A DNA stretch of 64,000 bases, taken from positions 30,282 through 94,281 of the forward strand of contig CAZUFD010000003.1 of the NCBI GenBank assembly GCA_964619625.1, read 5' to 3'. Position numbers and translations under genes: made by a program. Of the stretch, positions 1-64,000 are shown piece after piece (positions within the stretch are counted from its first letter, which is position 1; each line of letters opens with the position of its first letter). The notes beneath the pieces were generated by a model. That model made no database searches. It was not told the origin of the DNA and saw only the letters and a list, made by a program, of their open reading frames with translations. Source of the stretch: an uncultured Gammaproteobacteria bacterium (GTDB lineage: Bacteria > Patescibacteriota > Patescibacteriia > Magasanikbacterales > GWA2-37-8).

Positions 1-1
1 T

Positions 2-352
2 TATCCGTTTAGAAATGTATTTGAGCATAGCGCCATAGATATCCGCGCTTCGCAAGGTACGCCGGTAAGAGCCGCCGCATCGGGGTATGTGGCCCGTGCC
101 AAAACTTGTACCGCCTCTACTTGTTATGCGTATGTTTTAATCGTTCATACAGGCAATTTATCCACCTTGTATGGTCACCTCAGCCGTATAGATGTCGCTG
201 GAGATCAGTTTGTAAATAAAGGTGATATTATCGGCTATTCCGGCGGTAAGCCCGGAACTGTAGGCGCCGGGCCATTTGTAACCGGTCCTCATTTGCATTT
301 TGAAGTGCGTTTAAACGGAATCCCGGTTGATCCGCTGGGGTATTTGGAATAA
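2..352 (+). CDS. M23/LytM family metallopeptidase, C-terminal fragment (gene starts upstream of window)
   Basis: Frame-2 ORF open from window edge; motifs [18 protein letters not shown] and GPHLHFEV typical of M23 peptidase domain. Confidence 0.75.
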
Positions 353-457
353 TAAATTATCTGTCATTCCGAACCTTGTGTGAGGAATCTCTGTCTATTT
401 GCTGTTGCAGAGATCCCTCGTCGCTACGGCTCGCTCGGGATGACAATTGAAAATAAT

Positions 458-1429
458 ATGAAGAAATTAAAAGTTGGTGTTTTGATGGGAGGGCCGTCAT
501 CGGAAAGAGAAGTATCGCTCGTAACCGGTAAAGCCGTATTTGATAATTTAGACAGAAAAAAATACGCGCCAACAGTGGTAGAAATGAAAAAAGACGGCAG
601 TTTTTGGTTGGGGAAGAAGAGAAAACTTGATTTGCAAAATAAAGACAGGAAGTTATTTGATATTATTTTTATTGCCATGCATGGCTCGCCCGGAGAAGAT
701 GGGGGAGTGCAAGGCATGTTTGAAACCCTCGGAATTAAATATACAGGTTCGGGAGTTCTTTCTAGCGCTCTAGCGATGAATAAAGTTTTTTCAGCACAGA
801 TTTATCATGCTAACGGTTTACCATATCCGGAATTTATTCATTTTAAAAGAGACGGATGGAAAAACCACCAAGAAAAAGTTTTGCAGGATATAGAAAACAA
901 AGTTGGTTTTCCGTGCGTAGTAAAGCCAGTTGATCAAGGGTCAGCTGTGGGTGTGCATATTGTAAAATCAAAAGATGAAATTAAAAAAGTAATTGACAAG
1001 GCCATTAAAAAATTTTCGTGGCTGATGGTACAGAAATTTATTAGCGGACAAGAAGCAACCTGTGGGGTTTTGGAAAAAAATGGTACAATAATGGCGCTGC
1101 CGCCTACGCATATTCTGCCAAAGATGGGAGAATTTTATGATTATAAATCAAAATATAAAACTGGGGGCTCCACTCATATTTGTCCGGCGGATTTTGATGA
1201 ACAAGTAAATTTGGAAATACAAAAATTAGCCGTGCAAGCGCACAAAGCCTTGGGTTGCCGCAGCATGTCTAGAACCGATATTTTTGTGGGGGATGACAAA
1301 AAATTATATATATTGGAAACCAACACCATTCCGGGTATGACACCAACCAGTTTGTTTCCCGAAGCCGCGGCTAAAGCAGGTATCAGTTTTCCACAAATGC
1401 TTGATTATATTATTAAGACAAATTTATAG
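458..1429 (+). CDS. ddl: D-alanine--D-alanine ligase
   Basis: MKKLKVGVLMGGPSSEREVSLVTGKAV N-terminus and ATP-grasp C-terminus typical of Ddl; start chosen at internal ATG 458 rather than ORF-track 380. Confidence 0.9.
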   Translation: MKKLKVGVLMGGPSSEREVSLVTGKAVFDNLDRKKYAPTVVEMKKDGSFWLGKKRKLDLQNKDRKLFDIIFIAMHGSPGEDGGVQGMFETLGIKYTGSGVLSSALAMNKVFSAQIYHANGLPYPEFIHFKRDGWKNHQEKVLQDIENKVGFPCVVKPVDQGSAVGVHIVKSKDEIKKVIDKAIKKFSWLMVQKFISGQEATCGVLEKNGTIMALPPTHILPKMGEFYDYKSKYKTGGSTHICPADFDEQVNLEIQKLAVQAHKALGCRSMSRTDIFVGDDKKLYILETNTIPGMTPTSLFPEAAAKAGISFPQMLDYIIKTNL

Positions 1430-1431
1430 AT

Positions 1432-3579
1432 ATGGCAAAGTCAGCCGTGCGTAATTTGTATAAACTTTTTAACCCAGGCTCTATTGCTATTTTGGGAGCT
1501 TCGCGCGATGAAAAAAAAATCGGCAATATAGTGCTTAGAAATATTGTTAATTCCGGTTTTAGAGGCAAGATTTTTCCGGTCAATCCAAATTCCGAAGATA
1601 TAAACGGATTAACATGTTATGGCAGTTACGCGAAATTGCCGGAGATTCCGGATTTGGCAATTTTGTCATTGCCTTCGGATTTAGCTTTAGAACTTTTAGA
1701 ACCGATTGCCAAAAAAGGCACAAAAAACATTATCATATTCAGCGCCGGTTTTAAGGAGATCGGTCCTGAAGGAGAAAAAAAAGAAGAGAGCTTGCGTGCG
1801 GCCGCACAGAAATTTGGCCTAAATATTCTGGGTCCGAACTGCCTTGGCTTTGCCAGCACTGTAAGCAGTCTAAATGCCACATTTAGCAGAGTCGGCGGAG
1901 CCAGAGGAAACCTAAGATTTATGTCTCAGTCCGGAGCCTTGGCTTCCGGAATTTTTGATTGGGCTAGACAAAATGCTGTTGGTTTTAGCGAGTTTATTAC
2001 ACTCGGCAATAAAGCAGTTTTAAATGAAAACGATATTTTGCAATATTGGCTCAGTAAACCAAAAACCAAAAAACAAGAAACGGGCTTGTCTAATTGCCAG
2101 CCTATAGGTTTATATTTGGAATCAATAGACGCCGGACAAAAATTTTTAGAATTAGCAGCCAAAACTTCTCTTGCAGATCCTATTTTTATTTTAAAACCCG
2201 GTAAATCAAAGCAAGCGCAACAAGCCATTCGTTCTCATACGGGATCTATGGCCGGAGATGATGCCGTGCAAGACGCAGCTTTTGCCGAAGCCGGAGTAAT
2301 ACGCTGTGAAGGAGTAGAAGACATGTTTGATTTAGCCAAAGCTTTTTCTTGGGAAAACGCGCCGCGCGGGCCAAGAGTGGCTATAGTATCCAATGCAGGC
2401 GGTCCGGCGGTAATTAGCACCGATGCTTTAGAAAAAGAAGGTTTGGAATTGGCGGTTTTAAGTAAAAAAACATTAGCTAAACTAACAAAAAATCTTCCGC
2501 GCGCGTCTAATGTTTTAAATCCGGTGGATGTTTTGGGCGACGCGCTTTCGGATCGTTATCATGAAGCCATAAACGACGTGTTGGCTGAATCTGGCGTAGA
2601 TGCGCTGGTAATCATACTCACTCCGCAGGTGATGACGGAAGTGGAAACAACGGCCGAATTGATAGGAAAATTATCCGCCAAATATGGCAAGCCTGTAGTT
2701 TGTTCGTTTATGGGAGCCGACCTTATTCATACGGCTGAAGAAATTTTAAATAAATATAAGATTCCGTCGTTTAGATTCCCGGAACGGGCTATAAAGGCTT
2801 TGGCAAAAATGTGGCAATGGCGATCGGCAGCTGAAAAACAAAAAGCGCGCGTGAAACAGAAAAAACAAAAGTTGGTTTCTAAACATAGCACAGAAAAAAT
2901 CAATGCCATAATTCAATCTTTGGAAAAAAATAACAAAGTACTCTCGGCAACTCAAGCCGACGAGGTATTACATACTTGTGGCATTAAAACACCAAAGTCC
3001 GCAACGATTAATAATGTAGAAGAAGCGCGTAATTTCGCGCAAAAAAATAAATGGCCGGTAGTGCTTAAAATTTCTTCGCCATTTTTGATGCATAAAACCG
3101 AAGCGGGAGCCGTAATTAAAAATATAAATAATAATGAACAATTAGAAAACGCATGGACAAAAATTACGGCCATAGTAAAAAAATTACCGAATAAATCAAA
3201 CTGCTTTATACAAATTCAACAGCAAATCGGCGCGGGCGTTGAAGTTATTGCCGGCATAAAACATGACAACAGTTTTGGCAATGTGCTTATGTTTGGCGCG
3301 GGTGGAATACTGGCCGAACTAATAGGGGATAGTAATTTAAAAATGCTGCCAATAGACGAAGCTGGCGCAAAACAATTAATATTAAAATCCAAAGTCAGCA
3401 AACTACTTACCGGATTTAGAAATCAAAAATCTTTTGCCTTAAACAAACTGGCAACTTTGCTTGTAAAACTTGGAAATCTGGCGCAAACAACAAATCAGTT
3501 TAGTGAAATTACGATCAATCCGATTATAGTTACTGAAACTGATGCCTGGGCCGTAGACCCAAGAATCATAGTCAGATAA
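1432..3579 (+). CDS. acetate--CoA ligase (ADP-forming), fused alpha/beta (CoA-binding + ATP-grasp domains)
   Basis: 715 aa; N-terminal CoA-binding/succinyl-CoA-synthetase-like domain (SIAILGASRDEKKIGN...FPVNP) plus C-terminal ATP-grasp; 2 nt after ddl stop. Confidence 0.8.
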   Translation: MAKSAVRNLYKLFNPGSIAILGASRDEKKIGNIVLRNIVNSGFRGKIFPVNPNSEDINGLTCYGSYAKLPEIPDLAILSLPSDLALELLEPIAKKGTKNIIIFSAGFKEIGPEGEKKEESLRAAAQKFGLNILGPNCLGFASTVSSLNATFSRVGGARGNLRFMSQSGALASGIFDWARQNAVGFSEFITLGNKAVLNENDILQYWLSKPKTKKQETGLSNCQPIGLYLESIDAGQKFLELAAKTSLADPIFILKPGKSKQAQQAIRSHTGSMAGDDAVQDAAFAEAGVIRCEGVEDMFDLAKAFSWENAPRGPRVAIVSNAGGPAVISTDALEKEGLELAVLSKKTLAKLTKNLPRASNVLNPVDVLGDALSDRYHEAINDVLAESGVDALVIILTPQVMTEVETTAELIGKLSAKYGKPVVCSFMGADLIHTAEEILNKYKIPSFRFPERAIKALAKMWQWRSAAEKQKARVKQKKQKLVSKHSTEKINAIIQSLEKNNKVLSATQADEVLHTCGIKTPKSATINNVEEARNFAQKNKWPVVLKISSPFLMHKTEAGAVIKNINNNEQLENAWTKITAIVKKLPNKSNCFIQIQQQIGAGVEVIAGIKHDNSFGNVLMFGAGGILAELIGDSNLKMLPIDEAGAKQLILKSKVSKLLTGFRNQKSFALNKLATLLVKLGNLAQTTNQFSEITINPIIVTETDAWAVDPRIIVR

Positions 3580-3588
3580 TATTAAGAT

Positions 3589-5298
3589 ATGCAACCATTT
3601 AGCGTAAAAATTGGCGGAGAAGCGGGGTTTGGCATCATGTCCTCTGGTTTGATTTTTTCTAAAGTTGCGACTCGTTCCGGCTACCATGTATTTAATTATA
3701 TGGAGTACCCTTCCATCATTAGAGGCGGGCATAATGTAATGCAGATAATGGTATCGGAAAATCCGATTGCGGCTTCATATGAACATACGGATTTTTTAGT
3801 TGCCTTAAATCAGCAAACCATAGACCTACATGTTTCAGAGCTTTCACTAAACGCCGGTTTGATGTATGACTCGGTAACGTGCGTGCTGCCAAAACTCCCT
3901 AAAGGAGTAACTGCTTTTGACATTCCGATTGATAAAATAGTCAGAGAAATTGGCGGGTCGTTTATTTTTAGAAATACTATAGCGATCGGCGCGGCCGTGG
4001 CGCTCGTTGGAGGCGATATAAAAATTTTGAAAGATTTGTTAGCTGAAGGGTTTGCCGGTAAATCAAAAGAACTCATAGAGAAAAATTTTCGCGTTGCCGA
4101 AGCCGGATATAACTACGCGCGCCAGCGGTATGCCAATAAAATTAAGCCAATATTTGCGATAAAAAAGAAAAAACAAAAACAAATGGTAATAGCCGGCAAC
4201 GAAGCGATCGCTCTGGGTTCAATTGCCGCAGGTATGCAATTTGCCGCTATTTACCCTATGACGCCGATTAGCAATATTTTACATACCTTGGCGCCACTAC
4301 AGGAAAAATATAATTTTATTTATAAGCAGCCCGAGGATGAAATCTCGGCCATTAATATGGCTATTGGCGCTTCGTTTGCGGGAGCTAGGGCCATGACCGC
4401 GTCTGCGGGCGGGGGATTTTGTTTGATGAGTGAGGGCTATGGCTTGGCGGCTATGACCGAAACTCCGCTGGTTATTATAGAAGGTATGCGAGGCGGTCCG
4501 GCTACGGGCTTGCCAACATGGACCGAACAGGGTGATTTGCGATTTGTTTTGCATGCGCATCAAGGCGAGTTCGCAAGAATTGTTTTGGCAGCCGGTGATG
4601 CGACCGAAGCATTTCACCTCACCATGCAGGCGTTTAATTTGGCAGATAAATATCAAACCCCGGTAATAGTTATTGTTGACAAACAAGTGTGTGAAAGTCA
4701 TTTTAGCGTTAGTCCGTTTGAGTATAATAAATATATAGCAGACAGAGGAAAATTTACGGCTAAAAAACAAGCAAACTATAAACGGTATGCTCTCAGCAAA
4801 GATGGTATATCATTACGCAGCATCCCGGGTGTAGGCAACCATGTTGTCGCCAATTCCGATGAACATAATGAGCTGGGATATTCTAATGAAGAGGCTAAAA
4901 ATAGATTAGATCAAATGAGTAAGCGTATGCAAAAATTGGCTACCTGTGCCAAAGAAGATTTGCCTAAGCCGGAACTAGTCGGGCCAAAAGATGCGGATGT
5001 AACCATAGTATCCTGGGGCAGCAATAAAGGCGCAATTTTAGAAGCCATGAATTATTTTGATAATGTAAATTTTTTACATCTGACTTGGATCAGTCCGTTT
5101 CCAACCGAGGCCGTAAAAAATATTTTGCATAAAGCAAATAGAATTCTAAATATAGAATGTAATTCTACGGCGCAGATGGCCGGACTTATTAAAGAAAAAA
5201 CCGGCATTGGCATAAAAGATAATTTATTAAAATACGATGGCCGGCCGTTTTTCCCGGAAGAAATCATCGCGAAAATTATATCGATTTTACGTCGGTAA
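3589..5298 (+). CDS. 2-oxoacid:ferredoxin oxidoreductase, fused gamma-alpha subunit
   Basis: 569 aa; N-terminal gamma-domain (GGEAGFGIMSSG) followed by alpha (pyrimidine-binding/transketolase-like) domain. Confidence 0.85.
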   Translation: MQPFSVKIGGEAGFGIMSSGLIFSKVATRSGYHVFNYMEYPSIIRGGHNVMQIMVSENPIAASYEHTDFLVALNQQTIDLHVSELSLNAGLMYDSVTCVLPKLPKGVTAFDIPIDKIVREIGGSFIFRNTIAIGAAVALVGGDIKILKDLLAEGFAGKSKELIEKNFRVAEAGYNYARQRYANKIKPIFAIKKKKQKQMVIAGNEAIALGSIAAGMQFAAIYPMTPISNILHTLAPLQEKYNFIYKQPEDEISAINMAIGASFAGARAMTASAGGGFCLMSEGYGLAAMTETPLVIIEGMRGGPATGLPTWTEQGDLRFVLHAHQGEFARIVLAAGDATEAFHLTMQAFNLADKYQTPVIVIVDKQVCESHFSVSPFEYNKYIADRGKFTAKKQANYKRYALSKDGISLRSIPGVGNHVVANSDEHNELGYSNEEAKNRLDQMSKRMQKLATCAKEDLPKPELVGPKDADVTIVSWGSNKGAILEAMNYFDNVNFLHLTWISPFPTEAVKNILHKANRILNIECNSTAQMAGLIKEKTGIGIKDNLLKYDGRPFFPEEIIAKIISILRR

Positions 5299-5360
5299 AA
5301 TCGTGTATCCTTGATTTCTCGCCAAAGAGAAATCAAGGGAAAAATACCTAAATTATTGCT

Positions 5361-6218
5361 ATGACTACTGTACAAAATTTAAAAACTCCTAATGCGTGCA
5401 ATTGGTGTCCGGGATGCGGCAATTTTGGCATTTGGACAGCCGTTAAGGAAGCCGCGGCTAAGGAACGCTGGAATAATACCAACAGCGTGATTGTGGCCGG
5501 CATCGGCTGCCATGGTCATATTAATAATTTCATTGAACTGAGCAGTTTTGAAGGGTTGCATGGCCGGGCTATACCGGTGGCTTCGGCTATAAAAATGGTG
5601 AACCACAGGCTGAATGTAATGGTTTTTACCGGCGACGGAGATTGTTTGGCCGAAGGGGGTAATCATTTCATGCATGCGGCTCGCCGTAATCAAAATTTAA
5701 CGGTTATTTTGCATGATAATGCCATTTATGGCCTTACCACCGGACAAACCTCGCCACGTTCTCCGCACGGCTTTAAATCAAAATCAACCCCTATGGGGAA
5801 TTTGGATGAACCGATTAACCCGCTTACGCTGGCCATATCTGCCGGAGCCACGTTTGTCGCCAGAGCATATTCAGGCGATATTCCTCGTCTCACCGATTTA
5901 ATTATTCAAGCAAATAACCATAACGGTTTTTCGGTATTGCAGATTTTACAGCCATGCGTAACATTTAATAAAATCTATTCACATACTTTTTTCCAGGAAA
6001 ATACGTATCATTTGCCCGCAAGTTATAATCCGCAAGATAAAACTGCGGCCTTTGCTAAAACCTTGGAGTGGGGAGAAAAACAAATCCCGGTCGGCGTAAT
6101 TTATAAAGAAGATAGGCCGTCGTACGAAGATCAAGTGCCGCAAATTAAAGCTGCGCCTCTTATTTCGGTAGCCGCGAAAAAAAGAAATATTAATGAAACA
6201 CTGGAAACATTTCTATGA
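5361..6218 (+). CDS. 2-oxoacid:ferredoxin oxidoreductase beta subunit (TPP-binding)
   Basis: CNWCPGCGNFGI motif and GDGD TPP-binding signature; TGA stop overlaps next ATG (ATGA). Confidence 0.85.
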   Translation: MTTVQNLKTPNACNWCPGCGNFGIWTAVKEAAAKERWNNTNSVIVAGIGCHGHINNFIELSSFEGLHGRAIPVASAIKMVNHRLNVMVFTGDGDCLAEGGNHFMHAARRNQNLTVILHDNAIYGLTTGQTSPRSPHGFKSKSTPMGNLDEPINPLTLAISAGATFVARAYSGDIPRLTDLIIQANNHNGFSVLQILQPCVTFNKIYSHTFFQENTYHLPASYNPQDKTAAFAKTLEWGEKQIPVGVIYKEDRPSYEDQVPQIKAAPLISVAAKKRNINETLETFL

Positions 6219-6682
6219 AGAAGATTCTGTTAATATACGCTACGCATTCCGGCAGTACCTTTGTAGCCGCGCAAATCATCAAGGAAATTTTGTCAACCAA
6301 TTTTGAGGTGGTAATGCAAAATGCCTTGGAGTCAAAACCAACAGATATAAAAAATTATGATACGGTTATTTTAGGTTCCCCAAGCTGGTTTAGCAGGGGA
6401 GAAGAAGGAATGCCATCCGAAACCATGCTGAAATTAACGGATGTTTGGGGTAAACAGAATTTATCCAATAAGCATTTCGCGGTATATGGCTGCGGTGATG
6501 ATAGTTATATGACTTTTTGTGGCGCGGTAAATCATCTGGAAAATTTTGTAAAAAACGTAAAAGGCAACTTTATGTTGCCATCCCTTCGTCTCAATGGTTT
6601 CTTTTTTGACGTAGATAAAAACGTAGAACAGGTAAAAAAATGGGCCGCTGATTTAAAAGTTAAAGCCGGCACGATCTGGTAA
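6215..6682 (+). CDS. flavodoxin
   Basis: MKKILLIYATHSGSTFVAAQ flavodoxin-like N-terminus; translationally coupled to OFOR beta. Confidence 0.8.
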   Translation: MKKILLIYATHSGSTFVAAQIIKEILSTNFEVVMQNALESKPTDIKNYDTVILGSPSWFSRGEEGMPSETMLKLTDVWGKQNLSNKHFAVYGCGDDSYMTFCGAVNHLENFVKNVKGNFMLPSLRLNGFFFDVDKNVEQVKKWAADLKVKAGTIW

Positions 6683-6685
6683 AGA

Positions 6686-7651
6686 TTACTTTTTACCGCT
6701 GTGAAATTTTTTGTGGATATCGCGCAAGCGCGGATTGGTGACGTGCGTGTAGATTTGAGTTGTAACAATATTTTTATGGCCCAGAAGTTCTTGCACGGAA
6801 CGCATATCTGCGCCTTGTTGCAGTAGATCCGTGGCAAAGCTGTGGCGCAATGTATGCGGCGTGGCATCTATGGGCAATCCGGCCATGGATCTGTATTTGC
6901 TTACCATCCGCTCTATGGAACGAGCGGTTAAACGGTTGTCATTTTCTTCATCGCCACCTTTTTTATAGTTTATAAATAGCGGTTGGTGCATGTCTTTTCT
7001 AGTTTTAAGATACTCTCCCAACCATTTTAAGGCTCGATCGGAGAAATAAATTGTACGGGTTGAACCGCCTTTTCCAGAAATGGTTAGTTCTTCATCGGAA
7101 TATTTTCCCTTTTTTAAGTTTTCCACGTTAAAGCTTCTTACATTGAGTGAAGTTAATTCGGAGACACGCATGCCGGTAGAGAACAGGATTTCTAAAATTG
7201 CCCGATCACGCAAGCCGTCCGGCTTGGAAAGGTCGGGCATGTTCATTAATTTTTCTACTTGTTCAAATTTAAGAAATTTAATTGCCTTATCTTTATCCGT
7301 AAGTTTTGGCAGCTTTATTTTTTCCGATGGCAGGGAAATGATATCTTTTTCAGCAAAATAGGCGAGGAGATTTCGTAAAGCGATCAGATAATAATTTTGC
7401 GTTGTTTTTTTATTAAAATTGCCCCGCTTATCCTTTTTTCGGGATAAAGATACGCGATAATTCCAGATATGTTCCGGGGTAAGTTCATGGGGTTTTAATG
7501 AGCCTAAATTTGATTCTTGGAGCCATTTGGTAAAGGTTTTGAGAAAGTTGTGGTAATTGCGGGTAGAAATAGGGGAGAGGCCCTTTTCAATTTCGCAGTA
7601 TTCCAAAAAAGTGGGGATGTGGAAGGTGATGGGTTGATTGGATTTGTGCAT
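6686..7651 (-). CDS. tyrosine site-specific recombinase (XerC/XerD-family integrase)
   Basis: C-terminal catalytic motifs HTLRHSFATDLLQQGADMRSVQELLGHKNIVTTQIYTHV; N-terminal SAM-like core-binding domain. Confidence 0.85.
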   Translation of the reverse strand: MHKSNQPITFHIPTFLEYCEIEKGLSPISTRNYHNFLKTFTKWLQESNLGSLKPHELTPEHIWNYRVSLSRKKDKRGNFNKKTTQNYYLIALRNLLAYFAEKDIISLPSEKIKLPKLTDKDKAIKFLKFEQVEKLMNMPDLSKPDGLRDRAILEILFSTGMRVSELTSLNVRSFNVENLKKGKYSDEELTISGKGGSTRTIYFSDRALKWLGEYLKTRKDMHQPLFINYKKGGDEENDNRLTARSIERMVSKYRSMAGLPIDATPHTLRHSFATDLLQQGADMRSVQELLGHKNIVTTQIYTHVTNPRLRDIHKKFHSGKK

Positions 7652-7690
7652 AAGCTTGTATTAACCGTATTTTTATTATATCATAAAATA

Positions 7691-7699
7691 TTATACGAC
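7691..7699. repeat. candidate att core TTATACGAC (left copy), followed by CGTATCTTAAT arm-like motif
   Basis: Exact 9-mer recurs at 11634-11642 next to a near-identical CGTCTCTTAAT motif; the two copies bracket the compositionally foreign segment. Confidence 0.3.
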
Positions 7700-7712
7700 G
7701 TATCTTAATTGT

Positions 7713-7862
7713 ATGAGTAGTTTCGTAAAAACCCGTGCGGCCACATTATTTTGGGGATTTGCGGTAACGTATTTTTTTACCGGTCATATCGTTACTTCCC
7801 TTAAGATTTTTGCCGTTATGGCAATTGGCAACACACTTATCATGTGGAAGCTAGTAAAATAA
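7713..7862 (+). CDS. hypothetical small membrane protein (49 aa)
   Basis: ATG-initiated ORF MSSFVKTRAATLFWGFAVTYFFTGHIVTSLKIFAVMAIGNTLIMWKLVK, hydrophobic; not in ORF track (below 60 aa). Confidence 0.3.
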   Translation: MSSFVKTRAATLFWGFAVTYFFTGHIVTSLKIFAVMAIGNTLIMWKLVK

Positions 7863-7872
7863 GGAGCTATAT

Positions 7873-7900
7873 TTGACATAATTATTTTATATGTTAATCT
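7873..7900 (+). promoter_or_regulatory. sigma70-like promoter (TTGACA -35, 16-nt spacer, TAATCT -10)
   Basis: Perfect -35 hexamer 7873-7878 upstream of GC-rich ORF X1. Confidence 0.45.
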
Positions 7901-7939
7901 TTGTATTTAAGACAAAAAAACACCACCAGGGAGGCATCC

Positions 7940-8317
7940 ATGAATTGGCGCGAAGTTGCAAGCCGTGATGATGTGGTGGGCGGGGAGATTGAGACCCAAG
8001 AAGGGGAGTTCATCTTCCGCGGCCCGATCACATCTGTAGAAGTTCGTGATGACGGCCTGGTCTATTTCCAGGTTGCCTGGGCAGCCCAGAAGCCCATCAG
8101 CATGGAAGGCGGATGGGTGAAGCATGAGGCCACAAGCTTCGTGGTGAGCGCACGTGTTTCGATAGAAGATATCGGTGAAGGCAAACTTCACTTCCGAACT
8201 TCGTTTGCGGAGTCCGCAACCATCTTCCTAAAGGGGAGTGGTAACAAACTGAGTCCACGCAATGTTCGTGGTCTGCGGGTTTGTAGAAGTCACAGAAGAC
8301 ATGCCAAGGCTTCTTGA
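7940..8317 (+). CDS. GC-rich small protein, family X copy 1 (hypothetical, 125 aa)
   Basis: GGGAGG SD 5 nt before ATG 7940; about 60% GC versus AT-rich surroundings; weak similarity to 9744-10097 (MNWREV/MKWKKV N-termini; W.K...S...ED motif). Confidence 0.6.
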   Translation: MNWREVASRDDVVGGEIETQEGEFIFRGPITSVEVRDDGLVYFQVAWAAQKPISMEGGWVKHEATSFVVSARVSIEDIGEGKLHFRTSFAESATIFLKGSGNKLSPRNVRGLRVCRSHRRHAKAS

Positions 8318-8391
8318 GAGGGGGAAATCAGTAAGGCCGTCCAAATTGCTTTGATTATAAAAGTTATAGTTAAAGCAATGACGGTCTTAAT

Positions 8392-8419
8392 AAAATACAC
8401 CTTTAATGAGGTGTATTTT
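8392..8419. terminator. bidirectional intrinsic terminator hairpin (AAAATACACCT...AGGTGTATTTT)
   Basis: 11-bp perfect stem between convergent X1 and Y1 genes, flanked by T/A runs. Confidence 0.5.
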
Positions 8420-8564
8420 ATTATTTAAAATTGCAAAACCACCGCCCCGAACTCATCTTTGCAGATAAAATCGGAAACGGTGGTTGAAAGAATCCTTGAT
8501 CGGCATCACTTGTTCCATAGATCAAATGTCCGAATAACTAAGACTCTAGTTGGTTACTCTGGTG

Positions 8565-8873
8565 CTACTCCTCGGCCTGGATAGCGTCCAGCGAACCGAA
8601 AAGTCTGGCGATGAAGAGATCTTCGGCAGCTCCACTGAAGTGCTGAGAAAGTTGGATCGTGATGGTGCAATCGGCGCGTCCCCGCCAGTCTCCGTGGTTG
8701 GCCACGGAGGTGAGCAGTTCGTGGTCCTCAATCGAGGCCGGCGCCAGGTAGTTCTCGGTCATCCGAAGCAGTTCTCTGACAGCGCCGGTTGCGCCGTATT
8801 TGAACTGCAGTCTCAACCTACGACTGCCGTTGCGCGCCTTCTTCAGTTCGACAGACATTTGCTCTCTCATCAT
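8565..8873 (-). CDS. GC-rich small protein, family Y copy 1 (hypothetical, 102 aa)
   Basis: GGAGG SD 5 nt before ATGATG start at 8873; TTGACC-17-TACCAT promoter on minus strand about 8928-8956; paralog of 9424-9732 and 47997-48308. Confidence 0.65.
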   Translation of the reverse strand: MMREQMSVELKKARNGSRRLRLQFKYGATGAVRELLRMTENYLAPASIEDHELLTSVANHGDWRGRADCTITIQLSQHFSGAAEDLFIARLFGSLDAIQAEE

Positions 8874-9027
8874 ACACACCTCCGAGGTGGGATGGAATTG
8901 TTTGTGCCGTGAACAAAGTAGCATGGTACCCTACTTTTAGCCCCAGGTCAATTAAATATATCAAATCTTTAGTTTATTTTTAGGAAAAATTTATTATAGT
9001 TAGTGTATAGTAAATCTTAACTATAAT

Positions 9028-9306
9028 ATGAAAATAAAGTTTTATTTAGTATTTTTCTGTCTGTTAATTTTGTTAGGCGCTGGCTGTAAAAAAGAAGAAT
9101 GGCAAGGATTTTATTATCCAAACGGCTGTCTTTCGTGCATGGAAGATTATATCTATAGCCCAACGCTTTCTTCAGTGGAAGAATGCCATAACTGGGCACA
9201 GGAAATAAAGAAAGAGCGGGGGGATAACCCAACCGATCAATATGAATGTGGTTTAAATTGTAGGGCCAAAGGTATTTTGCATGTTTGCAAGGAAACGGTA
9301 GATTAA
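9028..9306 (+). CDS. small Cys-rich lipoprotein (92 aa)
   Basis: Signal peptide with lipobox LLGAGC; AT-rich codon usage (host-like); TATAAT at about 9021. Confidence 0.55.
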   Translation: MKIKFYLVFFCLLILLGAGCKKEEWQGFYYPNGCLSCMEDYIYSPTLSSVEECHNWAQEIKKERGDNPTDQYECGLNCRAKGILHVCKETVD

Positions 9307-9373
9307 GTAAAAATTTTACTATCCGCCTGCTCTAGCAAGTCGTTTTTTAGTACTCAAATAGCGGAATAGATAA

Positions 9374-9401
9374 TTGACAATAATAATTAATGTGTTAGTC
9401 T
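9374..9401 (+). promoter_or_regulatory. sigma70-like promoter (TTGACA -35, 16-nt spacer, TAGTCT -10)
   Basis: Perfect -35 at 9374-9379; same architecture as promoter at 7873. Confidence 0.4.
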
Positions 9402-9423
9402 TATGTACCAGGAGGAAGATTCC

Positions 9424-9732
9424 ATGAAAGAGAAAGCTGCCGAAGTCCTTGGACAGGCTCTGGTGGGTACGCGGACGCTCAAGCTGACGTTCAAGCGAAC
9501 AGCTCCAGCAATTGTCTTCAGGCATCTGGATTCAATGTGGGGCAGAGGACTGTTGTTCCTCTCCAGCGGTAATCGAGTGCGACTCAAGATGCTTCTGGCC
9601 AAGGGTGCCGATTGGGGAGGGGATGAGAAGCGAGTTCTGGAGCTTACCCTTACCGTGGAATTCACGGAACAAAGCCGGGGTTGGTTTATTCGCCAGGTTT
9701 CCGATGGCCTGGACGATATCCAGGCTGTGTGA
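9424..9732 (+). CDS. GC-rich small protein, family Y copy 2 (hypothetical, 102 aa)
   Basis: AGGAGG SD 9410-9415; conserved blocks GTRTLKLTFKRTAPAIV, ADWGGDE, LTLTVEF, LDDIQA shared with Y1 and Y3. Confidence 0.7.
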   Translation: MKEKAAEVLGQALVGTRTLKLTFKRTAPAIVFRHLDSMWGRGLLFLSSGNRVRLKMLLAKGADWGGDEKRVLELTLTVEFTEQSRGWFIRQVSDGLDDIQAV

Positions 9733-9743
9733 GAGGAGTTCTT

Positions 9744-10097
9744 ATGAAATGGAAAAAGGTTGATCGGGTAAATAAAGGGATTACCATAACCGGAAATCAT
9801 GGTGTCCCGCCAACAAGATGGTGGAACCACTGGTGGCTTGCACTCTTCGGCTGGAAGACAATTGTCACGTTCCGTCTTCCTGACGAGGTAGTAGCAAGCG
9901 GGTACCATGTGGGCTTCACGGCCAAAGACGGCAAGTCATGGTGCAAGCGCGCAGTCGCGCACGATAAGTTCTTTAGCATGAAAATCGGGTACGAGGATTG
10001 CAAGTTCTGGGTCAAAACAGCCCGCAATCCCGAACAGCCCGATACGGGTGGCGCAGTGATTTTGCCCGAGCTCATCAGCAGAGGGCCTCTTCACTAA
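9744..10097 (+). CDS. GC-rich small protein, family X copy 2 (hypothetical, 117 aa, Trp-rich N-terminus)
   Basis: GAGGAG SD; ATG 11 nt after Y2 stop (operon); WWNHWWLALFGW segment. Confidence 0.65.
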   Translation: MKWKKVDRVNKGITITGNHGVPPTRWWNHWWLALFGWKTIVTFRLPDEVVASGYHVGFTAKDGKSWCKRAVAHDKFFSMKIGYEDCKFWVKTARNPEQPDTGGAVILPELISRGPLH

Positions 10098-10169
10098 GAT
10101 GCGGCCATCTTTTCCAAGACGTACCCGCCGCAAGGCGTTTTGGAAATAAAAAACTTGCGGTTTGAACAA

Positions 10170-10202
10170 AAATAACCTTCTCATGAAGGTTATTTTTGTT
10201 TT
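10170..10202 (+). terminator. intrinsic terminator (AAATAACCTTC-TCAT-GAAGGTTATTT + TTGTTTT)
   Basis: 11-bp stem plus T-run downstream of X2. Confidence 0.55.
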
Positions 10203-10261
10203 CCACCACACTATTCATTTTAGTTCTTATACTTAAACATAGATTGTGGTATAATAAATTT

Positions 10262-10438
10262 ATGTCAAAGCTAATTAGACGAAAAAGAGGAGATACAAAA
10301 ATAGGCACCATTGAAAAGATATATGGAAGGGATTTTGGTACGCGTTCAGATGCTAAGTTAGGAAATTTCTTAGAAAAAAATGGCTATGATTCATTAAGCG
10401 AGCTTTTAAGAAAAGATGACAAAAAAAGATCTAGATAA
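10262..10438 (+). CDS. hypothetical small basic protein (58 aa)
   Basis: Internal ATG of ORF 10196-10438; MSKLIRRKRGDTKIGTIEKIYGRDF; AT-rich. Confidence 0.35.
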   Translation: MSKLIRRKRGDTKIGTIEKIYGRDFGTRSDAKLGNFLEKNGYDSLSELLRKDDKKRSR

Positions 10439-11042
10439 TTTAATAAATGACGTACCAGCCCTCGAACATCTCGCTGGGCGTTTTTTATTTATAAAGGATG
10501 AAGAATTAAGACAGAATATTACCATTGCATTCCAATATATTATATTTTTAATTGCTGTTGAGGGTCAAATTACGTGGCCAGGACCAATTATATATTCTAT
10601 TTTTAAGGATATTATGGTTTACACCGGAAGCATTGTTGAGTCTTGTTTGAGGTATTGCATTAAAGAATATTTTAAGGCAGGTAAGATAGATCCTAAGGAT
10701 GTGATGATTGCAGAATGGAAAATAAATAAACACTTTCAAATTTATAAAATAGACGATAACACAGAGGTGTGTTCTTTGGTGAGGCATAAAAAATTTGAAG
10801 ATTTTGGTGATGAAACACGCTTTAAAGATATAAATAAAATTGCACAAAAAGTTGGAATTTTAACAAAAGAATTATTTGAAAAAGCTGACAGGATTAGAAT
10901 TGATAGGAATAAAGTGCATGTAGTTGCTACTGGAGAAACCCATGATTATTTTACAAAAGAAAATACACAAGCGACTTTTAAATCTGCAAAAGAGATAATA
11001 CAAAGAGTAGAGGAAAAATTATTAGAACTTAATAATAAATAA
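10416..11042 (+). CDS. hypothetical protein (208 aa)
   Basis: Long AT-rich ORF, no recognisable motifs; weak hairpin plus T5 at about 11090-11115. Confidence 0.55.
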   Translation: MTKKDLDNLINDVPALEHLAGRFLFIKDEELRQNITIAFQYIIFLIAVEGQITWPGPIIYSIFKDIMVYTGSIVESCLRYCIKEYFKAGKIDPKDVMIAEWKINKHFQIYKIDDNTEVCSLVRHKKFEDFGDETRFKDINKIAQKVGILTKELFEKADRIRIDRNKVHVVATGETHDYFTKENTQATFKSAKEIIQRVEEKLLELNNK

Positions 11043-11695
11043 AAATTTTTAGTATCTAAAGTAGGGAAGTAGTAACGCTTTGACCGCTGTGGCACCCACC
11101 AGGTGCTTTTTAGTTTATTTAATTTGGCTAACCTAAGCCAAACCTACCCTTTTTGGCTAAGATTAGCCTAATTTATGAGGGTAGGGAAGTTCATTACAAT
11201 TCACTTAGTGCACAGCCCCGTTGCTTGTCTATCACTATGACCTATGTTTCGTCTTATCGACTACTTTATAACTCATATGTGGTTGAGGTGTCGGAGGAAG
11301 AGGTTTGCCTTTGACAGCAGTGACCTCAATTCCTGTTCTACCACCGCGGACTCCAATCAACTCAAGTTGAGCTGAGACAGGAGCCTTTTGGCCGGGTTTG
11401 AGAGCTTTCATATAACTATTATGAAATGCGTGAAACAGGCCGACTAATCCTGCAGCTGCTTAATGCAGCAAGTGGTCAACTGCGAACAGCTGAGGAAAGG
11501 TCAAGTCGGGGCCGTGTATTAAATGAACTGTAGAAGTAATTATACCATTAAATGCCTAAAAGGTTTTATAAGACTGAACGGAGGCAGATTAAAGGATCGT
11601 TAAATACCGTATATATACGTCTCTTAATCTATGTTATACGACATTAAGCACAGAGGGCCCAGGGAGATAAAACCAGCCAAATAAGGCTCTCCCCC
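11040..11695. other. 650-nt ORF-free, highly structured region (candidate ncRNA or att/arm region)
   Basis: No ORF of 60 aa or more on either strand; nested inverted repeats (TTGGCTAACCTAAGCCAA; CCTACCC...GGGTAGG; GGCTAAGATTAGCC; GGGAGA...TCTCCC); repeated GTAGGGAAGT; lies between convergent gene ends. Confidence 0.4.
11634..11642. repeat. candidate att core TTATACGAC (right copy), preceded by CGTCTCTTAAT
   Basis: Matches 7691-7710 motifs. Confidence 0.3.
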
Positions 11696-12715
11696 CTATT
11701 TCCAATATACCTTTTCGCCAAAACGAAGATCTATATATTCCTTTGGTTTTATGGTTGGTAGAATCTGCTTAAAGGTATCTATTTGCGCGTCCAGATTATT
11801 TTTTGGTTGGAAAATAATACTCCAGGATTCTTTGGTATCAATTACCATTCCGGCATTTACATCGTCTAAAACGAAGAATTTAGGCGCTGTCCTCCCCTGC
11901 TCGGCCAACTCTCGCTGCCAGGTAATGGCCGAGGTAATAAATTCAGTTGGTAAGATACCGGATTTCTTTAATTCAATTTCAAGATTTCGTCTGTCATATA
12001 TTAAGGGATATCTGCCAAATAGTTTTCGGATTTTTTCATAATTTGGCGCATGTTTAACCGAGGATGTTGTAATAATTGGTGTGGAAGTGGTGCTGGAAGT
12101 AAACGAAATGCTTAAACTAGTGGTTACAGTTTCCTTTAAAAATTCCCCGGCCTCAACATCCGTTAAATATTTGATTGCGGTTCCTTCGCTATCCAATAAG
12201 AAATATTTCTTACCATTATCATAAATAATAGAGGAAATTTTTTCCTTAACTTCTATATTTAATTCATTAGGAAATACCTTTGTAACCCGAACGCTTTCCA
12301 ATGATAATATATTATATAAATCCTTTGAAATGCTGCCTTCATCAACAAAGAAGTAGTTATTTAAAGGAAGTCTGCTTTTCTTGTTTAAATAATTTTGAAA
12401 TACGACTTGATCCAATTCTGCTCTGGTATTATTTTCCAGTCCAAAATAATTAACTTTATTAATTCTAAAGTATGGTAAATATGCCAAGCAGGCCGCCCAG
12501 GATATAAGTAAAATAAGAAGTATAATCAACTTTAGCTTGGGACTTCTCTGTTTCTGTCTTCGCTCCGCTTTAAATGGATTTGATTTATAATGTAATGACT
12601 GGTTTGGAGCGGCAACAGAGTATTGTTTTTTTCTAAAAAGGCGTAAAATTTTTTTACGCCAGCTTACGTGGGGTTTATATTTTTCAAAAGCGTGTTCAGA
12701 ACGGAAATGCTTCAT
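11696..12715 (-). CDS. cell division protein FtsQ/DivIB-like (POTRA-containing membrane protein)
   Basis: Basic cytoplasmic N-terminus, single TM (LILLILLISWAACLAYL), periplasmic domain; follows mre/PBP2 region on the same strand. Confidence 0.5.
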   Translation of the reverse strand: MKHFRSEHAFEKYKPHVSWRKKILRLFRKKQYSVAAPNQSLHYKSNPFKAERRQKQRSPKLKLIILLILLISWAACLAYLPYFRINKVNYFGLENNTRAELDQVVFQNYLNKKSRLPLNNYFFVDEGSISKDLYNILSLESVRVTKVFPNELNIEVKEKISSIIYDNGKKYFLLDSEGTAIKYLTDVEAGEFLKETVTTSLSISFTSSTTSTPIITTSSVKHAPNYEKIRKLFGRYPLIYDRRNLEIELKKSGILPTEFITSAITWQRELAEQGRTAPKFFVLDDVNAGMVIDTKESWSIIFQPKNNLDAQIDTFKQILPTIKPKEYIDLRFGEKVYWK

Positions 12716-12726
12716 GTGTGGATAAG

Positions 12727-13962
12727 TTAAAGTTTTTTGAATCCGGTATATTTACGCAAAGCCCTTGGTATGAGCACGCTACCATCCCTTTGTTGATGAT
12801 TTTCTATAAGCGCCAGAGGGAATCTGCTGGACACAATGGCCGTGCCATTTAGGGTATGCACAAATTCATTTGAACCATCTTCTTTTTTGTATTTTATATT
12901 TAATCTGCGCGCCTGGTAGTCGGTACAGTTACTAGTACTAGTAATTTCTCCGTAATCATTTTTCATGGTCATCCAGGCTTCAATATCGTACTTTCTGTAT
13001 GCCGGTCCGCCCAAATCACCGCTGGCAACATCTATCACTCTGTACGGCAAATCTAAGCCGTCAGCTATCTTTTGCTCTAGTTTTAAAAGCTCCTGGTGCA
13101 TTTTCTCGCTATCTTCCGGTTTGCAATAAATAAACATCTCTAATTTGGTGAATTGGTGTACACGGTATAAGCCTTTACTGGTTTTACCGTAAGCGCCGGC
13201 TTCGGTACGGAAACAATGAGAAATAGCCGCGTATTTTTTTGGTCCTTTGCTTAAATCAAGCACCTCGTCGGCATGGTAGCCTCCCATGGTAATTTCGGCG
13301 GTGCCGATAAGGCTAAGGTCGGTATTTTCTACGGAATATACCTGGGTTTCGGTGCCCCGTGGATTGAAACCAACACCCGAAAGTATTTCGTTTTTAGCTA
13401 AATCAGGGGTTTCTACGAGAGTAAAGCCATTTTTTTCTAATACATCCATCCCATAGTTAAGCATTGCCTGGTTTAAGCGCACCAGATTATTTTTTGCAAA
13501 ATAAAATTTGGAAGCAGCTACTTTAGCGCCTCTTTCAAAGTCTATTAAGTCTAAGCTGAGCATTAACTCATCATGGTCTTTTGGCTGGAAAGAAAATTTG
13601 GGAGGATTTCCTTCTTTGGCCACTATCCTGTAATCATCCTCCCCGCCTATCGGACTTTCCGGATGAGTAAGATTTGGAACTCGTAGTAAAAGTTCTTTGT
13701 ATTTATTTTCTGCCTCTTCGGCATTTTTTTCTAAAATTGCAATATCATCCCCCATCTTGCGCAGTCTGATAATATCATCTTCGCTTGGTTTGCCTTTTGA
13801 TTGGCTTTTTCTTTGGGACCGCAGTTCCTCTACCCCCTTTTGCGTTTCCCGCCTCTCCTCGTCTAATTTAAGCAAGGCATCTACATCTATAGACACATGA
13901 CGATTTTTACAGTTCTCTTTTATTAATTCTTTGTTTTCACGGATGAATTTTATGTCTAGCAT
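12727..13962 (-). CDS. serS: serine--tRNA ligase
   Basis: N-terminal coiled-coil arm (MLDIKFIRENKELIKEN) plus class II core motifs. Confidence 0.95.
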   Translation of the reverse strand: MLDIKFIRENKELIKENCKNRHVSIDVDALLKLDEERRETQKGVEELRSQRKSQSKGKPSEDDIIRLRKMGDDIAILEKNAEEAENKYKELLLRVPNLTHPESPIGGEDDYRIVAKEGNPPKFSFQPKDHDELMLSLDLIDFERGAKVAASKFYFAKNNLVRLNQAMLNYGMDVLEKNGFTLVETPDLAKNEILSGVGFNPRGTETQVYSVENTDLSLIGTAEITMGGYHADEVLDLSKGPKKYAAISHCFRTEAGAYGKTSKGLYRVHQFTKLEMFIYCKPEDSEKMHQELLKLEQKIADGLDLPYRVIDVASGDLGGPAYRKYDIEAWMTMKNDYGEITSTSNCTDYQARRLNIKYKKEDGSNEFVHTLNGTAIVSSRFPLALIENHQQRDGSVLIPRALRKYTGFKKL

Positions 13963-13972
13963 ACAAGTACTT

Positions 13973-15004
13973 TTACTTTAATTTGATATATTTTAATAGA
14001 ACTTTTTTGTTGCTTTTTGATTGAATAAGTTTTTTATTCAATGGCAACATGTCTGCTTTTAAAGCTTCTGTATAAGTAAACCACCCATAATCTGAACTTT
14101 CTGAAGGCGCAAGTTTTAGCTTGCCGGATTTTATCGTACAAACACACATAAAAAGATGGACCTGATAGGCATCCTCTTTGACCAAGGTAGTAACAATATC
14201 GGGCATCTGCTGTTGTATCTGTACTTTAAAACCGGTTTCTTCCAATACTTCATTGTGCAGTGTTTGGATAAATGTTTCTCCGCCCTCTACGCCTCCGCCG
14301 GGAAATTCCCATTTATCATTAAATTCCGGACGAAAATCTCGGCGTTTAGTCATAAGCATTTTACCATCTTTCACAATAATTCCGGCGGCGCAGATAAGCT
14401 GATACGGCTGATAATTTTTCATTAAAAAATATTTTAACTGAATGGTCATCTTTCCTCTCTGACTTACGGTATTTTTTTCAAGCACCGGCATTTCCGCAAA
14501 TAATTTTTTCATTGGCGGGTAATAAAAGATAGAGGCATAGCCCATATTTTCTTGCACATGCGGAAGCATTTTTTTAGCTATAACCCCATCGGTTCTGCCT
14601 TTAAAAATAGTGAAACTATTAGTCGTTGGATTATATAAACAACCGGAAGTTTCAAAATAAGCCGCGCGCTTTTTATCTGGAACCCCCTCTAATTTTTTTA
14701 ACACCGCATTGTTTCGTTCTATGGCCGTAGCCCCTAATCGTTTTGCCTTTACTCCCGGTTCTCCGTTTAAATAATCAATAAATAATCCGGTATCTTCGGC
14801 AACGGTAAGTAAACCTGTTTTTTTAGCAAAAAACCGTGCTTTTTCCAAAGCATTTTCCCAGGTAGTAGCGTGGGGTTCATCCACCTCTATTCCATTCAGT
14901 TTAAGATCTGTAAGATTGACAAACTTAAAATGCAGGTCCGCAAGCTCAGCCGTTATTTCTTCAAACTTAGCTTTGTTCGTTGTGGCAATAAGGATTTTTT
15001 TCAT
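13973..15004 (-). CDS. fusion protein: non-canonical purine NTP pyrophosphatase (RdgB/Ham1) + Nudix hydrolase
   Basis: N-terminal Ham1 motifs (KILIATTNKAKFEE, TGLLTVAEDTGLFID); C-terminal Nudix box GGGVEGGETFIQTLHNEVLEETG. Confidence 0.8.
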   Translation of the reverse strand: MKKILIATTNKAKFEEITAELADLHFKFVNLTDLKLNGIEVDEPHATTWENALEKARFFAKKTGLLTVAEDTGLFIDYLNGEPGVKAKRLGATAIERNNAVLKKLEGVPDKKRAAYFETSGCLYNPTTNSFTIFKGRTDGVIAKKMLPHVQENMGYASIFYYPPMKKLFAEMPVLEKNTVSQRGKMTIQLKYFLMKNYQPYQLICAAGIIVKDGKMLMTKRRDFRPEFNDKWEFPGGGVEGGETFIQTLHNEVLEETGFKVQIQQQMPDIVTTLVKEDAYQVHLFMCVCTIKSGKLKLAPSESSDYGWFTYTEALKADMLPLNKKLIQSKSNKKVLLKYIKLK

Positions 15005-15408
15005 ACTTCCAGTAAGGCTGCGCGTAGTTTAGAACTCTTATATATTTCCGGTTTAAATGCTTCCAGACGCACGATTTGTACGTGTTTTTTTACAATATCT
15101 TGCAGCTTGTCGGTAAAAAATTTTTGATCGTATCCGAGTACGATAATATCAGGATCTTCATCAATAATCACCTGATATTTATCTCCGGTATTTCCTAACC
15201 GTATTTTATCGGCAATGTGCAATTTTTCCAGGTTCTTTAAACGCTGTTGTTCATTAAATAGCGGTTGTTGGCCTTTTACGTGCTGCACAGTAGCGTCTCT
15301 GGCCACAATTACCGTAAGATGATCGCCTTGTTTTTTTGCTTCAGTAAGAATATAGGTGTGACCCGGGTGCAGTATATCAAATGTACCGAATGCCAAAACT
15401 TTGCGCAT
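15001..15408 (-). CDS. cytidylyltransferase-fold FAD synthase (RibL-like FMN adenylyltransferase)
   Basis: FGTFDILHPGH nucleotidyltransferase motif; overall similarity to archaeal RibL; overlaps upstream gene by 4 nt. Confidence 0.6.
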   Translation of the reverse strand: MRKVLAFGTFDILHPGHTYILTEAKKQGDHLTVIVARDATVQHVKGQQPLFNEQQRLKNLEKLHIADKIRLGNTGDKYQVIIDEDPDIIVLGYDQKFFTDKLQDIVKKHVQIVRLEAFKPEIYKSSKLRAALLEV

Positions 15409-15411
15409 ACA

Positions 15412-16872
15412 TTATTTTTCCGGTTTTAAAGTTGGAAACAGGATTACCTCTTTTAGGTTTTGTACGTCCATGAGAAGTTTTATAAGCCTGTCTATACCCA
15501 TGCCAAGACCAGCCGTAGGCGGCATGCCGTGCTTAAGGGCCGTAACAAAATCCTCATCATACGGCATACTCTCCTCATCCCCCGCTTCGTGCAATCTCTC
15601 TTGTTCTTTAAATCTGGATTCTTGATCTATAGGATCATTAAGTTCTGAAAAGCCGTTACAAAGTTCATTTCCACCTACGCAAACCAATTGTAGACGTTCC
15701 ACATATCTAGGATCATCGGCTTTACGTTTAGCCAGTGGTGACAACTCCACCGGATGGTCTATCATGAAAATTGGATTAATAATTTTTGGCCGCGCAAACG
15801 TTTTATATATTTCATCCACCATTTTTCCATAACCTGTATGTGCGTCTACGCCGTCTATATTTAATTTTTTAATCTTTTTATACAAAGACGCTTGATCCGG
15901 AAATTCTTCAATATCTATATCCGCGTACTGCTTAATAAGCTCACGCATAGTTTTGCGCGGATAGGGCGGAGTAAAATCAACTTCCGTATCCTGGACCTTA
16001 AATTTAAGAGGCAAGCCGGCAGTAGTAATTACCTTTGGTAATAATTCTTCAACTAAATCCATTAAATCTTCGTAATTTGCGTAAGCCCAGTAAAACTCAA
16101 CTTGGGTAAATTCCGGATTGTGGTTGTTGTCTATGCCTTCATTTCTAAAACACTTGGCAATTTCATAGACTTTTTCAAACCCGCCAACAATCAAGCGTTT
16201 TAGATATAATTCCGGCGCAATTCGCAGATACAAAGGAATATCCAGCGCGTTGTGATGCGTGCTAAACGGCTTGGCCAGCGCCCCGCCGTATAAAGTCTGT
16301 AACACGGGGGTCTCAACTTCAAAAAATCCTTTACTGTCAAAATAATTTCTGATTTCACGAACAATAACGCTTCTTACCTTGGCAATTTTCATTGACTCTT
16401 CACTGGCAATAAGATCCAAGTATCTCTGGCGATATCTGGTTTCAATATTTTGCAAGCCGTGGAATTTTTCCGGAAGCGGTAAAAGCGTTTTGCTAAGCAG
16501 GGTATATTTTTTTACTAAAACCGTAAGCTCGCCTTTGTGGGTGATAAAAAGATCGCCTTCTATGTGTAAAAAATCTCCTACATCAAAATGCTTGATAAAA
16601 AATTTATAGGTTTCCTTGCCCAGTTCTTTTTCAGAAAAAGCAAGCTGTATGTTGCCGCTCTCATCTTTTATATGAGAAAAAGTAATTTTCCCCATTTCTC
16701 TTTTGGAAATAAGTCGGCCCGCAACTTTTACCGGGGTATTTTCCGGTTTTTGCAAAGCATCTTTTACGGAGATTCGCTCTTCGGTATGGCTGGGATATGG
16801 ATTGACGCCAAGAGCGCGAAGATGCTCCAATCGTTCCAGTCTTACTTTATCCTCCCTGATTTCGTCTGACAT
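15412..16872 (-). CDS. lysS: lysine--tRNA ligase (class II)
   Basis: OB-fold N-terminus; motif 2 LYLRIAPELYLKRLIVGGFEKVYEIAKCFRNEG. Confidence 0.95.
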   Translation of the reverse strand: MSDEIREDKVRLERLEHLRALGVNPYPSHTEERISVKDALQKPENTPVKVAGRLISKREMGKITFSHIKDESGNIQLAFSEKELGKETYKFFIKHFDVGDFLHIEGDLFITHKGELTVLVKKYTLLSKTLLPLPEKFHGLQNIETRYRQRYLDLIASEESMKIAKVRSVIVREIRNYFDSKGFFEVETPVLQTLYGGALAKPFSTHHNALDIPLYLRIAPELYLKRLIVGGFEKVYEIAKCFRNEGIDNNHNPEFTQVEFYWAYANYEDLMDLVEELLPKVITTAGLPLKFKVQDTEVDFTPPYPRKTMRELIKQYADIDIEEFPDQASLYKKIKKLNIDGVDAHTGYGKMVDEIYKTFARPKIINPIFMIDHPVELSPLAKRKADDPRYVERLQLVCVGGNELCNGFSELNDPIDQESRFKEQERLHEAGDEESMPYDEDFVTALKHGMPPTAGLGMGIDRLIKLLMDVQNLKEVILFPTLKPEK

Positions 16873-16879
16873 AACGGCA

Positions 16880-17353
16880 TTACTTAATTTCTAAAATTTC
16901 GTATATTTGTTTCCCGGCTGGGGTTACCACCGATACTTCATCCCCTACCGCACGGCCAATAAATGTCCCGCCAAGCGGAGATTCGTTAGAAATTTTTCCC
17001 TGTAACGGATCTGCCTCTTGCGGGCCAACAATTGTGTATGATTTTGTCCTATCGCCTGTTTTCACGGTAATATTGCTGCCCATTTGCACTTTTCCCCCCT
17101 GGTCTTGGCCAGCAGATTCTACAATCTCGGCATTATCTAAAATATGCTGCACATCCTGCTTTCTGCCCTGTGCCCAAGCCATTTCTTCCTTGGCTTGGTG
17201 GTATTCGGCGTTTTCCGACAAGTCGCCATGTTGTTTAGCTTCATCTATACGTACGGCAATCTCGGGGATCTTCGTATTTTTTAAATATTCAAGTTCGTTT
17301 TGCAAGTCTGCCAAGCCTTTGGGGGTAAGATACTGGGTTTTTTGATTTAACAT
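16880..17353 (-). CDS. greA: transcription elongation factor GreA
   Basis: YLTPKGLADLQNELEYL...HGDLSENAEYHQAKEE. Confidence 0.9.
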   Translation of the reverse strand: MLNQKTQYLTPKGLADLQNELEYLKNTKIPEIAVRIDEAKQHGDLSENAEYHQAKEEMAWAQGRKQDVQHILDNAEIVESAGQDQGGKVQMGSNITVKTGDRTKSYTIVGPQEADPLQGKISNESPLGGTFIGRAVGDEVSVVTPAGKQIYEILEIK

Positions 17354-17505
17354 ATTTTTGCTAATTTTATAGCTTTTATCTTTAATTTAGATAGAAAAAT
17401 TATAAGCAGAGCTTGAAATTGTGTGGAGTTTCAGAGATAAAAATCAATTTTTATCTCACTGACCTCTAGCGATTATAGCACAGAAGCTTGGGTTTGGTAA
17501 AGAAA

Positions 17506-19476
17506 TTAATTTAAGTATTTTTTCCCCCACCAGAGCAAGAAATCACGGGCAATTGGCTGGGAAGCGGTACTCCCTTCTTCACCCTCTTCTACAAGCACAG
17601 TCACTACAATTTGAGGGTCGTTTGCTGGAGCAAATGAAGTGAACCAGGCATGGTTATCTTTATTTGAATTCCACTGCGCCGTACCTGTTTTTCCGCCGCT
17701 TGCAAACGGCAGTACCCGCATAAGTCCGCAACTGCCGTATGCTACACAATCTTTCATCCCCTGGCGAACGATGCTTAAGTTCTCGGTAGAAACGGGTACG
17801 TCGTATTTTTTGAAATCTAAAGAGCTTTTAGTATGGGTTACGGGTTCTTCCAGTTGCAGACCCAAATGAGGTTGTATTACTTTACCGCCGTTTGCCACGG
17901 CCGCAGTCCATACGGCTACTTGGAGCGGCGTTACGAGTAAATCTCCCTGGCCAATGGAGATATTGTAGGTATCACCGACAAACCACTGCTCGCCCTTAGT
18001 TTTAAGTTTCCATTCTTTGCTTGGCAGAAAACCGGCAGCTTCTCCGGTTAAATCTATTTCAGTTTTTTTAGAAATTCCAAACGCAGTCATATACTTGGCA
18101 ATTCTATCAATCCCTAAGCCTACGAAATTTTTATATCCGCCGCCTACGTAGTAAAAAAAAGTATTTACTGACCAAGCTATGCCCTTATATACATTGGTAG
18201 TGCCATGACCGCCGGCTTTCCAATCTCTGAATATTCTATCTCCCAATTGTAATCCGCCCGTGCTTAAAAAGGCCGTGGTAGGAGTGATTATTTTTTCCTG
18301 CAAAGCCGCGGCGGCCACAACCAGCTTTATCGTAGAGCCGGATGGATACGTACCTCCGATAGCCCGATTAAACAGCGGATGATCGGTATTTTGAGTGTAC
18401 TGGCTATATTTTTTTTGAGTTATGCCTCCGGAAAAATCATTATTATCAAAGGCCGGCAGACTGACCATGGCCAAAATTGAACCGTCTCGTGGGTCCATAG
18501 CCATCGCCGCCGCGCGTTTCTTGCCTGTTTTTGCCAGCATGTTTTTTGTGAGCTCTTCCAATTTTTTTTGCGCTTCCAAATCAAGCGTTAAGATTAGATT
18601 TTTTCCCGGATGCGGCGGATCTTCGGCGAGCACGCTTTGTTCCCGGCCAATAGCGTTTACTTCCACCTTTTTAAGCCCGTATTTGCCGCGCAACGCGGAT
18701 TCGTAGCTTTTTTCGAGTCCAACTTTGCCGATATTATCAAATGGCAAGTATTCTTCCGTATCTTTTAGACCCTCTACTTCCTGATCATTTAATTTGCCTA
18801 AGTACCCAAGAAGGTGGGAAATACTTAGGTTGTGTTCCACAGTGCTTGTGGAAGAAATATATTGGCGTTTGCTGCCTTTTTCAATGGAAATACCGGGAAG
18901 TTGCGAGCTTTGGATGTATAACTTTAACGCGGATTCGTAGTCCAAGTTTTCTTTAATAACCAAAGAAGCGTAGCTGTAGGAACTGTATTTCTTTAACATT
19001 TCCGTAATTTGTTCTTCGGGTACGCCGCTTAAACTGACTACTTTCTCAATAACAGTTTTGCGTTTGCCGGCATTTCTAGGCAGATCTTGAGGGATCAAAG
19101 CTAGAGAAAAATTAGGCACATTTTCTACAAGCTCCGTATGGAATCTATCATAGATAATCCCCCGTTCCGAAAGAATTGGCCGCAACCTAATTCTATTCCC
19201 TTCGGCTAGATCGCGATAATAATCGCCTTTTACCGTTTGCAGATAAAACGTTTTGCCAAAAAGCATGCCAAGCCCGGCAACAACGACAAGCATCATAATA
19301 AAAATATTCTTTCGAGGAATGCTCGTGCCTAAGTATGTTTTGGTATGTGATAAGGAAATTTGTTTGCCGGTCTGGCGTTCAAAATTAAAAGACTCCTCAA
19401 CCCAGTTGTGGCTATACTTTCCATCCAAATCTCCACGTTGAATTTTTTCTTCGGAAATATCAAATATTTTTGCCAT
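17506..19476 (-). CDS. mrdA: penicillin-binding protein 2 (peptidoglycan D,D-transpeptidase)
   Basis: N-terminal TM, RGIIYDR dimerisation-domain motif, SGSTIK active site; adjacent to mreBCD. Confidence 0.85.
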   Translation of the reverse strand: MAKIFDISEEKIQRGDLDGKYSHNWVEESFNFERQTGKQISLSHTKTYLGTSIPRKNIFIMMLVVVAGLGMLFGKTFYLQTVKGDYYRDLAEGNRIRLRPILSERGIIYDRFHTELVENVPNFSLALIPQDLPRNAGKRKTVIEKVVSLSGVPEEQITEMLKKYSSYSYASLVIKENLDYESALKLYIQSSQLPGISIEKGSKRQYISSTSTVEHNLSISHLLGYLGKLNDQEVEGLKDTEEYLPFDNIGKVGLEKSYESALRGKYGLKKVEVNAIGREQSVLAEDPPHPGKNLILTLDLEAQKKLEELTKNMLAKTGKKRAAAMAMDPRDGSILAMVSLPAFDNNDFSGGITQKKYSQYTQNTDHPLFNRAIGGTYPSGSTIKLVVAAAALQEKIITPTTAFLSTGGLQLGDRIFRDWKAGGHGTTNVYKGIAWSVNTFFYYVGGGYKNFVGLGIDRIAKYMTAFGISKKTEIDLTGEAAGFLPSKEWKLKTKGEQWFVGDTYNISIGQGDLLVTPLQVAVWTAAVANGGKVIQPHLGLQLEEPVTHTKSSLDFKKYDVPVSTENLSIVRQGMKDCVAYGSCGLMRVLPFASGGKTGTAQWNSNKDNHAWFTSFAPANDPQIVVTVLVEEGEEGSTASQPIARDFLLWWGKKYLN

Positions 19477-20008
19477 ACATGCGCGCGTTTCTGGCCGAGG
19501 AGTGTAAATATTTTAAGAATTTTAAATCAAAAAGATACATCAAAAATAATAGAATTGAGGAAAGCAGCACCTCCCAGCCTGTATCTGCCAAAATTTCTTT
19601 ATATGGTAATCCGGGGAGATTGTAAAAGTAGTTATAGATCGTTAGGAGGAGTACAAATAATATGCGGTATAAGGTAATGCCCAAGATAGCGGACAGCAGT
19701 ATCATATATACCGAACGGTTGGTAAGGATATGAAGCTGAAACCAGTTAATTGTCAAAAGGCTAGCCAGGAGCGCGGAAGTGCCAATGCCGAACGGAATAC
19801 TGCTTAGTAGTTCCGAAAAGTATGATATAACGAGGCCTAGCCAAAAAATTTTCTTACTGGGGGCAACAATGAGTAATAACAACAAGACGACAAAAATAAT
19901 GTTGGTGTGGTTAAAAGGGTATGGCAAAAAATTAACGATAAATATATGCGTTGTCAGAATCAGGGTTACATATATACAAAGCATGATTGCTTTCCATACT
20001 ATCTTCAT
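19460..20008 (-). CDS. mreD: rod shape-determining protein MreD (polytopic membrane protein)
   Basis: Small hydrophobic protein between mreC and PBP2. Confidence 0.5.
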   Translation of the reverse strand: MKIVWKAIMLCIYVTLILTTHIFIVNFLPYPFNHTNIIFVVLLLLLIVAPSKKIFWLGLVISYFSELLSSIPFGIGTSALLASLLTINWFQLHILTNRSVYMILLSAILGITLYRILFVLLLTIYNYFYNLPGLPYKEILADTGWEVLLSSILLFLMYLFDLKFLKYLHSSARNARMYGKNI

Positions 20009-20020
20009 AGATGGGGAATA

Positions 20021-20821
20021 TTAGTTGGGTATCAGGATACTAACAATGGAGAGTTTGGAAAGATCGGTGCTGGGCGTAAGTACGGCTTGTTGAAACGGCT
20101 GGTAGGCTTCGTTCTCGGCTACAGCGACCTCGCCAATGAGCAAACCTCGGGGGATGTTTTGTTCCATTCCCGAAGTAATGATTTGGTCGCCAATAAGCAC
20201 GGTTTCGTTTCGAGGGATAAAATTCATGCGTATACTGAGTCCGTAACCGCCTTCTACAACTCCCAAACTGCCATCCTTATTTAAAATTGTGGCGGCAATC
20301 TTGCTTTGATTATCGTTAATCAGCCGCACCATGGAAATATGTTTTTCAACTTTGGCAATAGTGCCCACCAAAATCCCCTCTCCGGCAATGACAGGTTGGC
20401 CAATTTTTACCCCGGCCTCTTCGCCGGCAGTAATAATTATCATTTTTTCCACGCTGTCCGTGTTTCTTCCCACCACTTCCGCCATGACATGAGCAAAACT
20501 ACGTTCACTGAGAAAGTTTAATTGTTTTTTTAATTCGGCATTTTCTTGCTCCAGCACCTTTAATGTTGCTTTATCCACCTCGGAATTCTGATTTTTTTCT
20601 AAACATGTATTGTAATTATCCATGACAGTCTGTTTGTCGGCAACATATTTAAATGAATCTTGAAAAGCAAAACGCCAGCTGGTGATTTTGCTGGAGATGG
20701 GAATGATTACGGCTTGTACGCCGCGCTCTAAAAATTTTAACCACCCCAAATAATGGAAACCAATGAGCAGAGCTAAGATAAAACCTAAAAAAAAATAGTT
20801 TCTAACCTTAAAACGAAGCAT
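20021..20821 (-). CDS. mreC: rod shape-determining protein MreC
   Basis: N-terminal TM, coiled coil, beta-rich C-terminal domain; downstream of mreB. Confidence 0.75.
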   Translation of the reverse strand: MLRFKVRNYFFLGFILALLIGFHYLGWLKFLERGVQAVIIPISSKITSWRFAFQDSFKYVADKQTVMDNYNTCLEKNQNSEVDKATLKVLEQENAELKKQLNFLSERSFAHVMAEVVGRNTDSVEKMIIITAGEEAGVKIGQPVIAGEGILVGTIAKVEKHISMVRLINDNQSKIAATILNKDGSLGVVEGGYGLSIRMNFIPRNETVLIGDQIITSGMEQNIPRGLLIGEVAVAENEAYQPFQQAVLTPSTDLSKLSIVSILIPN

Positions 20822-20834
20822 ACGTTATGTTGAT

Positions 20835-21890
20835 TTATAGCGGTGACTGCCTTTGATTCTGATTTTTTATGGAGATTTCATTAAGCAACTCTTCTTCGTC
20901 AAGGAGTATGCCCGCGCCTCGCACCACCGAAGTAAGCGGATCATCAGCGATACGGACGGGAATTTCTACGGCTCTGGCAATAAGCTGGTCAAAACCTCGC
21001 AAGAGCGCGCCGCCGCCTGAAAGCACAATGCCCCGCTCATGAATATCGGCAACCAGTTCTGGCGGCGTAGTTTCCAAAACGCCTTTTATATTTTCAATAA
21101 TTGTTCTGAGAGATTTAGCGATCGCTTCACGAACTTGCGAATCATTGATCATCACTTCTTTTGGCAAACCGGAAACAAGATCGCGGCCGCGCATTGGGAA
21201 ATGCATTGGCTCATTTAATTCTATAGCTGAGCCAATTTTTATTTTTATTTCCTCGGCTTGTTTCTCGCCCAAGAGTAAATTAAAGTGATCGCGGGCATAC
21301 TGAATAATATTTCGGTTTAATTCATCTCCGGCTACGGGAATAGAGCGCCAGGTAACAATGCCGCTGAGTGAAATAACTGCGATCTCGGCCGTACCGCCGC
21401 CAATTTCTACGATAAAATTACCAATCGGTTCTCGGATTGGCATACGCGCGCCAATCGCCGCGGCCATAGGTTCCTGGATTACTATTACTTCCCTGGCACC
21501 GGCATTAGTGGCCGCGTCGGTAATGGCTTTTAATTCTACCTCGGTAATTTCCAGAGGCGCTCCAACCACGACGCGCGGGCGGGTCATAAAATTCATGTTG
21601 TCCTCGTATACTTTGTCAATAAAATACTTAAGCATTTTTTCCGTAACTTCAAAGTCGGAAATAATGCCGTTGATGAGCGGTCTGGTAGTGAGAATATGCG
21701 GCGGGGTTTTGCCTAACATTTCTTTAGCTTCGTTTCCCACAGCTAAAATTTGTTCGGTTTTAGTATTGACAGCCACGACACTCGGCTCGTTTATCACCAC
21801 TCCCCGGCCCTTAACATACACCAGCGTATTTGCGGTACCTAAATCAATGCCAATATCCTTTCTTAATTTTCCGAGCAAGCCTTCAAACAT
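20835..21890 (-). CDS. mreB: rod shape-determining protein MreB
   Basis: IGIDLGTANTLVYVKGRGVVINEPSVVAV actin-fold signature. Confidence 0.95.
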   Translation of the reverse strand: MFEGLLGKLRKDIGIDLGTANTLVYVKGRGVVINEPSVVAVNTKTEQILAVGNEAKEMLGKTPPHILTTRPLINGIISDFEVTEKMLKYFIDKVYEDNMNFMTRPRVVVGAPLEITEVELKAITDAATNAGAREVIVIQEPMAAAIGARMPIREPIGNFIVEIGGGTAEIAVISLSGIVTWRSIPVAGDELNRNIIQYARDHFNLLLGEKQAEEIKIKIGSAIELNEPMHFPMRGRDLVSGLPKEVMINDSQVREAIAKSLRTIIENIKGVLETTPPELVADIHERGIVLSGGGALLRGFDQLIARAVEIPVRIADDPLTSVVRGAGILLDEEELLNEISIKNQNQRQSPL

Positions 21891-21904
21891 ACGTTGTTGT
21901 AATT

Positions 21905-22294
21905 CTATCTATTAGTATATTTTCGGTTGGTAAAAATTATTCCTTCTATAGCGATAAAAATTAGAATTAGCAAAATCGCGCTCCACCAGGCAAATAAATC
22001 TATTTGTAGTAAAAATAACCCGGCCACGATGATTCCGGCCACAAGCATTCCCTGTCTGAATGTGGACTTCACATGGTGAAAAACAACCTGGTCATCCTTA
22101 AGGATTATTTTTTTGATAAGGAACCCCATGACGGAAAATGTGCCGGCCAGAGCCAGGAAAAGACTGCAATAAAAAAATAAAAAACCAAAAAATCCGGCTT
22201 GGGTGGGGTCTGTGCTGTTTAAGACAAAGAACCAAGCCAACCAACAGATAAACGCCCCAATAGACATTAAAATTAGGTAATATCGCAGGGTCAT
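21905..22294 (-). CDS. hypothetical 4-TM membrane protein
   Basis: Four hydrophobic helices, no known motif. Confidence 0.5.
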   Translation of the reverse strand: MTLRYYLILMSIGAFICWLAWFFVLNSTDPTQAGFFGFLFFYCSLFLALAGTFSVMGFLIKKIILKDDQVVFHHVKSTFRQGMLVAGIIVAGLFLLQIDLFAWWSAILLILIFIAIEGIIFTNRKYTNR

Positions 22295-22388
22295 AGTGTG
22301 TTACGGGTCGGGCTTGAGTAGACACTACCCGACCTGATTCTGATGAATCAATTTTAGCTGTGTTTTGCCGGTTTGGCAAGTCGCCTAG

Positions 22389-22682
22389 TTAAAATAGATA
22401 CCGCACCTTTTCTATGCTTTGCACGCCCAATTTATTGTTTGCGAGGGCTACGATTTTTTTCTCATGTAAGCGTATTTCCTGGGCCATTACCGAGCTGAGG
22501 CAAGTTATGGCAATGGTTTTATCTTTAAAATAAACAGCCTGAGCGAATTTCTTCGCGTTAACCCCGAATAATTCCCGTATGACTTCGTTTGCTTTTTCTA
22601 CAACAAATGTCGCAGCCACTTGTTTGCCGACCGGTGTTTGTCCCATGTGTTTTTTTAAAATTTCTCCCAAAGATTTCATGGC
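22389..22682 (-). CDS. DUF721/DciA-like small protein
   Basis: MKSLGEILKKHMG...VGKQ motif family; internal start chosen to avoid overlap with helicase gene. Confidence 0.6.
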   Translation of the reverse strand, partial: AMKSLGEILKKHMGQTPVGKQVAATFVVEKANEVIRELFGVNAKKFAQAVYFKDKTIAITCLSSVMAQEIRLHEKKIVALANNKLGVQSIEKVRYLF

Positions 22683-22710
22683 CATACAAAATCGTATAAA
22701 TAATTTTAAT

Positions 22711-25680
22711 TTAAGCTCTAAATTGACAAATATCTCTAAAATCACAGCGTTTGCAAACATGAGGGCTCGGCGTGGCGGTGAAATCCTGCGAATTTATCTG
22801 ATCAATGGCCGTAACAACTTTTTCTTTTAGTTTTTCTATGTCTTTTTCATTTCCTAAAAAGGAAACTTTTAAATTATCGTTGAGATAAAAATACGTGAGA
22901 CGTTCCGGCGCGCCGATGTTTTTATATTCCGGCAGTTCATTCACTGCTATTTGGTAAAGCAATAATTGGTCCTTATCTTCGCTCTCAAGTTTTTCTTTGC
23001 CATTTCCAGTCTTGTAATCTATAATTTCCAGCTGTCCGTTTGGAAGTTGGTCTATCCTGTCAATGCGGCCATTTACCAAATAATTTCCGATTTTTATTTT
23101 AAACCATCCTTCCAGAGAAATTGGAATGGTCCAATTATCCTTTTCGGTATTATAAAAGGTCTGTAGAATTTCTTTGCCCAGTTTATAATATTCCTCTCGT
23201 TGCGCTTTGCTTTTATACCAATCATCAATCCAAGCCGCTTCATAAAAATTTAACAACTCCTGCAAACTTGGCGCTTTTACACCATTGCTTGATGGCTCCA
23301 CTTTTTCCGGCAGAGCAAATAATGATGTTTGTGTAGCCCTATTTAAGTCTTTTAATCGTTCATAAAATTTTTGTAAGGCAGAGTGGATGCTTTGGCCAAA
23401 ACTGAAGCTGGCGTTGCCTTTGGTGGGGATTTTCAAAACATGCGCCAATTTATATTGATACGGACACGTGCGATAGGATTTTATTTGGGAAAAAGAAAAA
23501 ACTTTTGGTAGTTCGTAAATAAATTCGCCCTTTTCATTATTTTTAATGGGGGCCGATAGGCTTAGGCTTTCTTCGTTTCCGCCCGAGGCGGATCGGCCTT
23601 GGGCCGAAAATCCTAATTCAGGCAGAAAACGGGAAATTTTTTTTGTTCTTACGCCGCCATAATCATCGGCGCTGGTTAGATATAATCGTTCTTTGGCTCT
23701 GGTCATGGCCACATAAAACAACCTACGCTCTTCTTGATAATGACCATCGCCGCTTGGCAGCTGTTCTTTAATAAGCGCGGCCGGAATTTCTATCGGTTCG
23801 CCGCGGCGGCGTCCGGGAAACCTGTCTTCTACCAAGTTCACGACAAAAACATATTTAAATTCCAACCCTTTGGATTTATGCACCGTAATGATATTTACCG
23901 AATCGGGAGTTTCGGTTGGTTGATACATGGCGCCTAAATCACCGGATTCCATGATGTAGTTTAAGTGCTCTAAGAAACCCGCGACATGCGCTCCGGGCGT
24001 GGAATTTTCAAAGCCGCTCATATATTCAAAAAATTCTTTCAGCTGGTAAATTTGCCGAATGACTTCCCTGTTTTGATCTACTTCCTCTTTGGCTAAATAT
24101 TCCAGCAGGCCGCTATCCTGAAGAAAATGAAAAAGTACGGTAGTGGGTTTCTCATTTTTGGCATTCTGCATTCCCGCATGGATAACAGTTAATAATTTGT
24201 CTGCGGCGGCGATGCCATTTGGCGACAAACCAAACTCTACCGCTCGTTTTAAGGCTTCATAGAAAGAAATACTTTTCCTTTTCGCGTTAAAAGTTATTTT
24301 TTGAATATCGTGGTCATCTAATTTCCAGATCGGCATCAGCAGCAATCGGAAAATCGCGCTTGATTCCCGATAATTATCCAGCAGTTTAAAAAAATTGAGG
24401 CAGTCCAGCACCAGTGGTTGGCGATACAAGCCTGACGCCGCCAGAAATTCGTATGGTATCCCCGCCTTTTCCAGCGCCGAAATAAATGGTTCGCTATGGT
24501 TATTGGCACGCACCAGGATTGCAAAATCATCCCAGGTCGCTTCTGTATCCGTATCTTTTATTTTTTTTATTTCTTCAATGACCGAATGTACTTCTTGATC
24601 GAGTGTGGCAGCGTGCAGATGGACAACTTTTTCCTTGTTGTATAAGGGATCCTTCGGCGCCAGCTCAGGATGACTAGCGCGGCTAGTCAGTTTTTTATTT
24701 ACTTGCAATTTTATTTCCAGCCTGTCCGGATTATTATTTTGTATTAATTTATACGCGCTATTCAAAATTTCCTGGCGGGAACGATAATTTTCATTAAGTA
24801 CAATCTCTTGGGCTTTGGGAAAATCATCTTTGAACCGTAAAATATTAGACACCGAAGCGCCTCTAAACGCATAGATACTCTGATCATCGTCGCCTACTAC
24901 CGTAAGCTGTGAATTTGAACCCGTAAGAAGCCGTACCAATTGATACTGCGCCCAATTTACATCCTGAAATTCATCCACCAAAATATATTTGAATCTATTT
25001 TGAAGCAGTTTCAAAATTGCCGGACGTTCTTTTAATAATTTAATGGTATAGAAAATAAGATCGGCAAAATCCAGATAATTATTGTCCAAAAGTAGTTGAT
25101 TGTAAACATGATAGGCGTTTGCAAGTTCAGCCAAGCGATTTTTTTCTTCAATTTCCGCGTTGTCCGTATCGGCTTGCAACTCTTGAACATAACGCAAATA
25201 ATCGGCCGGTGTAATTAATTCGTCCTTGCATTTTTGAAAATGAGAAATGAGGGCATGGATATGACTCGTCGGATTTCCAAGCGAACGATAATAATCCAAG
25301 TTAAATGTATCCAAATTTTGCCGTACCAGCAGCCAGGCATCTACTTCGGTAAGCAGCTTAAATTTATTGCTGATACCGATATCTAACCCATATTCCTCTA
25401 AAATTTTCTGACAAAAGGAGTGAAACGTGGAGATTTGCAAATCTACATAACCAATCCCTACCTCCGCGTCCACCCTATCAAACATCTCTGCCGCGGCTTT
25501 TTCGGTAAACGTGAGCGCCAAAATTTCACTGGTCTTGGCCAGCTTATTTTGTAGAATATGCAACATTTTTTGAGTAATTACCGTGGTTTTACCGGTACCT
25601 GCGCCCGCGACAATAATAAGTGGTCCAGATACGTATTCTACCGCCTGTTTCTGCGAAGGGTTTAGTTTATAATTAGCCAT
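22711..25680 (-). CDS. UvrD/PcrA-family helicase fused to C-terminal RecB/Cas4-like Fe-S PD-(D/E)XK nuclease
   Basis: Walker A GAGTGKT; helicase motifs; C-terminal EIIDYKTG nuclease motif with Cys quartet (CPYQY...CKRCDFRDIC). Confidence 0.85.
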   Translation of the reverse strand: MANYKLNPSQKQAVEYVSGPLIIVAGAGTGKTTVITQKMLHILQNKLAKTSEILALTFTEKAAAEMFDRVDAEVGIGYVDLQISTFHSFCQKILEEYGLDIGISNKFKLLTEVDAWLLVRQNLDTFNLDYYRSLGNPTSHIHALISHFQKCKDELITPADYLRYVQELQADTDNAEIEEKNRLAELANAYHVYNQLLLDNNYLDFADLIFYTIKLLKERPAILKLLQNRFKYILVDEFQDVNWAQYQLVRLLTGSNSQLTVVGDDDQSIYAFRGASVSNILRFKDDFPKAQEIVLNENYRSRQEILNSAYKLIQNNNPDRLEIKLQVNKKLTSRASHPELAPKDPLYNKEKVVHLHAATLDQEVHSVIEEIKKIKDTDTEATWDDFAILVRANNHSEPFISALEKAGIPYEFLAASGLYRQPLVLDCLNFFKLLDNYRESSAIFRLLLMPIWKLDDHDIQKITFNAKRKSISFYEALKRAVEFGLSPNGIAAADKLLTVIHAGMQNAKNEKPTTVLFHFLQDSGLLEYLAKEEVDQNREVIRQIYQLKEFFEYMSGFENSTPGAHVAGFLEHLNYIMESGDLGAMYQPTETPDSVNIITVHKSKGLEFKYVFVVNLVEDRFPGRRRGEPIEIPAALIKEQLPSGDGHYQEERRLFYVAMTRAKERLYLTSADDYGGVRTKKISRFLPELGFSAQGRSASGGNEESLSLSAPIKNNEKGEFIYELPKVFSFSQIKSYRTCPYQYKLAHVLKIPTKGNASFSFGQSIHSALQKFYERLKDLNRATQTSLFALPEKVEPSSNGVKAPSLQELLNFYEAAWIDDWYKSKAQREEYYKLGKEILQTFYNTEKDNWTIPISLEGWFKIKIGNYLVNGRIDRIDQLPNGQLEIIDYKTGNGKEKLESEDKDQLLLYQIAVNELPEYKNIGAPERLTYFYLNDNLKVSFLGNEKDIEKLKEKVVTAIDQINSQDFTATPSPHVCKRCDFRDICQFRA

Positions 25681-25759
25681 ATCTTCTATCTGTTTAGCAC
25701 AATAAAAACAGCCTTTTGGCTGTGTTTATTATAATTTAACTACGTTTTTTTGACAATCT

Positions 25760-25894
25760 TTACCCCCGTTTATCAATACATTCACAACCGCAGCTTTCAT
25801 CACAACCGCAACAACGCACGCATACACTTTCGTTACACAAGCAAGCATCATTCATTTCCTCCAGCATAGTCCTACATTGTTGGCATTTTTCCAT
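25760..25894 (-). CDS. candidate Cys-rich peptide (44 aa, 11 Cys)
   Basis: MEKCQQCRTMLEEMNDACLCNESVCVRCCGCDESCGCECIDKRG; same strand as flanking genes; no obvious SD; hairpin at about 25705-25730. Confidence 0.3.
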   Translation of the reverse strand: MEKCQQCRTMLEEMNDACLCNESVCVRCCGCDESCGCECIDKRG

Positions 25895-25993
25895 AATTTT
25901 TAATGTTGAGCCAAGTATGAAAATGTGTTTTCATGCTTGCGAGACATTCTAAAATTAGCAAGCTCGGCTTCTAATTTTTAATATTAAGTTTGT

Positions 25994-26542
25994 TTATAGT
26001 TTTATTTTTGCTTTATCATTTTTAATAAAAATATCGCCTACGTCATAATTCATTTTTTGTGGTTGTTGTTCCGGTCTGTATAAAACAACCCGCACATCCA
26101 TTTTTGATAGTTTTATTTCTGAATTATATTGACTTGTTTTCTGTAATGATAAATCCTGCATAGCATGATAATAAGCGATCTGTTCTTTGTCAAGGTTTTG
26201 CAATGGCATCCCTGAAGCTCCAAATATCACTACCCCGCCTTCTTTCTCATACATACGCTGCAGTGTTTTTAAGGTAGGTAATAAATTTGGCTCTATAAAA
26301 CCGCTTGTATCATTTGTAATGATGGTAGGAATTTTTTCCAAAAAAAGTCCTTGGGCAAGCTGCGCGCTAAAATATGATTTTCCCACATTTGCATCGTCAA
26401 GATCCAGTCCCCCCACCGCCACGGCAACATACTTTTGAGATTCAAGCAGATCTTTAATACGACGCGCAGTTTCTTTCAAAGCATCCTCAAAAGAGAACTC
26501 TTTTACCTCTTTGAATTTCTCATGGGAATTGCCTGTTTCCAT
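25994..26542 (-). CDS. hypothetical protein (possible degenerate P-loop-like fold)
   Basis: VAVAVGGLDLDDANVGKS motif; immediately downstream of atpC; internal start chosen to avoid overlap. Confidence 0.5.
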   Translation of the reverse strand: METGNSHEKFKEVKEFSFEDALKETARRIKDLLESQKYVAVAVGGLDLDDANVGKSYFSAQLAQGLFLEKIPTIITNDTSGFIEPNLLPTLKTLQRMYEKEGGVVIFGASGMPLQNLDKEQIAYYHAMQDLSLQKTSQYNSEIKLSKMDVRVVLYRPEQQPQKMNYDVGDIFIKNDKAKIKL

Positions 26543-26543
26543 A

Positions 26544-26966
26544 TTATGGTAATTTACGATATTTTCTAGCAACTTTCATTTTATTTAATTCCCTATTTAT
26601 TACCGCTTGTAATTTTGCGTAATCAACATCCTGGGCATTCTTTAGATTTGCCATTTGTTCTTCGGCCCTTACGCGCGCTTCCTCGGCTTTATCTATATCT
26701 ATTTCGGCCACTCTCTGCGCGTGGTCGGCTAAAATTACAATTTCATTTTTGCCTCTTACTTCCAAAAATCCTCCGGAAACTGCCATTTGCTGCTCACCTT
26801 CTTTATCTTTGAATTTTAATTCACCGGCTTTAAGGACGGAAATAAGCGGAATGTGGTTTGGAAGAACTGTAATTTCACCCTCCATGGTAGGAATGGTAAC
26901 TTGATAAATTTCATTCTCGTAAATTGTTTTTTCCGGCGTTACGATTTTGAACTTGAGCATAATCAA
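26544..26966 (-). CDS. atpC: F-type ATP synthase epsilon subunit
   Basis: Beta-sandwich plus helical hairpin sequence, position after atpD. Confidence 0.9.
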   Translation of the reverse strand: MIMLKFKIVTPEKTIYENEIYQVTIPTMEGEITVLPNHIPLISVLKAGELKFKDKEGEQQMAVSGGFLEVRGKNEIVILADHAQRVAEIDIDKAEEARVRAEEQMANLKNAQDVDYAKLQAVINRELNKMKVARKYRKLP

Positions 26967-26971
26967 TTATT

Positions 26972-28369
<1,398 letters not shown>

Positions 28370-28392
28370 TTAATGGATTAATAAGCGAGAAT

Positions 28393-29349
28393 TTATTCCA
28401 GTGCCGCCGCACCACCCGCAATTTCTGCGATTTCTTGGGTGATGCCGGCTTGTCTGGCTTTGTTATAGGTTAAGCTTAGTTCGTGAATCATATCTTTGGC
28501 TGCTTCGCTGGCGTTTTTCATGGCCACCATGCGGCTGCTATGTTCACTGGCCGAAGATTCTAGCATGGTTTGATAAATTTGTGTTTCTACGAGTCGCGGC
28601 AGAATTATTTTTAAAACATCTAATTTGTTTGGTTCAAATAAATAATCGTTTAAATTTGTCCCGATTTCGCTTTGGCGCGAAATCGAGGATGCTCGACTTT
28701 GTTGCGACAAAGTCGGCATTTTCTCAGCTCCTTCTTCTGTGTCAAATAAAGTTTTTTCCAAATCGGTTTCAGAAATTGGCAGAACTTGTCGTAGTTTTGC
28801 TGTTTGCACGAGCGCCGATTTAAAATCCGTATAAGCGACAATTACTTTGTCGTAAGATTTATTTTCATAGGCATCTATTATCATTTTGGCAATGGGTAGC
28901 GCGTCATCAAAATTTGGCGTGTCAGTCATGTTAGTAAAAGCGGCGGTAAGGTTATAACCCATTTTTTTGGCAAAGTCCGCGCCTTTTTTGCCGATGCCAA
29001 TAACATCCACCCCTGCTTTTTCCCTCGTCATTTGCAAAGCTGTTTTTTTAATTATATTGGCATTAAAACTGCCGCACAATCCCCTGTTAGAGGTGATTAT
29101 AATCATCAGAATTTTTTCTACTGGTCTGGTGGCTAACAGTGGCATTTGCTCTTTCTGAGTTTTGGACAAATTAACCAAAAGTTCCCAAGCCAAAGTAGCA
29201 TAGGCGCGAGTGTCCAGAGCGGCATTTACAGCCTTTCGCATTTTGGCCGCCGCGATCATTTCCATAGCCTTAGTGATCTTTTTGGTACTGGCAATGGATT
29301 TTAAGCGGCGTTTAATTACTTTTGTGTTAATGGCCATACGTATAAACAA
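28393..29349 (-). CDS. atpG: F-type ATP synthase gamma subunit
   Basis: IKRRLKSIASTKKITKAMEMIAAAKMRKA N-terminus. Confidence 0.9.
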   Translation of the reverse strand: MFIRMAINTKVIKRRLKSIASTKKITKAMEMIAAAKMRKAVNAALDTRAYATLAWELLVNLSKTQKEQMPLLATRPVEKILMIIITSNRGLCGSFNANIIKKTALQMTREKAGVDVIGIGKKGADFAKKMGYNLTAAFTNMTDTPNFDDALPIAKMIIDAYENKSYDKVIVAYTDFKSALVQTAKLRQVLPISETDLEKTLFDTEEGAEKMPTLSQQSRASSISRQSEIGTNLNDYLFEPNKLDVLKIILPRLVETQIYQTMLESSASEHSSRMVAMKNASEAAKDMIHELSLTYNKARQAGITQEIAEIAGGAAALE

Positions 29350-29350
29350 T

Positions 29351-29764
29351 TTATCTTGTTTTTTTTACAAATTCTTCAAATGCTTCTCTGTATTTTTTTA
29401 CTGATTCATTTCTAGATTGTGCTAGCAGCAAAGCCATTTCTTCCTTTACATCAAATTTTTGTTTTTGCGCCCTGTTCAAAGCAAGTGTTACTTGAAAAAC
29501 TAATTTAAACAATTCTGTGTCCGCTTCGGAAAATGTGTAACTGATAATCCCTTTCTCGCTTGTAACACGATGATCAGAAGAAAATTCTTGTTCAAGTTTA
29601 AGGAGCGAACTTACAAAAATTATACGATCTTCTTTGCTAAACTCCATTAAATCATCATGTTCTTCAAAACGGATCTTTAGTTCCTCAATTGCAATTACGT
29701 CAGCCTTACTTTTGGCTTCTTTTTTACCCAACCAGCTTATTTTTCCCTCTATATCACTGGGCAT
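29351..29764 (-). CDS. hypothetical protein inserted between atpA and atpG
   Basis: 137 aa from internal ATG, helical/charged, no known motif; tightly packed between alpha and gamma genes. Confidence 0.5.
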   Translation of the reverse strand: MPSDIEGKISWLGKKEAKSKADVIAIEELKIRFEEHDDLMEFSKEDRIIFVSSLLKLEQEFSSDHRVTSEKGIISYTFSEADTELFKLVFQVTLALNRAQKQKFDVKEEMALLLAQSRNESVKKYREAFEEFVKKTR

Positions 29765-29768
29765 ACAA

Positions 29769-31268
29769 TTATTTTTTTGCAAATTCCCCGCAAGCATCTT
29801 TTAACTCATTTTCAATTTCATTATCCCATTCACCTGCTTCCAATCTGGCCAAGAGCCCGCTCTTTGATTGTTCCATAAATGTATGGAACGCGCCTTCCCA
29901 GCTTCGCATATCTTTTACCGCGACAGCACTCGCAAAGCCATTACTTACCGCGTAGATGGCGGCTACTTGTTGAGACACGGCCATTGGTTCGTATTGCGGC
30001 TGCTTTAAAATTTCCACCATTCTCTGGCCAAGATCAATTTGATTTTTTGTTTCCGCGTCCAAATCCGAAGAGAATTGCGCAAACGCTTCCATTTCACGGA
30101 ACTGCGCCAAAGACAATTTTAATTTTCCGGCAACTTTTTTCATTGGTTTGATTTGAGCCGCGCCGCCAACACGCGATACGGAAATGCCCACGTTAAGCGC
30201 CGGGCGGATGCCTTTGAAGAACAGATCTGTTTCCAAGAAAATTTGACCATCAGTAATGGAAATCACGTTGGTTGGGATATAGGCCGTCACATCGCCGGCC
30301 TGAGTTTCAATAATCGGCAGTGCTGTAATAGAGCCTCCGCCGGATTCCTTGTTGCGGCGGCAAGCGCGTTCCAAAAGTCTGGAATGAATATAGAATACAT
30401 CGCCAGGGTAAGCTTCGCGGCCTGGTGGACGGCGAAGAAGCAGCGAAATTTCACGATACGCCCAAGCTTGTTTGGATAAGTCATCGTATACGCATAAGAC
30501 ATCTTTGCCTTTATCCATAAAGTATTCGGCCATAGCTACGCCAGCGTACGGAGCAATATATGACAAGGCCGCAGGTTGAGATGCGCCAGCTACCACCACA
30601 ATCGTATAATCCATAGCTCCTGCTTCTTTTAATTTTGCCACGATACGAGCGATTTTTGATTCTTTCTGGCCAATGGCAACATATACGCAAATAATGTCTT
30701 TACCTTTCTGATTGATAATAGTATCAATGGCTACGGCGGTTTTACCGGTCTGGCGGTCGCCGATAATAAGTTCGCGCTGGCCGCGTCCAACCGGAATAAG
30801 GGCATCAATAGCTTTGATACCGGTCTGTAAAGGCTGTGTTACCGGTTCTCTGGTCATTACGCCCGGAGCGATTTTTTCAACAGGGTAAAATTTGCTGGTT
30901 TTTATTTCTTTACCGCCATCAATAGCTTGTCCTAAAGGGTTTACAACTCGCCCTACAAGCTCCTCTCCAACCGGCACAGATAAAATGCGGTTTGTTCTTT
31001 TTACCGTATCCCCTTCTTTAATATATCTATATTCGCCAAGCAATACACACCCAACGGTTTCTTCTTCTAAATTTAAGGCTAGACCATACGTTATCTGGTC
31101 TCCGGAACCAAACTCCAACATTTCACTGGCCTGGCATTTGGACAAGCCGCTGATGCGGGCAATGCCGTCTCCCACTTCAATAACTTTGCCGGTTTCTTCT
31201 TGCTGGGCCTCTTTTTGAAAGAGAGATATATTTTTTTTGATTTCTTCAACAATATTATTTGTAGCCAT
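29769..31268 (-). CDS. atpA: F-type ATP synthase alpha subunit
   Basis: GDRQTGKT P-loop. Confidence 0.95.
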
Positions 31269-31277
31269 ATTCGGTTT

Positions 31278-31667
31278 TTATTTTATTAAAGCTTGTTTTA
31301 ATTTATGCAATTGAGTTTTTAAACTGGCGTCGTATACTACATCGTCTATCTTTATTTTTACTCCGCCGACTAAATCTTTATTTATTTTCTGCGTTATTTC
31401 CGATGTTGCTCCAAATACTTTTTGAATATTTTCTTTAGCTTTATTATTTATTTCGTGAACGCTTTCCATCTCAATTGTTTTGATTCCGGATTGTTTTTTT
31501 GCGTATGCTTCAAATTCTTTTATAATATATTCTATTTTTTTAACTTTATTATATTTTTGCAGGGTGACAAAAAATTGTTTTACAATTTGCGGCAAACTTT
31601 CCGCCGGTACATTTTTCGTAACTTCGTACAGGGCTTTGGCAAATTGTAAATTACTCTGCTTTCGCAT
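31278..31667 (-). CDS. atpH: F-type ATP synthase delta (OSCP) subunit, short form
   Basis: Position between atpF and atpA; C-terminal GGVKIKIDDVVYDASLKTQL. Confidence 0.75.
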   Translation of the reverse strand: MRKQSNLQFAKALYEVTKNVPAESLPQIVKQFFVTLQKYNKVKKIEYIIKEFEAYAKKQSGIKTIEMESVHEINNKAKENIQKVFGATSEITQKINKDLVGGVKIKIDDVVYDASLKTQLHKLKQALIK

Positions 31668-31668
31668 A

Positions 31669-32226
31669 TTATTTTAGACTTTTTACGGCCTCTTCAATTA
31701 TTTTACTATCCTTTTCCACATCAATTTTGGCACCTAAAATCTTTTCGGCAGCGGCCACGATCAAATTGGCGGTTTGTTCTTTTATCTCCTGTACCGATTG
31801 ATCACGTTCGGATTTAATATTTTTTCTGGCCTGCTCTACAAGCTGTTCAATCTCTTTTCTAGTTTTTTCTTTTAATAGCTCGGCGTTACGCACAGCTTCA
31901 ACTTGAGCTTTTTCCAAAACTTTATTCGCGTCTACTTTGGCCTGATCTATTTTTTCCTGATATTTCTTTTCGCTCATGCCTAAATTAGTTTCAATTTTTC
32001 TCGCATTTTCAATACTGTCATCAATCATCTTTTGTCTCTCGGACATTTTTTTGGTCAGTGGTTTTAGAATTAAAAACCATAAAATTAACGCTACTAAAGC
32101 AAAGTTAATAAGCTGAAAGATAAATAGAGTGCTATTTATGCCAAGCGAGGCAAGCACTCCGGTTTCAGCTGCAGCTTCGGCAGTTTTTTTGGTTATTTCT
32201 GAGGCGTGAGCAATATCTATAAACAT
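31669..32226 (-). CDS. atpF: F-type ATP synthase subunit b
   Basis: Single TM followed by long charged helix. Confidence 0.8.
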   Translation of the reverse strand: MFIDIAHASEITKKTAEAAAETGVLASLGINSTLFIFQLINFALVALILWFLILKPLTKKMSERQKMIDDSIENARKIETNLGMSEKKYQEKIDQAKVDANKVLEKAQVEAVRNAELLKEKTRKEIEQLVEQARKNIKSERDQSVQEIKEQTANLIVAAAEKILGAKIDVEKDSKIIEEAVKSLK

Positions 32227-32306
32227 AGGACTACTAAGTATTTATTGGTTGAAAATTATCTCGTCAAGCTCGGCCTTGCGTTTAACAAGCCCGAACCGAT
32301 ACGAAA

Positions 32307-32528
32307 TTATTTTAAAGTAAAAACTACCACCAAAGCGTAAATAGCGATAGCTTCCGCAAAAGCGGCACCCAAGAGCATCGGTACGAATAATTTATCAGAA
32401 GCTTCCGGATTGCGGCCGATAGCTTCCATGGCTTTTGCCACTAGTAAACCGATAGCTATAGCTGGACCAAATCCGCCGATAGCCATTGTTAAACCCTTTG
32501 CCAGAGCTAACACTGATTCGTGTTCCAT
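32307..32528 (-). CDS. atpE: F-type ATP synthase subunit c
   Basis: Two-helix hairpin proteolipid, GAAFAEAIAIYALVV. Confidence 0.85.
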   Translation of the reverse strand: MEHESVLALAKGLTMAIGGFGPAIAIGLLVAKAMEAIGRNPEASDKLFVPMLLGAAFAEAIAIYALVVVFTLK

Positions 32529-32652
32529 ATTTGACCTTTCCGATATCAGAGCCGGACGAGGAGGCTTGAATTTTAACCTCGCGGGTAATATCTTATTTTA
32601 ATTAATTGCCTCAAATTAAGAAACTTCGTTTTAATTTCTTAGTTTGAAATAA

Positions 32653-33429
32653 TTAATGTTCTTGTCCGTGTGGTTTTGTAGTCATGACCGTTAGATACAC
32701 GAGCGTAAGCATCGTGAAAACACTAGCTTGGATTAAACCAACCAAAAGTTCCAAAAGCATAAACGGAGCCGGCACCAAAGCGGCGGCAATACTGCTAATA
32801 ACGGAGATCAAAACTTCACCGGCAAAGATATTGCCGAACAATCTTAAGGACAAAGATAAGACCTTGGCCATTTCGCTGATTATCTCTATAACTCCCACGA
32901 CCAGCTCTACGACAGCTGTAAAAATTGCAACCGGCCCTTTAGTTAGGCTTTTTACAAAGGTTCCAATTTGGATGAATTTGTTTAAGTGAGTGAAGATGCC
33001 AACCGTAAACAACCCAAATAAGTGCGAAGAAACTACTGAAACAAGAGCCATGGCCACAGTTAAGTTTAGATCCGTATTGGCAGGTCGCAATAATGGCGAT
33101 TCCCCTACCGTAATACTTCCAGTACCCGGCAATAATCCCAGCCAATTTGATAATAAAATAAAGAAGAAGATTGAGCCGGTAATAGGCAAAAATCTCATGG
33201 TTTTTTTGCGGTCACCGGTGACTTGGTCAAAATAAACAAAAAGTTTTTCTAAAAAATATTCTAAGAAGTTTTGTGTTTTACCCGGTTTAAGTTTTATATT
33301 GCTGCGGATGATAAAACCCAAGATTAGAAAAAAGACAATAGCCAACCATGTATTTATAATTGTGTTAGTAACGGGAAGCTTTCCAATGTGGAATAAAACT
33401 TCCGGAGCTAGGGTTGGGATATGTAATTC
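32653..33429 (-). CDS. atpB: F-type ATP synthase subunit a
   Basis: LSLSLRLFGNIFAGE conserved Arg motif; internal start chosen. Confidence 0.85.
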   Translation of the reverse strand, partial: ELHIPTLAPEVLFHIGKLPVTNTIINTWLAIVFFLILGFIIRSNIKLKPGKTQNFLEYFLEKLFVYFDQVTGDRKKTMRFLPITGSIFFFILLSNWLGLLPGTGSITVGESPLLRPANTDLNLTVAMALVSVVSSHLFGLFTVGIFTHLNKFIQIGTFVKSLTKGPVAIFTAVVELVVGVIEIISEMAKVLSLSLRLFGNIFAGEVLISVISSIAAALVPAPFMLLELLVGLIQASVFTMLTLVYLTVMTTKPHGQEH

Positions 33430-33448
33430 CATAACTAAAGTAGGTTTT

Positions 33449-33796
33449 CTATAATCGCTCTTCCGGCTTCTTTTCTTTCTTGCCGGCATCGTTTAATCTC
33501 TTGTACTGCGCGCCGTAATTTTTTGCTTTTTTGTGAATGATTTTGGCGGAAATTAGGGCTGCAAGGACAAATGCCAAAATGGTAAAAAGAGGTGCGGTGT
33601 TGTATTTTTTATCAATATACTGGCCAATCAGCACTAGGATTACAACCGGTACGGCTATGGAGGCGCCAAAATCACCTATAATTCGCAGAGCCAATATATA
33701 GTAATCTCGACTCGCTGGTTTCGGTAAATTTTCTTCGGGCATATAAAATGCACTTAAGAACGCGACTATTTTACATATATTTTTTTCTAAAGTCAA
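33449..33796 (-). CDS. AtpZ/AtpI-like small membrane protein at head of atp operon
   Basis: Two TM helices, basic C-terminus; operon position. Confidence 0.5.
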   Translation of the reverse strand: MTLEKNICKIVAFLSAFYMPEENLPKPASRDYYILALRIIGDFGASIAVPVVILVLIGQYIDKKYNTAPLFTILAFVLAALISAKIIHKKAKNYGAQYKRLNDAGKKEKKPEERL

Positions 33797-33930
33797 GCAT
33801 TTTTACAGGTGGATTGTTGTTGATAAAACTGCAGCTACAGAACCCAGCGGCCACACTCTCTAGATTTATGGCTGTTTTTGTTTATTTTGGCTAATTTTAA
33901 ACTAAAAATAGATAAAATTTTGATAAAGTA

Positions 33931-33959
33931 TTGACAAAACACGAACTTATTGTTACTAT
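33931..33959 (+). promoter_or_regulatory. sigma70 promoter TTGACA-17-TACTAT
   Basis: Perfect -35, 17-nt spacer, 5/6 -10; about 80-nt leader with RBS in hairpin loop (AACGGC GAAAGGA GCCGTT). Confidence 0.55.
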
Positions 33960-34041
33960 TGCTCGTTATGTAGAAGCGGCACGCAGGGGGTGTGCAACTT
34001 CTCATAATAGACCCTAAACGGCGAAAGGAGCCGTTTTCCCG

Positions 34042-34392
34042 ATGACCGACTACCAGAACCCTGATCCCGAACTTTTTGGTCTGGAGATCGCAGTCCATTT
34101 GGGCTGGCTCGCCGGTACCGAAGCCCCTCCACTAGAAGACGAGGGGGCAGAGATCACGATCAGCGAGTTTTCCGACGCTGATCTGTTCAACTTGGAGGTC
34201 GAACACGCAGTCGACACTGCCGTTGTCGTGCCAGAGCCCGCTGGGCTGAAGGCGGCAACTGCGGAACCGACCAGCGTGGATGATGGTTGGGAGATGGAAA
34301 ACACGGGTGACAGCCAGGAGAATACCCAGGTTGATCGCCCGCGTCACATGATCATTACGGCAGAAGGTCCCCGTCTGGTCCACCACGAGTAG
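34042..34392 (+). CDS. GC-rich highly acidic protein (116 aa, hypothetical)
   Basis: AAAGGAG SD; Asp/Glu/Pro-rich; about 60% GC. Confidence 0.6.
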   Translation: MTDYQNPDPELFGLEIAVHLGWLAGTEAPPLEDEGAEITISEFSDADLFNLEVEHAVDTAVVVPEPAGLKAATAEPTSVDDGWEMENTGDSQENTQVDRPRHMIITAEGPRLVHHE

Positions 34393-34417
34393 TTGGGTGT
34401 GCCGGCGCGAAGCATCT

Positions 34418-34481
34418 GTTCGCCGCCGCACTACCGCTTTCAAGATAAAAAAATTTGTCTTGTAAAGCGGTGGCGGCGAAC
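34418..34481. repeat. 64-nt imperfect inverted repeat (GTTCGCCGCC...ACCGCTTT / AAAGCGGT...GGCGGCGAAC) around an A-rich loop
   Basis: 10 + 8 bp stems with 5-nt bulge; directly after stop of 34042 gene; no T-run. Confidence 0.5.
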
Positions 34482-34508
34482 TTCAAAAAAACAGATATAA
34501 CAAAAAAT

Positions 34509-34530
34509 CCGCACGTGAGCGGGTTTTTTG
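34509..34530 (+). terminator. intrinsic terminator CCGCACGTGAGCGG + GTTTTTTG
   Basis: 4-bp GC stem, 6-nt loop, T6. Confidence 0.6.
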
Positions 34531-34583
34531 TTATATTGACCATTTACTTAAAATATGGTACGAATTATTTAGGAGGGATCAAC

Positions 34584-34700
34584 ATGAATCTTGCCGAGGA
34601 ATTGATTGGATCTGCCCTGGAAATCTTCCTGAACTGGATGGCGATCATGTACCGTATCCGGGAACTCTTCCGGGTTGACCTCTTCCCCTTGTCCTCCTAG
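34584..34700 (+). CDS. candidate 38-aa peptide
   Basis: AGGAGGG SD 6 nt before ATG; MNLAEELIGSALEIFLNWMAIMYRIRELFRVDLFPLSS; TTGACC at 34536. Confidence 0.4.
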   Translation: MNLAEELIGSALEIFLNWMAIMYRIRELFRVDLFPLSS

Positions 34701-34792
34701 TTAGTACCTTGTATCGGGCTTCACGCCCAGTACGTCGTCCTAGAGAGGGCAGCAACCAGCGGTGTCACACACTGTTGTGACGCCGCAACACA

Positions 34793-34825
34793 AAAACAGC
34801 TTTCAACGTAAGGCTGTTTTTGTTT
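34793..34825 (+). terminator. intrinsic terminator (AAACAGC...GCTGTTT + TTGTTTT)
   Basis: 7-bp stem plus T-run. Confidence 0.6.
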
Positions 34826-34882
34826 TCAACAATTGACCCATTTTATATAAGTATGCTAGTTTACATACAAGGAGGTAGTGGT

Positions 34883-35143
34883 ATGAAGAAGGATGCAAAT
34901 TTCTTTGAGAACTTGGTGGATTGGATCAAGGAGTCGCTGCGTACGTTGCAGCTAGACGAGGTGTTGGAAGATCTTGCTTACTGGGTGGGAAAGTTCGTTA
35001 TTGAGGTGAGCAAAGAGCTTACTCCTGAAGGTTTGCAGAAGTTCTTCAGCGGTTTGAGCGGCGGGTATATCAATACGATGGACCTAGACATCGATCTGGA
35101 TGGAGTGCAACCCGATGAACTTCTCTGCAAGAAAAGCAGGTAG
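34883..35143 (+). CDS. GC-moderate small protein (86 aa, hypothetical)
   Basis: AAGGAGG SD; TATAAG -10 at 34845-34850. Confidence 0.55.
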   Translation: MKKDANFFENLVDWIKESLRTLQLDEVLEDLAYWVGKFVIEVSKELTPEGLQKFFSGLSGGYINTMDLDIDLDGVQPDELLCKKSR

Positions 35144-35164
35144 CGCCTCTACTGCGCAAGGTCT

Positions 35165-35205
35165 TCGCCTCGCCCGAAAATTCGGAGCGAGGCAATGTAT
35201 TTTTA
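35165..35205 (+). terminator. intrinsic terminator hairpin (GCCTCGCCCGAA..TTCGGAGCGAGGC) + T-rich tail
   Basis: Long GC stem after stop of 34883 gene. Confidence 0.5.
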
Positions 35206-35251
35206 TAGGAAAAATGGATTACGTTTAATTTTTAAATATTGCTAGCACCCC

Positions 35252-35280
35252 TTGACAAAAGGGGTGTTTTGGTGTATAAT
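35252..35280 (+). promoter_or_regulatory. perfect consensus sigma70 promoter TTGACA-17-TATAAT
   Basis: Exact consensus hexamers with 17-nt spacer; -35 embedded in palindrome CACCCCTTGACAAAAGGGGTG. Confidence 0.7.
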
Positions 35281-35409
35281 GTCGGGTTGCTCTTTTAATA
35301 GACAGTCTTATTTGCCCCGGGGCAAGAATGCGTCAAATTAGCGCTTTCTCGCCCCTCGGCAACCAAGATTTCGCCGAGACAACCATTTTCCGTGAGAGGA
35401 TCGAAACAA

Positions 35410-35820
35410 ATGAAGAACTTCCGCACCCAGTTCACCTCCATCGCCAGCAACCTGATCATCCTGATCATCGCGCTCGCCTTCGTCCTCACGGGCGGGACGA
35501 CCACGGTCAACTCGGCCTACGCCGACGGCTCCGCGATCACCGTCCGCAAGAACGGCAAGAGTTTCCCGCTCACGCAGAAGCACCGCAACGCGATCAGCGA
35601 GATCGAGCACATCATGCGCCGGTCGGGCGACAACCAGAAGCAGCCGACGAAGTTCTTGTACTCCTGCAACCAGGGGAACGAGAAGATCCGGCAGATCGTC
35701 GCCACCTTCCCCGCGGATGAGCAGTTCATCATGTCGGACGAGTGGGACGGCGAGTGCTTCTTCTACATCCCGCCGACCCGGAAGGTCAACAAGACGCCGG
35801 TGATGGTCGCCAAGAAGTAG
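35410..35820 (+). CDS. secreted small protein with signal peptide (136 aa), extreme GC3 codon usage
   Basis: GAGAGGA SD; signal peptide ...LIIALAFVLTGGTTTVNSAYA; about 68% GC with GC3-saturated codons unlike host. Confidence 0.65.
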   Translation: MKNFRTQFTSIASNLIILIIALAFVLTGGTTTVNSAYADGSAITVRKNGKSFPLTQKHRNAISEIEHIMRRSGDNQKQPTKFLYSCNQGNEKIRQIVATFPADEQFIMSDEWDGECFFYIPPTRKVNKTPVMVAKK

Positions 35821-35873
35821 CAACACCCTGGTCGTGTTCGCGCCCCAAGCGCGGCCACGGCCTACGGCCCAAC

Positions 35874-35910
35874 GAACCCCGCACGCAAGTGTCGGGGTTC
35901 AGTATTTTTA
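35874..35910 (+). terminator. intrinsic terminator GAACCCCG...CGGGGTTC + T-run
   Basis: 8-bp GC stem followed by AGTATTTTTA. Confidence 0.65.
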
Positions 35911-36762
35911 AAGAGAAATATTAAATAACTTTTTAGCGTTTTCGGTCGTCGCAGCCTCGGCTTCGGCAAAAGATATTTGTTTTACTTCGGCAATTTTTTT
36001 AATTGTTTCTCGCACCATCGGCGGTTCGCATCTTTGGCCCCTATACGGAATCGGCGCCAAGTATGGCGCATCGGTTTCCACGACAATTTTTTCTAAAGGA
36101 CAATTTTTTACCACTTCAAGCAAATCAAATTGAAGTTGCGGAGAATTTTTCTTTGGCGGAAATGTTATAACACCGGTAAAACCAATATGCAGCCCCAATT
36201 CCAAATACTGCTGGGCAAAATGCCAGTTGCTGGTATAACAATGAACCGTGCCGCGAATTATTTGCTGCCCGTACTGGGCCATAAGCTGCTTTAACAGTTC
36301 TATCATCTCGGCATGCGCTTCGCGTACATGAAGAACCAAAGCCACGTTTAATTCTTGCGCTAATTTATATTGCAAAGCAAACATCTGTTTTTGTTTTTCC
36401 AACACCTCTTCCCTGGTTTTGTTTTCGGGCAATCTGTACAAATCCAAACCGCACTCCCCTACGGCAATCACTTTTTTACTTTGCCCCAAATTTTTATAAT
36501 ACTCATAATCAAACTCTTCTTCGCGCGACAAAAATTTACTTTCCTCTTCGTCAATATGAGTGGAAAACAAATGTATGGGATGAAGTCCGATGCTCGCATA
36601 CGTAAACGGAAACTTTTCAGCCATTTCCACTCCGGCCCGACTGGTATCTTTTTGCGTGCCAACCAAATTTAAAATCATATTCTCCTGGCCGCATTTTTTT
36701 ACGACTGCTTCGGCGTCATTTCTAAAACCATTAAACTGCACATGGCAATGGGTATCAAACAT
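35908..36762 (-). CDS. tatD: TatD-family metal-dependent DNase/hydrolase
   Basis: MFDTHCH N-terminal motif and TIM-barrel His/Asp/Glu residues. Confidence 0.8.
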   Translation of the reverse strand: MFDTHCHVQFNGFRNDAEAVVKKCGQENMILNLVGTQKDTSRAGVEMAEKFPFTYASIGLHPIHLFSTHIDEEESKFLSREEEFDYEYYKNLGQSKKVIAVGECGLDLYRLPENKTREEVLEKQKQMFALQYKLAQELNVALVLHVREAHAEMIELLKQLMAQYGQQIIRGTVHCYTSNWHFAQQYLELGLHIGFTGVITFPPKKNSPQLQFDLLEVVKNCPLEKIVVETDAPYLAPIPYRGQRCEPPMVRETIKKIAEVKQISFAEAEAATTENAKKLFNISL

Positions 36763-36770
36763 AAGACGGA

Positions 36771-37295
36771 TTACATCAAATTATCTACGGTACTGCGCAA
36801 AATTCGCAATGCTTCAGGAAGCAGAGGGATAAGAATAGAGGCCAGGCGCACCAGCGGTGGCGCAACTTGCGAACTCGCAAGGCCATTCATAAACATTAGA
36901 TTTATGGGGAAGCGAGCGATAAAAAATAGTGAAATTCCTACTACCGCTATGCCTTCTACGGCCCCTAGTATAAACCCCAAGATTCTATCAATACTTCGCA
37001 AAAACGGCAGTTTGGTAAAGATAGATAAGAATTTTTCCATGATCCAAAAGACAAATCCAACCAATCGGGTAATAAGCAAAAACGCAACCACAAACACGAT
37101 AACTTTTACATGATTTTGGCTCCAGCCCGTAAAATTGATGATCCAGTTGGCGAGCGGTTCGTAGTAACGACCAGCCAGATAAATACCGACAACTGTGCCG
37201 ATAAGCGACCCAAGCGTCCGCACCAACCCAAACCACAAACCAAACAGGGCAAAACCTGTGATAATAACGAGAAGCGATATGTCAAAAAGAGACAT
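36771..37295 (-). CDS. cvpA: CvpA-family membrane protein
   Basis: MSLFDISLLVIITGFALFGLWFG... typical CvpA topology. Confidence 0.75.
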   Translation of the reverse strand: MSLFDISLLVIITGFALFGLWFGLVRTLGSLIGTVVGIYLAGRYYEPLANWIINFTGWSQNHVKVIVFVVAFLLITRLVGFVFWIMEKFLSIFTKLPFLRSIDRILGFILGAVEGIAVVGISLFFIARFPINLMFMNGLASSQVAPPLVRLASILIPLLPEALRILRSTVDNLM

Positions 37296-37298
37296 ACA

Positions 37299-38831
37299 TT
37301 ATTGATTTAATCGGGGAAATAATTGTTCTGGTTTAGAAATTTTGTTCCCTACAATTAATTGTACCCAATTTTGCAATTCTGATAAAGGTTTGGCGAGTTC
37401 CGCCCCAAATTCAAGTCCAAGCTGGTTTAGTATTTTTTCGGAAGTTTCCGGCATGATTGGCCAAATCATAACCGCGATATGGCGCAGGCCTTCGGCTAAA
37501 TGATGCAACATATTTTTTACTTCTTGCTCTTTGCCGACTTTCATCATTGCCCAGGGCTGCTTATCCGAAATCATTTGGTCGCAATAAGAAATAAACTTCC
37601 AAACTGATTCTAAAGCACGGTCAAATCTCCATAAATCCATGGAGTTTTTATAATCAACATAAACACTACCAAGATAATCAATTATCTCTTGATTTACTTC
37701 GTTTGTTTCCGGAACCACGCTATCGCAATATTTTTCAACCATTACGAGTATTCGGTTGGTAAGGTTTCCCAAGCCATTTGCCAGGTCCGCGCCATAACGT
37801 TCTTCAAATTTTGAGTAAGAAAAATCACCATCATTATCAAATTGAATTTCTCGCATCAAAAAATATCGCACGGCTTCCAAAGGATACTTTTGCACGAGCT
37901 CCAGCGGATCAATCACATTTCCCACGCTTTTACTCATTTTTTGGCCATCTACGGTAATCCAGCCATGCACGGCAATTTGTTTGGGTAAATCTACACCGGC
38001 AGACATAAGCATGGCTGGCCATAAAAGGGAGTGAAAACGATTTATTTCTTTACCAATTACGTGCGCGTCTGCTGGCCAATAGGTTTTAAATAAATTTTCG
38101 TTATCACTTCCCCACCCCAAAGCGGTAATATAGTTGGTGAGCGCGTCAAACCAGACATACATAACCTGAGCGCCATCGTCTGGTACTGGTATACCCCAAG
38201 GCAGTTTTTCTTTTACTCTAGAAATGCTTACATCTTCCAAACCATTTTTTAAGATATTTTTCATTTCTTTAAAACGATGTTCGGGGTAAACAAAGTCCGG
38301 ATTTTTTTCAAAGAAAAACTCAAGCGGTTCTTGATACTTTGATAATTTAAAAAAATAATTTTCTTCGGATAGAGTTTCGGGGACACGGTTATGATCCGGG
38401 CATTTGCCATCCACCAAATCGGTTTCCAGCTTAAAAGATTCACACCCTATACAATACAATCCGGTATAACTTTTTTTATAGATATCTCCGCTCTCCAAAG
38501 ATTTTTTCCAAAATTCTTGAGCAGATTTCATATGCCGACTTTCTGTGGTGCGGATAAAATCATTATTGGAAATATTCCATTCATCTGCCAGCTTTAAAAA
38601 CCGAGCGGATTTTTCGGCAGAAAATTCTTCCACAGTTCGGTTTAATTCCTTGGCCGTTTTAAGCATTTTTTGGCCATGCTCGTCTGTGCCGGTTAAAAAA
38701 TATACGTCTTTGCCAAGCAGTCTTTGGTAACGAGCCATGACGTCGGTATATAAAATTTCCAAAGCAAAACCAATGTGCGGATCGGCATTGGCATATGGAA
38801 TCGCAGTCGTAAGATAATATTTGTCTTGCAT
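37299..38831 (-). CDS. metG: methionine--tRNA ligase
   Basis: HIGH-type motif AIPYANADPHIGFALE, KMSKS. Confidence 0.95.
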   Translation of the reverse strand: MQDKYYLTTAIPYANADPHIGFALEILYTDVMARYQRLLGKDVYFLTGTDEHGQKMLKTAKELNRTVEEFSAEKSARFLKLADEWNISNNDFIRTTESRHMKSAQEFWKKSLESGDIYKKSYTGLYCIGCESFKLETDLVDGKCPDHNRVPETLSEENYFFKLSKYQEPLEFFFEKNPDFVYPEHRFKEMKNILKNGLEDVSISRVKEKLPWGIPVPDDGAQVMYVWFDALTNYITALGWGSDNENLFKTYWPADAHVIGKEINRFHSLLWPAMLMSAGVDLPKQIAVHGWITVDGQKMSKSVGNVIDPLELVQKYPLEAVRYFLMREIQFDNDGDFSYSKFEERYGADLANGLGNLTNRILVMVEKYCDSVVPETNEVNQEIIDYLGSVYVDYKNSMDLWRFDRALESVWKFISYCDQMISDKQPWAMMKVGKEQEVKNMLHHLAEGLRHIAVMIWPIMPETSEKILNQLGLEFGAELAKPLSELQNWVQLIVGNKISKPEQLFPRLNQ

Positions 38832-38840
38832 AAATAAATT

Positions 38841-39041
38841 TTATTTTTGTTCTGGCTTTTTTGGAGTAAAAAACCAATACCAAATTAAGCCGACTAATAC
38901 CCAAGAAATAATAAAAATTGCCATTTCAATCAGCCAGCTCGGTTCATGGCCTGCAAATTCTAAATACCCAAAATACAAAGGCAATGCTATAAATCCCCAC
39001 ATTATACCAAAAATTATTCGGTCATATATATCTAGCATCAT
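38841..39041 (-). CDS. hypothetical small membrane protein (66 aa)
   Basis: Two hydrophobic helices; between metG and rsmI on the same strand. Confidence 0.4.
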   Translation of the reverse strand: MMLDIYDRIIFGIMWGFIALPLYFGYLEFAGHEPSWLIEMAIFIISWVLVGLIWYWFFTPKKPEQK

Positions 39042-39733
39042 ATTGTATTTACCACAATAACAAACTCCCCTCGTTCATCTTGCATTTTTTCTGTTACTTG
39101 TTCAATCGTACCTCTATATATGGTCTCAAATTTTTTAGTTATTTCTCTACAAACCATAACTTGTCTTTTTACATCTAAGACTTCTTTCAACTCAGTCAGG
39201 CATTTTTTGATTCTATGCCCTGATTCGTAAAACACGACGGTAAATTCGCAGGCCGCTATTTCTTTAAAATATTTTTGGCGTTTATTTTTGTGCGGCGGAA
39301 ACCCCATAAACACAAATTTATCCGTGGGAAAGCCGGAAATAGACAAAGCGGCGATGACGGCTGATGGGCCGGGAATCGGTACAACTTCGGCAACTCCCCC
39401 TGCCCCCTCTTGGAAAGAGGAGGATGACACGAGCTGAGCGATTAATAGCCCGCCCGGATCGCTAATGCCAGGCGTACCGGCATCGGTAACTAAGGCTAGA
39501 TTTTTTCCTTCTCCTAGCAAACCAATAATTTCTTTAATTTTTCTTTGTTCCGTATGTTGGTGATAACTTATGAGCGGCTTGGAAATTTGATAATGTTCTA
39601 ACAAATTTTTGCTCACGCGTGTATCTTCACATAGCACAACGTCAACACTTTTAAGTGTTTCTAGGGCGCGGAGCGTAATATCCGCCAAATTACCAATGGG
39701 CGTGGCGACAATATATAGTTTTCCTGGCTGCAT
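39038..39733 (-). CDS. rsmI: 16S rRNA (cytidine1402-2'-O)-methyltransferase RsmI, with in-frame 35-nt repeat insertion
   Basis: LYIVATPIGNLADITLRALETL...VLCEDTR...VPIPGPSAVIAALS; extra SSSSFQEGAGGVAEV segment encoded by the repeat at 39389-39423. Confidence 0.85.
   Translation of the reverse strand: MQPGKLYIVATPIGNLADITLRALETLKSVDVVLCEDTRVSKNLLEHYQISKPLISYHQHTEQRKIKEIIGLLGEGKNLALVTDAGTPGISDPGGLLIAQLVSSSSFQEGAGGVAEVVPIPGPSAVIAALSISGFPTDKFVFMGFPPHKNKRQKYFKEIAACEFTVVFYESGHRIKKCLTELKEVLDVKRQVMVCREITKKFETIYRGTIEQVTEKMQDERGEFVIVVNTI
39389..39423 (+). repeat. 35-nt palindromic mini-repeat copy A (GGCAACTCCCCCTGCCCCCTCTTGGAAAGAGGAGG)
   Basis: Near-identical to 63455-63489 and to reverse complement of 63044-63079; internal hairpin CCTCTT-GGAAAG-AGGAGG. 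Confidence 0.55.
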
Positions 39734-39774
39734 ATTTTCTCTAGCTTATCAATAAATCCAGGAAAAATCAATTA

Positions 39775-40209
39775 TTACAGAACTGCTTTTTTGGGTTTGA
39801 AAAGATACGAAACAGCCCAGCCAACCCCAAAAGATATTGCCCCAAGCATCCCCATAAACATATCTTTCATCGTGTCAGCCACGCTCGGCTGAGCACTCGT
39901 GAACAAATATTTATCAGATAAAAATTCGTAGAACTCCCAAAAAACCGTTATAGACATTACAAAAAAAAGAATCAGAAAAAAATCCGCCAACTTAGTATTG
40001 GTTTTAATTACATTATAGTTTTTTATTTTTTGCAATATAAAATAGGCCGTAACCGCTATACTTAAACCTCCCAAAAAATGCACGATTCTATTTGGCCAAA
40101 ATATGACTTTGTAATCTGCCCAGCCAGCTTCTAAAGCATAGCCAAGCATATATACAAAAAATGGAAAAGCCAACAAGTTAAATAAATCTCTGAATTTTAA
40201 ATCTTTCAT
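39775..40209 (-). CDS. hypothetical polytopic membrane protein
   Basis: 4-5 TM helices, no motif. Confidence 0.5.
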   Translation of the reverse strand: MKDLKFRDLFNLLAFPFFVYMLGYALEAGWADYKVIFWPNRIVHFLGGLSIAVTAYFILQKIKNYNVIKTNTKLADFFLILFFVMSITVFWEFYEFLSDKYLFTSAQPSVADTMKDMFMGMLGAISFGVGWAVSYLFKPKKAVL

Positions 40210-40221
40210 ACAACCTAAATT

Positions 40222-40539
40222 TTACAATTCTTCATTTAAAAATTTATCCAGATTCGCTTCTTTTTCCTGTTGTGTTAAAGGCTTTATTTCGGCAGCTTTC
40301 TCTATTTGCTCCATGACTGTATCCGGCTGCGCGCCCATGACAAAGTTGCCATTTACAAGCATGTTTGGCCCAAAATCACAGCCGCCCAAACATACGCTAT
40401 AATCCAGATCGTACTGCTTATTTTTCTCTCCCAGCGTTAAACCTGTTTCATCCTCAATTTTTTTCACTACGGCTTCGGCTCCATTCTCTATACAGGAACA
40501 ATCTTGGCAAACTCGCACAATTGTTGGTTTTTTACCCAT
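40222..40539 (-). CDS. thioredoxin-like [2Fe-2S] ferredoxin (NuoE-like)
   Basis: Cys pattern VCQDCSC ... CLGGCDFGPNMLVNG. Confidence 0.7.
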   Translation of the reverse strand: MGKKPTIVRVCQDCSCIENGAEAVVKKIEDETGLTLGEKNKQYDLDYSVCLGGCDFGPNMLVNGNFVMGAQPDTVMEQIEKAAEIKPLTQQEKEANLDKFLNEEL

Positions 40540-40545
40540 ATACAG

Positions 40546-41748
40546 TTATTTCATTTTAGCAATTTGACGTAGCTGCTCTACAATTGCCGGTAAATACTTC
40601 ATTAGATAATCAATATCTTTTTTAGTATTTTCGTGCCCCAAGGAAAATCGTATCGCTCCCCTGGCTTCCTGCGGCTGCATACCCAAAGCCTTCAGTACAT
40701 GGGAAGGTTCTAAAGACTTGGCAGCGCAAGCCGACCCCGTGGAACACATAATACCGTATTCATCCAAATATAGAAGCAAGGCCTCTCCCTCTACGCCTCT
40801 AAAAGTAACATTTAAATTGTTGGGCAATCTTTGCGGCCCGATTTCCGGCCCGTTTAATTTTATATCGGGAATTTGTTTTTGCAATTTTTCCCATAAATAT
40901 TTCGTTAATTCGGCCAATCTTTTTGTTTCTTTGTCTTTATTGTTTGCCGCCAGTTCCAACGCTTTGGCAAGTCCGGCAATACCGGCGGTATTTTCAGTAC
41001 CCGCTCGAAGATGCCGTTCTTGTTCACCGCCAAAAATTATAGGTTGTATCTTCACTCCGCGACGCACATACAACGCGCCCACCCCCTTTGGCCCATATAT
41101 TTTACTGCCGCTTACTGCCATTAAATCTACATGGAGTTTTTCTACGTCCAAATCCAAATAACCTATGACCTGACAAGCATCGGTATGAAACAAAGGATAG
41201 TTTGTTTTATTATTTTTTCTATATTGTAAAATTTGGCGGCCAATATCGGCAATCGGATTTATACTGCCAATTTCATTGTTGGCATACATAATTGAAACAA
41301 GAACTGTATCCGGGCGTATCGCGCTTATAACATCTTCGGCTTTAATTATGCCCCTAGCATCGGGTTTTATATATGTAATGTCCCACCCCCATTTTTTTAA
41401 TTCTTCCAAAGAATTTAATACCGCATGATGTTCAGTGGGGCTGGAAATAATATGTTTGCCGTGCTGCGCATGCGCCTTGGCAACACCAAAAATAGCCAGA
41501 TTATCGGATTCGGTGCCGCCGCTGGTAAAAATTATATTTTCAGGCATTGCTCCCATTAACTTAGAAATTTCACCCCTGCTTTTATTCATTTCCACTTCTG
41601 CTTTTTTCCCTTCTTGGTGCAGTGAGGACGGATTGCCGAATCGGGTATTAAAAAACGGCAGCATGGCTGAAATTACCCGCTTATCCATAGGAGTGGTAGA
41701 CGCGTAGTCTAAATAGATACGCTGTATTTTTTTCGGTTTTGGAAGCAT
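40546..41748 (-). CDS. iscS: cysteine desulfurase (IscS/NifS family)
   Basis: PLP-lysine region SGSKIYGPKGVGALYVR; active-site Cys CSTGSACA. Confidence 0.9.
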   Translation of the reverse strand: MLPKPKKIQRIYLDYASTTPMDKRVISAMLPFFNTRFGNPSSLHQEGKKAEVEMNKSRGEISKLMGAMPENIIFTSGGTESDNLAIFGVAKAHAQHGKHIISSPTEHHAVLNSLEELKKWGWDITYIKPDARGIIKAEDVISAIRPDTVLVSIMYANNEIGSINPIADIGRQILQYRKNNKTNYPLFHTDACQVIGYLDLDVEKLHVDLMAVSGSKIYGPKGVGALYVRRGVKIQPIIFGGEQERHLRAGTENTAGIAGLAKALELAANNKDKETKRLAELTKYLWEKLQKQIPDIKLNGPEIGPQRLPNNLNVTFRGVEGEALLLYLDEYGIMCSTGSACAAKSLEPSHVLKALGMQPQEARGAIRFSLGHENTKKDIDYLMKYLPAIVEQLRQIAKMK

Positions 41749-41749
41749 T

Positions 41750-42331
41750 TTAAAAAGGCAATGTTAGATTTATATTTTTGGCGGCGCCAGTTGCGGCTTT
41801 ACCTGTGGCATGATTATCAAAATTTACGGCAAACGGCAACACTTCTCCGGTTAAGGATTTATAAAATAATTGTTTATTGTTTTTTCCAAATTCATAGACT
41901 TCTTTGGTTACTTTCACGTCTTGTTCACAATATTTTTTAATTTCATCAATTTTGCCTTCCTTCCACCATTTCATGGCCTGTAAGCCATCGGCGCTTTTGG
42001 TAATGTCCAGTGTCGCTTCGGCCACATCGTTTAATTTTAATCTGCGGCCAATTGATTCTTTGATTTTTACAAGCAAATCTAACTGTGGAAATGCCATTAG
42101 ATCCCCGGGGTAATAGCGGTTTAGAATTGGCAAATCAAAATGTTCGCTGTTGTAACCAATGAGTCGCGATGATTTTTCTAAGATCGGCCACAATTTACCA
42201 AGTTCATGACGTTCAAAAGAAGAATATGTATCGTGTTCATACTCATAAATGGAGACAACTGTAACTTCCATGGTATCCAAGTTGGTAATATCGCCTATAG
42301 TTTCTATATCAAAAATAATTTCATTGGACAT
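41750..42331 (-). CDS. DEDD-family 3'-5' exonuclease (RNase H-like fold)
   Basis: Exo I IIFDIETIG, Exo II YNSEHFDLPIL, Exo III YCEQDVKVT. Confidence 0.65.
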   Translation of the reverse strand: MSNEIIFDIETIGDITNLDTMEVTVVSIYEYEHDTYSSFERHELGKLWPILEKSSRLIGYNSEHFDLPILNRYYPGDLMAFPQLDLLVKIKESIGRRLKLNDVAEATLDITKSADGLQAMKWWKEGKIDEIKKYCEQDVKVTKEVYEFGKNNKQLFYKSLTGEVLPFAVNFDNHATGKAATGAAKNINLTLPF

Positions 42332-42337
42332 ACAAAA

Positions 42338-43468
42338 TTAACTTGCGGTAATGGTAAATAAATCTGCTTTGGCATTTTCAATTAAAGAGCTATCTATATT
42401 TGCTTCCAAACGCAATACATTTTCAAGTTTGGCCTTAATTTGTGGATGTTTGGCTACAAATAAACTGCAGCAATCCTCGTATGGCCGGATAGAAATATCA
42501 AACGTGCCGATAGTTCGAGCGGTCTCTATTATATCTTTTTTATTGGTTCCTATCAATGGAGATAATTGCAATAATTCCGACGATTTGGAAATGACTGACA
42601 TATTCTCTAAGGTCTGCGAAGCTACTTGCCCCAGGCTATTACCGGACACCAGAGCCAAATAGTTATACTCTTGCGCGATCTTTTCGGCAATTTTATTAAA
42701 AATTCTACGAGTAACAATCATGCGGTACTCGGCCGGGATTTTCATAATCACCTCTTTTTGAATAGCCGCAAACGGTACGATAAATAATTTTATTTCCGGC
42801 TGATAGCGAGCCAAAACATGCGCCAAATCAAATATTTTTGCGCTCACTTCTTCGGTTACGCTTGTTTGGTTTTGAAAATGCAGCAGGTGCGCCTGCGCGC
42901 CTCTCGTCATCATTTTATAAGCGGCTACGGGGCTATCCAAACCGCCGGAAAGTAAAACCAAAACCTTGCCGCAGCTGGATGTCGGCAATCCTCCGACTGC
43001 ACTGTGCGTATTGCCAAAAATATAAGCGCTGTCTTTACCAATATTGATATGAATATTTAAATCTGGATTTTTCAAGGAGACCTGCCAGTTATACTTTATT
43101 CGTACATACTCTCCTATTTGTTTTTCTATTTCCGTTGAAGGAATGGGAAATTTTTTAAACGAACGCTCAGCAGAGATGCGAAAGGTTTTAGTACTCGCGT
43201 TATTCTTTACCAGTTTATCAATGGTCTTTTTAATATCCTCCGTGGCATGGCTGGCTTTGAACGCTATGGCAAAATTAGCAAAACCGGGAATTAGAGCCAG
43301 CTGTTTGATTTGCTCAGGCAAAATATTTTCAACCCACAAACCGCTTTCTATTCTTTTTACCTTTATTTTCGGCAATAAATGTTCCAAATTATTTTTAAGA
43401 TGTCCATAAAAAACAGGCTGATTGGAGCCTTTGAGAAAAATTTCATCTATATGGATTATTGCATTCAT
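42338..43468 (-). CDS. thiI: tRNA 4-thiouridine synthase ThiI
   Basis: THUMP region plus PP-loop LLSGGLDSPVAAY. Confidence 0.85.
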   Translation of the reverse strand: MNAIIHIDEIFLKGSNQPVFYGHLKNNLEHLLPKIKVKRIESGLWVENILPEQIKQLALIPGFANFAIAFKASHATEDIKKTIDKLVKNNASTKTFRISAERSFKKFPIPSTEIEKQIGEYVRIKYNWQVSLKNPDLNIHINIGKDSAYIFGNTHSAVGGLPTSSCGKVLVLLSGGLDSPVAAYKMMTRGAQAHLLHFQNQTSVTEEVSAKIFDLAHVLARYQPEIKLFIVPFAAIQKEVIMKIPAEYRMIVTRRIFNKIAEKIAQEYNYLALVSGNSLGQVASQTLENMSVISKSSELLQLSPLIGTNKKDIIETARTIGTFDISIRPYEDCCSLFVAKHPQIKAKLENVLRLEANIDSSLIENAKADLFTITAS

Positions 43469-43589
43469 ACCACACTATGGGGATTTAAGCCTTATTCTAC
43501 AGTCTTTTCTGAAACTGTAAACCCCTCTATAAATTGACTCTTTATTCTACTAATGATAGCGTACTAATACACCCTAGAAGGAGTAAAGG

Positions 43590-43925
43590 ATGACCAGAAA
43601 CCCATCTGTGGGTGTCTTTAGAAGAATGTGGTGGTGCATTCGGTGCCGGAGAGCGTTGCCTAACGGCGGCCCATGCTCCCGCTGCAGAGGGATGCAGTGC
43701 ATTGGGTGCAAGGGGGCGCCTGACGGTCAATGCTCTCGCTGTAGAGGAAACTTCTGCATTTCTTGCTTTGAAGCGCATGCGCAAGTGAACCATGCGCCAA
43801 ACATGGTGATGACAGGGGTCAGTTGTGTGGAATGCGGAAATGAACCGGATGGCCAGTGTGCCCACTGCCCGGCAATCCTGTGCGAAGGCGAGGAATGCCG
43901 AAAAACCCACGAAGGCAGGCATTAG
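43590..43925 (+). CDS. GC-rich Cys-rich protein with three tandem CxxC-x(8-10)-CxxC zinc-ribbon units (111 aa)
   Basis: GAAGGAG SD 6 nt before ATG; repeats CIRCRRALPNGGPCSRCRG / CIGCKGAPDGQCSRCRG / CVECGNEPDGQCAHC; TTGACT at 43534. Confidence 0.6.
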   Translation: MTRNPSVGVFRRMWWCIRCRRALPNGGPCSRCRGMQCIGCKGAPDGQCSRCRGNFCISCFEAHAQVNHAPNMVMTGVSCVECGNEPDGQCAHCPAILCEGEECRKTHEGRH

Positions 43926-43974
43926 TCGTAACAGTGAAGACGGCTATGGAAGTATTTGCCCGATCGGGCAACCA

Positions 43975-44010
43975 GGACATCTGCAAGCCCAGCTCTGTCC
44001 TTGTTTTTTT
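43975..44010 (+). terminator. intrinsic terminator (GGACA...TGTCC + T9), preceded by hairpin TTGCCCGATCGGGCAA at 43956-43971
   Basis: Stem-loops followed by TTGTTTTTTT. Confidence 0.6.
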
Positions 44011-44033
44011 AAAACATAATTAAATTTTTTATT

Positions 44034-44438
44034 ATGACAAAAAATATTGCAATTATCCTGGGCGAATTTCACAAAAAAGAAGTAGTGGAAATGCTAAATG
44101 AAGCGCGCAAGGTGGCAGCCGAAAATAATTTAACTATTGCCGAAGAAATTTGGGTAAATGGTTCTTATGAAAAACCGCTGGCTTTGAAGCGAGTGCTGAT
44201 GAAAGAAAATATAGACGGAGCTATTGCGCTTGGAATAATTGAACGCGGAGAAACCAAGCACGGATTGGTAATGGGTCACACTGTGATGCAAAGTATTTTA
44301 AACTTGGAATTAGAATATATGAAGCCGGTTGGTATTGGAATTCTTGGTCCGGAAATTTTGCCGAGTCAAATTCCTTCTCGTTTGCTTCCTACCGCACAAA
44401 AAGCGGTACTGGCTGTGGCACGGATGTTAGAAAAATAA
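44034..44438 (+). CDS. ribH: 6,7-dimethyl-8-ribityllumazine synthase (short/archaeal-type)
   Basis: NIAIILGEFHKKEVVEM...GAIALGIIERGETKHGLVMGHTV pattern. Confidence 0.7.
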   Translation: MTKNIAIILGEFHKKEVVEMLNEARKVAAENNLTIAEEIWVNGSYEKPLALKRVLMKENIDGAIALGIIERGETKHGLVMGHTVMQSILNLELEYMKPVGIGILGPEILPSQIPSRLLPTAQKAVLAVARMLEK

Positions 44439-44440
44439 AT

Positions 44441-44893
44441 ATGGAATTCCAATTTTTGACACCAGATAAATTTATAGACGGCGATCTTGAACTGGTTTTG
44501 GTAAAAACAGTGCCAGCAAATGATAAAAAGGGTTACGTGCCAGCGTACCAATTTGCAATGATAAATACCTTTACCAGAGAAAAAATGGGAGATGTTACTT
44601 TGCGAATTGGTAACAACGAAAATATAAGGTATGGTGGCCATATTGGTTACGGTGTTGAAGAAGAGTTTAGAGGAAACCACTATAGCGCCCGTAGTATAAA
44701 ACTACTCCTACCTTTTGCGAAGAAGCATGGACTAAAAGAAGTAAGTATAACTTGCGACCCAGAAAATGCCGCTTCAAGAAAAACCTGCGAACTGGCTGGA
44801 GGAAATTTAGTAGATACAGTTGATTTGCCAGAACACAACGATCAATATAAACTTGGAGAAAGACAAAAATGTATTTATAAATTTGATTTATAA
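44441..44893 (+). CDS. GNAT-family N-acetyltransferase
   Basis: RIGNNENIRYGGHIGYGVEEEFRGNHYSARS ... CDPENAASRKTCELAGG acetyl-CoA-binding motifs. Confidence 0.7.
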   Translation: MEFQFLTPDKFIDGDLELVLVKTVPANDKKGYVPAYQFAMINTFTREKMGDVTLRIGNNENIRYGGHIGYGVEEEFRGNHYSARSIKLLLPFAKKHGLKEVSITCDPENAASRKTCELAGGNLVDTVDLPEHNDQYKLGERQKCIYKFDL

Positions 44894-47095
44894 ATACTTC
44901 TCTATTGCCTTCAAAATCTTTTCTTTAATATCTGCCGGAGACATTTTGGCAAGTTCGTATAACTCTTCTACATTACCTGATTTTAAATATTGGGTTATGC
45001 CAATTGCTTTTTTGTCGTAATCGGCCGGAAGCATAAACGGATACAAGAAACCTGGCCAACCGTTGTGAAGTGTGACGACTAATCCCCTTTCTTCATCGGA
45101 CAAAATACTTTGCGCTTTGGTTGGATTATTTTTTCGCAAATCTTCAAATAATTCTGGCGATGTTACGGCAATAATTTTTACATCCATTCCTTGCGCTTCT
45201 AATTCTGGTAAAATTTCCAAAGTATTTTTTAATATTTGCATACCGCTGATTGCCAAAACAATCCTACTACCCTTTCCTATAAAGTTTTTATAAACATAAG
45301 CGCCGTTGTTGGCCTCTATTGCCTCCGGCACATTTGCGCGATTTATTACCGGTTGCTCTGGTCTGTATACGGACAAAACAATCGGTTCGCCTTTTTCTAG
45401 CGCGCCAAACAGCATCTCTATAGTTTCGTTGGCGTCTAGCGGTTTATACACCTTTATACCTGGCAAAGCGCCATAAAGCGACATCCAATACATTCCCTGA
45501 TGTGTAGGGCCATCCTCGCCTGTTTCTGGGCCATCGTGGGCCGCTAGACAGATAAAGAAGCCTTTGGTTGGCGGGTTTAGTTGGTTACCTATAATAGCCA
45601 AACGAATAGAATTGGCCATCATATTGGTAAATACGGCAAAGGTGCCAAACACCGAAACGGGTTTATATCCACCAGGCAAAATATCTTGGGTCATAGCCGC
45701 ACCCATCATAGCCATATTTTGTTCGGCAATTCCATAGCGTATACCGCGCCCAAATGGATTATCTTTACTTATTAGTCCATAAACCTCTTCGGCGCTATTT
45801 GTATAAACAGATTTTGCCAAATCCCCCGCTCCGGCATAAAAAAATGCAGTCTGCTTCATATACCAGGCAAACCAAGCTTGTACCGCTTTGCGGGTAGAAA
45901 CTTTTTCTCCGGCTTTAAAAGTTAATTCAGGAGGTAAAACTTTTGGACGTTTAATACTCAGCGGCTGAACAAACGGTCGGTCTGCCAAAGCTTCTTTCAT
46001 TTGATTTACTTGTATGTGTTCGGGTACAATTTTCTGCGCGCCGATTTCTAATCTTTCCAAAATATATTTTTCATCCTCTGGGGTAATGTGAACCAAAACT
46101 TCCTGAATATCTTCCATAACTTTGCCTGGCTCTCCCAAAATATTAAACCCTAATTTTTTCATTATACTTACATATTCGTCGTGCTTTACCGGAGACCCAT
46201 GCGATGCGGCTGTGTTTTCTTTGCTGCCATAGCCTTTGCCTTTTAAGGTATGACAAATAATTACAGTTGGTTGTCCGTTTTCAAATCCTTTGGCGGCGAG
46301 TCTATATGCATACACCATTTCCAAAACATTATGGCCGTCCGTTTCTATAACATTCCAACCTAACCCTAGCCAATGATTTATGTAGGGCGAAGATACAACT
46401 TGTTCTATTTCAGCATCAATTCCAAAATGATTATAATCCAAACTTACAATCATGTTTTTTAGGCCGTTCGTAGCAATAATATTCCGCGCTTCGTAGGTCA
46501 TACCCTCTTCACTTTCGGCATCACCCATAAATACCCAGGTTTTGGTGTCTAACCCGCAAGAAGAATGCGCTAGTGCAATGCCGCCTGCAGCCGAAAATCC
46601 GTGGCCAGATGGGCCGGTTGTAAAATCAGAATATGGATATTGCGCTTCGGCGTGTCCTTGTGGGCCATCGGTATGGCGGAAACGAAGTAAATCTTCAGGC
46701 ATTACGGCTTTTATTACAGCTTCGGAAAATTGTCTGCCGGTACGTTTTAAAACTTCGTAATATAATGCTTGTCCGGCAAAAAGAAGCGGCGTGCAGTGCC
46801 CCGCGCTCCAAACTACTCTATCTCGGCCGGGATTTTTGGGGTTTATTGGATCAAACGCCATTACACCACCAAGGGTCATAGCCAAAAACTGCTCCACTTT
46901 GCCGCTACTTCCCGGATGACCGGATTGCCCGGCTTCAACGGCCGCAAAAATAAGACCTCGCAAAACTTTGGCTAGTTTCTCTAGGCGTTCTATATCTATG
47001 CCTTTTATTGAAGATATTTTTTTGTTTTGAAGATTTATATATTCTGGAGAATTTGTTTTCGATTTTTTGGGCATATTAAAAATTGAGTTGATCAA
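44888..47095 (-). CDS. tkt: transketolase
   Basis: 735 aa; TPP-binding GHPGSSGKVEQF... and transketolase pyrimidine/C-terminal domains. Confidence 0.9.
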   Translation of the reverse strand: MINSIFNMPKKSKTNSPEYINLQNKKISSIKGIDIERLEKLAKVLRGLIFAAVEAGQSGHPGSSGKVEQFLAMTLGGVMAFDPINPKNPGRDRVVWSAGHCTPLLFAGQALYYEVLKRTGRQFSEAVIKAVMPEDLLRFRHTDGPQGHAEAQYPYSDFTTGPSGHGFSAAGGIALAHSSCGLDTKTWVFMGDAESEEGMTYEARNIIATNGLKNMIVSLDYNHFGIDAEIEQVVSSPYINHWLGLGWNVIETDGHNVLEMVYAYRLAAKGFENGQPTVIICHTLKGKGYGSKENTAASHGSPVKHDEYVSIMKKLGFNILGEPGKVMEDIQEVLVHITPEDEKYILERLEIGAQKIVPEHIQVNQMKEALADRPFVQPLSIKRPKVLPPELTFKAGEKVSTRKAVQAWFAWYMKQTAFFYAGAGDLAKSVYTNSAEEVYGLISKDNPFGRGIRYGIAEQNMAMMGAAMTQDILPGGYKPVSVFGTFAVFTNMMANSIRLAIIGNQLNPPTKGFFICLAAHDGPETGEDGPTHQGMYWMSLYGALPGIKVYKPLDANETIEMLFGALEKGEPIVLSVYRPEQPVINRANVPEAIEANNGAYVYKNFIGKGSRIVLAISGMQILKNTLEILPELEAQGMDVKIIAVTSPELFEDLRKNNPTKAQSILSDEERGLVVTLHNGWPGFLYPFMLPADYDKKAIGITQYLKSGNVEELYELAKMSPADIKEKILKAIEKYL

Positions 47096-47107
47096 CTATA
47101 TACGCTA

Positions 47108-47329
47108 TTATTTTAATCCAGACCACATTAAACAATCTACATATAAATTATTCTGTATTTCCTCAACGGATTTATTAGACGCTACTTCTTCGGCAGCAGA
47201 AACATAAAAATTCTGTGCTCTTTTATAACAGTCTTTTCGAATTTTCTGTGGCCTGTATTCATACCAGTAAAAGGCTAGGCCTAAAATAACCACAAATAAA
47301 GAGATAATTACGTAATACTGTTTTTTCAT
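47108..47329 (-). CDS. hypothetical small membrane-anchored protein (73 aa)
   Basis: N-terminal TM helix; same strand as flanking genes. Confidence 0.4.
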   Translation of the reverse strand: MKKQYYVIISLFVVILGLAFYWYEYRPQKIRKDCYKRAQNFYVSAAEEVASNKSVEEIQNNLYVDCLMWSGLK

Positions 47330-47350
47330 AGCACTGCTTTAAAAATAATT

Positions 47351-47923
47351 TTAATTTTCTTCCTCTAAAATTGTTTGTATCTCACTAATCATGCCTTGAG
47401 CTGTTAGACTTTTAGGATCGTCTAAAATGGCTCCTATACCACCGTATATAGTGGAATAAGTTTCAGAGTTTTTCTTATCCTCTTTTTTATTACTTTTTGC
47501 TATTGCGAGACTTCCTTCATAATTAAGTATTGCTGCACGGGCATTAAGTTTCGCTGTTTTGGATAACGCTTTTTCTGATTTTTCTTGCGCTTCGGCAGAT
47601 TTTTTTAATTCTCTCCTAGTCATCTCAAGCTCACTTCTCTGAAGTTTTAGCTCTTCCCTCTGTAATACAATAGCATAAATAACACCCAGAAAAGCTAAGC
47701 CAGAAAAAAGTGCGTTAATACCTCCAAACATATCTCCAAATAACCCTCTATCGGTCATTTTTGAAAAAAACTTACTTACAATCAAAAAATAAACGATAAG
47801 TACCAATAAGGTTGCTATAATTGAAAAAACTATTTTTTTCATAGAATTAATAATACCGCACTGTTTAAGAGATTCTTCCGCTTCGGACAGAATGACACTA
47901 ATATTGTACCTGATTTTGGCCAT
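47351..47923 (-). CDS. hypothetical membrane protein with coiled-coil
   Basis: Two TM helices plus charged helical region. Confidence 0.5.
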   Translation of the reverse strand: MAKIRYNISVILSEAEESLKQCGIINSMKKIVFSIIATLLVLIVYFLIVSKFFSKMTDRGLFGDMFGGINALFSGLAFLGVIYAIVLQREELKLQRSELEMTRRELKKSAEAQEKSEKALSKTAKLNARAAILNYEGSLAIAKSNKKEDKKNSETYSTIYGGIGAILDDPKSLTAQGMISEIQTILEEEN

Positions 47924-47948
47924 TTTAAACAGGCCGGCAGTATTTTTA

Positions 47949-47977
47949 TTGACAGCAAAAAATCAATAAGGGATAAT
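47949..47977 (+). promoter_or_regulatory. sigma70 promoter TTGACA-17-GATAAT
   Basis: Perfect -35, 17-nt spacer, 5/6 -10, 20 nt upstream of SD AAGGGGG. Confidence 0.6.
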
Positions 47978-47996
47978 ATCCGCCAAGGGGGAAACC

Positions 47997-48308
47997 ATGC
48001 AGAACAAGCTTTCGTTGGCCTTGGAGCAGGCGCTCCAGGGATCATGTCAGGTTCAAATCACTTTCAAACGGGATGCGGCTAACAGTGTCCGCTCTCTGCT
48101 GAGAATGATCAAGACCGGGCACATCTTGATGCCGGACGATGAGGAGAAGGCTCTCAAGAAGACCGCTCAGTCCGGTGGGTGGGGTGAAGATCGTCATCGT
48201 ACGACAAATGTCACGTTCACGAGCATTTTCGTCAAGGCCGATATGAAGGATACGTTTGCCAGAATGATGCGTCTAGCCATCGAACAGATCGAGGTCGTGC
48301 CATCCTAA
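47997..48308 (+). CDS. GC-rich small protein, family Y copy 3 (orphan, 103 aa)
   Basis: Blocks GSCQVQITFKRDAANSVRSLLRM, SGGWGEDRHRTTNVTFTSIF, LAIEQIEVV align with Y1/Y2. Confidence 0.7.
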   Translation: MQNKLSLALEQALQGSCQVQITFKRDAANSVRSLLRMIKTGHILMPDDEEKALKKTAQSGGWGEDRHRTTNVTFTSIFVKADMKDTFARMMRLAIEQIEVVPS

Positions 48309-48330
48309 GCAGCAAGCCTGCCAAAACAAA

Positions 48331-48368
48331 GAGCGCCAGGATAATCATCCCGGCGCTCAAATTATTTT
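48331..48368 (+). terminator. intrinsic terminator (GAGCGCCAGG...CCCGGCGCTC + A/T tail)
   Basis: 9-bp GC-rich stem after Y3 stop. Confidence 0.55.
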
Positions 48369-48404
48369 AGAATAATTATTTCAATTTTTCATTTTTTAAA
48401 TTAA

Positions 48405-48866
48405 TTAACGAATAGACCCCCAATTATTTAGATATTCTTGTGCACCGGGATTTACTTCTCCGCTTTTATTCAGAGACACTATAAATTTATATAATTTATT
48501 GTTATTTGATCTGGTTTCTTTTAATTTTAAAGTCGGGACAATAAAAAACATGTTATGCTCAAACCACAGACCTATTAAGTAATCGGCTTCGGTTTTTTCT
48601 ACTTCAGTCAACGTAAAATGTGTAACGCTATTGTGGTTACTCGACGAGCTAACCAATCTTTGCCGCGTCTTAACTTCCAGTTTAATTTTTCTACCATTTG
48701 AATGGTTAAACAAAAGTATATCATACCCCTTTTCATCATAGTTTCTATATACAGACCAACCTTTGGCATTAAAATAATAATATAAGTAAAACATCACAGA
48801 AAGTTCTCCGATCTCTTTCAAAGAGTCACTTATATTTTGTGCGGTTTTTTTATTGATAAATTCCAT
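48405..48866 (-). CDS. PD-(D/E)XK-like nuclease-fold protein (hypothetical)
   Basis: GYDILLFNHSNGRKIKLEVKTRQ resembles D...E.K catalytic motif. Confidence 0.5.
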   Translation of the reverse strand: MEFINKKTAQNISDSLKEIGELSVMFYLYYYFNAKGWSVYRNYDEKGYDILLFNHSNGRKIKLEVKTRQRLVSSSSNHNSVTHFTLTEVEKTEADYLIGLWFEHNMFFIVPTLKLKETRSNNNKLYKFIVSLNKSGEVNPGAQEYLNNWGSIR

Positions 48867-48876
48867 AGCTTAACTC

Positions 48877-51144
48877 TTACTTCTTCCAAAATCGTCCTTC
48901 TTCAAACATTTGGCGCTTCCATCTGTAAAAATCCAAATATTCACACAGGGTAAGCGGTGTGCTGGTAGCTACACTCTCTTCTTCACCGCATCGCAATTCA
49001 CTGGGAATTTCATAGCGAACATCTCTCTTATCTCCGGTTTCTTGGTTTATATACAATCCATACTCGTGCATACCCAAAATATTTTGGTATTTCTGTCTAT
49101 CCTCCAAAATGGAATGGCCTTCAAAACCATTGGCGGTATTGATATTTAAAATTTGCAAAATTGTTGGTGAAATATCTATGCCGGAGGCATACAGGTTAAC
49201 TTCTTTTGGCAAACTGCCTCCGGGCGCGTACATCATCAACATATTTTCATCGTAGAAACTAAGATTTTTAGCCTCGGCTGGAAACAAATCCTTTATATCC
49301 CGTCCTGGGAACACCGCATGATCCGCTACCGCCACCACTATCGTATTATCGTAGTACGGGCTTTGTTTAAACTCTTGCCAAAATTTGCCAAAAGCATCAT
49401 CGGCCGTATGGTATGAATTTAACACATCGTTTTTTCCATCTTTATACAAAACCATATCCTTGGCCAAATTAAACGGCGCGTGCGTATCTACCGTGGAAAG
49501 CATCATCAAAAACGGGACGTCTGTTTTATAGCTATCAACTTCGTGTATGCGCTGCCACATGGCCGGATACAGCTGATGATCGGAATAGCCCCAAGATAGC
49601 GGCTCGCCTTCTATAATATTTTTTAATTCTTCTTGGCCATAAATTCCATCCGTATCCATGCTTTTAAAAATGGCATTTTTGTTTTCAAATTCTTTGGGCA
49701 CGGCCGTAATATAGGTAGCTGATTTATAGCCGTTATTTTTCAAAATAGTTGGCAAACAAAGCAAGCGCAGTCTTTGCAAATTTTTATTATCCTCTACTTC
49801 CGTATAACCAGTCGGCGGCAAGAACGAACATAACTGGGCAATAATGCCGTTTATCGTGGGTGTGGAGGCGTTATAGAAATTTTTAAATATAGTAGTGTGA
49901 GAATCGCCGGCCATTTGTTCCAGACCCGGGGTTAAACCATCTAACTGTTTGTTATAAACGCTCGTAAGACGGCTGGAAAAAGATTCAAAAAAAATAATTA
50001 TGACATTCGGTTTGTTGGTATTAAACTTTTCCGGCAAAAATGTTTTGTCAGTCGTAAAAACTTTGTCTTTATGAGCAAGATAGAACTCGCTTGTATTGTA
50101 AAACAATCCAAATCTTTCCAATTTTTCTTTTACGGCCGGGCTTAGTGTAACTTCGGTTTTATCACCTAAAAAATAATTATAAAAATTTCTGGCAATAGTA
50201 TATTCGGGTGTATTTTGAAAAGAGCTTAAACCAAATAAAGAAAACAGGGCTACGGCTATAAGTGCCAGGCTATAATAAACCCACTGGCGAAAGACGCTCA
50301 TTTGAAAAGATTTGATAATTTGGTAAAAAATCAAGCTAAATATAATCAAGGCTGATACATTTCCCGCTACAACTATGATTGTTATCCAGTTAAAAGCAAG
50401 GCCAGGAGCTCCGTCAGCCACAGCGAGCATTAAAGGGCTAATATATAGCCCGGTAAAATACATGATCCCAATATTTATACTCCAAAAAACCAATAAAAAT
50501 ATAAAACATATCACCCACAAACCCAAGGCAATATAACGCAAGAACGGGGTTTTTATTTTCCAATAAATAAGCACCGAAACCGCAAATCCGAGCACCCAAA
50601 ACATAGTCATAGCCCAGGCGCGAAACAAAACAATGTTATGAAACTTTAAATACGAATCAAAGTTGGCAAAGCTAAACGCCAAAAATTGAAATACGGAAAA
50701 TAAAATAAGCAGGAAAAAAACTACGGTAAAAATGTTTCTATTTACAAGTTTCCACTTATGGGCGCCGGGATGATGCGATAAGTAGGTTTGAGTTTTATAA
50801 AAAAATAAACTCATTAAAAATAAAAATGAGAATATGCTTAACAACTGATGGCGGCTAAAAAATATTAAGAAAAAAAGAGAAAATAGAAAAAACAAGCTAT
50901 CCAAAAACTTGCCGAATTCTTTCTGCCAAAAAATATGGCGATTGAATTTGGCTGTAAAAAAATGATACAGCCATTTGAATACCTGATAGCCGATACATAC
51001 CGCCGCCCAAGTGGCGATGGAAATAAAAACAAAGCGGCTATGCGGACGATATGGCGTATGGTACCAGTTCCAGCCGGCGGAAATTATGAAGGCCGCGACA
51101 AACGTTTGAATTTTACCCCACCATGTTTTGAGCCTTATAAACAT
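48877..51144 (-). CDS. LtaS/MdoB-like sulfatase-family membrane protein (alkaline-phosphatase superfamily)
   Basis: About 10 N-terminal TM helices plus C-terminal sulfatase domain (PNVIIIFFESFSS). Confidence 0.8.
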   Translation of the reverse strand: MFIRLKTWWGKIQTFVAAFIISAGWNWYHTPYRPHSRFVFISIATWAAVCIGYQVFKWLYHFFTAKFNRHIFWQKEFGKFLDSLFFLFSLFFLIFFSRHQLLSIFSFLFLMSLFFYKTQTYLSHHPGAHKWKLVNRNIFTVVFFLLILFSVFQFLAFSFANFDSYLKFHNIVLFRAWAMTMFWVLGFAVSVLIYWKIKTPFLRYIALGLWVICFIFLLVFWSINIGIMYFTGLYISPLMLAVADGAPGLAFNWITIIVVAGNVSALIIFSLIFYQIIKSFQMSVFRQWVYYSLALIAVALFSLFGLSSFQNTPEYTIARNFYNYFLGDKTEVTLSPAVKEKLERFGLFYNTSEFYLAHKDKVFTTDKTFLPEKFNTNKPNVIIIFFESFSSRLTSVYNKQLDGLTPGLEQMAGDSHTTIFKNFYNASTPTINGIIAQLCSFLPPTGYTEVEDNKNLQRLRLLCLPTILKNNGYKSATYITAVPKEFENKNAIFKSMDTDGIYGQEELKNIIEGEPLSWGYSDHQLYPAMWQRIHEVDSYKTDVPFLMMLSTVDTHAPFNLAKDMVLYKDGKNDVLNSYHTADDAFGKFWQEFKQSPYYDNTIVVAVADHAVFPGRDIKDLFPAEAKNLSFYDENMLMMYAPGGSLPKEVNLYASGIDISPTILQILNINTANGFEGHSILEDRQKYQNILGMHEYGLYINQETGDKRDVRYEIPSELRCGEEESVATSTPLTLCEYLDFYRWKRQMFEEGRFWKK

Positions 51145-51385
51145 AATTCCCCTAGTACAATTTTAAAAATTATAAAAAGGTACGCAATTTTTTGTATTGT
51201 TATACCTCTTAGTTCGGCAAAATTTCTTTTCTTTTGTTCCATCTTCCACCAAACAGCCTCTAAATGAATTCCGTTTGGCGCAGGTTGCCGATAAAGATGA
51301 ATTTATGAAATGATAAACTATGAGCAACAAAAAAGCCAACGAGAAAAATATAGAGTATTTAACATTTCTTGACACAGGTTTTTAC

Positions 51386-51745
51386 TTAGAGCTCAACGTG
51401 GTATTCCTTGTTTTTCCTGGAAATTTTTTTGTCTTTTTCAGTTACGCGATGTTTGAGTTTGTATTTTTTGAGCTCCGTTTCCAAATAATCCCGAACCGCG
51501 TCTATAGCTTTATATAAATTTTCTTCCTGTTTGGCGGCAAACAAATTTTTACCGGGCACATCCAGTTTAAATTCCGCGAAAAACATGTCGCCTTTACGAT
51601 GATGGCGGCTATTAAGGCCTAGGATTATTTCGGTTCTAATGATGCGGTCATTATAAAATTTATTTAAAGCCTCTGCTTTTTTGGATGCGTAATCCTTTAT
51701 GGCTGATGTTAGCTCAATACCCCTGCCTGTGATTTGTATTTTCAT
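51386..51745 (-). CDS. hpf: ribosome hibernation promoting factor (RaiA/HPF family)
   Basis: MKIQITGRGIELTSAIKDYASKKAEALNKFYNDRI typical HPF. Confidence 0.85.
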   Translation of the reverse strand: MKIQITGRGIELTSAIKDYASKKAEALNKFYNDRIIRTEIILGLNSRHHRKGDMFFAEFKLDVPGKNLFAAKQEENLYKAIDAVRDYLETELKKYKLKHRVTEKDKKISRKNKEYHVEL

Positions 51746-51747
51746 AT

Positions 51748-51800
51748 GCGAAATGAGTGAGTTAAATAATGAGTGAGAAAATAATGAGCTTGCTCAATTA
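51748..51800. repeat. three to four direct repeats with 16-bp period (AATGAGTGAG..)
   Basis: AATGAG at 51751, 51767, 51783 (plus degenerate copies) immediately upstream of hpf start. Confidence 0.4.
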
Positions 51801-51867
51801 TTTTCTAATGAAATTATTTATGAGCGAATGAGTATATATGGGCTTTATCCCATATAATGTAAATTAA

Positions 51868-52815
51868 TTATTTAACAATTTGCACTTCAGGCTCTAGCTC
51901 CACGCCATATCTATCATACACTTTTTGCTTTATCTGTTCAACCAAATCAAGCACATCAGATTGCGTGGCTTTGTTAAAATTTATCAGATAATTGCCGTGC
52001 TCATCGGAAATCTTGGCGCCTCCGACAGAAAGGCCGCGCAACGCCATTTGTTCAGTTATCCATCCGACCGGCACCGTACCGCGCTGCAAAAACAATTCAG
52101 GTAAATTTTTTGTATCCTGCACCCACTGGGCCAGCTTTATATTTTTGAAAAAACTGCCTGCTGACGGGTATGGCGTATGCTTGCGTTGTTGCAAATATTT
52201 TTGCATCCGCTCCAAAATTTCTTGTTTGTCTCCGGGTTCCAAGTAAATTGCGCCGCCTAGCACAATATCCTTATTATGCTTAAAACTGCTATTGCGATAA
52301 CTAAAACCGCACTCTTCGGGCTTGAGCCGCACCACTTCCCCATTTCGCCAAACCTCCACCCATTTAAGCACTCGGGCAATTTCTTTTCCCATGGCGCCGG
52401 CATTGCCCCGAATCGCACCGCCAAACGTACCCGGAATACCTATTCCCCAATCTATGCCGGTTAAACCGTTCTTTGCGCCCAAGTTTACTACCGCGCTCAG
52501 CATTACCCCAGCTTCCACCTCTATTTCAAAACCAAAACCATCCACAGTTATTTTTGGCGGCGTCGTGGTAGCAATTTTTATTACAATTCCCTCAAAACCT
52601 TCGTCGCTGAGAAGTAAATTTGAACCCCCGGCCAAAATAAAATAATCAAGCCCTTCGGCATTTAAGTAATTTAACAATCCAACTAATTTATCCGTTTTGC
52701 TTACAACTACAAAAAGCTTGGCCGGACCCCCGATCTTAAAGGTTACATGTTTAGCCAAGGATTCATTGATTTTTACCTCACCAAATTCCTTAAGTTTATT
52801 ATATAATTCATCCAT
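51868..52815 (-). CDS. murB: UDP-N-acetylenolpyruvoylglucosamine reductase
   Basis: FAD-binding LAKHVTFKIGGPAKLFV ... ILAGGSNLL. Confidence 0.9.
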   Translation of the reverse strand: MDELYNKLKEFGEVKINESLAKHVTFKIGGPAKLFVVVSKTDKLVGLLNYLNAEGLDYFILAGGSNLLLSDEGFEGIVIKIATTTPPKITVDGFGFEIEVEAGVMLSAVVNLGAKNGLTGIDWGIGIPGTFGGAIRGNAGAMGKEIARVLKWVEVWRNGEVVRLKPEECGFSYRNSSFKHNKDIVLGGAIYLEPGDKQEILERMQKYLQQRKHTPYPSAGSFFKNIKLAQWVQDTKNLPELFLQRGTVPVGWITEQMALRGLSVGGAKISDEHGNYLINFNKATQSDVLDLVEQIKQKVYDRYGVELEPEVQIVK

Positions 52816-52936
52816 ATAGAACAGCTTGCTTTTTACGCCTTTCTCAGGTATAGTATTAGCGTAAAATAAACGAAATTAAGGCTTATTTTAGCCTCCGGAC
52901 AGCGCCGCGCAGGTCACTTAAGTATATAGCAAAAGT

Positions 52937-54226
52937 ATGGCAAATTCAAGTGAGTTAAGCAAGTCCTTGGCCAAACGATTATCCAACCGCCGTTTGTTTT
53001 ATGTTTGCCGCGATATAGAACGCGCTATGGGCAGTGAACAAGGCTTGAAAAATTATTATATTATTACCAACTACAGCAGTCTTGCCAGCCGTATGGCCAG
53101 CCAGTACCAAAATATAATAATTATAAAAGATAAATCCACCCTGGATACCGCCGAGTTATTAAACCACCACCAAACTATAAAAATCATCAAACCAAAAGAT
53201 TTTGTTTTAGTGTTTAAAAATAATGCTATTATTGAAAACATTTGCCGTACTCATAAATGGAAGCTGCTCAACCCTTCTTCTCAATTGGCGGACAAAGTGG
53301 AAAGCAAGGTATCGCAAGTAGAATGGCTTGGCAATCTGGCTGCATTTCTACCGCCGCACCACATTAGCACCTGCGCTCAGATACAATGGCAGCACAAAAA
53401 ATTTATTTTACAATTTAACCATTCTCATACCGGTAGCGGCACTTTTTTAATTGATTCTCAAAAAAAATTAAAGGAATTACAAAAAAAATTTTCCAACCGG
53501 CCAGTGCGAATAATGGGTTTTATCAGCGGACCTGTATTTACTAACAATAATGTAGTTTGGGGAACCAAAACGCTTGTCGGTAATATCAGCTATCAGATTA
53601 CCGGTTTAACGCCGTTTACCGATAACAAATTTTCTACAATTGGCAACGACTTTGCGCTGCCAAATATATTATTAAATAAGAAAAATCCCAAAGGGATCCC
53701 TTCGGGACAAGTAAAACAGTATGCTAAAATCGTAATGAGTATCGGCAAGAGGCTGCATAAACAGGGTTGGAAAGGGCTGTTTGGCGTAGATATAATTATG
53801 GATGCAAAAACTAAACGGCTTTATTTATTAGAAATAAACGCGCGCCAACCCGCTTCTACCGGTTTTGAATCACAGTTACAAAACGTACATACAAAACAAC
53901 AAAAAGGCAGCTATATAACCACGTTCCAAGCTCATTTTGCAGCCTTGCTTGGTATAAAATTCCAAAATTATCAGTTAACCGCTATCCAAACCGGATCTCA
54001 GATAGTGCAGCGGGTTACCACAGACAAACAGTATAAAAATATAAATGAATATTGGAAAAAATTAAAAAAATTAGCGTCTACAAACCCTGCTGTAATTAAT
54101 ATATTGCCCTATAACAATACTGCTCCCGGTTCAGACTTAGCTCGCATTCAACTAAGCGAAGGGGTTATGGCTAAACATGGGTACTTTAATAAGCTCGGCA
54201 AAGAAATCCAAGCGTCTATATGCTAA
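52937..54226 (+). CDS. ATP-grasp family ligase (unknown substrate)
   Basis: C-terminal GLFGVDIIMDAKTKRLYLLEINARQPAS (ATP-grasp E-x-N motif). Confidence 0.6.
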   Translation: MANSSELSKSLAKRLSNRRLFYVCRDIERAMGSEQGLKNYYIITNYSSLASRMASQYQNIIIIKDKSTLDTAELLNHHQTIKIIKPKDFVLVFKNNAIIENICRTHKWKLLNPSSQLADKVESKVSQVEWLGNLAAFLPPHHISTCAQIQWQHKKFILQFNHSHTGSGTFLIDSQKKLKELQKKFSNRPVRIMGFISGPVFTNNNVVWGTKTLVGNISYQITGLTPFTDNKFSTIGNDFALPNILLNKKNPKGIPSGQVKQYAKIVMSIGKRLHKQGWKGLFGVDIIMDAKTKRLYLLEINARQPASTGFESQLQNVHTKQQKGSYITTFQAHFAALLGIKFQNYQLTAIQTGSQIVQRVTTDKQYKNINEYWKKLKKLASTNPAVINILPYNNTAPGSDLARIQLSEGVMAKHGYFNKLGKEIQASIC

Positions 54227-54987
54227 ATCAAACTAAACTATCTCCTCAAGCGGAAAAAGTTATTACGGATTACCTTAATCTGCCTTTTCCAACCCAAGGC
54301 GTACGATGTCCGTATTTTAATAATGCCAGAGTTCGCCAGCGAGGCCAGTTAAAAGTTTTAATTGGCAAAGGCACGCCGCAGGAAATCTTGGAAGAAGCCC
54401 GTATTATTGCCACTCAATATAAGCAAGATATTTTTACGTTTACCGATCCGGAACAAATCCGTAAATTTTTAATAGAACACCGCTTGGGCATAGATTGCTC
54501 CGGATTTATTACGGGTGTTTTAAAAGAAGAATACGCGGCAAAAGGCGCGGACTTAACCAAACGAATTTTTATTACACCCAAGACAAATGTGCTGCGCTGG
54601 TTAATTAGCCGTTTGCGACCCGTTGAACAGATCAGCGTAAACGTCTACGCTAACGATAAAAATACTGAAATAATTTATAATCTGTCCGAAATTAAGGCCG
54701 GCGATTTGATTGTCATGCTTAAAACCGGCCCCAATAAAAATCACGATCATATACTGCTGGTTACCGAAACAAATGGAAATGTTATACAATATGCTCATGC
54801 TCGCGCCTGGTCTAGCGAAGGCAGATACGGCCATGGTGTTGCCGCTGGAACTATTACGCTTACCGAACCAGACAAATCAATTCTCTATCAAACTTGGGAA
54901 GAAAAAAATAAAACCAACGAGGATAGCGAAACTTTTATAGAAGCCAAACAAGCTACGATTCTACAAATTAAACGCTTGAGATTTTAA
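54220..54987 (+). CDS. putative papain-like (NlpC/P60/CHAP-type) cysteine hydrolase
   Basis: GIDCSGFITGV candidate nucleophile, downstream NHDHILLV; overlaps ATP-grasp gene by 7 nt. Confidence 0.4.
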   Translation: MLNQTKLSPQAEKVITDYLNLPFPTQGVRCPYFNNARVRQRGQLKVLIGKGTPQEILEEARIIATQYKQDIFTFTDPEQIRKFLIEHRLGIDCSGFITGVLKEEYAAKGADLTKRIFITPKTNVLRWLISRLRPVEQISVNVYANDKNTEIIYNLSEIKAGDLIVMLKTGPNKNHDHILLVTETNGNVIQYAHARAWSSEGRYGHGVAAGTITLTEPDKSILYQTWEEKNKTNEDSETFIEAKQATILQIKRLRF

Positions 54988-55025
54988 ATATATAGGCTAA
55001 AGCCGCATATACTCTCATTTCAAAT

Positions 55026-56141
55026 ATGAACGTAAATATAATTCAACACGCCCTGGTCTACTTATTATTTTCAGCCATTGGCGCTTTTATTTGGGCGCCG
55101 CTGCTGACGAAATTTTTGTATAAATACAAAATTACCCGCCGCAGCGAGTTTGATTTTACCCTTAAAGGGGAACGGGATTATAAAACCGGCACGCCGATTA
55201 TGGGCGGACTTCTGGTGGTTGTAACCGTAACCGTAATCACAATACTGTTCAACTGGAACCGAGAAAATACCTATGTGCCGATTGGTGTCATGGGTATCGC
55301 GGCCTTACTGGGCGGCGCCGATGACTTGCTTAATATTTTTGGCAAAAAAAGACGCGAGCGCCATATTTCACATATTTTAAACCTGATTGTCGTACACAAA
55401 CTGTGGTATATGAAACTGTGGTATATGCTTATTTTGCCATGGGAAGTATTTAGAAAAACCGTTTCTATTTTTGGCTCTCATCCGGGCCGAGGTATTCAAG
55501 TGCATGAAAAACTAATTTTTCAATTTGTGGCCGGCGCGATTACCGCTTGGTGGATTTATTATAAATTGGGCGTGCAATGGCATTCATTATGGATACCTTT
55601 TGACGGGCAGCCATATATTGGCTGGTGGATAATTCCAATTGTGATCTTTTTTGTGATGTTTACCGCCAACGCCGTAAATTTTGCCGATGGTTTGGATGGA
55701 CTGGTGGGCGGATCTCTGATAATTACCTTTTTGGGGCTTATGATAATCAGCTGGACCGAAGGCCGCATTTCTTTTACCTATCTTAACGCCACGGTTGTGG
55801 GTGCGCTTATTGCTTATACATATTTTAACGTTAAACCGGCCCGGTTTCAGATGGGAGACGTGGGTTCTTTGGGGCTTGGATCGCTGCTGGCCATTAACGC
55901 TATTGCTATAAACCGCACCATGCTAATTCCTTTCCTCGGTTTTATTTTTTATGTAGAAATTATCTCGGTGATTATCCAGGTATTCTGTCGCAGATTATTA
56001 GGAAGAAGATTTTTTAAAATGGCGCCGCTGCACCACCATTTTGAATTTCGCGGCTGGAGCGAAGAAAAAATTGTAATGAGATTTTGGTTAATCCATGGAT
56101 TTTTTGTGATTGTGGCTGTATGGATGAGTTTGTATAAGTAA
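55026..56141 (+). CDS. mraY: phospho-N-acetylmuramoyl-pentapeptide transferase
   Basis: Polytopic; DDLLNIFG, NAVNFADGLDGL motifs; contains 15-nt in-frame tandem duplication (KLWYMKLWYM). Confidence 0.9.
   Translation: MNVNIIQHALVYLLFSAIGAFIWAPLLTKFLYKYKITRRSEFDFTLKGERDYKTGTPIMGGLLVVVTVTVITILFNWNRENTYVPIGVMGIAALLGGADDLLNIFGKKRRERHISHILNLIVVHKLWYMKLWYMLILPWEVFRKTVSIFGSHPGRGIQVHEKLIFQFVAGAITAWWIYYKLGVQWHSLWIPFDGQPYIGWWIIPIVIFFVMFTANAVNFADGLDGLVGGSLIITFLGLMIISWTEGRISFTYLNATVVGALIAYTYFNVKPARFQMGDVGSLGLGSLLAINAIAINRTMLIPFLGFIFYVEIISVIIQVFCRRLLGRRFFKMAPLHHHFEFRGWSEEKIVMRFWLIHGFFVIVAVWMSLYK
55398..55427 (+). repeat. perfect 15-nt tandem duplication AAACTGTGGTATATG x2 inside mraY
   Basis: Exact adjacent copies; in-frame (5 codons). 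Confidence 0.8.
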
Positions 56142-56224
56142 ACTTGAAATTACGTCGGGTCTCACAAATTAGAAATCTATTTCTAATTTGATTCAACCCT
56201 AGAAATTATAAGTAATAATTAAGT

Positions 56225-56905
56225 ATGTACCTATCCTGGAACGAAAAAACTATAACTGATTTTTCTGATAAAAATATTGAAGCCATATATAATGACGGCT
56301 ATGTTTTTACGCGTCTGGGCAAGGGTATGATGAACCAAACCAGAATTTTACGAATTGATTTAAATCAATTCAAATTATCCTCGGAAAATAAAAGAATTTT
56401 AAAAAAAACAGAAGACTTGAGCTTGTTTGTCGCGCCTATCCCCTACGACAACTATGATTGGGCTATTCATAAAATGGGAAAAGATTTTTATGAACATAAA
56501 TTCGGCGTCAAAACTTTTAGCGCTCAAAAAATAAAAGAGTTGATTACCGATAGAAATAAAAGCAATTTTAATAAGTTGTTTATTTATTATAAAAGCGGAG
56601 AAAATTTGGGATACTGCATATCCTTGGAAACAGCCAGTATTTTGCATTATTGCTACCCTTTTTATAATTTAGAATCAAACTACCCCAATTTGGGTATGGG
56701 CATGATGCTCAAAGCCGTTATGTGGGCCAAAGAAAATAATAAAAAATATATTTATCTGGGCTCAGCTCAGCGCCCCGCCGATACGTATAAATTGCAATTT
56801 TCCGGACTGGAATGGTTTGATGGCAAAAAATGGAGTGAAGACTTAATAAAATTAAAGAAATTACTAACTGTCATTCCCACCGCAAGCGGGAATCCAGACA
56901 ATTAA
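56225..56905 (+). CDS. aminoacyl-tRNA:protein/peptide transferase-like (ATE/Bpt - FemXAB-like GNAT fold)
   Basis: C-terminal ...YIYLGSAQRPADTYKLQFSGLEWFDGKKW resembles ATE_C YK..F...E motif; located in cell-wall gene cluster. Confidence 0.5.
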   Translation: MYLSWNEKTITDFSDKNIEAIYNDGYVFTRLGKGMMNQTRILRIDLNQFKLSSENKRILKKTEDLSLFVAPIPYDNYDWAIHKMGKDFYEHKFGVKTFSAQKIKELITDRNKSNFNKLFIYYKSGENLGYCISLETASILHYCYPFYNLESNYPNLGMGMMLKAVMWAKENNKKYIYLGSAQRPADTYKLQFSGLEWFDGKKWSEDLIKLKKLLTVIPTASGNPDN

Positions 56906-56948
56906 ATTGGGATACTAGATTCCCCCGACCCAGTCGGGGGAATGACAA

Positions 56949-58385
56949 ATGTCGTTTATGCAAAATATTATGAAGATCCATTTTATCGGCATCTGCGGCG
57001 TAGCCATGAGCGCGCTGGCAACCGCCTTTCACCAGATCGGCTGGGAAGTAACCGGCAGTGACGTGGGATTTTTCCCGCCGATTTCGGATTACTTAAAAAA
57101 TAATAATATAAATTTTTATCCGGGCTGGCACGTAGAAAAAATGATGGCTAGCGGCGCGCCGGATATTGTTGTGGTTGGCAACGTGGCCGGTTCCACCAAT
57201 CCGGAATTTATTTATGCCCAGGAACATAATTTGCATTATCTATCGTATCCGGAACTGATTGCCCAATATATTGTCGGAACTAATTCAGTGGTTTGCGCCG
57301 GTACCTATGGCAAAACTTCCAGCGCGGCTTTGCTCGCTTTAATTTTTACAAAAGCTGGTTTAAATCCAAACTATATGTTTGGCGGCTTAAGTTTAAATTT
57401 ACCCGTCAGCGCTAAACTGGCAAAAGAAAAGGCGTTGTGGAGTATTTTGGAAGGAGATGAATATAAAACCGCTCGCTGGGATAACCGGCCAAAATTCGCC
57501 CACTACTTGCCTACTCATTTACTTCTCACCTCTGTTTCTTGGGACCATGCCGATATTTACCCCACGCAAGAATCCTACTTTCAGGCGTTTAGAGATTTAA
57601 TCGCTAGCGTTCCCGCAAATGGTCTTATTGCCGCCTGCAGTGATTCGGCAACCGTAAGAGAAACTATACATAATAACCCAAGCACAACAAAAGTCGTAAC
57701 ATACGGAAAAAATACAGACGCGGATTACGTATATTCTAACCCTATACAAACAAAAAATGGCGCGACATTTAGTATTAAAAATAAAGAAAATCAGTATAGT
57801 ATAACCACTTCCGTGCTAGGCCAGCATATGGCCGAAAATATTTGCGGCGCGTTTGCTATGGCCAAAGAAATTGGTATTAATACAAATATTGTTCTGGAAG
57901 CTATAGCTGAATTTAAAGGTATAAAAAGACGTCTGGAAAAAAGATACGAAGGCAGTATTACCGTATATGATGATCTAGCTCATTCTCCGGCCAAAGCTGC
58001 CGCAACTTTGGCAACCTTGCGGGATATTTTCCCAACGAGCAAAGTTGTGGCTATATTTGAACCCAATACCGGCAATCGCAAATCTGCATCCGCGGCCGGT
58101 TATGCCAACGCTTTTGCAAACGCAAATGAAGTAATCATTCCCATGCTTAGCAAAGTAAAAATAGCCAAAGATGATACGGATCCGCCATTTGACGCGGCAA
58201 CCCTGCAAGGCATTATTTCGCAAACACATCCTAACGCTCTATTTATTCCTGATGACAAACATGTGATTGAAGAAATTAAAAAAACCACTCAGCATGGAGA
58301 CGTTGTGGTCTTTTTGGGGTCGCATGGGTTTAGAGGCATGATTGAAGGTTTAATTACTTCCCTTCATCAACCACTTCGGCCGTAA
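56949..58385 (+). CDS. Mur ligase family protein (Mpl/MurC-like UDP-N-acetylmuramate--peptide ligase)
   Basis: IHFIGICGVAMSALA N-terminus, GTYGKTSS P-loop; hairpin ATTCCCCCGAC-CCA-GTCGGGGGAAT at 56919-56944 overlaps its RBS. Confidence 0.8.
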   Translation: MSFMQNIMKIHFIGICGVAMSALATAFHQIGWEVTGSDVGFFPPISDYLKNNNINFYPGWHVEKMMASGAPDIVVVGNVAGSTNPEFIYAQEHNLHYLSYPELIAQYIVGTNSVVCAGTYGKTSSAALLALIFTKAGLNPNYMFGGLSLNLPVSAKLAKEKALWSILEGDEYKTARWDNRPKFAHYLPTHLLLTSVSWDHADIYPTQESYFQAFRDLIASVPANGLIAACSDSATVRETIHNNPSTTKVVTYGKNTDADYVYSNPIQTKNGATFSIKNKENQYSITTSVLGQHMAENICGAFAMAKEIGINTNIVLEAIAEFKGIKRRLEKRYEGSITVYDDLAHSPAKAAATLATLRDIFPTSKVVAIFEPNTGNRKSASAAGYANAFANANEVIIPMLSKVKIAKDDTDPPFDAATLQGIISQTHPNALFIPDDKHVIEEIKKTTQHGDVVVFLGSHGFRGMIEGLITSLHQPLRP

Positions 58386-58518
58386 CTGTTTCGCCATTGA
58401 TTGCATTTATAAGCAAAGTAATTCCGCAGACATCGCATTCAACCACGTTTCCCACGGCTAAATTTACATACGGAGACAAATTAACTTGATTTTGGCATTC
58501 TGGACAAGTAAGCTGCAT
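58354..58518 (-). CDS. candidate zinc-ribbon small protein (54 aa, LysW-like architecture)
   Basis: MQLTCPECQNQVNL...VECDVCGITLL...VVDEGK; two CxxC pairs and acidic tail; overlaps mpl 3' end by 32 nt; no SD. Confidence 0.35.
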   Translation of the reverse strand: MQLTCPECQNQVNLSPYVNLAVGNVVECDVCGITLLINAINGETVTAEVVDEGK

Positions 58519-58594
58519 ACAAAAAATATAAAATTAAGTTAAACAGTAGATAGATTGTATAATAAATTAAAACGTAAGGCAAGAGTTAAAAATT

Positions 58595-59470
58595 ATGATT
58601 ACTCCCCAACCCAAAGCTGATACTTTAGCCAAAATTATAGGTCTGCATGCCGACCTATATTTAAAGCGCGAAGATATGCACCCGCACGGTTCGCACAAAG
58701 GCCGGTCTATCCCGCTGATGATTGATAATTATGCCACCAGCGGCCAGACATATTTTTGTATTTCCTCATCCGGTAACGCCGCGCTCTCTGCCATTTACGC
58801 GATTCAAGAATTAAATAATAAAAAACCTTCGCATTTTTTTACCCTGCATATTTTCGTCGGCAAACGTATTGATCAAGAAAAATTAAAACGACTGCGGGAA
58901 GCGATTACTAACCCAGCCCATATTACCATTGAGCAGGTGGATTCCCCAAAACGAGCTGCCTTTCAAATGGATAAAGAAGGCAAGGCAAAAAACTTGCGCC
59001 AATCAACGGACGATACTGCTCTATCCGGCTATGAAGCCTTGGCCGATGAGCTGGCAGAAATTAAAAACCTCTCCGCTGTTTTTATCCCCACATCCAGCGG
59101 CACCACCGCGCAAGGATTATATAACGGATTTAAAAAACATGGCATTAATCCGCAAATTCATATCATACAAACACCGGCCTGCCATCCGTTTGTAAATTCT
59201 GATTTGCAAACTAAAACATCGTTGGCAAACGCCATTGTGGACAATGTTGGCTACCGCAAAGAAGCCATACAAAAAATAGTTTCAGAAAGCGGCGGACACG
59301 GATGGATAACGAGTGACAAAGAAATTGAAAAAGCTATAACACAAGTAAAAGAAACAGAAAATATAGATATTTCCCCAAATAGCGCTCTATCAGTCGCGGG
59401 CCTACAACTTGCCATAAAAAATAACTGGCAATTTAACGGACCAGTGGTTTGTTTGATTACGGGAAAATAA
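58595..59470 (+). CDS. PLP-dependent enzyme, fold-type II (Trp-synthase-beta/cysteine-synthase/threonine-synthase superfamily)
   Basis: HGSHKGRS candidate PLP-lysine motif; Gly-rich PTSSGTTAQG loop. Confidence 0.6.
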   Translation: MITPQPKADTLAKIIGLHADLYLKREDMHPHGSHKGRSIPLMIDNYATSGQTYFCISSSGNAALSAIYAIQELNNKKPSHFFTLHIFVGKRIDQEKLKRLREAITNPAHITIEQVDSPKRAAFQMDKEGKAKNLRQSTDDTALSGYEALADELAEIKNLSAVFIPTSSGTTAQGLYNGFKKHGINPQIHIIQTPACHPFVNSDLQTKTSLANAIVDNVGYRKEAIQKIVSESGGHGWITSDKEIEKAITQVKETENIDISPNSALSVAGLQLAIKNNWQFNGPVVCLITGK

Positions 59471-59472
59471 TT

Positions 59473-61527
59473 TTATTTGTTCATCAGCACCACTTCATCT
59501 TTGCCGTCAAAATCCACATCGGCCGCCCCAACACTTACCGAACCGGCGGTAAAGCTATTTGAAACTTTAAATTGAGAAAGTAACTTGCCGGCCAAATCAT
59601 AGATTTTAACCTGCTTGCCGCTGCCCAAATCAAATGCCGCGATTATTTCTTTCTTCTTGTCGCCGTTAAGATCGCCCACCGCCACGCTTAATCCTGTTCG
59701 CAATGTCTTGGTGTCAACAAAAAACCTTTTATTTATTTTGGAAAAATTATTATTATAAATAATAATTTCCGGACGACGGCCATTGCCTACCCCAACTACG
59801 ACCTGCCCATTTTTGTTCGCAGCCGGCGTGTTATCCGCGGCTATAGCTACGGATAATCCGGCCTTAAATGTTTTGCCAAGCGGAAAAATGTTTTCTTTTA
59901 CAATTGCTCCGTGATAATTATAGAGTACTGCTTGCCCGCCTTTGCTTTGTGAAACAATAATGGAATTAGTATTGTTGCCAGCCAATCTGCCCACAGCAAT
60001 ATTTAGTTCTCCTTTGTAATTTCCGCCAAACGGAATGCCTTCAAACCATAGCTGGCCAAGACTGTTAAATATTTGCAATTTTTGGCCGCTGGCCACAATT
60101 TTTTCTTCCGCGCCATCGCCATCTAAATCGCCATAGTATATTTTGGCGCCGCTTGAGTACCCTTCTTCATAAATAAAAAAACCATTGCGCGAACGATTGC
60201 CTTTCATATCAAAAAATCGGATAAAATTTCCATTGCCAAATACCACGTTTTTGACGGTTTGAAACGTACGCAACATGATAAGCCCGTCTTTGGCCGGAAC
60301 ATTTACCTGGTTTACAATCGCACCATTATTGGTAACTTTATCCTGCAGACCGGTTATTTTTTCATATTCTCCGCCTAAATCAACGCTTTGCGATTGAGCC
60401 GTAGCATTAACCAGCGCAATACCATTTTCGTATTCCCTGCGCCAAACATCTTCGGTAAATTGTGAAGCATTTGAAAGAGATAAAGCATTGCCGAGCGGCT
60501 GGCCCAATTCTATATCATACTCATCATACCACCAGGTCTGGCCATGATCTTGATCGCCGTAATCAAAGGAATAATACCCGTCCAGCAGCAAAGCACTCGC
60601 AAGTCCCAATCTAAATTTTTTAAGATTACTGGTTTGCGTGCCCTTGTTTGCGGTATTTGCATTTATCACCATAAACCGAGGCAAAATACTGCCTTTCTGG
60701 TTAGACGCATACACTTGCATGGTGCCGCCCCAACCACCATTGATAGAAGGAAAACTCTCAAGCATTACGCCGTTTAAATCGTCTTTATAGGCATCGCTGG
60801 TCGCATTTCCCACGATAATATACCGATCACTTGTAAGCCGCCTGGTTTCTTGAAAAAGAAAACGCATCCCTTCGCGCCAATGCAGATCAACACTGCTATC
60901 GGGCTGGCCATCTTTATCTAAATCAGTATTAGGGCCGGATTTCCACTGCACATCTCTCCAGGCATTATCATAAAACACACCATCCCAAACTCCGGTGGAT
61001 AAAATTTCTTTGGTAACAAACTGAGCCAGGTACTGATTGAAACGCACGCTGTTTATTTGAGGAGCGTTGTCGGCGACGTTTAACATCCAAGTCCCGGGCC
61101 AAAAACTAATTTTGTTGTTACTAGTATCGGTAAGATACCAATTCGGATTGATGCCCGAAACTAATTTTCGGCGCATGATGCTATAGCTCGTAGCCGCATC
61201 GGCTTTTATTTCTTGCGGCGTAATATACGCCAAAATTTTTATATCCGGATTAATTTCCTTGATTTTTTTTAAAGCAGCCAGGCTATTTACCTGTGTTTCC
61301 ATGTCCAGTATAAGCAAATCCCATTTGGCCAGTTCAGTTATTTTATTTGCCGGTATATCCCAATTTAAAAAATAATTGGCGCGGCGCGGAGCTACGCGTA
61401 CGGCATCTGAAGCACTAGGGTATAATAAACCAATGTATGTCGCGATCACCAACGCCAAAGCCGCCCCTATAAAATATAGGCGTTTGATTTTGTACTTTTT
61501 CGTTTTTTTTCTAGCTTTTGCAGCCAT
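59473..61527 (-). CDS. exported membrane-anchored protein with putative glycoside-hydrolase-like TIM barrel and FG-GAP/beta-propeller repeats
   Basis: N-terminal TM; C-terminal repeats DLDGDGAEE, VGDLNGDKKKE, ADVDFDGKDE. Confidence 0.6.
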   Translation of the reverse strand: MAAKARKKTKKYKIKRLYFIGAALALVIATYIGLLYPSASDAVRVAPRRANYFLNWDIPANKITELAKWDLLILDMETQVNSLAALKKIKEINPDIKILAYITPQEIKADAATSYSIMRRKLVSGINPNWYLTDTSNNKISFWPGTWMLNVADNAPQINSVRFNQYLAQFVTKEILSTGVWDGVFYDNAWRDVQWKSGPNTDLDKDGQPDSSVDLHWREGMRFLFQETRRLTSDRYIIVGNATSDAYKDDLNGVMLESFPSINGGWGGTMQVYASNQKGSILPRFMVINANTANKGTQTSNLKKFRLGLASALLLDGYYSFDYGDQDHGQTWWYDEYDIELGQPLGNALSLSNASQFTEDVWRREYENGIALVNATAQSQSVDLGGEYEKITGLQDKVTNNGAIVNQVNVPAKDGLIMLRTFQTVKNVVFGNGNFIRFFDMKGNRSRNGFFIYEEGYSSGAKIYYGDLDGDGAEEKIVASGQKLQIFNSLGQLWFEGIPFGGNYKGELNIAVGRLAGNNTNSIIVSQSKGGQAVLYNYHGAIVKENIFPLGKTFKAGLSVAIAADNTPAANKNGQVVVGVGNGRRPEIIIYNNNFSKINKRFFVDTKTLRTGLSVAVGDLNGDKKKEIIAAFDLGSGKQVKIYDLAGKLLSQFKVSNSFTAGSVSVGAADVDFDGKDEVVLMNK

Positions 61528-61617
61528 TGTACTGGGCTGTTCCCCTACTAAAAAATAGGAACTAATGGCTGTATTTTATCATAAATTCATGTTATACTCA
61601 AGGAAATAATATCTATC

Positions 61618-63009
61618 ATGAACTACCTGAAACATTTTTCCCTCAGCGCGCTTTCAGTAATCGCTTTGCTTGTTTTTATCATTATAAATCCCGGTACCGG
61701 CTTTGACCTTTTGGCTTTTTTACTGATAGTTTTTATTATCCTGCAAAAAATCTTTGGCGAATACTTTATTCTTATTCTTTTGGCAATGCGTCCGGCCCTG
61801 GATTACTGGCGTGATCTGAACCTTTTTTCCTTTAATCTTTTTGATTTTAATATCAACGCCGCTCTTTCAGTCTTTTTGCTTGCTTGGTCTATTATTTTCT
61901 TTCTTAAAAATCACGAGTATTTTGCGGACATTCCATTAAAGGCGCCGTTTCTGGCGCTTATTCTTTGGTGCGGGATTTCAGCTTTTTATACGTATAATCT
62001 ATCCTCCACCATTACCGAAACTATAAAGCTCGCAAATTTATTCGCTCTGTTTGGCATTTGTTATATTATGGCGAAAAAAGACGGTGCTAAATTTAAAGAT
62101 TTTTTCTTAAAATCAGCGATTTTGGCCGCAACCATTCCTATTACGGTCGGCATATATCAATTCATCAGTAAAACCGGCGCGGATATTGATGAATTATCCA
62201 ATAGAATTTATGGTACTTTTGCTCACCCAAACGTGCTTGCCACGTTCGCGCTGGTGTTACTTTTTATAGTCATAAATGAAATTGCATCCAGACATAAAAA
62301 AACAGAAAACATTTTTGATTTTAATAATGATGCTCCCCTAAAAATTTCCGCTCTGTTTTTATCTTTTATAATACTGCTCACCTACACTCGCATCGCCTGG
62401 GTTGGAACGGCAATGTTATTTGCCATAGTGGGCCTCATATATTATCGCAAAATTATTATATACGCTCTTGCCGGTATTGCTTTGTTTTACGCGCTTTTTT
62501 ACCCGGTGAATAATTACTTAATAAATAATCATAATGTTAATTTACAGGCTTCTCATTTTATCTTTAGATTAACTGCCCGCAATCAAGATTCGGACTCCAT
62601 ACGATGGCGCACCAATTTGATAACAAAAGTACTGCCTCTCTTTAAAGAAAAATATTTATACGGCTATGGATACGGCACGTTTGCGCGTGTTTGGGATGAT
62701 AATAAAGATATAGAAAATCTTTGGGATAATACCTCCGAAGCGCACAATGATTATATAAAAGTCGCGTTTGAATCCGGCATTATTGGTTTGGTATTATTTT
62801 TACTGATTTTTGTTTCTTTGCTATACAGACAAATACTGCTGGGCGTAAAAAATCATTGGGCAAACATTGTGTTCATTGCCAGTATTTTTGCGTATTTGGT
62901 TATGAGTATGAGCGATAATATGCTGCACCATACGCCGGTGATTTGGTGGCTTTGGGCCGTGTGGGGTTGGTGGACGGCAGGCACTAAGCCCTTAAATTCT
63001 AGATCCTAA
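61618..63009 (+). CDS. O-antigen ligase/polymerase (Wzy_C)-family membrane protein
   Basis: About 10 TM helices, periplasmic loop WDNTSEAHNDYIKVAFESG. Confidence 0.7.
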   Translation: MNYLKHFSLSALSVIALLVFIIINPGTGFDLLAFLLIVFIILQKIFGEYFILILLAMRPALDYWRDLNLFSFNLFDFNINAALSVFLLAWSIIFFLKNHEYFADIPLKAPFLALILWCGISAFYTYNLSSTITETIKLANLFALFGICYIMAKKDGAKFKDFFLKSAILAATIPITVGIYQFISKTGADIDELSNRIYGTFAHPNVLATFALVLLFIVINEIASRHKKTENIFDFNNDAPLKISALFLSFIILLTYTRIAWVGTAMLFAIVGLIYYRKIIIYALAGIALFYALFYPVNNYLINNHNVNLQASHFIFRLTARNQDSDSIRWRTNLITKVLPLFKEKYLYGYGYGTFARVWDDNKDIENLWDNTSEAHNDYIKVAFESGIIGLVLFLLIFVSLLYRQILLGVKNHWANIVFIASIFAYLVMSMSDNMLHHTPVIWWLWAVWGWWTAGTKPLNSRS

Positions 63010-63043
63010 GATTGAGATGGAAGAAGTTGCCGAAATTTTAGTT

Positions 63044-63079
63044 CCTCCTCTTACCAAGAGGAGGTTAGGAGGAGTTGCC
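63044..63079 (-). repeat. 35-nt palindromic mini-repeat copy B (reverse orientation)
   Basis: Reverse complement GGCAACTCCTCCTAACCTCCTCTTGGTAAGAGGAGG matches copies A and C. Confidence 0.5.
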
Positions 63080-63086
63080 GGTGTCT

Positions 63087-63521
63087 ATGGCTAAAATATT
63101 CAACAGAAAAAAATTTCTCAGCTTCAGATCAGAGCTTCGTAATAAAATGACTAAAAGTGAAATTTTACTCTGAAAATATCTAAAAAATGATCGGGTGGGT
63201 TTTAGATTTAGAAGACAGTACGGGATTGGAAATTATATAGTTGATTTTTACTGCCCTAAGTTAAAACTTGCCATAGAAATAGATGGGTTTACACATGCCG
63301 AAGAGAAAGTATTTATAAAAGATCAAAATAAAGAAGCTTTTTTAAAAAAGAATAATATAATCCTGAAAAGATATAATAGCGCTCAAATATTTAATGACTT
63401 AGATAACGTACTCTTGGATATTGAACATGGTTGTACAGAAATAGCCGAAGCTTCGGCAACTCCCCCTACCCCCTCTTGGAAAGAGGGGGAAACAAAAAAC
63501 CACCCGGAGAGAGTTACCTAA
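63087..63521 (+). pseudogene. DUF559 (Vsr-like endonuclease-fold) gene with in-frame TGA at conserved Trp and mini-repeat-derived 3' end
   Basis: ATG 63087 ...ELRNKMTKSEILL*KYLKNDRVGFRFRRQYGIGNYIVDFYCPKLKLAIEIDGFTH; stop replaces W of conserved LLW motif; C-terminus SATPPTPSWKEGE encoded by repeat copy C. Confidence 0.65.
63455..63489 (+). repeat. 35-nt palindromic mini-repeat copy C
   Basis: GGCAACTCCCCCTACCCCCTCTTGGAAAGAGGGGG; 33/35 identical to copy A. Confidence 0.55.
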
Positions 63522-63774
63522 ATAAGTAATAAATTATTTATTCGGGTAATCGGGTGAAAATTTTGCTAGGCAGATAAATCTGTCTATTTTTATTCATTAT
63601 TTACTAATGAACAGTGTAGATAGATTTTTATTTAATTTTTGTATCTTCTCATTTATTTTTCCACTATTTTTATATAATGGAAAAAATGCATGAGAGGAGA
63701 AGGGCTGCAGCTGCAGACAAAAGTCTCTGCCGCTTCTCCTTGCCTTGAGGGTTTCTCAAGGACTTGCTTGCCAA

Positions 63775-64000
63775 CTAGGGTGGGGTCACCGTGATCCGGA
63801 TACGGGCGATGTGATCTACACCATTGACCGGACAACGGAAAGTGTGATCACCGCTCTCGTTCGGCGAGAAGTTGTTGAATGTACCATTAGACGGATACTG
63901 TCCTCCTTGCTGAGGCATTCCGCCGTTCATGGGACCTCCACTAAGGTCTTGGCTCCTTCCGTCACAATCTGCGGTACCGGGAGATTGCCAATGCAGACTG
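63775..64000 (-). CDS. 3' end of GC-rich ORF continuing beyond window (Gly/Gln/Asn/Pro-rich)
   Basis: Open frame from window edge to TAG at 63775-63777: ...GGPMNGGMPQQGGQYPSNGTFNNFSPNESGDHTFRCPVNGVDHIARIRITVTPP. Confidence 0.3.
   Translation of the reverse strand, partial: SLHWQSPGTADCDGRSQDLSGGPMNGGMPQQGGQYPSNGTFNNFSPNESGDHTFRCPVNGVDHIARIRITVTPP

Follow-up and report, generated by a model that had tools for sequence, protein, structure and literature searches.

A clade-restricted islet of Shine-Dalgarno-led, GC-rich small genes between tatD and the ATP synthase operon in Candidatus Magasanikbacteria

The window, by which we mean the whole 64,000-nucleotide stretch of DNA analyzed (GCA_964619625.1, CAZUFD010000003.1:30282-94281), contains a 2.1-kb islet (33805-35907, plus strand) with four stand-alone small genes set between two housekeeping genes of an ultra-small bacterium of the Candidate Phyla Radiation (CPR). 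On one side lies the atp-operon promoter with atpI, on the other the 3' end of tatD, both on the minus strand. An earlier note, made from the sequence alone, had placed this block downstream of the ATP synthase operon; it is instead upstream of and divergent from the operon, of which atpI is the first gene, and convergent with tatD. The description of four small-ORF units, each with a Shine-Dalgarno (SD) sequence and a terminator, was borne out, with nearly all of the elements found in place. All four units are monocistronic: a strong SD leads into a small ORF, and downstream of the ORF come a GC-rich 3' hairpin and an intrinsic terminator. Units 1 and 4 have sigma-70-type promoters as well; the promoters, the terminators, and the translation of the units are predictions. 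Features below are on the plus strand unless stated otherwise.

In three more distant relatives (L005, L006, and L007), the gene string metG-cvpA-tatD-atpI-atpB-atpE-atpF is collinear, and tatD and atpI are no more than about 70-115 bp apart. Since the site is empty in these genomes, the islet is a true insertion into a conserved gene string. The islet flanks align with those of the relative L004 at 33741-33804 and 35893-35998, and the interior is rearranged. Near the left edge, an orphan terminator half (33867-33883) shares 94% identity with the 3' part of terminator A described below and is probably the vestige of a lost unit; the segment carrying it is partly deleted in the relative L001.

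Unit 1 begins with the predicted promoter TTGACA-17-TACTAT (33931-33959), as the earlier note had recognized; it has a TG, matches the consensus at 10 of 12 positions, and is identical in L001. The unit 1 leader (33967-34041) had been described as 80 nt long with its ribosome binding site in a hairpin loop. The leader is 76 nt long and has two hairpins (33967-34006 and 34016-34036), the second of which presents the SD AAGGAG (34025-34030) in its loop; the predicted fold has an energy of -28.3 kcal/mol (z = -3.3). ORF1 (34042-34392) encodes a 116-aa protein that is as extremely acidic as first noticed (26 acidic versus 4 basic residues, pI 4.07, net charge about -22), with a GC3 of 0.65. Besides the window protein itself, a search of 5.8 billion proteins returned only its orthologue in L001 (85% identity), from which it differs by two indels, both in frame. 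No similarity was detectable between ORF1 and the acidic U4 protein of L004, and both ORF1 and ORF2 are missing from L004 and L024. The 64-nt inverted repeat reported after ORF1 was confirmed at 34418-34481; it forms a 26-bp hairpin in the 3' UTR, in which a 5-nt bulge, (G/T)CACT, is conserved. Between window/L001 and L004/L024, seven of its pairs carry double compensatory changes and none is broken. A pattern scan of metagenomes for this long hairpin found it in the RIFOXY lineage only, plus one chance match in the high-GC contig L034. The potentially bidirectional terminator B follows (34499-34532, no strand assigned; A-tract, hairpin, T-tract), with a stem whose sequence is wholly replaced in L001 and whose hairpin is kept.

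The start region of unit 2 (34536-34577) comprises TTGACC (34536-34541), TATGGT (34554-34559), and the SD AGGAGGG (34571-34577), and precedes ORF2 (34584-34700), a 38-aa amphipathic peptide with GC3 of 0.74. Its coding call is the weakest of the four, with 84% identity in L001 and a gene prediction in the Logan assembly. A GC-rich hairpin (34759-34786) and terminator A (34792-34826) follow, together spanning 34759-34826 with no strand assigned; terminator A aligns with L004 8101-8056 at 79%. This SD, peptide, and terminator are all as previously reported. Unit 3 has a similar start region (34833-34875) with TTGACC (34833-34838), TATGCT (34852-34857), and the SD AAGGAGG (34869-34875). The SD, the 86-aa protein, and the terminator proposed for this unit are present, but the TATAAG proposed as its -10 element lacks a usable -35 spacing. 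The arrangement TTGACC-N12/13-TATGNT, whose spacing is non-canonical for sigma-70, is common to start regions of the unit 2 and unit 3 type across lineages, and the arrangement of unit 2 also precedes the ORF3 homologues of L004 and L024. ORF3 (34883-35143; 86 aa, acidic with pI 4.4, GC3 0.63, predicted helical) is the only islet protein kept in all four lineages that have an islet at this site, with 30% identity to the L004 homologue (E = 7e-12), and a profile search of the 5.8 billion proteins found four proteins. Its AF2 model has three to four helices at a pLDDT of 57. The unit 3 terminator (35166-35204) is conserved in L001.

The exact-consensus TTGACA-17-TATAAT promoter attributed to unit 4 is indeed present (35252-35280). 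It is the sole 12/12 match between positions 30 and 40 kb and is homologous to the promoters of L004 U1, U2, and U5 and of L024 U5. Promoter-like matches as such are not enriched in number (28, versus 20.5 +/- 4.6 expected) and are notable in quality and position only. Between promoter and SD (GAGAGGA, 35394-35400) lies a conserved leader hairpin of about 20 bp (35306-35366), whose 5' arm is rich in purines and whose 3' arm is rich in pyrimidines. Compensatory changes occur in 12 of its 20 pairs, and 85.8% of cells are paired compared to about 50% in slid controls, a level reached by 0 of 500 shuffles. ORF4 (35410-35820, GC3 0.985) encodes the 136-aa signal-peptide protein that had been proposed: a predicted Sec-type signal peptide (residues 1-38, with an N-terminal hydrophobic helix and the cleavage motif AYA|D) and a basic 98-aa mature part with two cysteines. 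In the 5.8 billion proteins, we found only its L001 orthologue (78% identity). A remote homologue with GC3 of 0.98 occupies the equivalent position in L004, and at about 22% identity the family keeps the signal-peptide architecture, the AxA-D site, the two cysteines, and a C-terminal motif. BLAST detected no similarity between ORF4 and this L004 protein (U2), and homology is proposed for the pair because their motifs are shared and their DNA aligns over the promoter, the leader, and the 5' part of the ORF. The AF2 model of ORF4 has a pLDDT of 54. The unit closes with a GC-rich hairpin (35830-35863) and the expected terminator (35874-35909), together 35830-35909 with no strand assigned; in L001 the stem is replaced and the hairpin kept. 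Because this terminator adjoins the tatD stop codon, it may serve both convergent genes.

Two further candidates in this region were rejected. A 162-aa antisense ORF over ORF4 (35338-35826), with GC1 of 0.90, GC3 of 0.46, and no SD, is a shadow ORF that arises automatically because ORF4 avoids TTA, CTA, and TCA codons. The other candidate was a 23-nt stretch of ORF3 (34980-35002) that is complementary to the start of ORF4 (35409-35431); its ORF4 side is not kept in L001.

The block had been called compositionally deviant, and comparison of its GC and GC3 with the window and with host genes bears this out. Local GC content in the islet is 0.45-0.61, versus 0.407 for the window, with 0.47-0.61 in the ORFs. 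All four ORFs, with GC3 rising from 0.63 in ORF3 to 0.985 in ORF4, lie above the maximum of 0.46 among 56 host genes (mean 0.377, standard deviation 0.056). The intergenic and regulatory DNA of the islet is host-like (GC 0.39-0.46), and ORF4 itself has GC1 of 0.45 and GC2 of 0.39. Host genes had also been said mostly to lack strong SD sequences; counting a match of at least 4 nt before a gene as SD-like, we found one in only 4 of 57 host genes in the window versus 10 of 10 GC-rich mini-genes (Fisher p = 4e-9). The window contains no 16S gene. The islet is not alone in this: GC-rich, SD-led mini-genes form a class whose members are scattered across the genome. Within the window they occur at no fewer than four sites besides this one, and another mini-gene islet at 7.86-10.2 kb adjoins a tyrosine recombinase (6686-7651). 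A comparable island follows a tRNA-Leu gene in L031, an unrelated CPR contig, where the islands have GC content of 0.70-0.75 and codon-position values (GC1 0.68, GC2 0.47, GC3 0.95-0.98) resembling genuine 70%-GC DNA. L037 has a GC-elevated island too, with genes that are not SD-led.

The homology and structure searches that the earlier note had called for returned no family, fold, or defense-system match, leaving all four proteins as orphans. Neither ORF1-4 nor the islet genes of L004 and L025 had a credible match in Pfam, NCBIfam, PHROGs, or PADLOC, and no PHROG match fell below E = 0.003 for any islet protein, the larger genes of the RIFOXY islet among them. PDB sequence searches with the islet proteins were empty, as were Foldseek searches of the PDB with the low-confidence models of ORF3 and ORF4, and nothing was found in a viral-contig scan, in a phage tblastn search, or in a metagenome scan with the ORF4-family alignment. 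In the window, nothing reached the gathering thresholds of Rfam 15 (a search by E-value gave only hits that resemble terminators, the best scoring 28.7 bits where 47 would be needed), and a tRNA/tmRNA scan was negative. No recombinase was found at 31-39 kb, the nearest being the tyrosine recombinase at 6686-7651, and the only flanking direct repeat was a 12-nt low-complexity match.

The same islet, with the junctions unchanged, is present in the NCBI MAG GCA_016182085.1. Run SRR12113430, assembled separately in Logan, has it too; the two assemblies may share one sample. Homologous islets occupy the same site in the RIFOXY lineage (13 contigs, from NCBI, JGI, ENA, and Logan) and in SRR22388068. 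Occurrence is patchy, with the islet found in four Magasanikbacteria lineages and missing from the three more distant relatives. Six promoter-leader modules align between islets, and the SD and ATG are conserved across islet genes. The window has the order ORF1-[long hairpin and terminator B]-ORF2-[hairpin and terminator A]-ORF3, and L004 has U4-[hairpin and terminator A]-U5-[long hairpin and terminator B]-ORF3 homologue. These alignments show islet turnover in which ORFs have been shuffled against a shared set of regulatory modules, and the compensatory changes show that the leader hairpin and the 26-bp 3' hairpin are conserved as predicted structures.

Conservation of the small ORFs, on which the earlier note had made its proposal depend, was found: ORF1-4 all have orthologues in L001, and ORF3 is present in four lineages. 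Between the window and L001, all five islet indels are in frame (probability by chance about 0.4%). The dN/dS ratios are 0.48-0.83 in the islet compared to 0.05-0.12 in the flanks, and the pooled islet value of 0.67 does not reject neutrality (binomial p = 0.076), so purifying selection on the islet proteins appears weak over this short distance. Substitutions are spread over the three codon positions as 41/25/38 in the islet versus 62/27/241 in the flanks (p = 6e-11). Over longer distances, flanking genes are synonymously saturated between the window and two further lineages (dS of 1.4 for tatD and 2.7 for cvpA), and ORF4-family GC3 in three lineages is 0.985, 0.959, and 0.98. Of 18 third-position differences, 12 are exchanges between G and C, versus 15 of 241 in the flanks (p = 1.5e-9). 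Since a GC3 of 0.96-0.985 persists although the flanks are saturated, the extreme GC3 of the ORF4 family appears to be actively maintained and not decaying. A pattern that looks like selection on GC3 could also come from biased gene conversion or from alleles imported repeatedly out of a GC-rich pool.

We consider it probable, with moderate confidence, that the islet is an old, clade-restricted, inherited accessory islet of autonomous monocistronic cassettes in the tatD|atpI spacer of Candidatus Magasanikbacteria, derived from moron-like horizontal accretion. Each cassette would combine its own start region (for units 1 and 4 a sigma-70 promoter) with a strong SD, a small GC3-enriched ORF, and a GC-rich 3' hairpin and terminator. 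The SD would often lie in the loop of a hairpin or downstream of a long one in the leader, and the terminators are often predicted to be bidirectional. Acting together, the hairpins at the 5' end, the GC-rich body, and the two hairpins at the 3' end may make each mRNA stable and its expression strong and independent, and structured mRNAs of this kind in an AT-rich, SD-less host would need an SD for initiation. The predicted products are a Sec-exported basic protein with two cysteines, two very acidic proteins of the cytoplasm, and an amphipathic peptide of 38 aa. Action at the cell surface, or in conflicts that involve partner cells, competitors, or phage, would explain their fast evolution, as opposed to housekeeping; it is only the signal peptide, the charge, and the evolutionary rate that suggest such a role. 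The accretion itself was probably horizontal and would predate the split of these lineages.

The earlier note had called the block foreign. An addition with distinct composition and organization it is, but the same site is occupied in four lineages with saturated flanks, which speaks against recent arrival. We therefore regard as quite unlikely a recent import from a high-GC, SD-using donor whose composition would be an un-ameliorated relic, even though ORF4 has the codon usage of a high-GC organism, SD-led mini-genes stand out in an SD-less host, the site is empty in more distant relatives, and the L031 islands do look like genuine 70%-GC DNA. GC3 is still 0.98 across the saturated divergence, the GC1 and GC2 of ORF4 are values of a low-GC proteome, the regulatory and intergenic DNA is host-like in GC and homologous between lineages, and no donor homologue was found among the 5.8 billion proteins, viral contigs, JGI metagenome contigs, or phage records. 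Somewhat more weight, though still well short of likely, goes to the remnant of a prophage or mobile element, in which the units would be true morons from a CPR phage or integrative element and the tatD|atpI spacer its attachment site. The architecture fits the published moron definition (PMC3594210), the other islet in the window adjoins a tyrosine recombinase, the L031 island follows a tRNA gene, and the vestigial half-terminator indicates past gain and loss. Yet integrase, phage structural, and replication genes are absent between tatD and atpI in all lineages, the PHROG, viral-contig, and phage-record searches were negative, and flanking repeats are limited to the 12-nt low-complexity match. 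An assembly chimera or contaminant insert, an option the earlier note had kept open, is refuted for practical purposes despite the abrupt compositional shift at both edges: the junctions recur in two more assemblies, from a relative with 90% identity, 13 contigs drawn from four data sources have homologous islets at this site, and on both sides the flanking conservation reaches the edges of the islet.

The near-neutral dN/dS and the even spread of substitutions over codon positions would also be expected if the ORFs were untranslated and the units were structured or regulatory RNA genes, GC-rich on account of RNA structure in an AT-rich genome; the covarying UTR hairpins and an islet pS of 0.13, below most flanks (0.07-0.45), point the same way. 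We consider this very unlikely, as the indels are in frame, the ORF3 protein is conserved at 30% identity where DNA similarity is lost, the signal-peptide logic of ORF4 survives a rewritten sequence, and each ATG is preceded by a conserved SD with suitable spacing. Compared with shuffled sequences, the ORF bodies gain little in folding (z = -1.9 and -2.0) and were rejected as structured RNAs, and no Rfam family matches. A comparably low probability attaches to a functional reading in which ORF4 or the ORF2 peptide is a secreted toxin or bacteriocin and ORF3 and ORF1 are the immunity or neutralizer proteins in the cytoplasm. Here ORF4 is small, basic, predicted to be Sec-exported, and has two cysteines, the proteins diversify quickly, and the acidic helical ORF3 product is, at about 86 aa, the size of known four-helix immunity proteins. 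Against it, no bacteriocin, toxin, or immunity family matches in sequence or fold, known leaderless bacteriocins are not anionic as ORF2 is, and the supposed partners are not co-inherited: L004 and L024 lack ORF1 and ORF2, and the ORF3 and ORF4 families persist.

Among known systems, the closest analogue of the accessory islet is the phage moron, without the phage context. Morons are defined as extra DNA of deviant GC content with its own promoter and terminator (Cumby, Davidson & Maxwell, 2012; PMC3594210). Like HK97- and HK022-type morons, the islet units are additions compared to related genomes, have GC unlike their neighbors, carry their own predicted terminators and, in units 1 and 4, predicted canonical promoters, and are predicted to be expressible independently of the surrounding operons. 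As for the promoter and terminator of the definition, units 1 and 4 have consensus promoter sequences, units 2 and 3 have the conserved, non-canonical TTGACC-N12/13-TATGNT, and a hairpin and T-run, kept as a structure, follow all four ORFs. Unlike morons, the units lie between tatD and the atp operon without phage genes in any lineage, stand four to six in tandem with shared paralogous promoter-leader and hairpin-terminator modules, and have held their compositional deviation without fading over long divergence. Classical genomic islets or islands of ORFan genes, some of them reported in Patescibacteria (PMC12455944), share with the islet its lineage restriction, deviant composition, hypothetical genes, and location at a hotspot of gain and loss. 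The islet differs from them in that none of the hallmarks of a mobile island (integrase, tRNA target, flanking direct repeats) was found at its site, its deviation is confined to the ORFs and mainly to GC3 while regulatory DNA is host-like, and its translation-initiation signal is unlike that of the host. Integron cassette arrays likewise have tandem, small, mostly orphan ORFs of varied composition and content that varies between relatives, separated by imperfect hairpins with a conserved bulge; the islet has no IntI or attI, and start signals and a terminator belong to every one of its units, in contrast to integron cassettes, which lack promoters. The long hairpin was rejected as an attC site (RYYYAAC...GTTRRRY): it reads GTTCGCC...GGCGAAC, with the boxes inverted and the R''/R' consensus unmatched, and the other inter-ORF hairpins are unrelated to it in sequence.

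The leader of ompA is an example of a 5' stem-loop that stabilizes a long-lived bacterial mRNA. The long 5'-UTR hairpin, the SD in a loop, and the double 3' hairpins flanking a short ORF are reminiscent of such mRNAs; there is no sequence relationship and no Rfam family, and a stabilizing role in the islet is suggested by analogy.

More speculatively, and in our view unlikely, SD-less CPR bacteria may keep a second class of genes that are small, SD-led, saturated in GC-ending codons, and wrapped in conserved 5' and 3' RNA hairpins, with a composition held by selection, for example for mRNA stability or for selective, conditional translation by a ribosome sub-population or state, as opposed to being a vanishing mark of transfer. 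In a bolder version, the signals would be adapted to a partner organism with high GC and SD use, so that the genes are expressed inside it or in coordination with it. Under the favored reading of an inherited accessory islet, ultra-small episymbionts that are thought to be streamlined would be seen to keep hotspots of fast-renewing, independently expressed small secreted or acidic proteins, whose products would be natural candidates for partner-interaction or defense factors. The coexistence of SD-less host genes with SD-led, GC3-saturated accessory genes would offer a testable handle on how initiation and codon usage are partitioned in one cell, and a GC3 near 0.98 in a 40%-GC genome over saturated divergence would be a strong natural case for non-neutral forces at synonymous sites. 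The two covarying hairpins would be candidate new cis-regulatory RNA motifs. For the leader hairpin, a covariance model (R1) found no copies outside the islets in 167 kb scanned, and within the window it scores 70 bits at 35306-35366.

The window, with a GC content of 40.7%, comes from a contig of a Candidate Phyla Radiation (CPR) bacterium, and its TatD clusters at ≥90% identity with the TatD of a Candidatus Magasanikbacteria MAG. The islet (33805-35907) lies between tatD (35908-36762) and atpI (33449-33796), and its four ORFs are on the plus strand, while the host genes nearby (metG, cvpA, tatD, atpI, atpB, atpE, and atpF) are all on the minus strand. The block thus lies on the upstream side of the atp operon and points away from it, not downstream as an earlier note had placed it, and it is convergent with tatD. 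The best-supported interpretation is an accessory islet, old and restricted to its clade, that is made up of autonomous expression cassettes. Its points of interest are a dichotomy in Shine-Dalgarno (SD) use, a persistent GC3 saturation, and two covarying RNA hairpins.

All of the elements that the earlier note listed for the four units were found in place. Unit 1 consists of a predicted TTGACA-17-TACTAT promoter (33931-33959, plus strand), a leader with two hairpins, the second displaying AAGGAG in its loop, ORF1 (34042-34392, plus strand; 26 acidic and 4 basic residues, pI 4.07), a 64-nt inverted repeat (34418-34481), and an A-tract/hairpin/T-tract terminator (34499-34532). Unit 2 has the SD AGGAGGG, a 38-aa ORF (34584-34700, plus strand), and a hairpin with terminator (34759-34826); unit 3 has the SD AAGGAGG, an 86-aa ORF (34883-35143, plus strand), and a terminator (35166-35204). 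The predicted promoter of unit 4 (35252-35280, plus strand) is the sole 12/12 promoter match in the 30-40 kb part of the window, and is followed by a 130-nt leader, ORF4 (35410-35820, plus strand) with a signal peptide ending AYA|D, and a hairpin with terminator (35830-35909). The TATAAG proposed as the −10 box of unit 3 is not at a usable distance from any −35 box; at the starts of units 2 and 3, the window and its relatives keep TTGACC-N12/13-TATGNT. The start-region motif AATTGACC-N12/13-TATGNTA occurs in four lineages (window 34536-34559 and 34833-34857; 7205-7180 in L004, an islet contig of the RIFOXY Magasanikbacteria lineage; 907-932 in L024, from the fourth lineage). Its spacing is below that of a standard sigma-70 promoter and, judged by sequence, it could represent another promoter class or an operator.

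Evidence for an empty site came from a TatD scan of the genome collection and tblastn mapping. In three more distant Patescibacteria (L005, L006, and L007), metG-cvpA-tatD-atpI-atpB(-atpE-atpF) are collinear on one strand, with only ~70-115 bp between tatD and atpI. Assembly GCA_016182085.1 (contig L001) has the same islet with junctions as in the window, and a separate Logan assembly of SRR12113430 also has the window-type islet. The RIFOXY lineage carries a larger homologous islet at the same site in 13 contigs (from NCBI, JGI, ENA, and Logan), and the fourth lineage has an islet there too. Homology by blastn breaks at 33804 and 35893. The islet is thus DNA truly inserted at this site and no artefact; the chimera that the earlier note had allowed for is excluded by its presence in several assemblies and by these homology breaks. 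In the RIFOXY lineage (L025 1029-4346 / L004 10624-12601), the tatD-atpI gap of ~7.4 kb holds six GC-rich small genes and also four larger genes of host-like GC (276, 315, 159, and 279 aa), none of the four with a Pfam or PHROG match, and a duplicated 5' fragment of atpI sits at the islet's inner boundary (L004 10624-10764). In L007, where the tatD-atpI site is empty, an insertion of ~3 kb separates cvpA from tatD (1795-4776), which suggests a neighboring hotspot.

Host genes of the window are essentially SD-less. Scored as a match to AAGGAGGTGA at −4 to −17, an SD of ≥4 nt precedes 4/57 host genes versus 10/10 of the window's GC-rich mini-genes (p 4e-9), in line with the earlier claim that host genes mostly lack a strong SD; at ≥5 nt the counts are 2/57 and 8/10 (p 3e-7). 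Upstream regions of the 57 host genes are A/T-rich in place of an SD. Composition is equally divided, with GC3 of 0.65, 0.74, 0.63, and 0.985 in ORF1-4 versus 0.377 ± 0.056 in host genes (maximum 0.46, n=56). The intergenic pieces of the islet have a host-like GC of 0.39-0.46.

The GC3 excess is no fading relic, because GC3 in the ORF4 family is 0.985, 0.959, and 0.98 across three lineages, despite flanks whose synonymous sites are saturated between the window and L004 (dS 1.4 for tatD and 2.7 for cvpA). GC1 and GC2 of this family are as in a low-GC proteome, and other families hold intermediate GC3 values (0.50-0.69 for ORF3, 0.69-0.79 for islet unit U5 of the relatives). When third positions of the window are compared with those of L001, 12/18 differences are G<->C exchanges, versus 15/241 for the flanks (p 1.5e-9). 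Such a pattern could be explained by selection acting on synonymous composition, by biased gene conversion, or by alleles imported repeatedly from a GC-rich pool. We rejected the ORF bodies as strongly structured RNAs, their RNA structure being weak (z about −2).

Regulatory modules are shared and their cargo is shuffled. Six predicted promoter-leader modules (window U4, L001 U4, L004 U1, U2, and U5, and L024 U5) align across the −35 box, the −10 box, and a long hairpin, and precede three unrelated ORF families. In the leader hairpin (window 35306-35366), compensatory changes occur in 12/20 pairs, and 85.8% of cells are paired versus ~50% in slid controls, with 0/500 shuffles as high; the copies fold with individual z values from −3.3 to −5.3. 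Purines dominate the 5' arm, which is SD-like, and pyrimidines the 3' arm, and the covariance model found no extra copies within the 167 kb searched. The 64-nt inverted repeat of unit 1 forms a hairpin of 26 bp whose 5-nt bulge is conserved, and in which seven pairs have changed on both sides and zero are broken between window/L001 and L004/L024. Terminator stems have been replaced wholesale in sequence between the window and L001 with the hairpin kept. Module order in the window is ORF1-[long hairpin + terminator B]-ORF2-[hairpin + terminator A]-ORF3, and in L004 it is U4-[hairpin + terminator A]-U5-[long hairpin + terminator B]-ORF3 homologue; the left islet edge (33867-33883) retains a vestigial half of terminator A.

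Indels within the ORFs between the window and L001 are all multiples of three (5/5), and ORF3 is detectable in four of four lineages (30% identity, E 7e-12). ORF4 and the L004 gene at the same position are homologous by blastn in promoter, leader, and 5' coding DNA (58% over 375 nt), and at ~22% protein identity have in common an AxA-D cleavage site, two Cys, and the motifs C..N..I..IV..P and D..D..C..Y..P. For the window versus L001, dN/dS is 0.83, 0.58, 0.48, and 0.68 for ORF1-4 and 0.05-0.12 for the flanks; the pooled islet value of 0.67 is not significantly different from 1 (p 0.076), and islet substitutions are even across codon positions, unlike those in the flanks (p 6e-11). Over this short distance the islet proteins evolve almost neutrally. 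Changes in ORF4 are clustered, the signal peptide being wholly rewritten with three in-frame indels and the mature part differing at 9/264 nt. Searches found no relatives beyond the clade for ORF1, ORF3, and ORF4 among 5.8 billion proteins, no match for ORF1 and ORF4 in phage records, and no match for ORF4 in viral contigs and JGI metagenome contigs. None of the four ORFs matched family, defence-system, or solved-structure libraries (0/4), and AF2 models of the islet proteins were of too low quality for use.

The reading of the block as a foreign island therefore holds only in part: insertion, deviant GC3, and SD use speak for it, but the islet is old, occurs in four lineages, and has a GC3 that is not fading. 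Morons are extra DNA of deviant GC with their own promoter and terminator (PMC3594210), and the islet probably originated by moron-like accretion; membership among phage morons fails at the phage context, which is absent here. Nor does it belong to the integrons: it lacks attC and IntI, and its cassettes, unlike the promoterless ones of integrons, have their own start regions. On this reading the old accessory islet now evolves by cassette gain and loss and by module shuffling. As a proposed mechanism, its 5' hairpins, SDs displayed in loops, GC-rich bodies, and double 3' hairpins would stabilize the mRNAs, whose translation would not depend on the SD-less initiation of the host; the encoded proteins, fast-evolving and either secreted or acidic, may act on the cell surface or in conflicts.

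Patescibacteria reportedly often carry genomic islands (PMC12455944), and the same unit type recurs in the window at 7.86-10.2 kb, 43.56-43.99 kb, and 47.94-48.37 kb. At 7865-10190, GC-rich SD-led mini-genes, which all have a promoter-like site of their own and end in a hairpin terminator, directly adjoin a tyrosine recombinase (6686-7651, Pfam Phage_integrase); their ORFs are at 7940-8317 (+), 8568-8873 (−), 9424-9732 (+), and 9744-10097 (+), with an AT-rich, host-like ORF for a Cys-rich, lipoprotein-type product in mid-islet (9028-9306). The stand-alone GC-rich unit at 43560-43990 has the SD AAGGAG, a terminator, and an ORF (43590-43925, plus strand) for a Cys-rich, zinc-ribbon-like product of 111 aa, of which the minus-strand 'gene' at 43542-43922 is probably a shadow ORF. 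Another stand-alone unit (47940-48370) has TTGACA-17-GATAAT, the SD AAGGGGGA, a terminator, and a 103-aa ORF (47997-48308, GC3 0.66).

The product of 47997-48308 is 30-34% identical to its paralogues at 8568-8873 (−) and 9424-9729 (+). These three window paralogues belong to an unnamed ~100-aa family of 156 representative clusters (E ≤ 1e-3, among 1.84 billion representatives; proteins P0010-P0159), and 10/10 clusters looked up were metagenome-derived and named only 'hypothetical protein'. Pfam gave no match to the window paralogues or to P0026. An unrelated CPR contig (L031, GC about 0.49) carries one member; there, 2261-6377 is a six-gene island without Pfam matches, whose GC reaches 0.75 and whose GC3 is 0.75-0.98. 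The island starts with TTGACA-17-TATAGT, a ~180-nt leader, and tRNA-Leu(TAA) (2472-2557) and ends with a terminator (6357-6377); SDs are strong in 6/6 island genes and in none of the flanking genes. A low-GC CPR contig (L037) carries, at 3237-7056, nine small genes without Pfam matches and one RRM_1-domain gene. Here island GC3 is 0.31-0.50 versus 0.20-0.27 in the flanks and the island genes have no SD, so that elevated GC and SD use can be told apart as two separate traits.

Follow-up and report, generated by a model that had tools for sequence, protein, structure and literature searches.

Here we describe g4, a small gene whose silent sites are saturated with G and C, in a 64-kb window (the whole stretch of DNA analysed) from an ultra-small groundwater bacterium of the Candidate Phyla Radiation (CPR). 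g4 is the last of four promoter-ORF-terminator units that make up a 2.1-kb island, and we are inclined, with some reserve, to regard it as a recently acquired, moron-like orphan cassette. Its present extent is one orphan gene in two genomes, the second carrier being a public Candidatus Magasanikbacteria genome (GCA_016182085.1, hereafter L001). The features of g4 are as follows:

35246..35266, no strand assigned: palindrome CACCCCTTGACAAAAGGGGTG, composed of CACCCCTT-GACAA-AAGGGGTG, enclosing the -35 box
35252..35280, + strand: predicted promoter, exact TTGACA-17-TATAAT, 12 of 12 hexamer positions (11 of 12 in L001, where the -10 is TATACT)
35281..35409, + strand: leader of ~129 nt, with two hairpins, P1 and P2, and the RBS
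35319-35354, + strand: leader hairpin P1, predicted fold
35355-35378, + strand: leader hairpin P2, CTCGGC/GCCGAG, predicted fold
35394-35400, + strand: RBS, GAGAGGA
35410..35820, + strand: g4 ORF, 136 aa plus TAG stop
35410..35523, + strand: predicted signal peptide, 38 codons, ending in A-Y-A
35524..35820, + strand: predicted mature domain, 98 aa, pI 9.4, two conserved Cys, plus the TAG stop
35826..35867, + strand: GC-rich hairpin in the 3' UTR (in L001, a hairpin of other sequence at the same place)
35874..35910, + strand: intrinsic terminator, hairpin 35874-35900 followed by the T-run AGTATTTTT

The GC content of g4 is 61.1%, rather than the approximately 68% given in the preliminary description, within a window of 40.7% GC, and GC1, GC2 and GC3 are 45.3, 39.4 and 98.5%, respectively. 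The third positions hold 78 C, 57 G, 2 T and no A, and 129 of the 131 degenerate codons end in G or C, which bears out the first impression that nearly all third positions are G or C. The expectation, conditioned on the gene's own amino acids and on codon usage in 45 host ORFs that are 150 aa or longer, is 48.6 +/- 5.2 such codons (z = 15.4). ATC is used at 13/13 sites, AAG at 11/11, GTC at 6/7 and CCG at 5/6; AAG, GAG and CAG are favoured, yet in the host they are minor codons, making up 17-35% of their families. The comparison of codon adaptation with the host, which had been called for, gives an index of the CAI type, scaled to host usage, of 0.445 for g4 against 0.726 +/- 0.030 for host genes, whose minimum is 0.623. 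In the 64-kb window g4 is the only GC3-saturated frame, its own antisense shadow aside, and its 3-base periodicity is extreme.

The encoded protein matches the host in amino-acid composition, with F+Y+M+I+N+K at 0.36 and G+A+R+P at 0.22 (0.32 and 0.21 in the host). Composition in g4 is thus decoupled, host-like amino acids, GC1 and GC2 standing against G/C-saturated silent sites. Where a genome exceeds 65% GC, its proteins are as a rule poor in Lys, Asn, Ile and Phe and encoded with a GC1 near 70%; g4 has the third positions of such genomes (GC3 above ~90%) without the shifted GC1, GC2 and amino acids. The label "Streptomyces-like" therefore suits its silent sites (GC3 98.5%, with a 3' UTR of 70% GC) but not its GC1/GC2 of 45/39% or its amino acids. 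Partial decoupling does occur naturally elsewhere: an ORF on a marine contig of 65% GC (L073) has GC1.54, GC2.41, GC3.93 and F+Y+M+I+N+K.30.

A 162-aa ORF on the opposite strand (35338..35826, - strand) is longer than g4, and g4 itself is apparently missing from the protein set of the source record, so one might ask whether the real product is the antisense protein, or a non-coding RNA, instead of a sense-strand protein. We consider this extremely improbable. The antisense ORF shares its codon boundaries exactly with the sense frame and stays open automatically because the sense codons never end in A, and it is interrupted in L001, as befits the GC shadow that it had been called at the outset. 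The promoter, RBS, signal peptide and terminator all lie on the + strand, and the indels that separate the two genomes keep the + frame. g4 is a genuine protein-coding gene in that frame, given its periodicity, the in-frame indels, the broken antisense ORF of L001 and the retention there of the RBS and ATG (an upstream GTG is not kept). A real gene of this type can be missed, or called on the wrong strand, by ordinary gene callers.

The signals around the ORF are those of a self-contained unit. Upstream lies a predicted sigma-70 promoter, having both hexamers and a spacer within 16-18 nt; it is the single zero-mismatch occurrence of TTGACA-17-TATAAT in the window, so the perfect consensus with a 17-nt spacer first reported there stands. 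Matches with at most one mismatch number 6 in the window, against 0.72 expected. The palindrome, correctly described as containing the -35 box, is unique in the window and 100% conserved in L001, and may act either as an operator or as a second terminator with an insulating role. In the leader, fold z-scores are -3.4 and -3.8, and the consensus fold of the two genomes comprises 26 pairs, of which 4 are compensatory, all in P1. We rejected the leader as an RNA family, since Rfam had no match at the gathering threshold across the window and none in the leader at E <= 1, and a covariance model run against 326 kb recovered only the window and L001 source copies. Also rejected was pairing of the g3 coding region with the g4 start, which is 18/22 complementary in the window (shuffle maximum 15) and 13/22 in L001, and hence not conserved. 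Past the stop codon, the 3' UTR (70% GC in the window, 68% in L001) leads into a G+C-rich hairpin and U-run typical of intrinsic terminators; the T-run extends into the stop codon (35908-35910) of tatD, which is convergent, and in L001 a different hairpin is followed by TTTATTTTT.

The remainder of the island is organized in the same manner:

33797..35907, + strand: island of four stand-alone small genes, between the atp-operon promoter and the tatD stop codon
33931..33959, + strand: g1 promoter-like site, TTGACA-17-TACTAT with TG before the -10, identical in L001
34042..34392, + strand: g1, 116-aa acidic orphan, pI 4.1, GC3 0.65, dN/dS 0.83 against L001, indels in frame
34495..34536, no strand assigned: g1/g2 terminator, A-tract/hairpin/T-tract, z = -7.1 (-10.0 in L001)
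34584..34700, + strand: g2, 38-aa hydrophobic/amphipathic peptide, with AGGAGG and a TTGACC -35-like box upstream
34787..34826, no strand assigned: g2/g3 hairpin terminator
34883..35143, + strand: g3, 86-aa acidic orphan, pI 4.4, dN/dS 0.48 against L001
35167..35210, + strand: g3 terminator, hairpin and T-run

The flanks are continuous host genes, atpI/atpB on one side and tatD/cvpA/metG on the other. A more distant relative (L003) has the order cvpA-tatD-atpI with a tatD-atpI spacer of 34 nt and no island. Atypical composition, together with absence from a relative in which the flanks are conserved, gives the segment the marks of a genomic island, and in Patescibacteria lateral transfer is common, as are genomic islands (PMC12455944). 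All four genes have a host-scaled codon index of 0.45-0.54, below the host minimum. The island is not uniform, GC3 in g1-g3 being only 0.63-0.74 (z 4.4-5.4, versus 15.4 for g4), and this we count against lateral import. The same applies to the mobility signatures: the island holds no integrase or recombinase, target duplication, or flanking direct or terminal inverted repeats, and there is no tRNA gene within the window.

Comparison with sibling genomes had been proposed from the start. L001 carries the whole island at the same position and collinear, and from 31.9 to 37.9 kb the two genomes are 93-99% identical per 100 nt. The g4 genes are 78% identical, their coding sequences differing in length by multiples of three (33 + 9 nt); the final 85 codons show 5 non-synonymous differences and 3 synonymous ones. 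We did not accept low dS as a sign of strong synonymous constraint, because the 93-99% identity is regional and the 97% of the mature domain is ordinary background. In those conserved 85 codons, each of the 3 synonymous differences sets C against T and leads away from G/C, with no swap of G for C or C for G. Codons ending in A or T number 2 in the window and 5 in L001, none common to both, and 6 of the 7 end in T.

Several sharply bounded segments cannot be aligned between the two genomes: the signal peptide (in its charged and hydrophobic parts), hairpin P1, the 3' UTR and one terminator stem core, that of 34495..34536, where L001 has a different sequence. In both genomes these segments are nevertheless GC3-saturated, GC-rich or hairpin-keeping; in the two signal-peptide alleles, degenerate codons end in G or C in 29/29 and 17/18 cases. 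A diversity-generating retroelement and conversion by a paralogue were rejected, as the window holds no second copy of any island segment and the differences are not adenine-specific.

These comparisons also bear on the origin of the sequence itself. With a host-like protein, high-GC codons, a textbook promoter and terminators, the locus has the look of an expression cassette, and the preliminary description had left room for an engineered or contaminating insert. Such an insert, codon-optimised or otherwise, or a chimera of assembly, is scarcely credible given that the independent L001 assembly has the same island and junctions together with natural substitutions, indels that keep the reading frame and another signal peptide, that the flanks are continuous host genes with the terminator T-run running into the tatD stop, and that the plasmid and phage collections contain no match.

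g4 is an orphan. Among ~15 billion proteins the only relative is the copy in the sister genome, L001. A word-indexed search of 5.8 billion clusters found that copy alone, and a full profile search with HMMER, covering 1.84 billion representatives, added three matches that were discarded as artefacts of repeat proteins (sushi, ankyrin and nematode polyprotein repeats). No further g4 homologue was found in genome contigs at one genome per species for 185,579 species, or in metagenome and viral contigs, and tblastn against 72,556 plasmids and 50,697 phage records gave no match. g1 and g3 are equally orphan. The proposed homology check on the mature domain thus returned the sister copy and no other protein family or fold. 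High-GC organisms yielded no g4 homologue, the sole one being in the sister CPR genome; with GC1, GC2 and amino acids host-like as well, the idea of a Streptomyces or actinobacterial donor finds no support. Furthermore, our search of the literature for anomalous GC3 or codon usage in CPR or Magasanikbacteria found no papers.

What, then, has placed G or C at nearly every silent site? In the account that we favour, lateral acquisition, the island would have entered a genome resembling Candidatus Magasanikbacteria, landing in the gap that separates the tatD stop from the promoter of the atp operon, and g4 would be transcribed from its own consensus sigma-70 promoter, across the 129-nt two-hairpin leader, as far as the hairpin-U terminator. 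The saturation of the silent sites and the GC-rich 3' UTR would not be products of the host's own mutation and selection regime; the coding and 3' parts of the cassette would most likely have been imported from an unsampled GC-rich gene pool. Both the direction of transfer and its timing, shortly before the split of the two known carrier lineages, are what we infer, and the silent sites would only now be starting to decay through C-to-T changes. The recent acquisition first suggested for this gene is thus supported by the foreign composition, by the insertion that L003 lacks and by silent-site decay still at its very start, as would be expected if the event was fairly recent. It is weakened by the failure of every collection searched to supply a donor homologue and by the host-like amino acids, GC1 and GC2.

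An unlikely alternative, though one that merits serious attention, is that g4 is native to the CPR lineage and that an active force keeps G/C at its silent sites where they stand. This could be selection acting on the mRNA, for its stability, the pacing of translation or a reliance on particular tRNAs or their modifications, or else strong GC-biased gene conversion at a recombination hot spot in this region. An amino-acid composition indistinguishable from that of the host would follow naturally, as would the lack of a donor in the protein searches and the resemblance of the promoter, RBS and most of the leader to host sequence. The unalignable signal-peptide alleles that both end their codons in G or C, and the 3' UTRs that differ in sequence while keeping 68-70% GC and the same two-hairpin layout, also favour it. 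It fares poorly with codon identity, since AAG, GAG and CAG are preferred although minor in the host, and all three synonymous differences, a tiny sample, leave G/C in the manner of unopposed decay. A dN/dS of ~0.5-0.8 indicates weak constraint on the protein, so that biased conversion should have shifted the amino acids too. Moreover, the pattern is absent from the other genes of the window and from the low-GC loci among 80 related TatD loci, L001 and L002 aside. Even in the most highly expressed bacterial genes, codon selection is not known to drive GC3 to 98.5% where the background leans to AT, and this too we count against a native origin.

The segments that cannot be aligned and have still stayed GC-rich or hairpin-keeping are not accounted for by one old acquisition and neutral decay after it. 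It is conceivable, if rather improbable, that the silent sites are renewed or maintained instead of being a fading scar of import. The diverged signal-peptide and 3' UTR alleles that are both G/C-saturated, in genomes ~95% identical locally, would then point either to repeated exchange with a persistent GC-rich partner (possibly the organism that hosts the bacterium, or an element common to both) or to an unusually strong force, selection or biased conversion, on synonymous sites.

The product of g4 has the sequence attributes of a Sec substrate for signal peptidase I: a charged start (K2 and R5), a hydrophobic core, LIILIIALAFVLTGG, with a Kyte-Doolittle value of 2.8, and A-Y-A at residues 36-38, a layout that recurs in other sequence in L001. 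The N-terminal signal peptide with an AYA motif noticed at first is thereby upheld in its sequence features; the mature domain, taken then to be 110 aa, is 98 aa, given the position of A-Y-A. A lipobox cysteine is ruled out, the first Cys not occurring before residue 86. From these features we infer export by Sec, and the precursor is probably cut after A-Y-A, releasing a basic 98-aa protein with two Cys outside the cell. No fold could be assigned, the AlphaFold2 model of the full protein having a mean pLDDT of 52.5 and that of the mature domain 60.9. The best Pfam match, SurA_N_3, scored 18.8 bits against a cut-off of 27.2 and reflects the N-terminal hydrophobic segment. A marginal PHROGs match (E 0.002-0.0035) was to family 25836, whose function is unassigned there, and NCBIfam, PADLOC and a PDB sequence profile search gave no match.

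In the current view, CPR bacteria live attached to other cells, and any small orphan protein that they secrete is a candidate for that interface. The GC-rich silent-site signature could point to partners in DNA exchange, were a donor to be found in the same groundwater, and if exchange has indeed been repeated, the same signature would point, at the molecular level, to the organism that hosts Magasanikbacteria. Also, host-like amino acids combined with anti-host codons, even in diverged alleles, make g4 a compact natural test case that could help to separate amelioration, synonymous-site selection and biased gene conversion.

Four known kinds of system invite comparison. A basic protein of ~100 aa with a signal peptide (pI 9.4) beside the acidic g3 and g1 (pI 4.4 and 4.1), which lack signal peptides, recalls pairs of a basic toxin and its acidic inhibitor, such as barnase-barstar or bacteriocin-immunity pairs. 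By this analogy only, one might guess at an effector or toxin with a partner among the small acidic cytoplasmic proteins; unlike such pairs, g4 has no sequence or fold similarity to the families concerned, and the island genes are separate transcription units.

Gating by rare codons is known, for example, from bldA/TTA in Streptomyces, and g4, being written in host-minor codons, could similarly depend on tRNA supply for its translation. It differs in that nearly every codon is minor, not one rare codon, and that the window has no tRNA genes.

In the amelioration model of Lawrence and Ochman, laterally acquired genes reportedly carry atypical codon usage. g4 departs from acquired islets and orphans in that its deviation is confined to silent sites and that mobility genes, a tRNA target, direct repeats and a known donor are lacking; it resembles them in its strong compositional deviation, patchy presence among relatives and early decay toward the host.

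Morons are defined by deviating GC content and by their own promoter and terminator (PMC3594210), and g4 has all of these, though not the location in a phage or prophage. Unlike the morons of HK97 and HK022, the island lies outside a prophage, flanked by the atp operon and tatD-cvpA-metG, as four tandem units in a CPR chromosome, without phage homologues beyond the marginal PHROG 25836 match (E ~0.002); functional PHROG families and viral contigs gave no island match. As in those phage morons (PMC3594210), each of g1-g4 combines a promoter-like site, an RBS, a short ORF and a hairpin-T terminator, and the four lie between conserved genes, with deviating base composition, as extra DNA with respect to a relative without them.

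The genes of the window are those usual in an ultra-small bacterium of the Candidate Phyla Radiation (CPR), and a CvpA-family gene and metG also lie near g4, the gene examined here. A metagenome-assembled genome of Candidatus Magasanikbacteria from groundwater (GCA_016182085.1, contig JACOYB010000009.1), hereafter the sister genome, is collinear with the window over 25.3-42.3 kb, and both have the same four small plus-strand genes between atpI and tatD, listed here with these two flanking genes:

33449..33796, minus strand: atpI-like gene of the F-type ATPase operon
34042-34392, plus strand: g1, 116 aa, pI 4.1
34584-34700, plus strand: g2, 38 aa, hydrophobic
34883-35143, plus strand: g3, 86 aa, pI 4.4
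35410-35820, plus strand: g4, 136 aa
35908..36762, minus strand: tatD

g1-g4 are each equipped with a separate -35/-10-like site, an RBS and a hairpin-T terminator, and all four use host-atypical codons (GC3 0.63-0.99, codon index 0.45-0.54). The island (33797..35907) is tightly packed, its left end adjoining the atp promoter-like site (33796-33768, minus strand) and its right end marked by the T-run of the g4 terminator, which overlaps the tatD stop codon. A more distant relative (OBEQ012054152.1), recovered through TatD (TatD 69% identical, AtpI 54%), has the order cvpA-tatD-atpI with a tatD-atpI gap of only 34 nt. This short gap points to an insertion of 2.1 kb in the lineage of the two carriers, a deletion in the relative being less likely. 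The preliminary description had left room for a contaminating, chimeric or engineered insert and had proposed a comparison of sibling genomes; with the island found at the same junctions in the window and in the sister genome, two natural genomes assembled independently and showing ordinary divergence, these options are rejected. Searches of plasmid and phage collections also gave no match to g4 or the island.

Several smaller features of the island were noted. Immediately behind the g1 stop codon, and ahead of the g1/g2 terminator, lies a long imperfect hairpin (34415-34481; arms GTTCGCCGCC...GGCGGCGAAC, about 25 bp), conserved in the sister genome, which could act as a small RNA or stabilise the mRNA. 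The g2 peptide, MNLAEELIGSALEIFLNWMAIMYRIRELFRVDLFPLSS, is hydrophobic/amphipathic with a strong RBS, is conserved in the sister genome with mostly conservative replacements, and would resemble type I toxins and other small membrane peptides. At the left edge, adjoining an 11-nt indel relative to the sister genome, 33867-33883 repeats 17 nt of the 3' arm of the g2/g3 terminator (34809-34825) at 94% identity, and may be left over from an earlier cassette or from the insertion process. Two segments of the g3 coding sequence within 34980-35055 show 82-83% complementarity to the start region of g4 (35404-35431), the best match being 18/22 against a shuffle maximum of 15; since it is not conserved in the sister genome (only 13/22), the complementarity is probably fortuitous or specific to the signal-peptide allele of the window.

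g4 is a real gene of the plus strand. Its promoter, TTGACA-17-TATAAT at 35252-35280, is the sole exact match in the window, and its -35 box is enclosed by a palindrome (35246-35266) that is likewise unique there, so that the consensus hexamers, 17-nt spacer and palindrome described earlier are all confirmed. With one mismatch allowed, 6 matches were found in the window versus 0.72 expected, and the host genome therefore uses this promoter type. The RBS GAGAGGA (35394-35400) and the ATG are both kept in the sister genome, an in-frame upstream GTG is not, and the coding-length differences between the orthologues (33 and 9 nt) are both multiples of three. The 162-aa antisense ORF had rightly been called a GC shadow: it runs in exact phase with the sense codons, stays open automatically because none of these ends in A, and is interrupted in the sister genome by one TCA codon. 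At the N-terminus of the product stand K2 and R5, then a hydrophobic core (LIILIIALAFVLTGG) and, as claimed, an A-Y-A motif (residues 36-38); the sister orthologue has the same layout in a different sequence (MNTLSKIVTILTLVALILAMAVNPAYA). The mature part (98 aa, not the 110 first given) has a pI of 9.4 and two conserved cysteines. We commit only to a small basic protein, predicted to be Sec-exported, from a strong autonomous unit. The product, 136 aa long or 142 aa if translation begins at the upstream GTG, is missing from a 15-billion-protein collection that does contain g1 and g3 from a contig which is probably the source of the window, so g4 was apparently not called in the source annotation.

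At 61.1% GC, g4 falls short of the roughly 68% first reported, in a window of 40.7% GC. The near-total use of G or C at third positions was correctly seen, and is extreme: GC1/GC2/GC3 are 45.3/39.4/98.5%, with 78 C, 57 G, 2 T and 0 A in third position. With the amino-acid sequence fixed and codon usage taken from 45 host ORFs of at least 150 aa, 48.6 +/- 5.2 of the 131 degenerate codons are expected to end in G or C, and 129 do (z = 15.4). A host-scaled CAI-type index is 0.445 for g4 versus 0.726 +/- 0.030 for host genes (minimum 0.623), and no other frame in the window approaches its GC3 except the antisense shadow. The 3' untranslated region is 70% GC (68% in the sister genome), and the codon preferences (GTC over GTG, plus CCG, ACG, GCG and CGG) fit high-GC bacteria. 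The silent sites thus suggest an origin in a very GC-rich genome, but the protein, judged by GC1 and GC2 (45%, 39%) and its amino-acid fractions, does not look like the product of one: F+Y+M+I+N+K is 0.36 versus 0.32 +/- 0.04 in host proteins and G+A+R+P 0.22 versus 0.21 +/- 0.04, and genomes above 65% GC encode proteins with a strong shift in the opposite direction. Partial decoupling of silent sites and amino acids does occur in nature, as one ORF on a 65% GC marine contig illustrates (GC1.54, GC2.41, GC3.93, F+Y+M+I+N+K.30). The curious property of g4 is that host-like amino acids are written in anti-host codons, and that this is retained in diverged alleles.

Among 5.8 billion protein clusters the sole homologue is a 122-aa hypothetical protein of the sister genome (78% identity). 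When 1.84 billion representatives were scanned in full with HMMER, this protein and three repeat-protein artefacts came back, with no other match; Pfam, NCBIfam, PADLOC and PDB sequences gave none above threshold. Both orthologues hit PHROG family 25836 (unknown function) with an E of about 0.002, a lead rather than evidence. The leader matched no Rfam family, and a covariance model built from the two leaders found nothing beyond them in 326 kb. Of the earlier proposal of a Streptomyces-like gene acquired horizontally from a high-GC donor, the resemblance holds for synonymous sites only and lateral acquisition is likely, but a donor homologue was not found and an actinobacterial donor is unsupported. 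In groundwater Patescibacteria lateral acquisitions are reportedly common, with other Patescibacteria as the main source and Actinomycetota a rare one (PMC12455944). None of the usual mobility signatures was found at the island.

Between 31.9 and 37.9 kb the window and sister genome are 93-99% identical per 100 nt, the island being no exception. The last 85 codons of g4 differ by 5 non-synonymous and 3 synonymous changes, the latter all C/T pairs (ATC/ATT, GAT/GAC, TGC/TGT). The window copy has 2 codons ending in A or T and the sister copy 5; none is shared, and 6 of the 7 end in T. On this very small sample, the simplest reading would be a common ancestor with about 100% GC3 and a C-to-T decay that is only now setting in. 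This pattern favours lateral import of a GC-rich g4 not long before the lineages split, after which its silent sites would have ameliorated in an essentially neutral way, and it speaks against active selection for G/C endings.

A single acquisition does not account for the following patch pattern, which is the reason for considering other readings of g4. Against a background of about 95% identity, the two genomes cannot be aligned in four patches with sharp borders:

35299-35355: leader hairpin P1
35401-35500: signal peptide, its charged and hydrophobic parts, the alleles differing in length by 11 codons
35831-35900: 3' UTR with terminator
34507-34530: core of the g1/g2 terminator stem

In all four the feature is kept and the sequence changed. 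P1 is a long hairpin in both genomes, with 4 compensatory pairs and a conserved loop; both g4 3' UTRs have a GC-rich hairpin followed by the terminator hairpin; and both signal-peptide alleles are GC3-saturated (29/29 and 17/18 degenerate codons). Because saturated divergence stands beside about 5% next door, in an AT-leaning silent-site regime, the patches cannot have arisen in place within that time. Recombination may have brought these pieces in again from a pool of diverged alleles that are just as rich in GC. The other possibility is a force that holds silent sites at G/C. Template switching within quasi-palindromes could turn hairpins over rapidly, but leaves the turnover of the signal peptide unaccounted for.

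Outside the 31.9-37.9 kb segment, at 29.8-31.9 kb and from 38.0 kb onward, identity to the sister genome drops to about 80% per 100 nt, and dS is 0.70 for metG versus 0.13-0.28 for its neighbours; this mosaic suggests that these CPR lineages have exchanged DNA by homologous recombination.

Another GC-rich pocket, with small ORFs that stand alone (7870-10200), lies beside an ORF (6686..7651, minus strand) whose sequence looks like that of a XerC/D-type tyrosine recombinase:

near 7874: TTGACA promoter-like site
7941..8317, plus strand: small ORF
~8568..8873, minus strand: small ORF ending LDAIQAEE
~9425..9732, plus strand: small ORF ending LDDIQAV
~9745..10097, plus strand: small ORF

The second and third ORFs look like diverged paralogues in opposite orientation. 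GC3 in the pocket is 0.55-0.69, 3-6 sd above host in three of five small ORFs tested (two tests on out-of-frame coordinates), and no small ORF is GC3-saturated. Elsewhere, a 56% GC pocket holds a very cysteine-rich 111-aa protein with many CxxC pairs (43590..43925, plus strand), whose own -35-like box, GGAG RBS and downstream hairpin-T terminator recall the cassette style of the island.

The island is best classed as an orphan islet of probably lateral origin, compositionally foreign and made of moron-like cassettes, with g4 as a new orphan member of this kind. A small basic protein, predicted to be secreted, beside small acidic signal-less ones may be likened, by analogy, to toxin-inhibitor pairs (for example barnase-barstar). 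The anatomy of each unit fits the published description of phage morons (PMC3594210), but the units are not morons by context, since there is no prophage and core genes flank them.

What the first reader, a model, noticed from the sequence alone, without database searches (positions are those of the whole stretch)
39389..39423. 35-nt palindromic mini-repeat inserted in-frame inside the rsmI coding sequence
GGCAACTCCCCCTGCCCCCTCTTGGAAAGAGGAGG lies within rsmI on the antisense strand. It contributes an extra SSSSFQEGAGGVAEV-type segment to RsmI, in a loop just before the conserved VPIPGPSAVIAAL block, without breaking the frame. Two more copies occur 24 kb away (63044-63079 in reverse orientation, 63455-63489). 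One of those is again inside coding sequence, forming the C-terminus of a DUF559 gene. This behaviour parallels Rickettsia palindromic elements, which also insert in-frame into genes. A comparable element family does not appear to have been characterised for a genome of this type.
Basis: seen in the sequence. Interest (0 to 1): 0.65.

Follow-up and report, generated by a model that had tools for sequence, protein, structure and literature searches.

The report
Hairpin repeat from DUF559 cassette in rsmI
A roughly 40-base hairpin repeat sits in frame in the linker of an rRNA methyltransferase gene of a candidate-phyla-radiation (CPR) bacterium, and the same repeat forms both ends of a small insertable cassette carrying a nuclease gene of unknown function (DUF559), which suggests what that widespread gene family does.

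Summary
The window holds three full copies and one remnant of a tag-plus-hairpin module, GGCAACTCCYCCT-N-CCYCCTCTT-GGWA-AAGAGGRGG, against a chance expectation of about zero.

The rsmI copy is a real lineage-specific insert. 76 of 120 RsmI orthologs, including the closest one, lack any insert there. With its conserved flanks the unit is 42 nt, or 14 codons. It replaces 7 linker residues rather than simply adding to them.

- **DUF559 link.** The module is the terminal repeat of a DUF559 (Vsr-like endonuclease) cassette. The window's DUF559 pseudogene is bracketed by inverted copies. An orthologous locus lacks the whole ~476-nt cassette, and the break falls exactly at the outer end of the right hairpin. 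In 70 other DUF559 loci, such hairpins are 36-fold enriched next to the gene, and 49 of 70 have one on both sides.
- **Insertion hotspot.** The RsmI interdomain linker carries inserts in 44 of 120 orthologs, from at least 8 palindromic families. Only one insert occurs elsewhere in the protein.

The best reading is a REP/RAYT-like system in which a PD-(D/E)XK nuclease takes the place of the tyrosine transposase. The rsmI copy is a non-autonomous solo. That the nuclease actually moves the module is inferred, not shown. I class it as a new variant of a known kind.

The parts
39383..39424 (+). Solo copy of the module: partly conserved ARCYYC flank, GGCAACTCC tag, C-rich half-arm, hairpin and a final A. 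It is 42 nt and is read on the minus strand as SSSFQEGAGGVAEV inside RsmI.
   Evidence: It is 95% identical over 40 nt to 63451-63490 (D10).
39403..39423 (.). Hairpin of the solo copy, CCCCCTCTT-GGA-AAGAGGAGG, with one C.A mismatch in the stem (a G.U pair on the mRNA strand).
39038..39733 (-). rsmI, the 16S rRNA C1402 2'-O-methyltransferase gene that hosts the solo copy in its interdomain linker.
   Evidence: In the AlphaFold model the insert lies between helix 95-103 and strand 116-120, in the block with the lowest pLDDT.
63015..63490 (+). The whole DUF559 cassette, about 476 nt, inserted between the stop codon of the Wzy_C gene and a conserved terminator-like block. It is absent from the orthologous locus L099.
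   Evidence: The right boundary at 63489/63490 coincides with the outer end of the right hairpin. The left boundary is approximate.
63023..63034 (-). Decayed tag-only remnant, TTCGGCAACTTC.
63044..63079 (-). Left-end module in inverted orientation, of the T-type (CCTCC/GGAGG). On the gene strand it reads hairpin-TTA-GGAGGAGTTGCC and places a GGAGGAG Shine-Dalgarno-like sequence 14 nt before the ATG.
63087..63521 (+). DUF559 (Vsr-like PD-(D/E)XK endonuclease) gene, a pseudogene with an in-frame TGA at 63171-63173 where homologs have an invariant Trp. The ORF reads through the right-end module.
   Evidence: PF04480, E=4.3e-24; PDB 3hrl, E=8.6e-15.
63449..63490 (+). Right-end module of the C-type. 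Its hairpin at 63469-63489 has a perfect 9-bp stem.
   Evidence: DNA -10.4 kcal/mol, z=-2.5; RNA -23.8 kcal/mol, z=-3.7.

Best explanation
The sequence in rsmI is a solo, non-autonomous copy of the terminal module of a small selfish cassette. The cassette is a DUF559 (Vsr-like PD-(D/E)XK) endonuclease gene bracketed by inverted copies of the module.

The module has four parts: an unpaired tag (GGCAACTCC), a C-rich half-arm, a 9-bp CCCCCTCTT/AAGAGGGGG hairpin, and a final A.

By analogy with REP/RAYT systems, I infer that the cassette's nuclease recognises the tag-plus-hairpin and promotes its copying. This could happen by strand nicking at the extruded hairpin, or by break repair templated on a resident copy. 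Solo copies resemble the right (3') end of the cassette.

Copies survive only where they do no harm. That means between genes, or in tolerant surface loops. Two properties allow the second: the unit is 42 nt (14 codons), and four (loop GGTA) or five (loop GGAA) of its six frames are open. In RsmI the tolerant place is the interdomain linker, where the module now encodes SSSFQEGAGGVAEV in place of 7 native residues. The rsmI copy is probably old and inert, because its stem carries a mismatch and the local DUF559 gene is a pseudogene.

Shown: repeat family membership, insertion polymorphism at rsmI, insertion polymorphism of the whole cassette with the boundary at the hairpin, a general association of DUF559 with such hairpins, and a compensatory stem change.

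Inferred: that DUF559 is the enzyme acting on the module, and how copies are made.
For: 1. Repeat family. Three copies plus a remnant lie in the window. Twelve more exact-pattern loci occur in about six related genome assemblies (MAGs), one to three per genome, and 22 family copies were collected in all.

2. Insertion at rsmI. The closest orthologs P0003 and P0006 have a 7-aa linker (MGDQVEI, FSKLVEV) where the window has 14 element-encoded codons.

3. Other genes. The same module lies in frame in unrelated genes: L010 RluD-like, L009 TsaD-like, L001, L008 and L007. In RluD the orthologs lack it.

4. Cassette ends. The window's DUF559 gene is flanked by inverted copies, and so are L002, L012, L018 and L019.

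5. Generality across 70 DUF559 loci from metagenomes (27-61% GC):
- The upstream-versus-downstream inverted-repeat score has a median of 17.5, against 8.5 for shuffled flanks (maximum 11.5); 56 of 70 loci exceed every shuffle.
- A locus's own two flanks score higher inverted (17.5) than direct (13.25), and higher than flanks from different loci (9.5).
- The loops of the two flanking hairpins are reverse complements of each other.
- Pyrimidine-arm hairpins occur at 7.70 per kb within 150 nt of the gene, against 0.21 per kb more than 300 nt away. 49 of 70 loci have one on both sides and 66 of 70 on at least one.

6. Empty site. The syntenic locus L099 lacks the cassette. The conserved block AACAAAAAACCACCCGG follows the Wzy stop codon in L099, but follows ...AAGAGGGGGA in the window.

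7. Different contexts. Cassettes of the same family sit next to unrelated genes in different genomes.

8. Co-evolution. Flank similarity tracks DUF559 protein similarity (rho 0.26 and 0.21, against 0.07 for a control region).

9. Stem conservation. One stem pair switches C-G to U-A in 4 of 11 distinct variants, and 98% of cells are paired.

10. Structure. The RsmI insert lies in a low-confidence loop between the two subdomains.
Against: - No biochemical function is known for DUF559, and nothing here shows that the nuclease binds or cuts the hairpin.
- Copy number per genome is low: one to three exact-pattern copies, far below classical REPs.
- I found no target-site duplication and no clean empty-versus-filled junction for the solo. 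At RsmI and RluD the module replaces native codons, which a simple cut-and-paste or copy-in mechanism does not predict.
- In several loci the hairpins face the other way or occur in clusters (L022, L035, L046, L080), so the layout is not uniform.
- My hairpin finder picks palindromes by design, so only the enrichment and inverted-repeat statistics count, not hairpin quality.
- The p-values come from non-independent pairs.
- I did not test for a RAYT or other transposase elsewhere in these genomes.
Confidence: 0.6

Rival explanations
1. The hairpin modules are an independent REP-like family moved by some other activity, such as an unseen transposase or replication and repair errors at palindromes. 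DUF559 is a free-standing homing-type endonuclease gene that targets head-to-head module pairs and inserts between them. On this view the gene is a parasite of the repeats, not their engine.
For: - Gene-less head-to-head pairs exist: L012 1160-1270 reads hairpin-GGGGGAGTTGCC-18 nt-GGCAAACTCCACC-hairpin, and L006 is similar.
- A survey of the PD-(D/E)XK superfamily files DUF559 (PF04480) in one clade with Vsr, listing the structures 1cw0, 3hrl and 3r3p, and gives 'group I intron homing endonuclease' as one known function of that clade (PMC3424549).
- The window's DUF559 is a pseudogene, as decaying homing genes often are.
- Other palindromic families, of the (C)GTC type, spread in the same genomes without any visible DUF559 link.
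Against: - The left module supplies the gene's Shine-Dalgarno sequence at a short, conserved distance, and the ORF runs into the right module. Gene and ends therefore look like one co-adapted unit.
- The ends are locus-specific and track the protein's divergence.
- At the empty site L099 there is no module pair. The whole unit, ends included, is missing, which argues against insertion into a pre-existing pair at that locus.
Confidence: 0.25
2. The hairpins are host regulatory parts of the DUF559 gene: a ribosome-binding switch upstream and an RNA-stabilising or terminating hairpin downstream. The rsmI copy would be an accidental by-product, for example of gene conversion from the DUF559 flank, with no mobility system behind it.
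For: - The upstream copies in the window, L018 and L019 are all of the T-type, which turns the half-arm into GGAGGAG. The stem arms change with it, as expected if the arm, stem and Shine-Dalgarno sequence pair alternately in the mRNA.
- The downstream hairpin is very stable as RNA (-23.8 kcal/mol, z=-3.7).
- The rsmI copy shares the CTTC left flank with the resident right-end copy.
Against: - No T-run follows the hairpins, and the terminator scan does not call them.
- Identical modules occur in frame in at least five unrelated genes and in intergenic places in other genomes.
- The cassette as a whole is an insertion/deletion polymorphism.
- A regulatory role does not explain inverted symmetry that extends to the loops.
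Confidence: 0.1
3. The extra RsmI segment is ordinary lineage-specific linker sequence that was inherited vertically. Its resemblance to the DUF559 flanks is coincidental.
For: Several orthologs (P0004, P0005, P0007-P0010) carry a near-identical segment at the same position, orientation and frame, which could reflect shared descent.
Against: - The match to the DUF559 flank is 38 of 40 nt, and no shuffle reproduces it.
- The same 35-mer lies in unrelated genes of other genomes.
- The three closest RsmI sequences show three different states: this module, an 81-nt (C)GTC-type element, and empty.
- 76 of 120 orthologs have no insert.
Confidence: 0.02

Closest known systems
REP / REPIN elements with their RAYT transposase ('REPtrons')
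   Same: - A short unit of 35-42 nt made of an unpaired tag plus a GC-rich hairpin.
- Singlets and head-to-head pairs both occur.
- A single small enzyme gene is bracketed by inverted copies of the repeat.
- Some copies lie inside genes in flexible loops (Di Nocera 2013, PMC3733652).
   Different: - The flanked gene is a Vsr-like PD-(D/E)XK nuclease (DUF559), not an HUH/Y1 tyrosine transposase.
- The tag is GGCAACTCC (ACCACCCC in related families), not GTAG or CGTC.
- A half-arm direct repeat precedes the hairpin.
- There are only a few copies per genome.
- Many DUF559 paralogs each have their own ends.
Rickettsia palindromic elements (RPE)
   Same: Palindromic repeats that persist in frame inside housekeeping genes, adding a peptide segment in a tolerated surface region.
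   Different: - This unit is 42 nt, which to my recollection (not checked here) is far shorter than RPE-1. According to Di Nocera 2013, RPE-4 and RPE-6 are CGTC-type REPs.
- The host is a different phylum.
- Here the module replaces native linker residues.
- Here a candidate enzyme gene carries the same ends, which to my knowledge has not been reported for RPEs.
Vsr-fold homing endonucleases (the PD-(D/E)XK clade that also holds Vsr, DUF559 and DUF2726)
   Same: The same nuclease clade is known to include a selfish group I intron homing endonuclease (PMC3424549). The DUF559 cassette is likewise a small, self-contained insertable unit.
   Different: The cassette is intergenic, not within an intron or intein, and it carries terminal inverted hairpin repeats that also occur as solos. 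No recognition site has been defined.
MITEs (for example Correia/NEMIS and RUP)
   Same: Short, non-coding, repeated, and sometimes co-transcribed or in frame with genes.
   Different: The solo has no terminal inverted repeats at its two ends, I saw no target-site duplication, and there is no parent IS with a DDE transposase.

Membership tests
REP/REPIN-RAYT system | A short (20-40 nt) imperfect palindrome with a conserved unpaired tag at one end. | tested here: met
   The tag GGCAACTCC plus half-arm precedes a 9-bp stem with a 3-4 nt loop. There are 22 copies, 98% of stem cells are paired, and one pair shows a compensatory change.
REP/REPIN-RAYT system | The tag fits the GTAG or CGTC consensus. 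| tested here: not met
   The tag is GGCAAC(TCC), and related DUF559-linked families use ACCACCCC or similar. The (C)GTC-type units present in the same genomes are a separate family.
REP/REPIN-RAYT system | The associated gene flanked by inverted repeats is a Y1/HUH tyrosine transposase (RAYT). | tested here: not met
   The flanked gene is DUF559 (PF04480, E=4.3e-24), whose nearest solved structure is the endonuclease-like protein 3hrl. I did not test for a RAYT elsewhere in the genome.
REP/REPIN-RAYT system | High copy number, tens to hundreds per genome. | tested here: inconclusive
   The window holds 3 copies plus a remnant in 64 kb. The related genome assemblies have 1-3 exact-pattern copies each. 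Only an exact pattern was scanned, and the source genome is not available in full.
Rickettsia palindromic elements | Sequence homology to the RPE consensus families of Rickettsia. | not tested
   No RPE consensus sequence was available in the tools. Host phylum and unit length differ.
Rickettsia palindromic elements | In-frame presence in functional housekeeping genes, with orthologs lacking the segment. | tested here: met
   RsmI: 76 of 120 orthologs have no insert. RluD: the orthologs lack it. The AlphaFold model keeps the fold, with the insert in a loop.
MITE | Terminal inverted repeats at both ends of the unit and a target-site duplication. | tested here: not met
   The solo has a tag at one end and a hairpin at the other. 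No duplication is present at the rsmI or cassette junctions.
Homing endonuclease gene | Presence/absence polymorphism of the gene at an otherwise conserved site. | tested here: met
   L099 lacks the ~476-nt cassette between the Wzy stop codon and the conserved downstream block.
Homing endonuclease gene | The nuclease cleaves the empty allele of its own insertion site. | not testable with these tools
   This needs biochemistry or genetics.
DUF559 / Vsr-like PD-(D/E)XK nucleases | A significant match to PF04480 with the conserved DF...ExDG..H core. | tested here: met
   One search gives 84.9 bits against a cut-off of 20.6. D53, E64, D66 and H70 are invariant in alignment A1. The window's copy carries a premature TGA at Trp29.

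The most novel reading that the evidence does not exclude
DUF559 is one of the commonest uncharacterised nuclease domains in bacteria. On this reading it is the dedicated enzyme of a third superfamily of REP-like elements, neither GTAG nor CGTC.

The superfamily would consist of small cassettes, a PD-(D/E)XK nuclease gene between inverted tag-plus-hairpin ends, that seed solo hairpins through genomes of many phyla. In streamlined CPR genomes these solos repeatedly remodel the surface loops of core enzymes. One RsmI linker carries such inserts in over a third of orthologs.
Probability: 0.4. Interest if true: 0.8.

Novelty: new variant of a known kind. Interest (0 to 1): 0.66.

Why it matters
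- **A testable function for DUF559.** The family is very large and has no known function. The data suggest that it recognises and processes its own flanking tag-plus-hairpin repeats.
- **REPs without a transposase.** Di Nocera and colleagues noted that CGTC-type REPs lack a dedicated transposase. A nuclease-based system shows that enzymes other than RAYTs may partner such repeats.
- **CPR protein evolution.** Even the very small genomes of CPR bacteria carry active or recently active palindromic repeats. These rewrite loops of essential translation-related enzymes (RsmI, RluD, TsaD).
- **Annotation practice.** This matters for annotating CPR proteins, for alignments and trees built from them, and for reading 'CPR-specific insertions'.
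- **A natural experiment.** The RsmI linker hotspot can be used to ask whether selection or target preference shapes where such repeats survive.

Tried and rejected
- **Known RNA families.** Rfam found nothing in the whole window at gathering thresholds, and nothing in 62900-64000 at E<=1. There are no tRNA or tmRNA genes. The module is therefore not a known RNA.
- **Terminator role.** The scan does not call the module hairpins, and no T-run follows them.
- **MITE reading.** There are no terminal inverted repeats on the solo and no target-site duplication.
- **Defence system.** PADLOC gives only weak partial hits to nuclease domains (DpdF 1.9e-06, mREase_II 3e-05), so I did not pursue this.
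- **Counting insertion events.** A neighbour-joining tree of RsmI was too poorly resolved to count independent insertions. I use it only to show that the three nearest sequences have three different states.
- **Wider context of the window.** Looking up the window's own Wzy protein to read beyond base 64000 failed because it is not on record.
- **Other similar repeats in the window.** A scan for GC-rich islands found no further copy of this module; the two other palindromic repeats it turned up are listed under things noticed in passing.
- **Flank versus protein similarity.** The first version of this correlation included coding bases. I repeated it without them and with a control region.
- **Literature.** Five searches found nothing on DUF559-linked repeats, or on REP- or MITE-like elements in Patescibacteria. 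The library lacks most subscription-journal papers, so this absence is not proof.

Full report
**1. The observation**

The quoted 35-mer is at 39389-39423 on the plus strand. A second copy with 2 mismatches is at 63455-63489. A third, in reverse orientation and one base longer, is at 63044-63079. None of 100 dinucleotide-preserving shuffles gave as many matches for any of the three search patterns. A tag-only remnant, TTCGGCAACTTC, lies at 63023-63034 on the minus strand.

The element has three parts:
- an unpaired tag, GGCAACTCC;
- a C-rich half-arm that repeats the start of the stem;
- a 9-bp hairpin, CCYCCTCTT-GGWA-AAGAGGRGG.

The host ORF 39038..39733 (minus strand, 231 aa) is RsmI (Pfam TP_methylase). 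Its best relatives are named Candidatus Magasanikbacteria or Patescibacteria, so this is a CPR genome.

**2. Whether it is an insertion**

I aligned the 120 best RsmI relatives (64-100% identity). 76 have a short native linker between the helix after the DPG motif and the VPIPGPSA strand. These include the closest ortholog P0003 (84%) and P0006.

At the DNA level, the empty alleles read GTA-AGC-ATG-GGC-GAT-CAA-GTA-GAA-ATT-GTG (L013) and GTA-AGT-TTT-TCT-AAA-CTA-GTA-GAA-GTT-GTA (L014). The window reads GTG-TCA-[TCC TCC TCT TTC CAA GAG GGG GCA GGG GGA GTT GCC GAA GTT]-GTA.

Across 18 distinct copies, six bases to the left of the 35-mer are partly conserved (ARCYYC) and the base to its right is always A. 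The unit is therefore 42 nt, or 14 codons, which explains why the frame is preserved. Four of its six frames are open when the loop is GGTA, and five when it is GGAA.

The net gain in RsmI is only 7 residues. The 14 element-encoded codons replace 7 native ones.

An AlphaFold model (mean pLDDT 87.7) puts the segment in the loop between helix 95-103 and strand 116-120. This is the junction of the two subdomains and the block with the lowest confidence.

**3. A family that moves**

One exact-pattern scan of species-representative genomes gave 12 loci in about six related genome assemblies (MAGs), with one to three per genome. Six of these lie inside long ORFs:
- an RluD-like pseudouridine synthase (L010);
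- a TsaD-like protein (L009);
- a Wzy-like membrane protein (L001);
- three other ORFs (L005, L007, L008).

The same reading frame (SPSYQEGVGGVA) is used in most of them. RluD orthologs lack the segment.

**4. The link to DUF559**

The two other copies in the window are not independent hits. They bracket a DUF559 gene (63087..63521; PF04480, E=4.3e-24; nearest solved structure 3hrl) in inverted orientation. The gene has an in-frame TGA (63171-63173) at an invariant Trp, so it is a pseudogene. DUF559 genes in L002, L012, L018 and L019 show the same layout.

I then fetched 80 DUF559 loci from metagenomes (36-73% identity, 27-61% GC). 70 of them have enough flank on both sides to test.
- The best inverted match between upstream and downstream flanks has a median score of 17.5, against 8.5 for shuffled flanks (maximum 11.5). 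56 of 70 loci exceed every shuffle.
- A locus's own flanks score higher inverted (17.5) than direct (13.25), and higher than flanks from different loci (9.5).
- The loops of the two hairpins are reverse complements of each other.
- Pyrimidine-arm hairpins of the CCCCTCCTT-N4-AAGGAGGGG type occur at 7.70 per kb within 150 nt of the gene, against 0.21 per kb further away. 49 of 70 loci have one on both sides and 66 of 70 on at least one.
- Flank similarity rises with protein similarity (rho 0.26 downstream, 0.21 upstream, 0.07 in a control region).

**5. An empty site for the cassette**

Two loci, L099 and L100, share the window's gene order: a GHL15/FG-GAP gene followed by a Wzy_C gene.

In L099 the conserved block AACAAAAAACCACCCGGGAGAGT... 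follows the Wzy stop codon directly. In the window the same block follows ...AAGAGGGGGA, which is the outer end of the right hairpin, at 63489/63490. No DUF559 sequence is found in L099 or L100.

About 476 nt (63015-63490) are therefore an insertion whose right boundary is the module's end. L100 has a different small palindromic insert at the same spot. Cassettes of the same family in the window, L018, L019 and L002 have unrelated neighbouring genes.

**6. Fine structure**

Among 22 family copies, three positions change together: the half-arm, the 5' stem and the 3' stem are C/C/G in one type and T/T/A in the other.

The stem pair shows a C-G to U-A switch in 4 of 11 distinct variants, and 98% of cells are paired overall. 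This is modest but clean evidence for a conserved stem.

The T-type is found upstream of DUF559 in the window, L018 and L019, where the half-arm reads GGAGGAG a short distance before the ATG. The C-type is found downstream of the gene and in nearly all solos. Solos therefore look like copies of the right end.

The copies flanking DUF559 fold strongly (DNA -8.7 and -10.4 kcal/mol, z -3.3 and -2.5; RNA -23.8 kcal/mol, z -3.7). The rsmI copy has a C.A mismatch and folds no better than shuffled sequence. It appears to be decaying.

**7. The hotspot**

In the RsmI alignment, 44 of 120 orthologs have at least 3 extra residues at this one linker. Only one has an insert at any other internal site. The inserts belong to at least eight families:
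- this family, and relatives that also end in ...GVAE;
- other C-rich/G-rich hairpins (SPLFKEGIEG..., SPLPRGSGEG...);
- (C)GTC-tagged REP-like units (VIPAKAGIQ...RFRGND, IASEAKQSHG...PRND, VIPTVVEGSL...).

The three closest sequences show three different states: P0001 has this module, P0002 has a clean 81-nt (C)GTC-type unit, and P0003 is empty.

RluD has comparable hot loops hit by the same families. Nested and adjacent units also occur (P0076, and TsaD in L009).

I cannot separate two explanations. Either this is the only tolerant loop and selection filters out everything else, or existing palindromes attract new insertions.

**8. Comparison with what is known**

Intragenic REPs of the GTAG and CGTC types are documented in several phyla. 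According to that paper, RPE-4 and RPE-6 are CGTC-type REPs, RAYT genes are flanked by inverted GTAG REPs, and CGTC REPs lack a dedicated transposase (PMC3733652).

A survey of the PD-(D/E)XK superfamily files DUF559 in one clade with Vsr. It lists a group I intron homing endonuclease as one known function of that clade (PMC3424549).

I found no paper linking DUF559 to repeats, and none on REP-like elements in Patescibacteria.

The system here works like a REP/RAYT 'REPtron' but fails two defining features: the tag and the enzyme class. It works like an RPE with respect to in-frame persistence, but it differs in size and host.

**9. Verdict**

The added value is the cassette link and the hotspot.

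The mechanism, in which the DUF559 nuclease acts on its own tag-plus-hairpin ends and solos are non-autonomous offshoots kept only in tolerant places, is my best inference (confidence about 0.6).

The main rival is that DUF559 is a homing-type passenger that targets repeat pairs (about 0.25).

I class this as a new variant of a known kind.

Noticed in passing
window 56869-56946: An inverted pair of (C)GTC-tagged REP-like hairpins (GTCATTCCCACCGCAAGCGGGAATCC ... GATTCCCCCGACCCAGTCGGGGGAATGAC) lies between ORFs 56225..56905 and 56949..58385. The first copy encodes the C-terminus ...TVIPTASGNPDN. It resembles the 81-nt unit in the rsmI linker of P0002 (same GTCAT...ATGAC ends).
   Followed up: partly
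window 23570-23618 (inside ORF 22711..25680, minus strand): A GC-rich double mini-hairpin (CGGCCCAAGGCCG-ATCCGCCTCGGGCGG) encodes FSAQGRSASGGN inside a 989-aa UvrD/AddA-like helicase. It resembles the 'GGPASGG' inserts seen in some RsmI orthologs (P0076, P0120) and may be another intragenic palindromic family.
   Followed up: no
window 63171-63173: The DUF559 gene has an in-frame TGA at a Trp that is invariant in its homologs, so the cassette's nuclease gene is a pseudogene here.
   Followed up: yes
RsmI orthologs P0001-P0120; RluD orthologs P0121-P0240: One RsmI linker carries inserts in 44 of 120 orthologs, from at least 8 palindromic families. RluD has three comparable hot loops, with 44, 15 and 39 of 120 sequences affected. 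Such inserts would distort alignments and trees built from CPR proteins.
   Followed up: partly
L100 4540-4625: At the exact intergenic spot where the window has the DUF559 cassette, L100 has a different small palindromic insert (...GACGCCCCGACTAAGTCGGGATCGTC...). The spot between the Wzy stop codon and its terminator-like hairpin seems to be hit repeatedly.
   Followed up: no
window 34000-36000: This stretch has a GC content of 0.52 against about 0.40 elsewhere, and its ORFs have no obvious function. It may be foreign DNA.
   Followed up: no
L001, L002, L003, L005, L007, L009-L011 (contigs CAYIHE01, CAZHEJ01, CAYHHR01, CAZXML01): These assemblies are titled 'uncultured Gammaproteobacteria', but where checked they look like Patescibacteria: the L010 RluD-like protein (CAYHHR01) has its best relatives there, and the 304,216-nt contig of L007 (CAZXML01) matches in length the one carrying RsmI ortholog P0046. 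The record titles are probably wrong.
   Followed up: partly
L002, about 1.2 kb downstream of the DUF559 cassette: An ORF there looks like a four-helix-bundle protein of the kind encoded in 23S rRNA intervening sequences (recognised by eye, not scanned). From memory, that small multi-copy gene is also often flanked by palindromic repeats. It is a lead for other families that pair a small gene with hairpins.
   Followed up: no
whole window: No tRNA gene, tmRNA gene or Rfam family was found anywhere in the 64 kb.
   Followed up: yes
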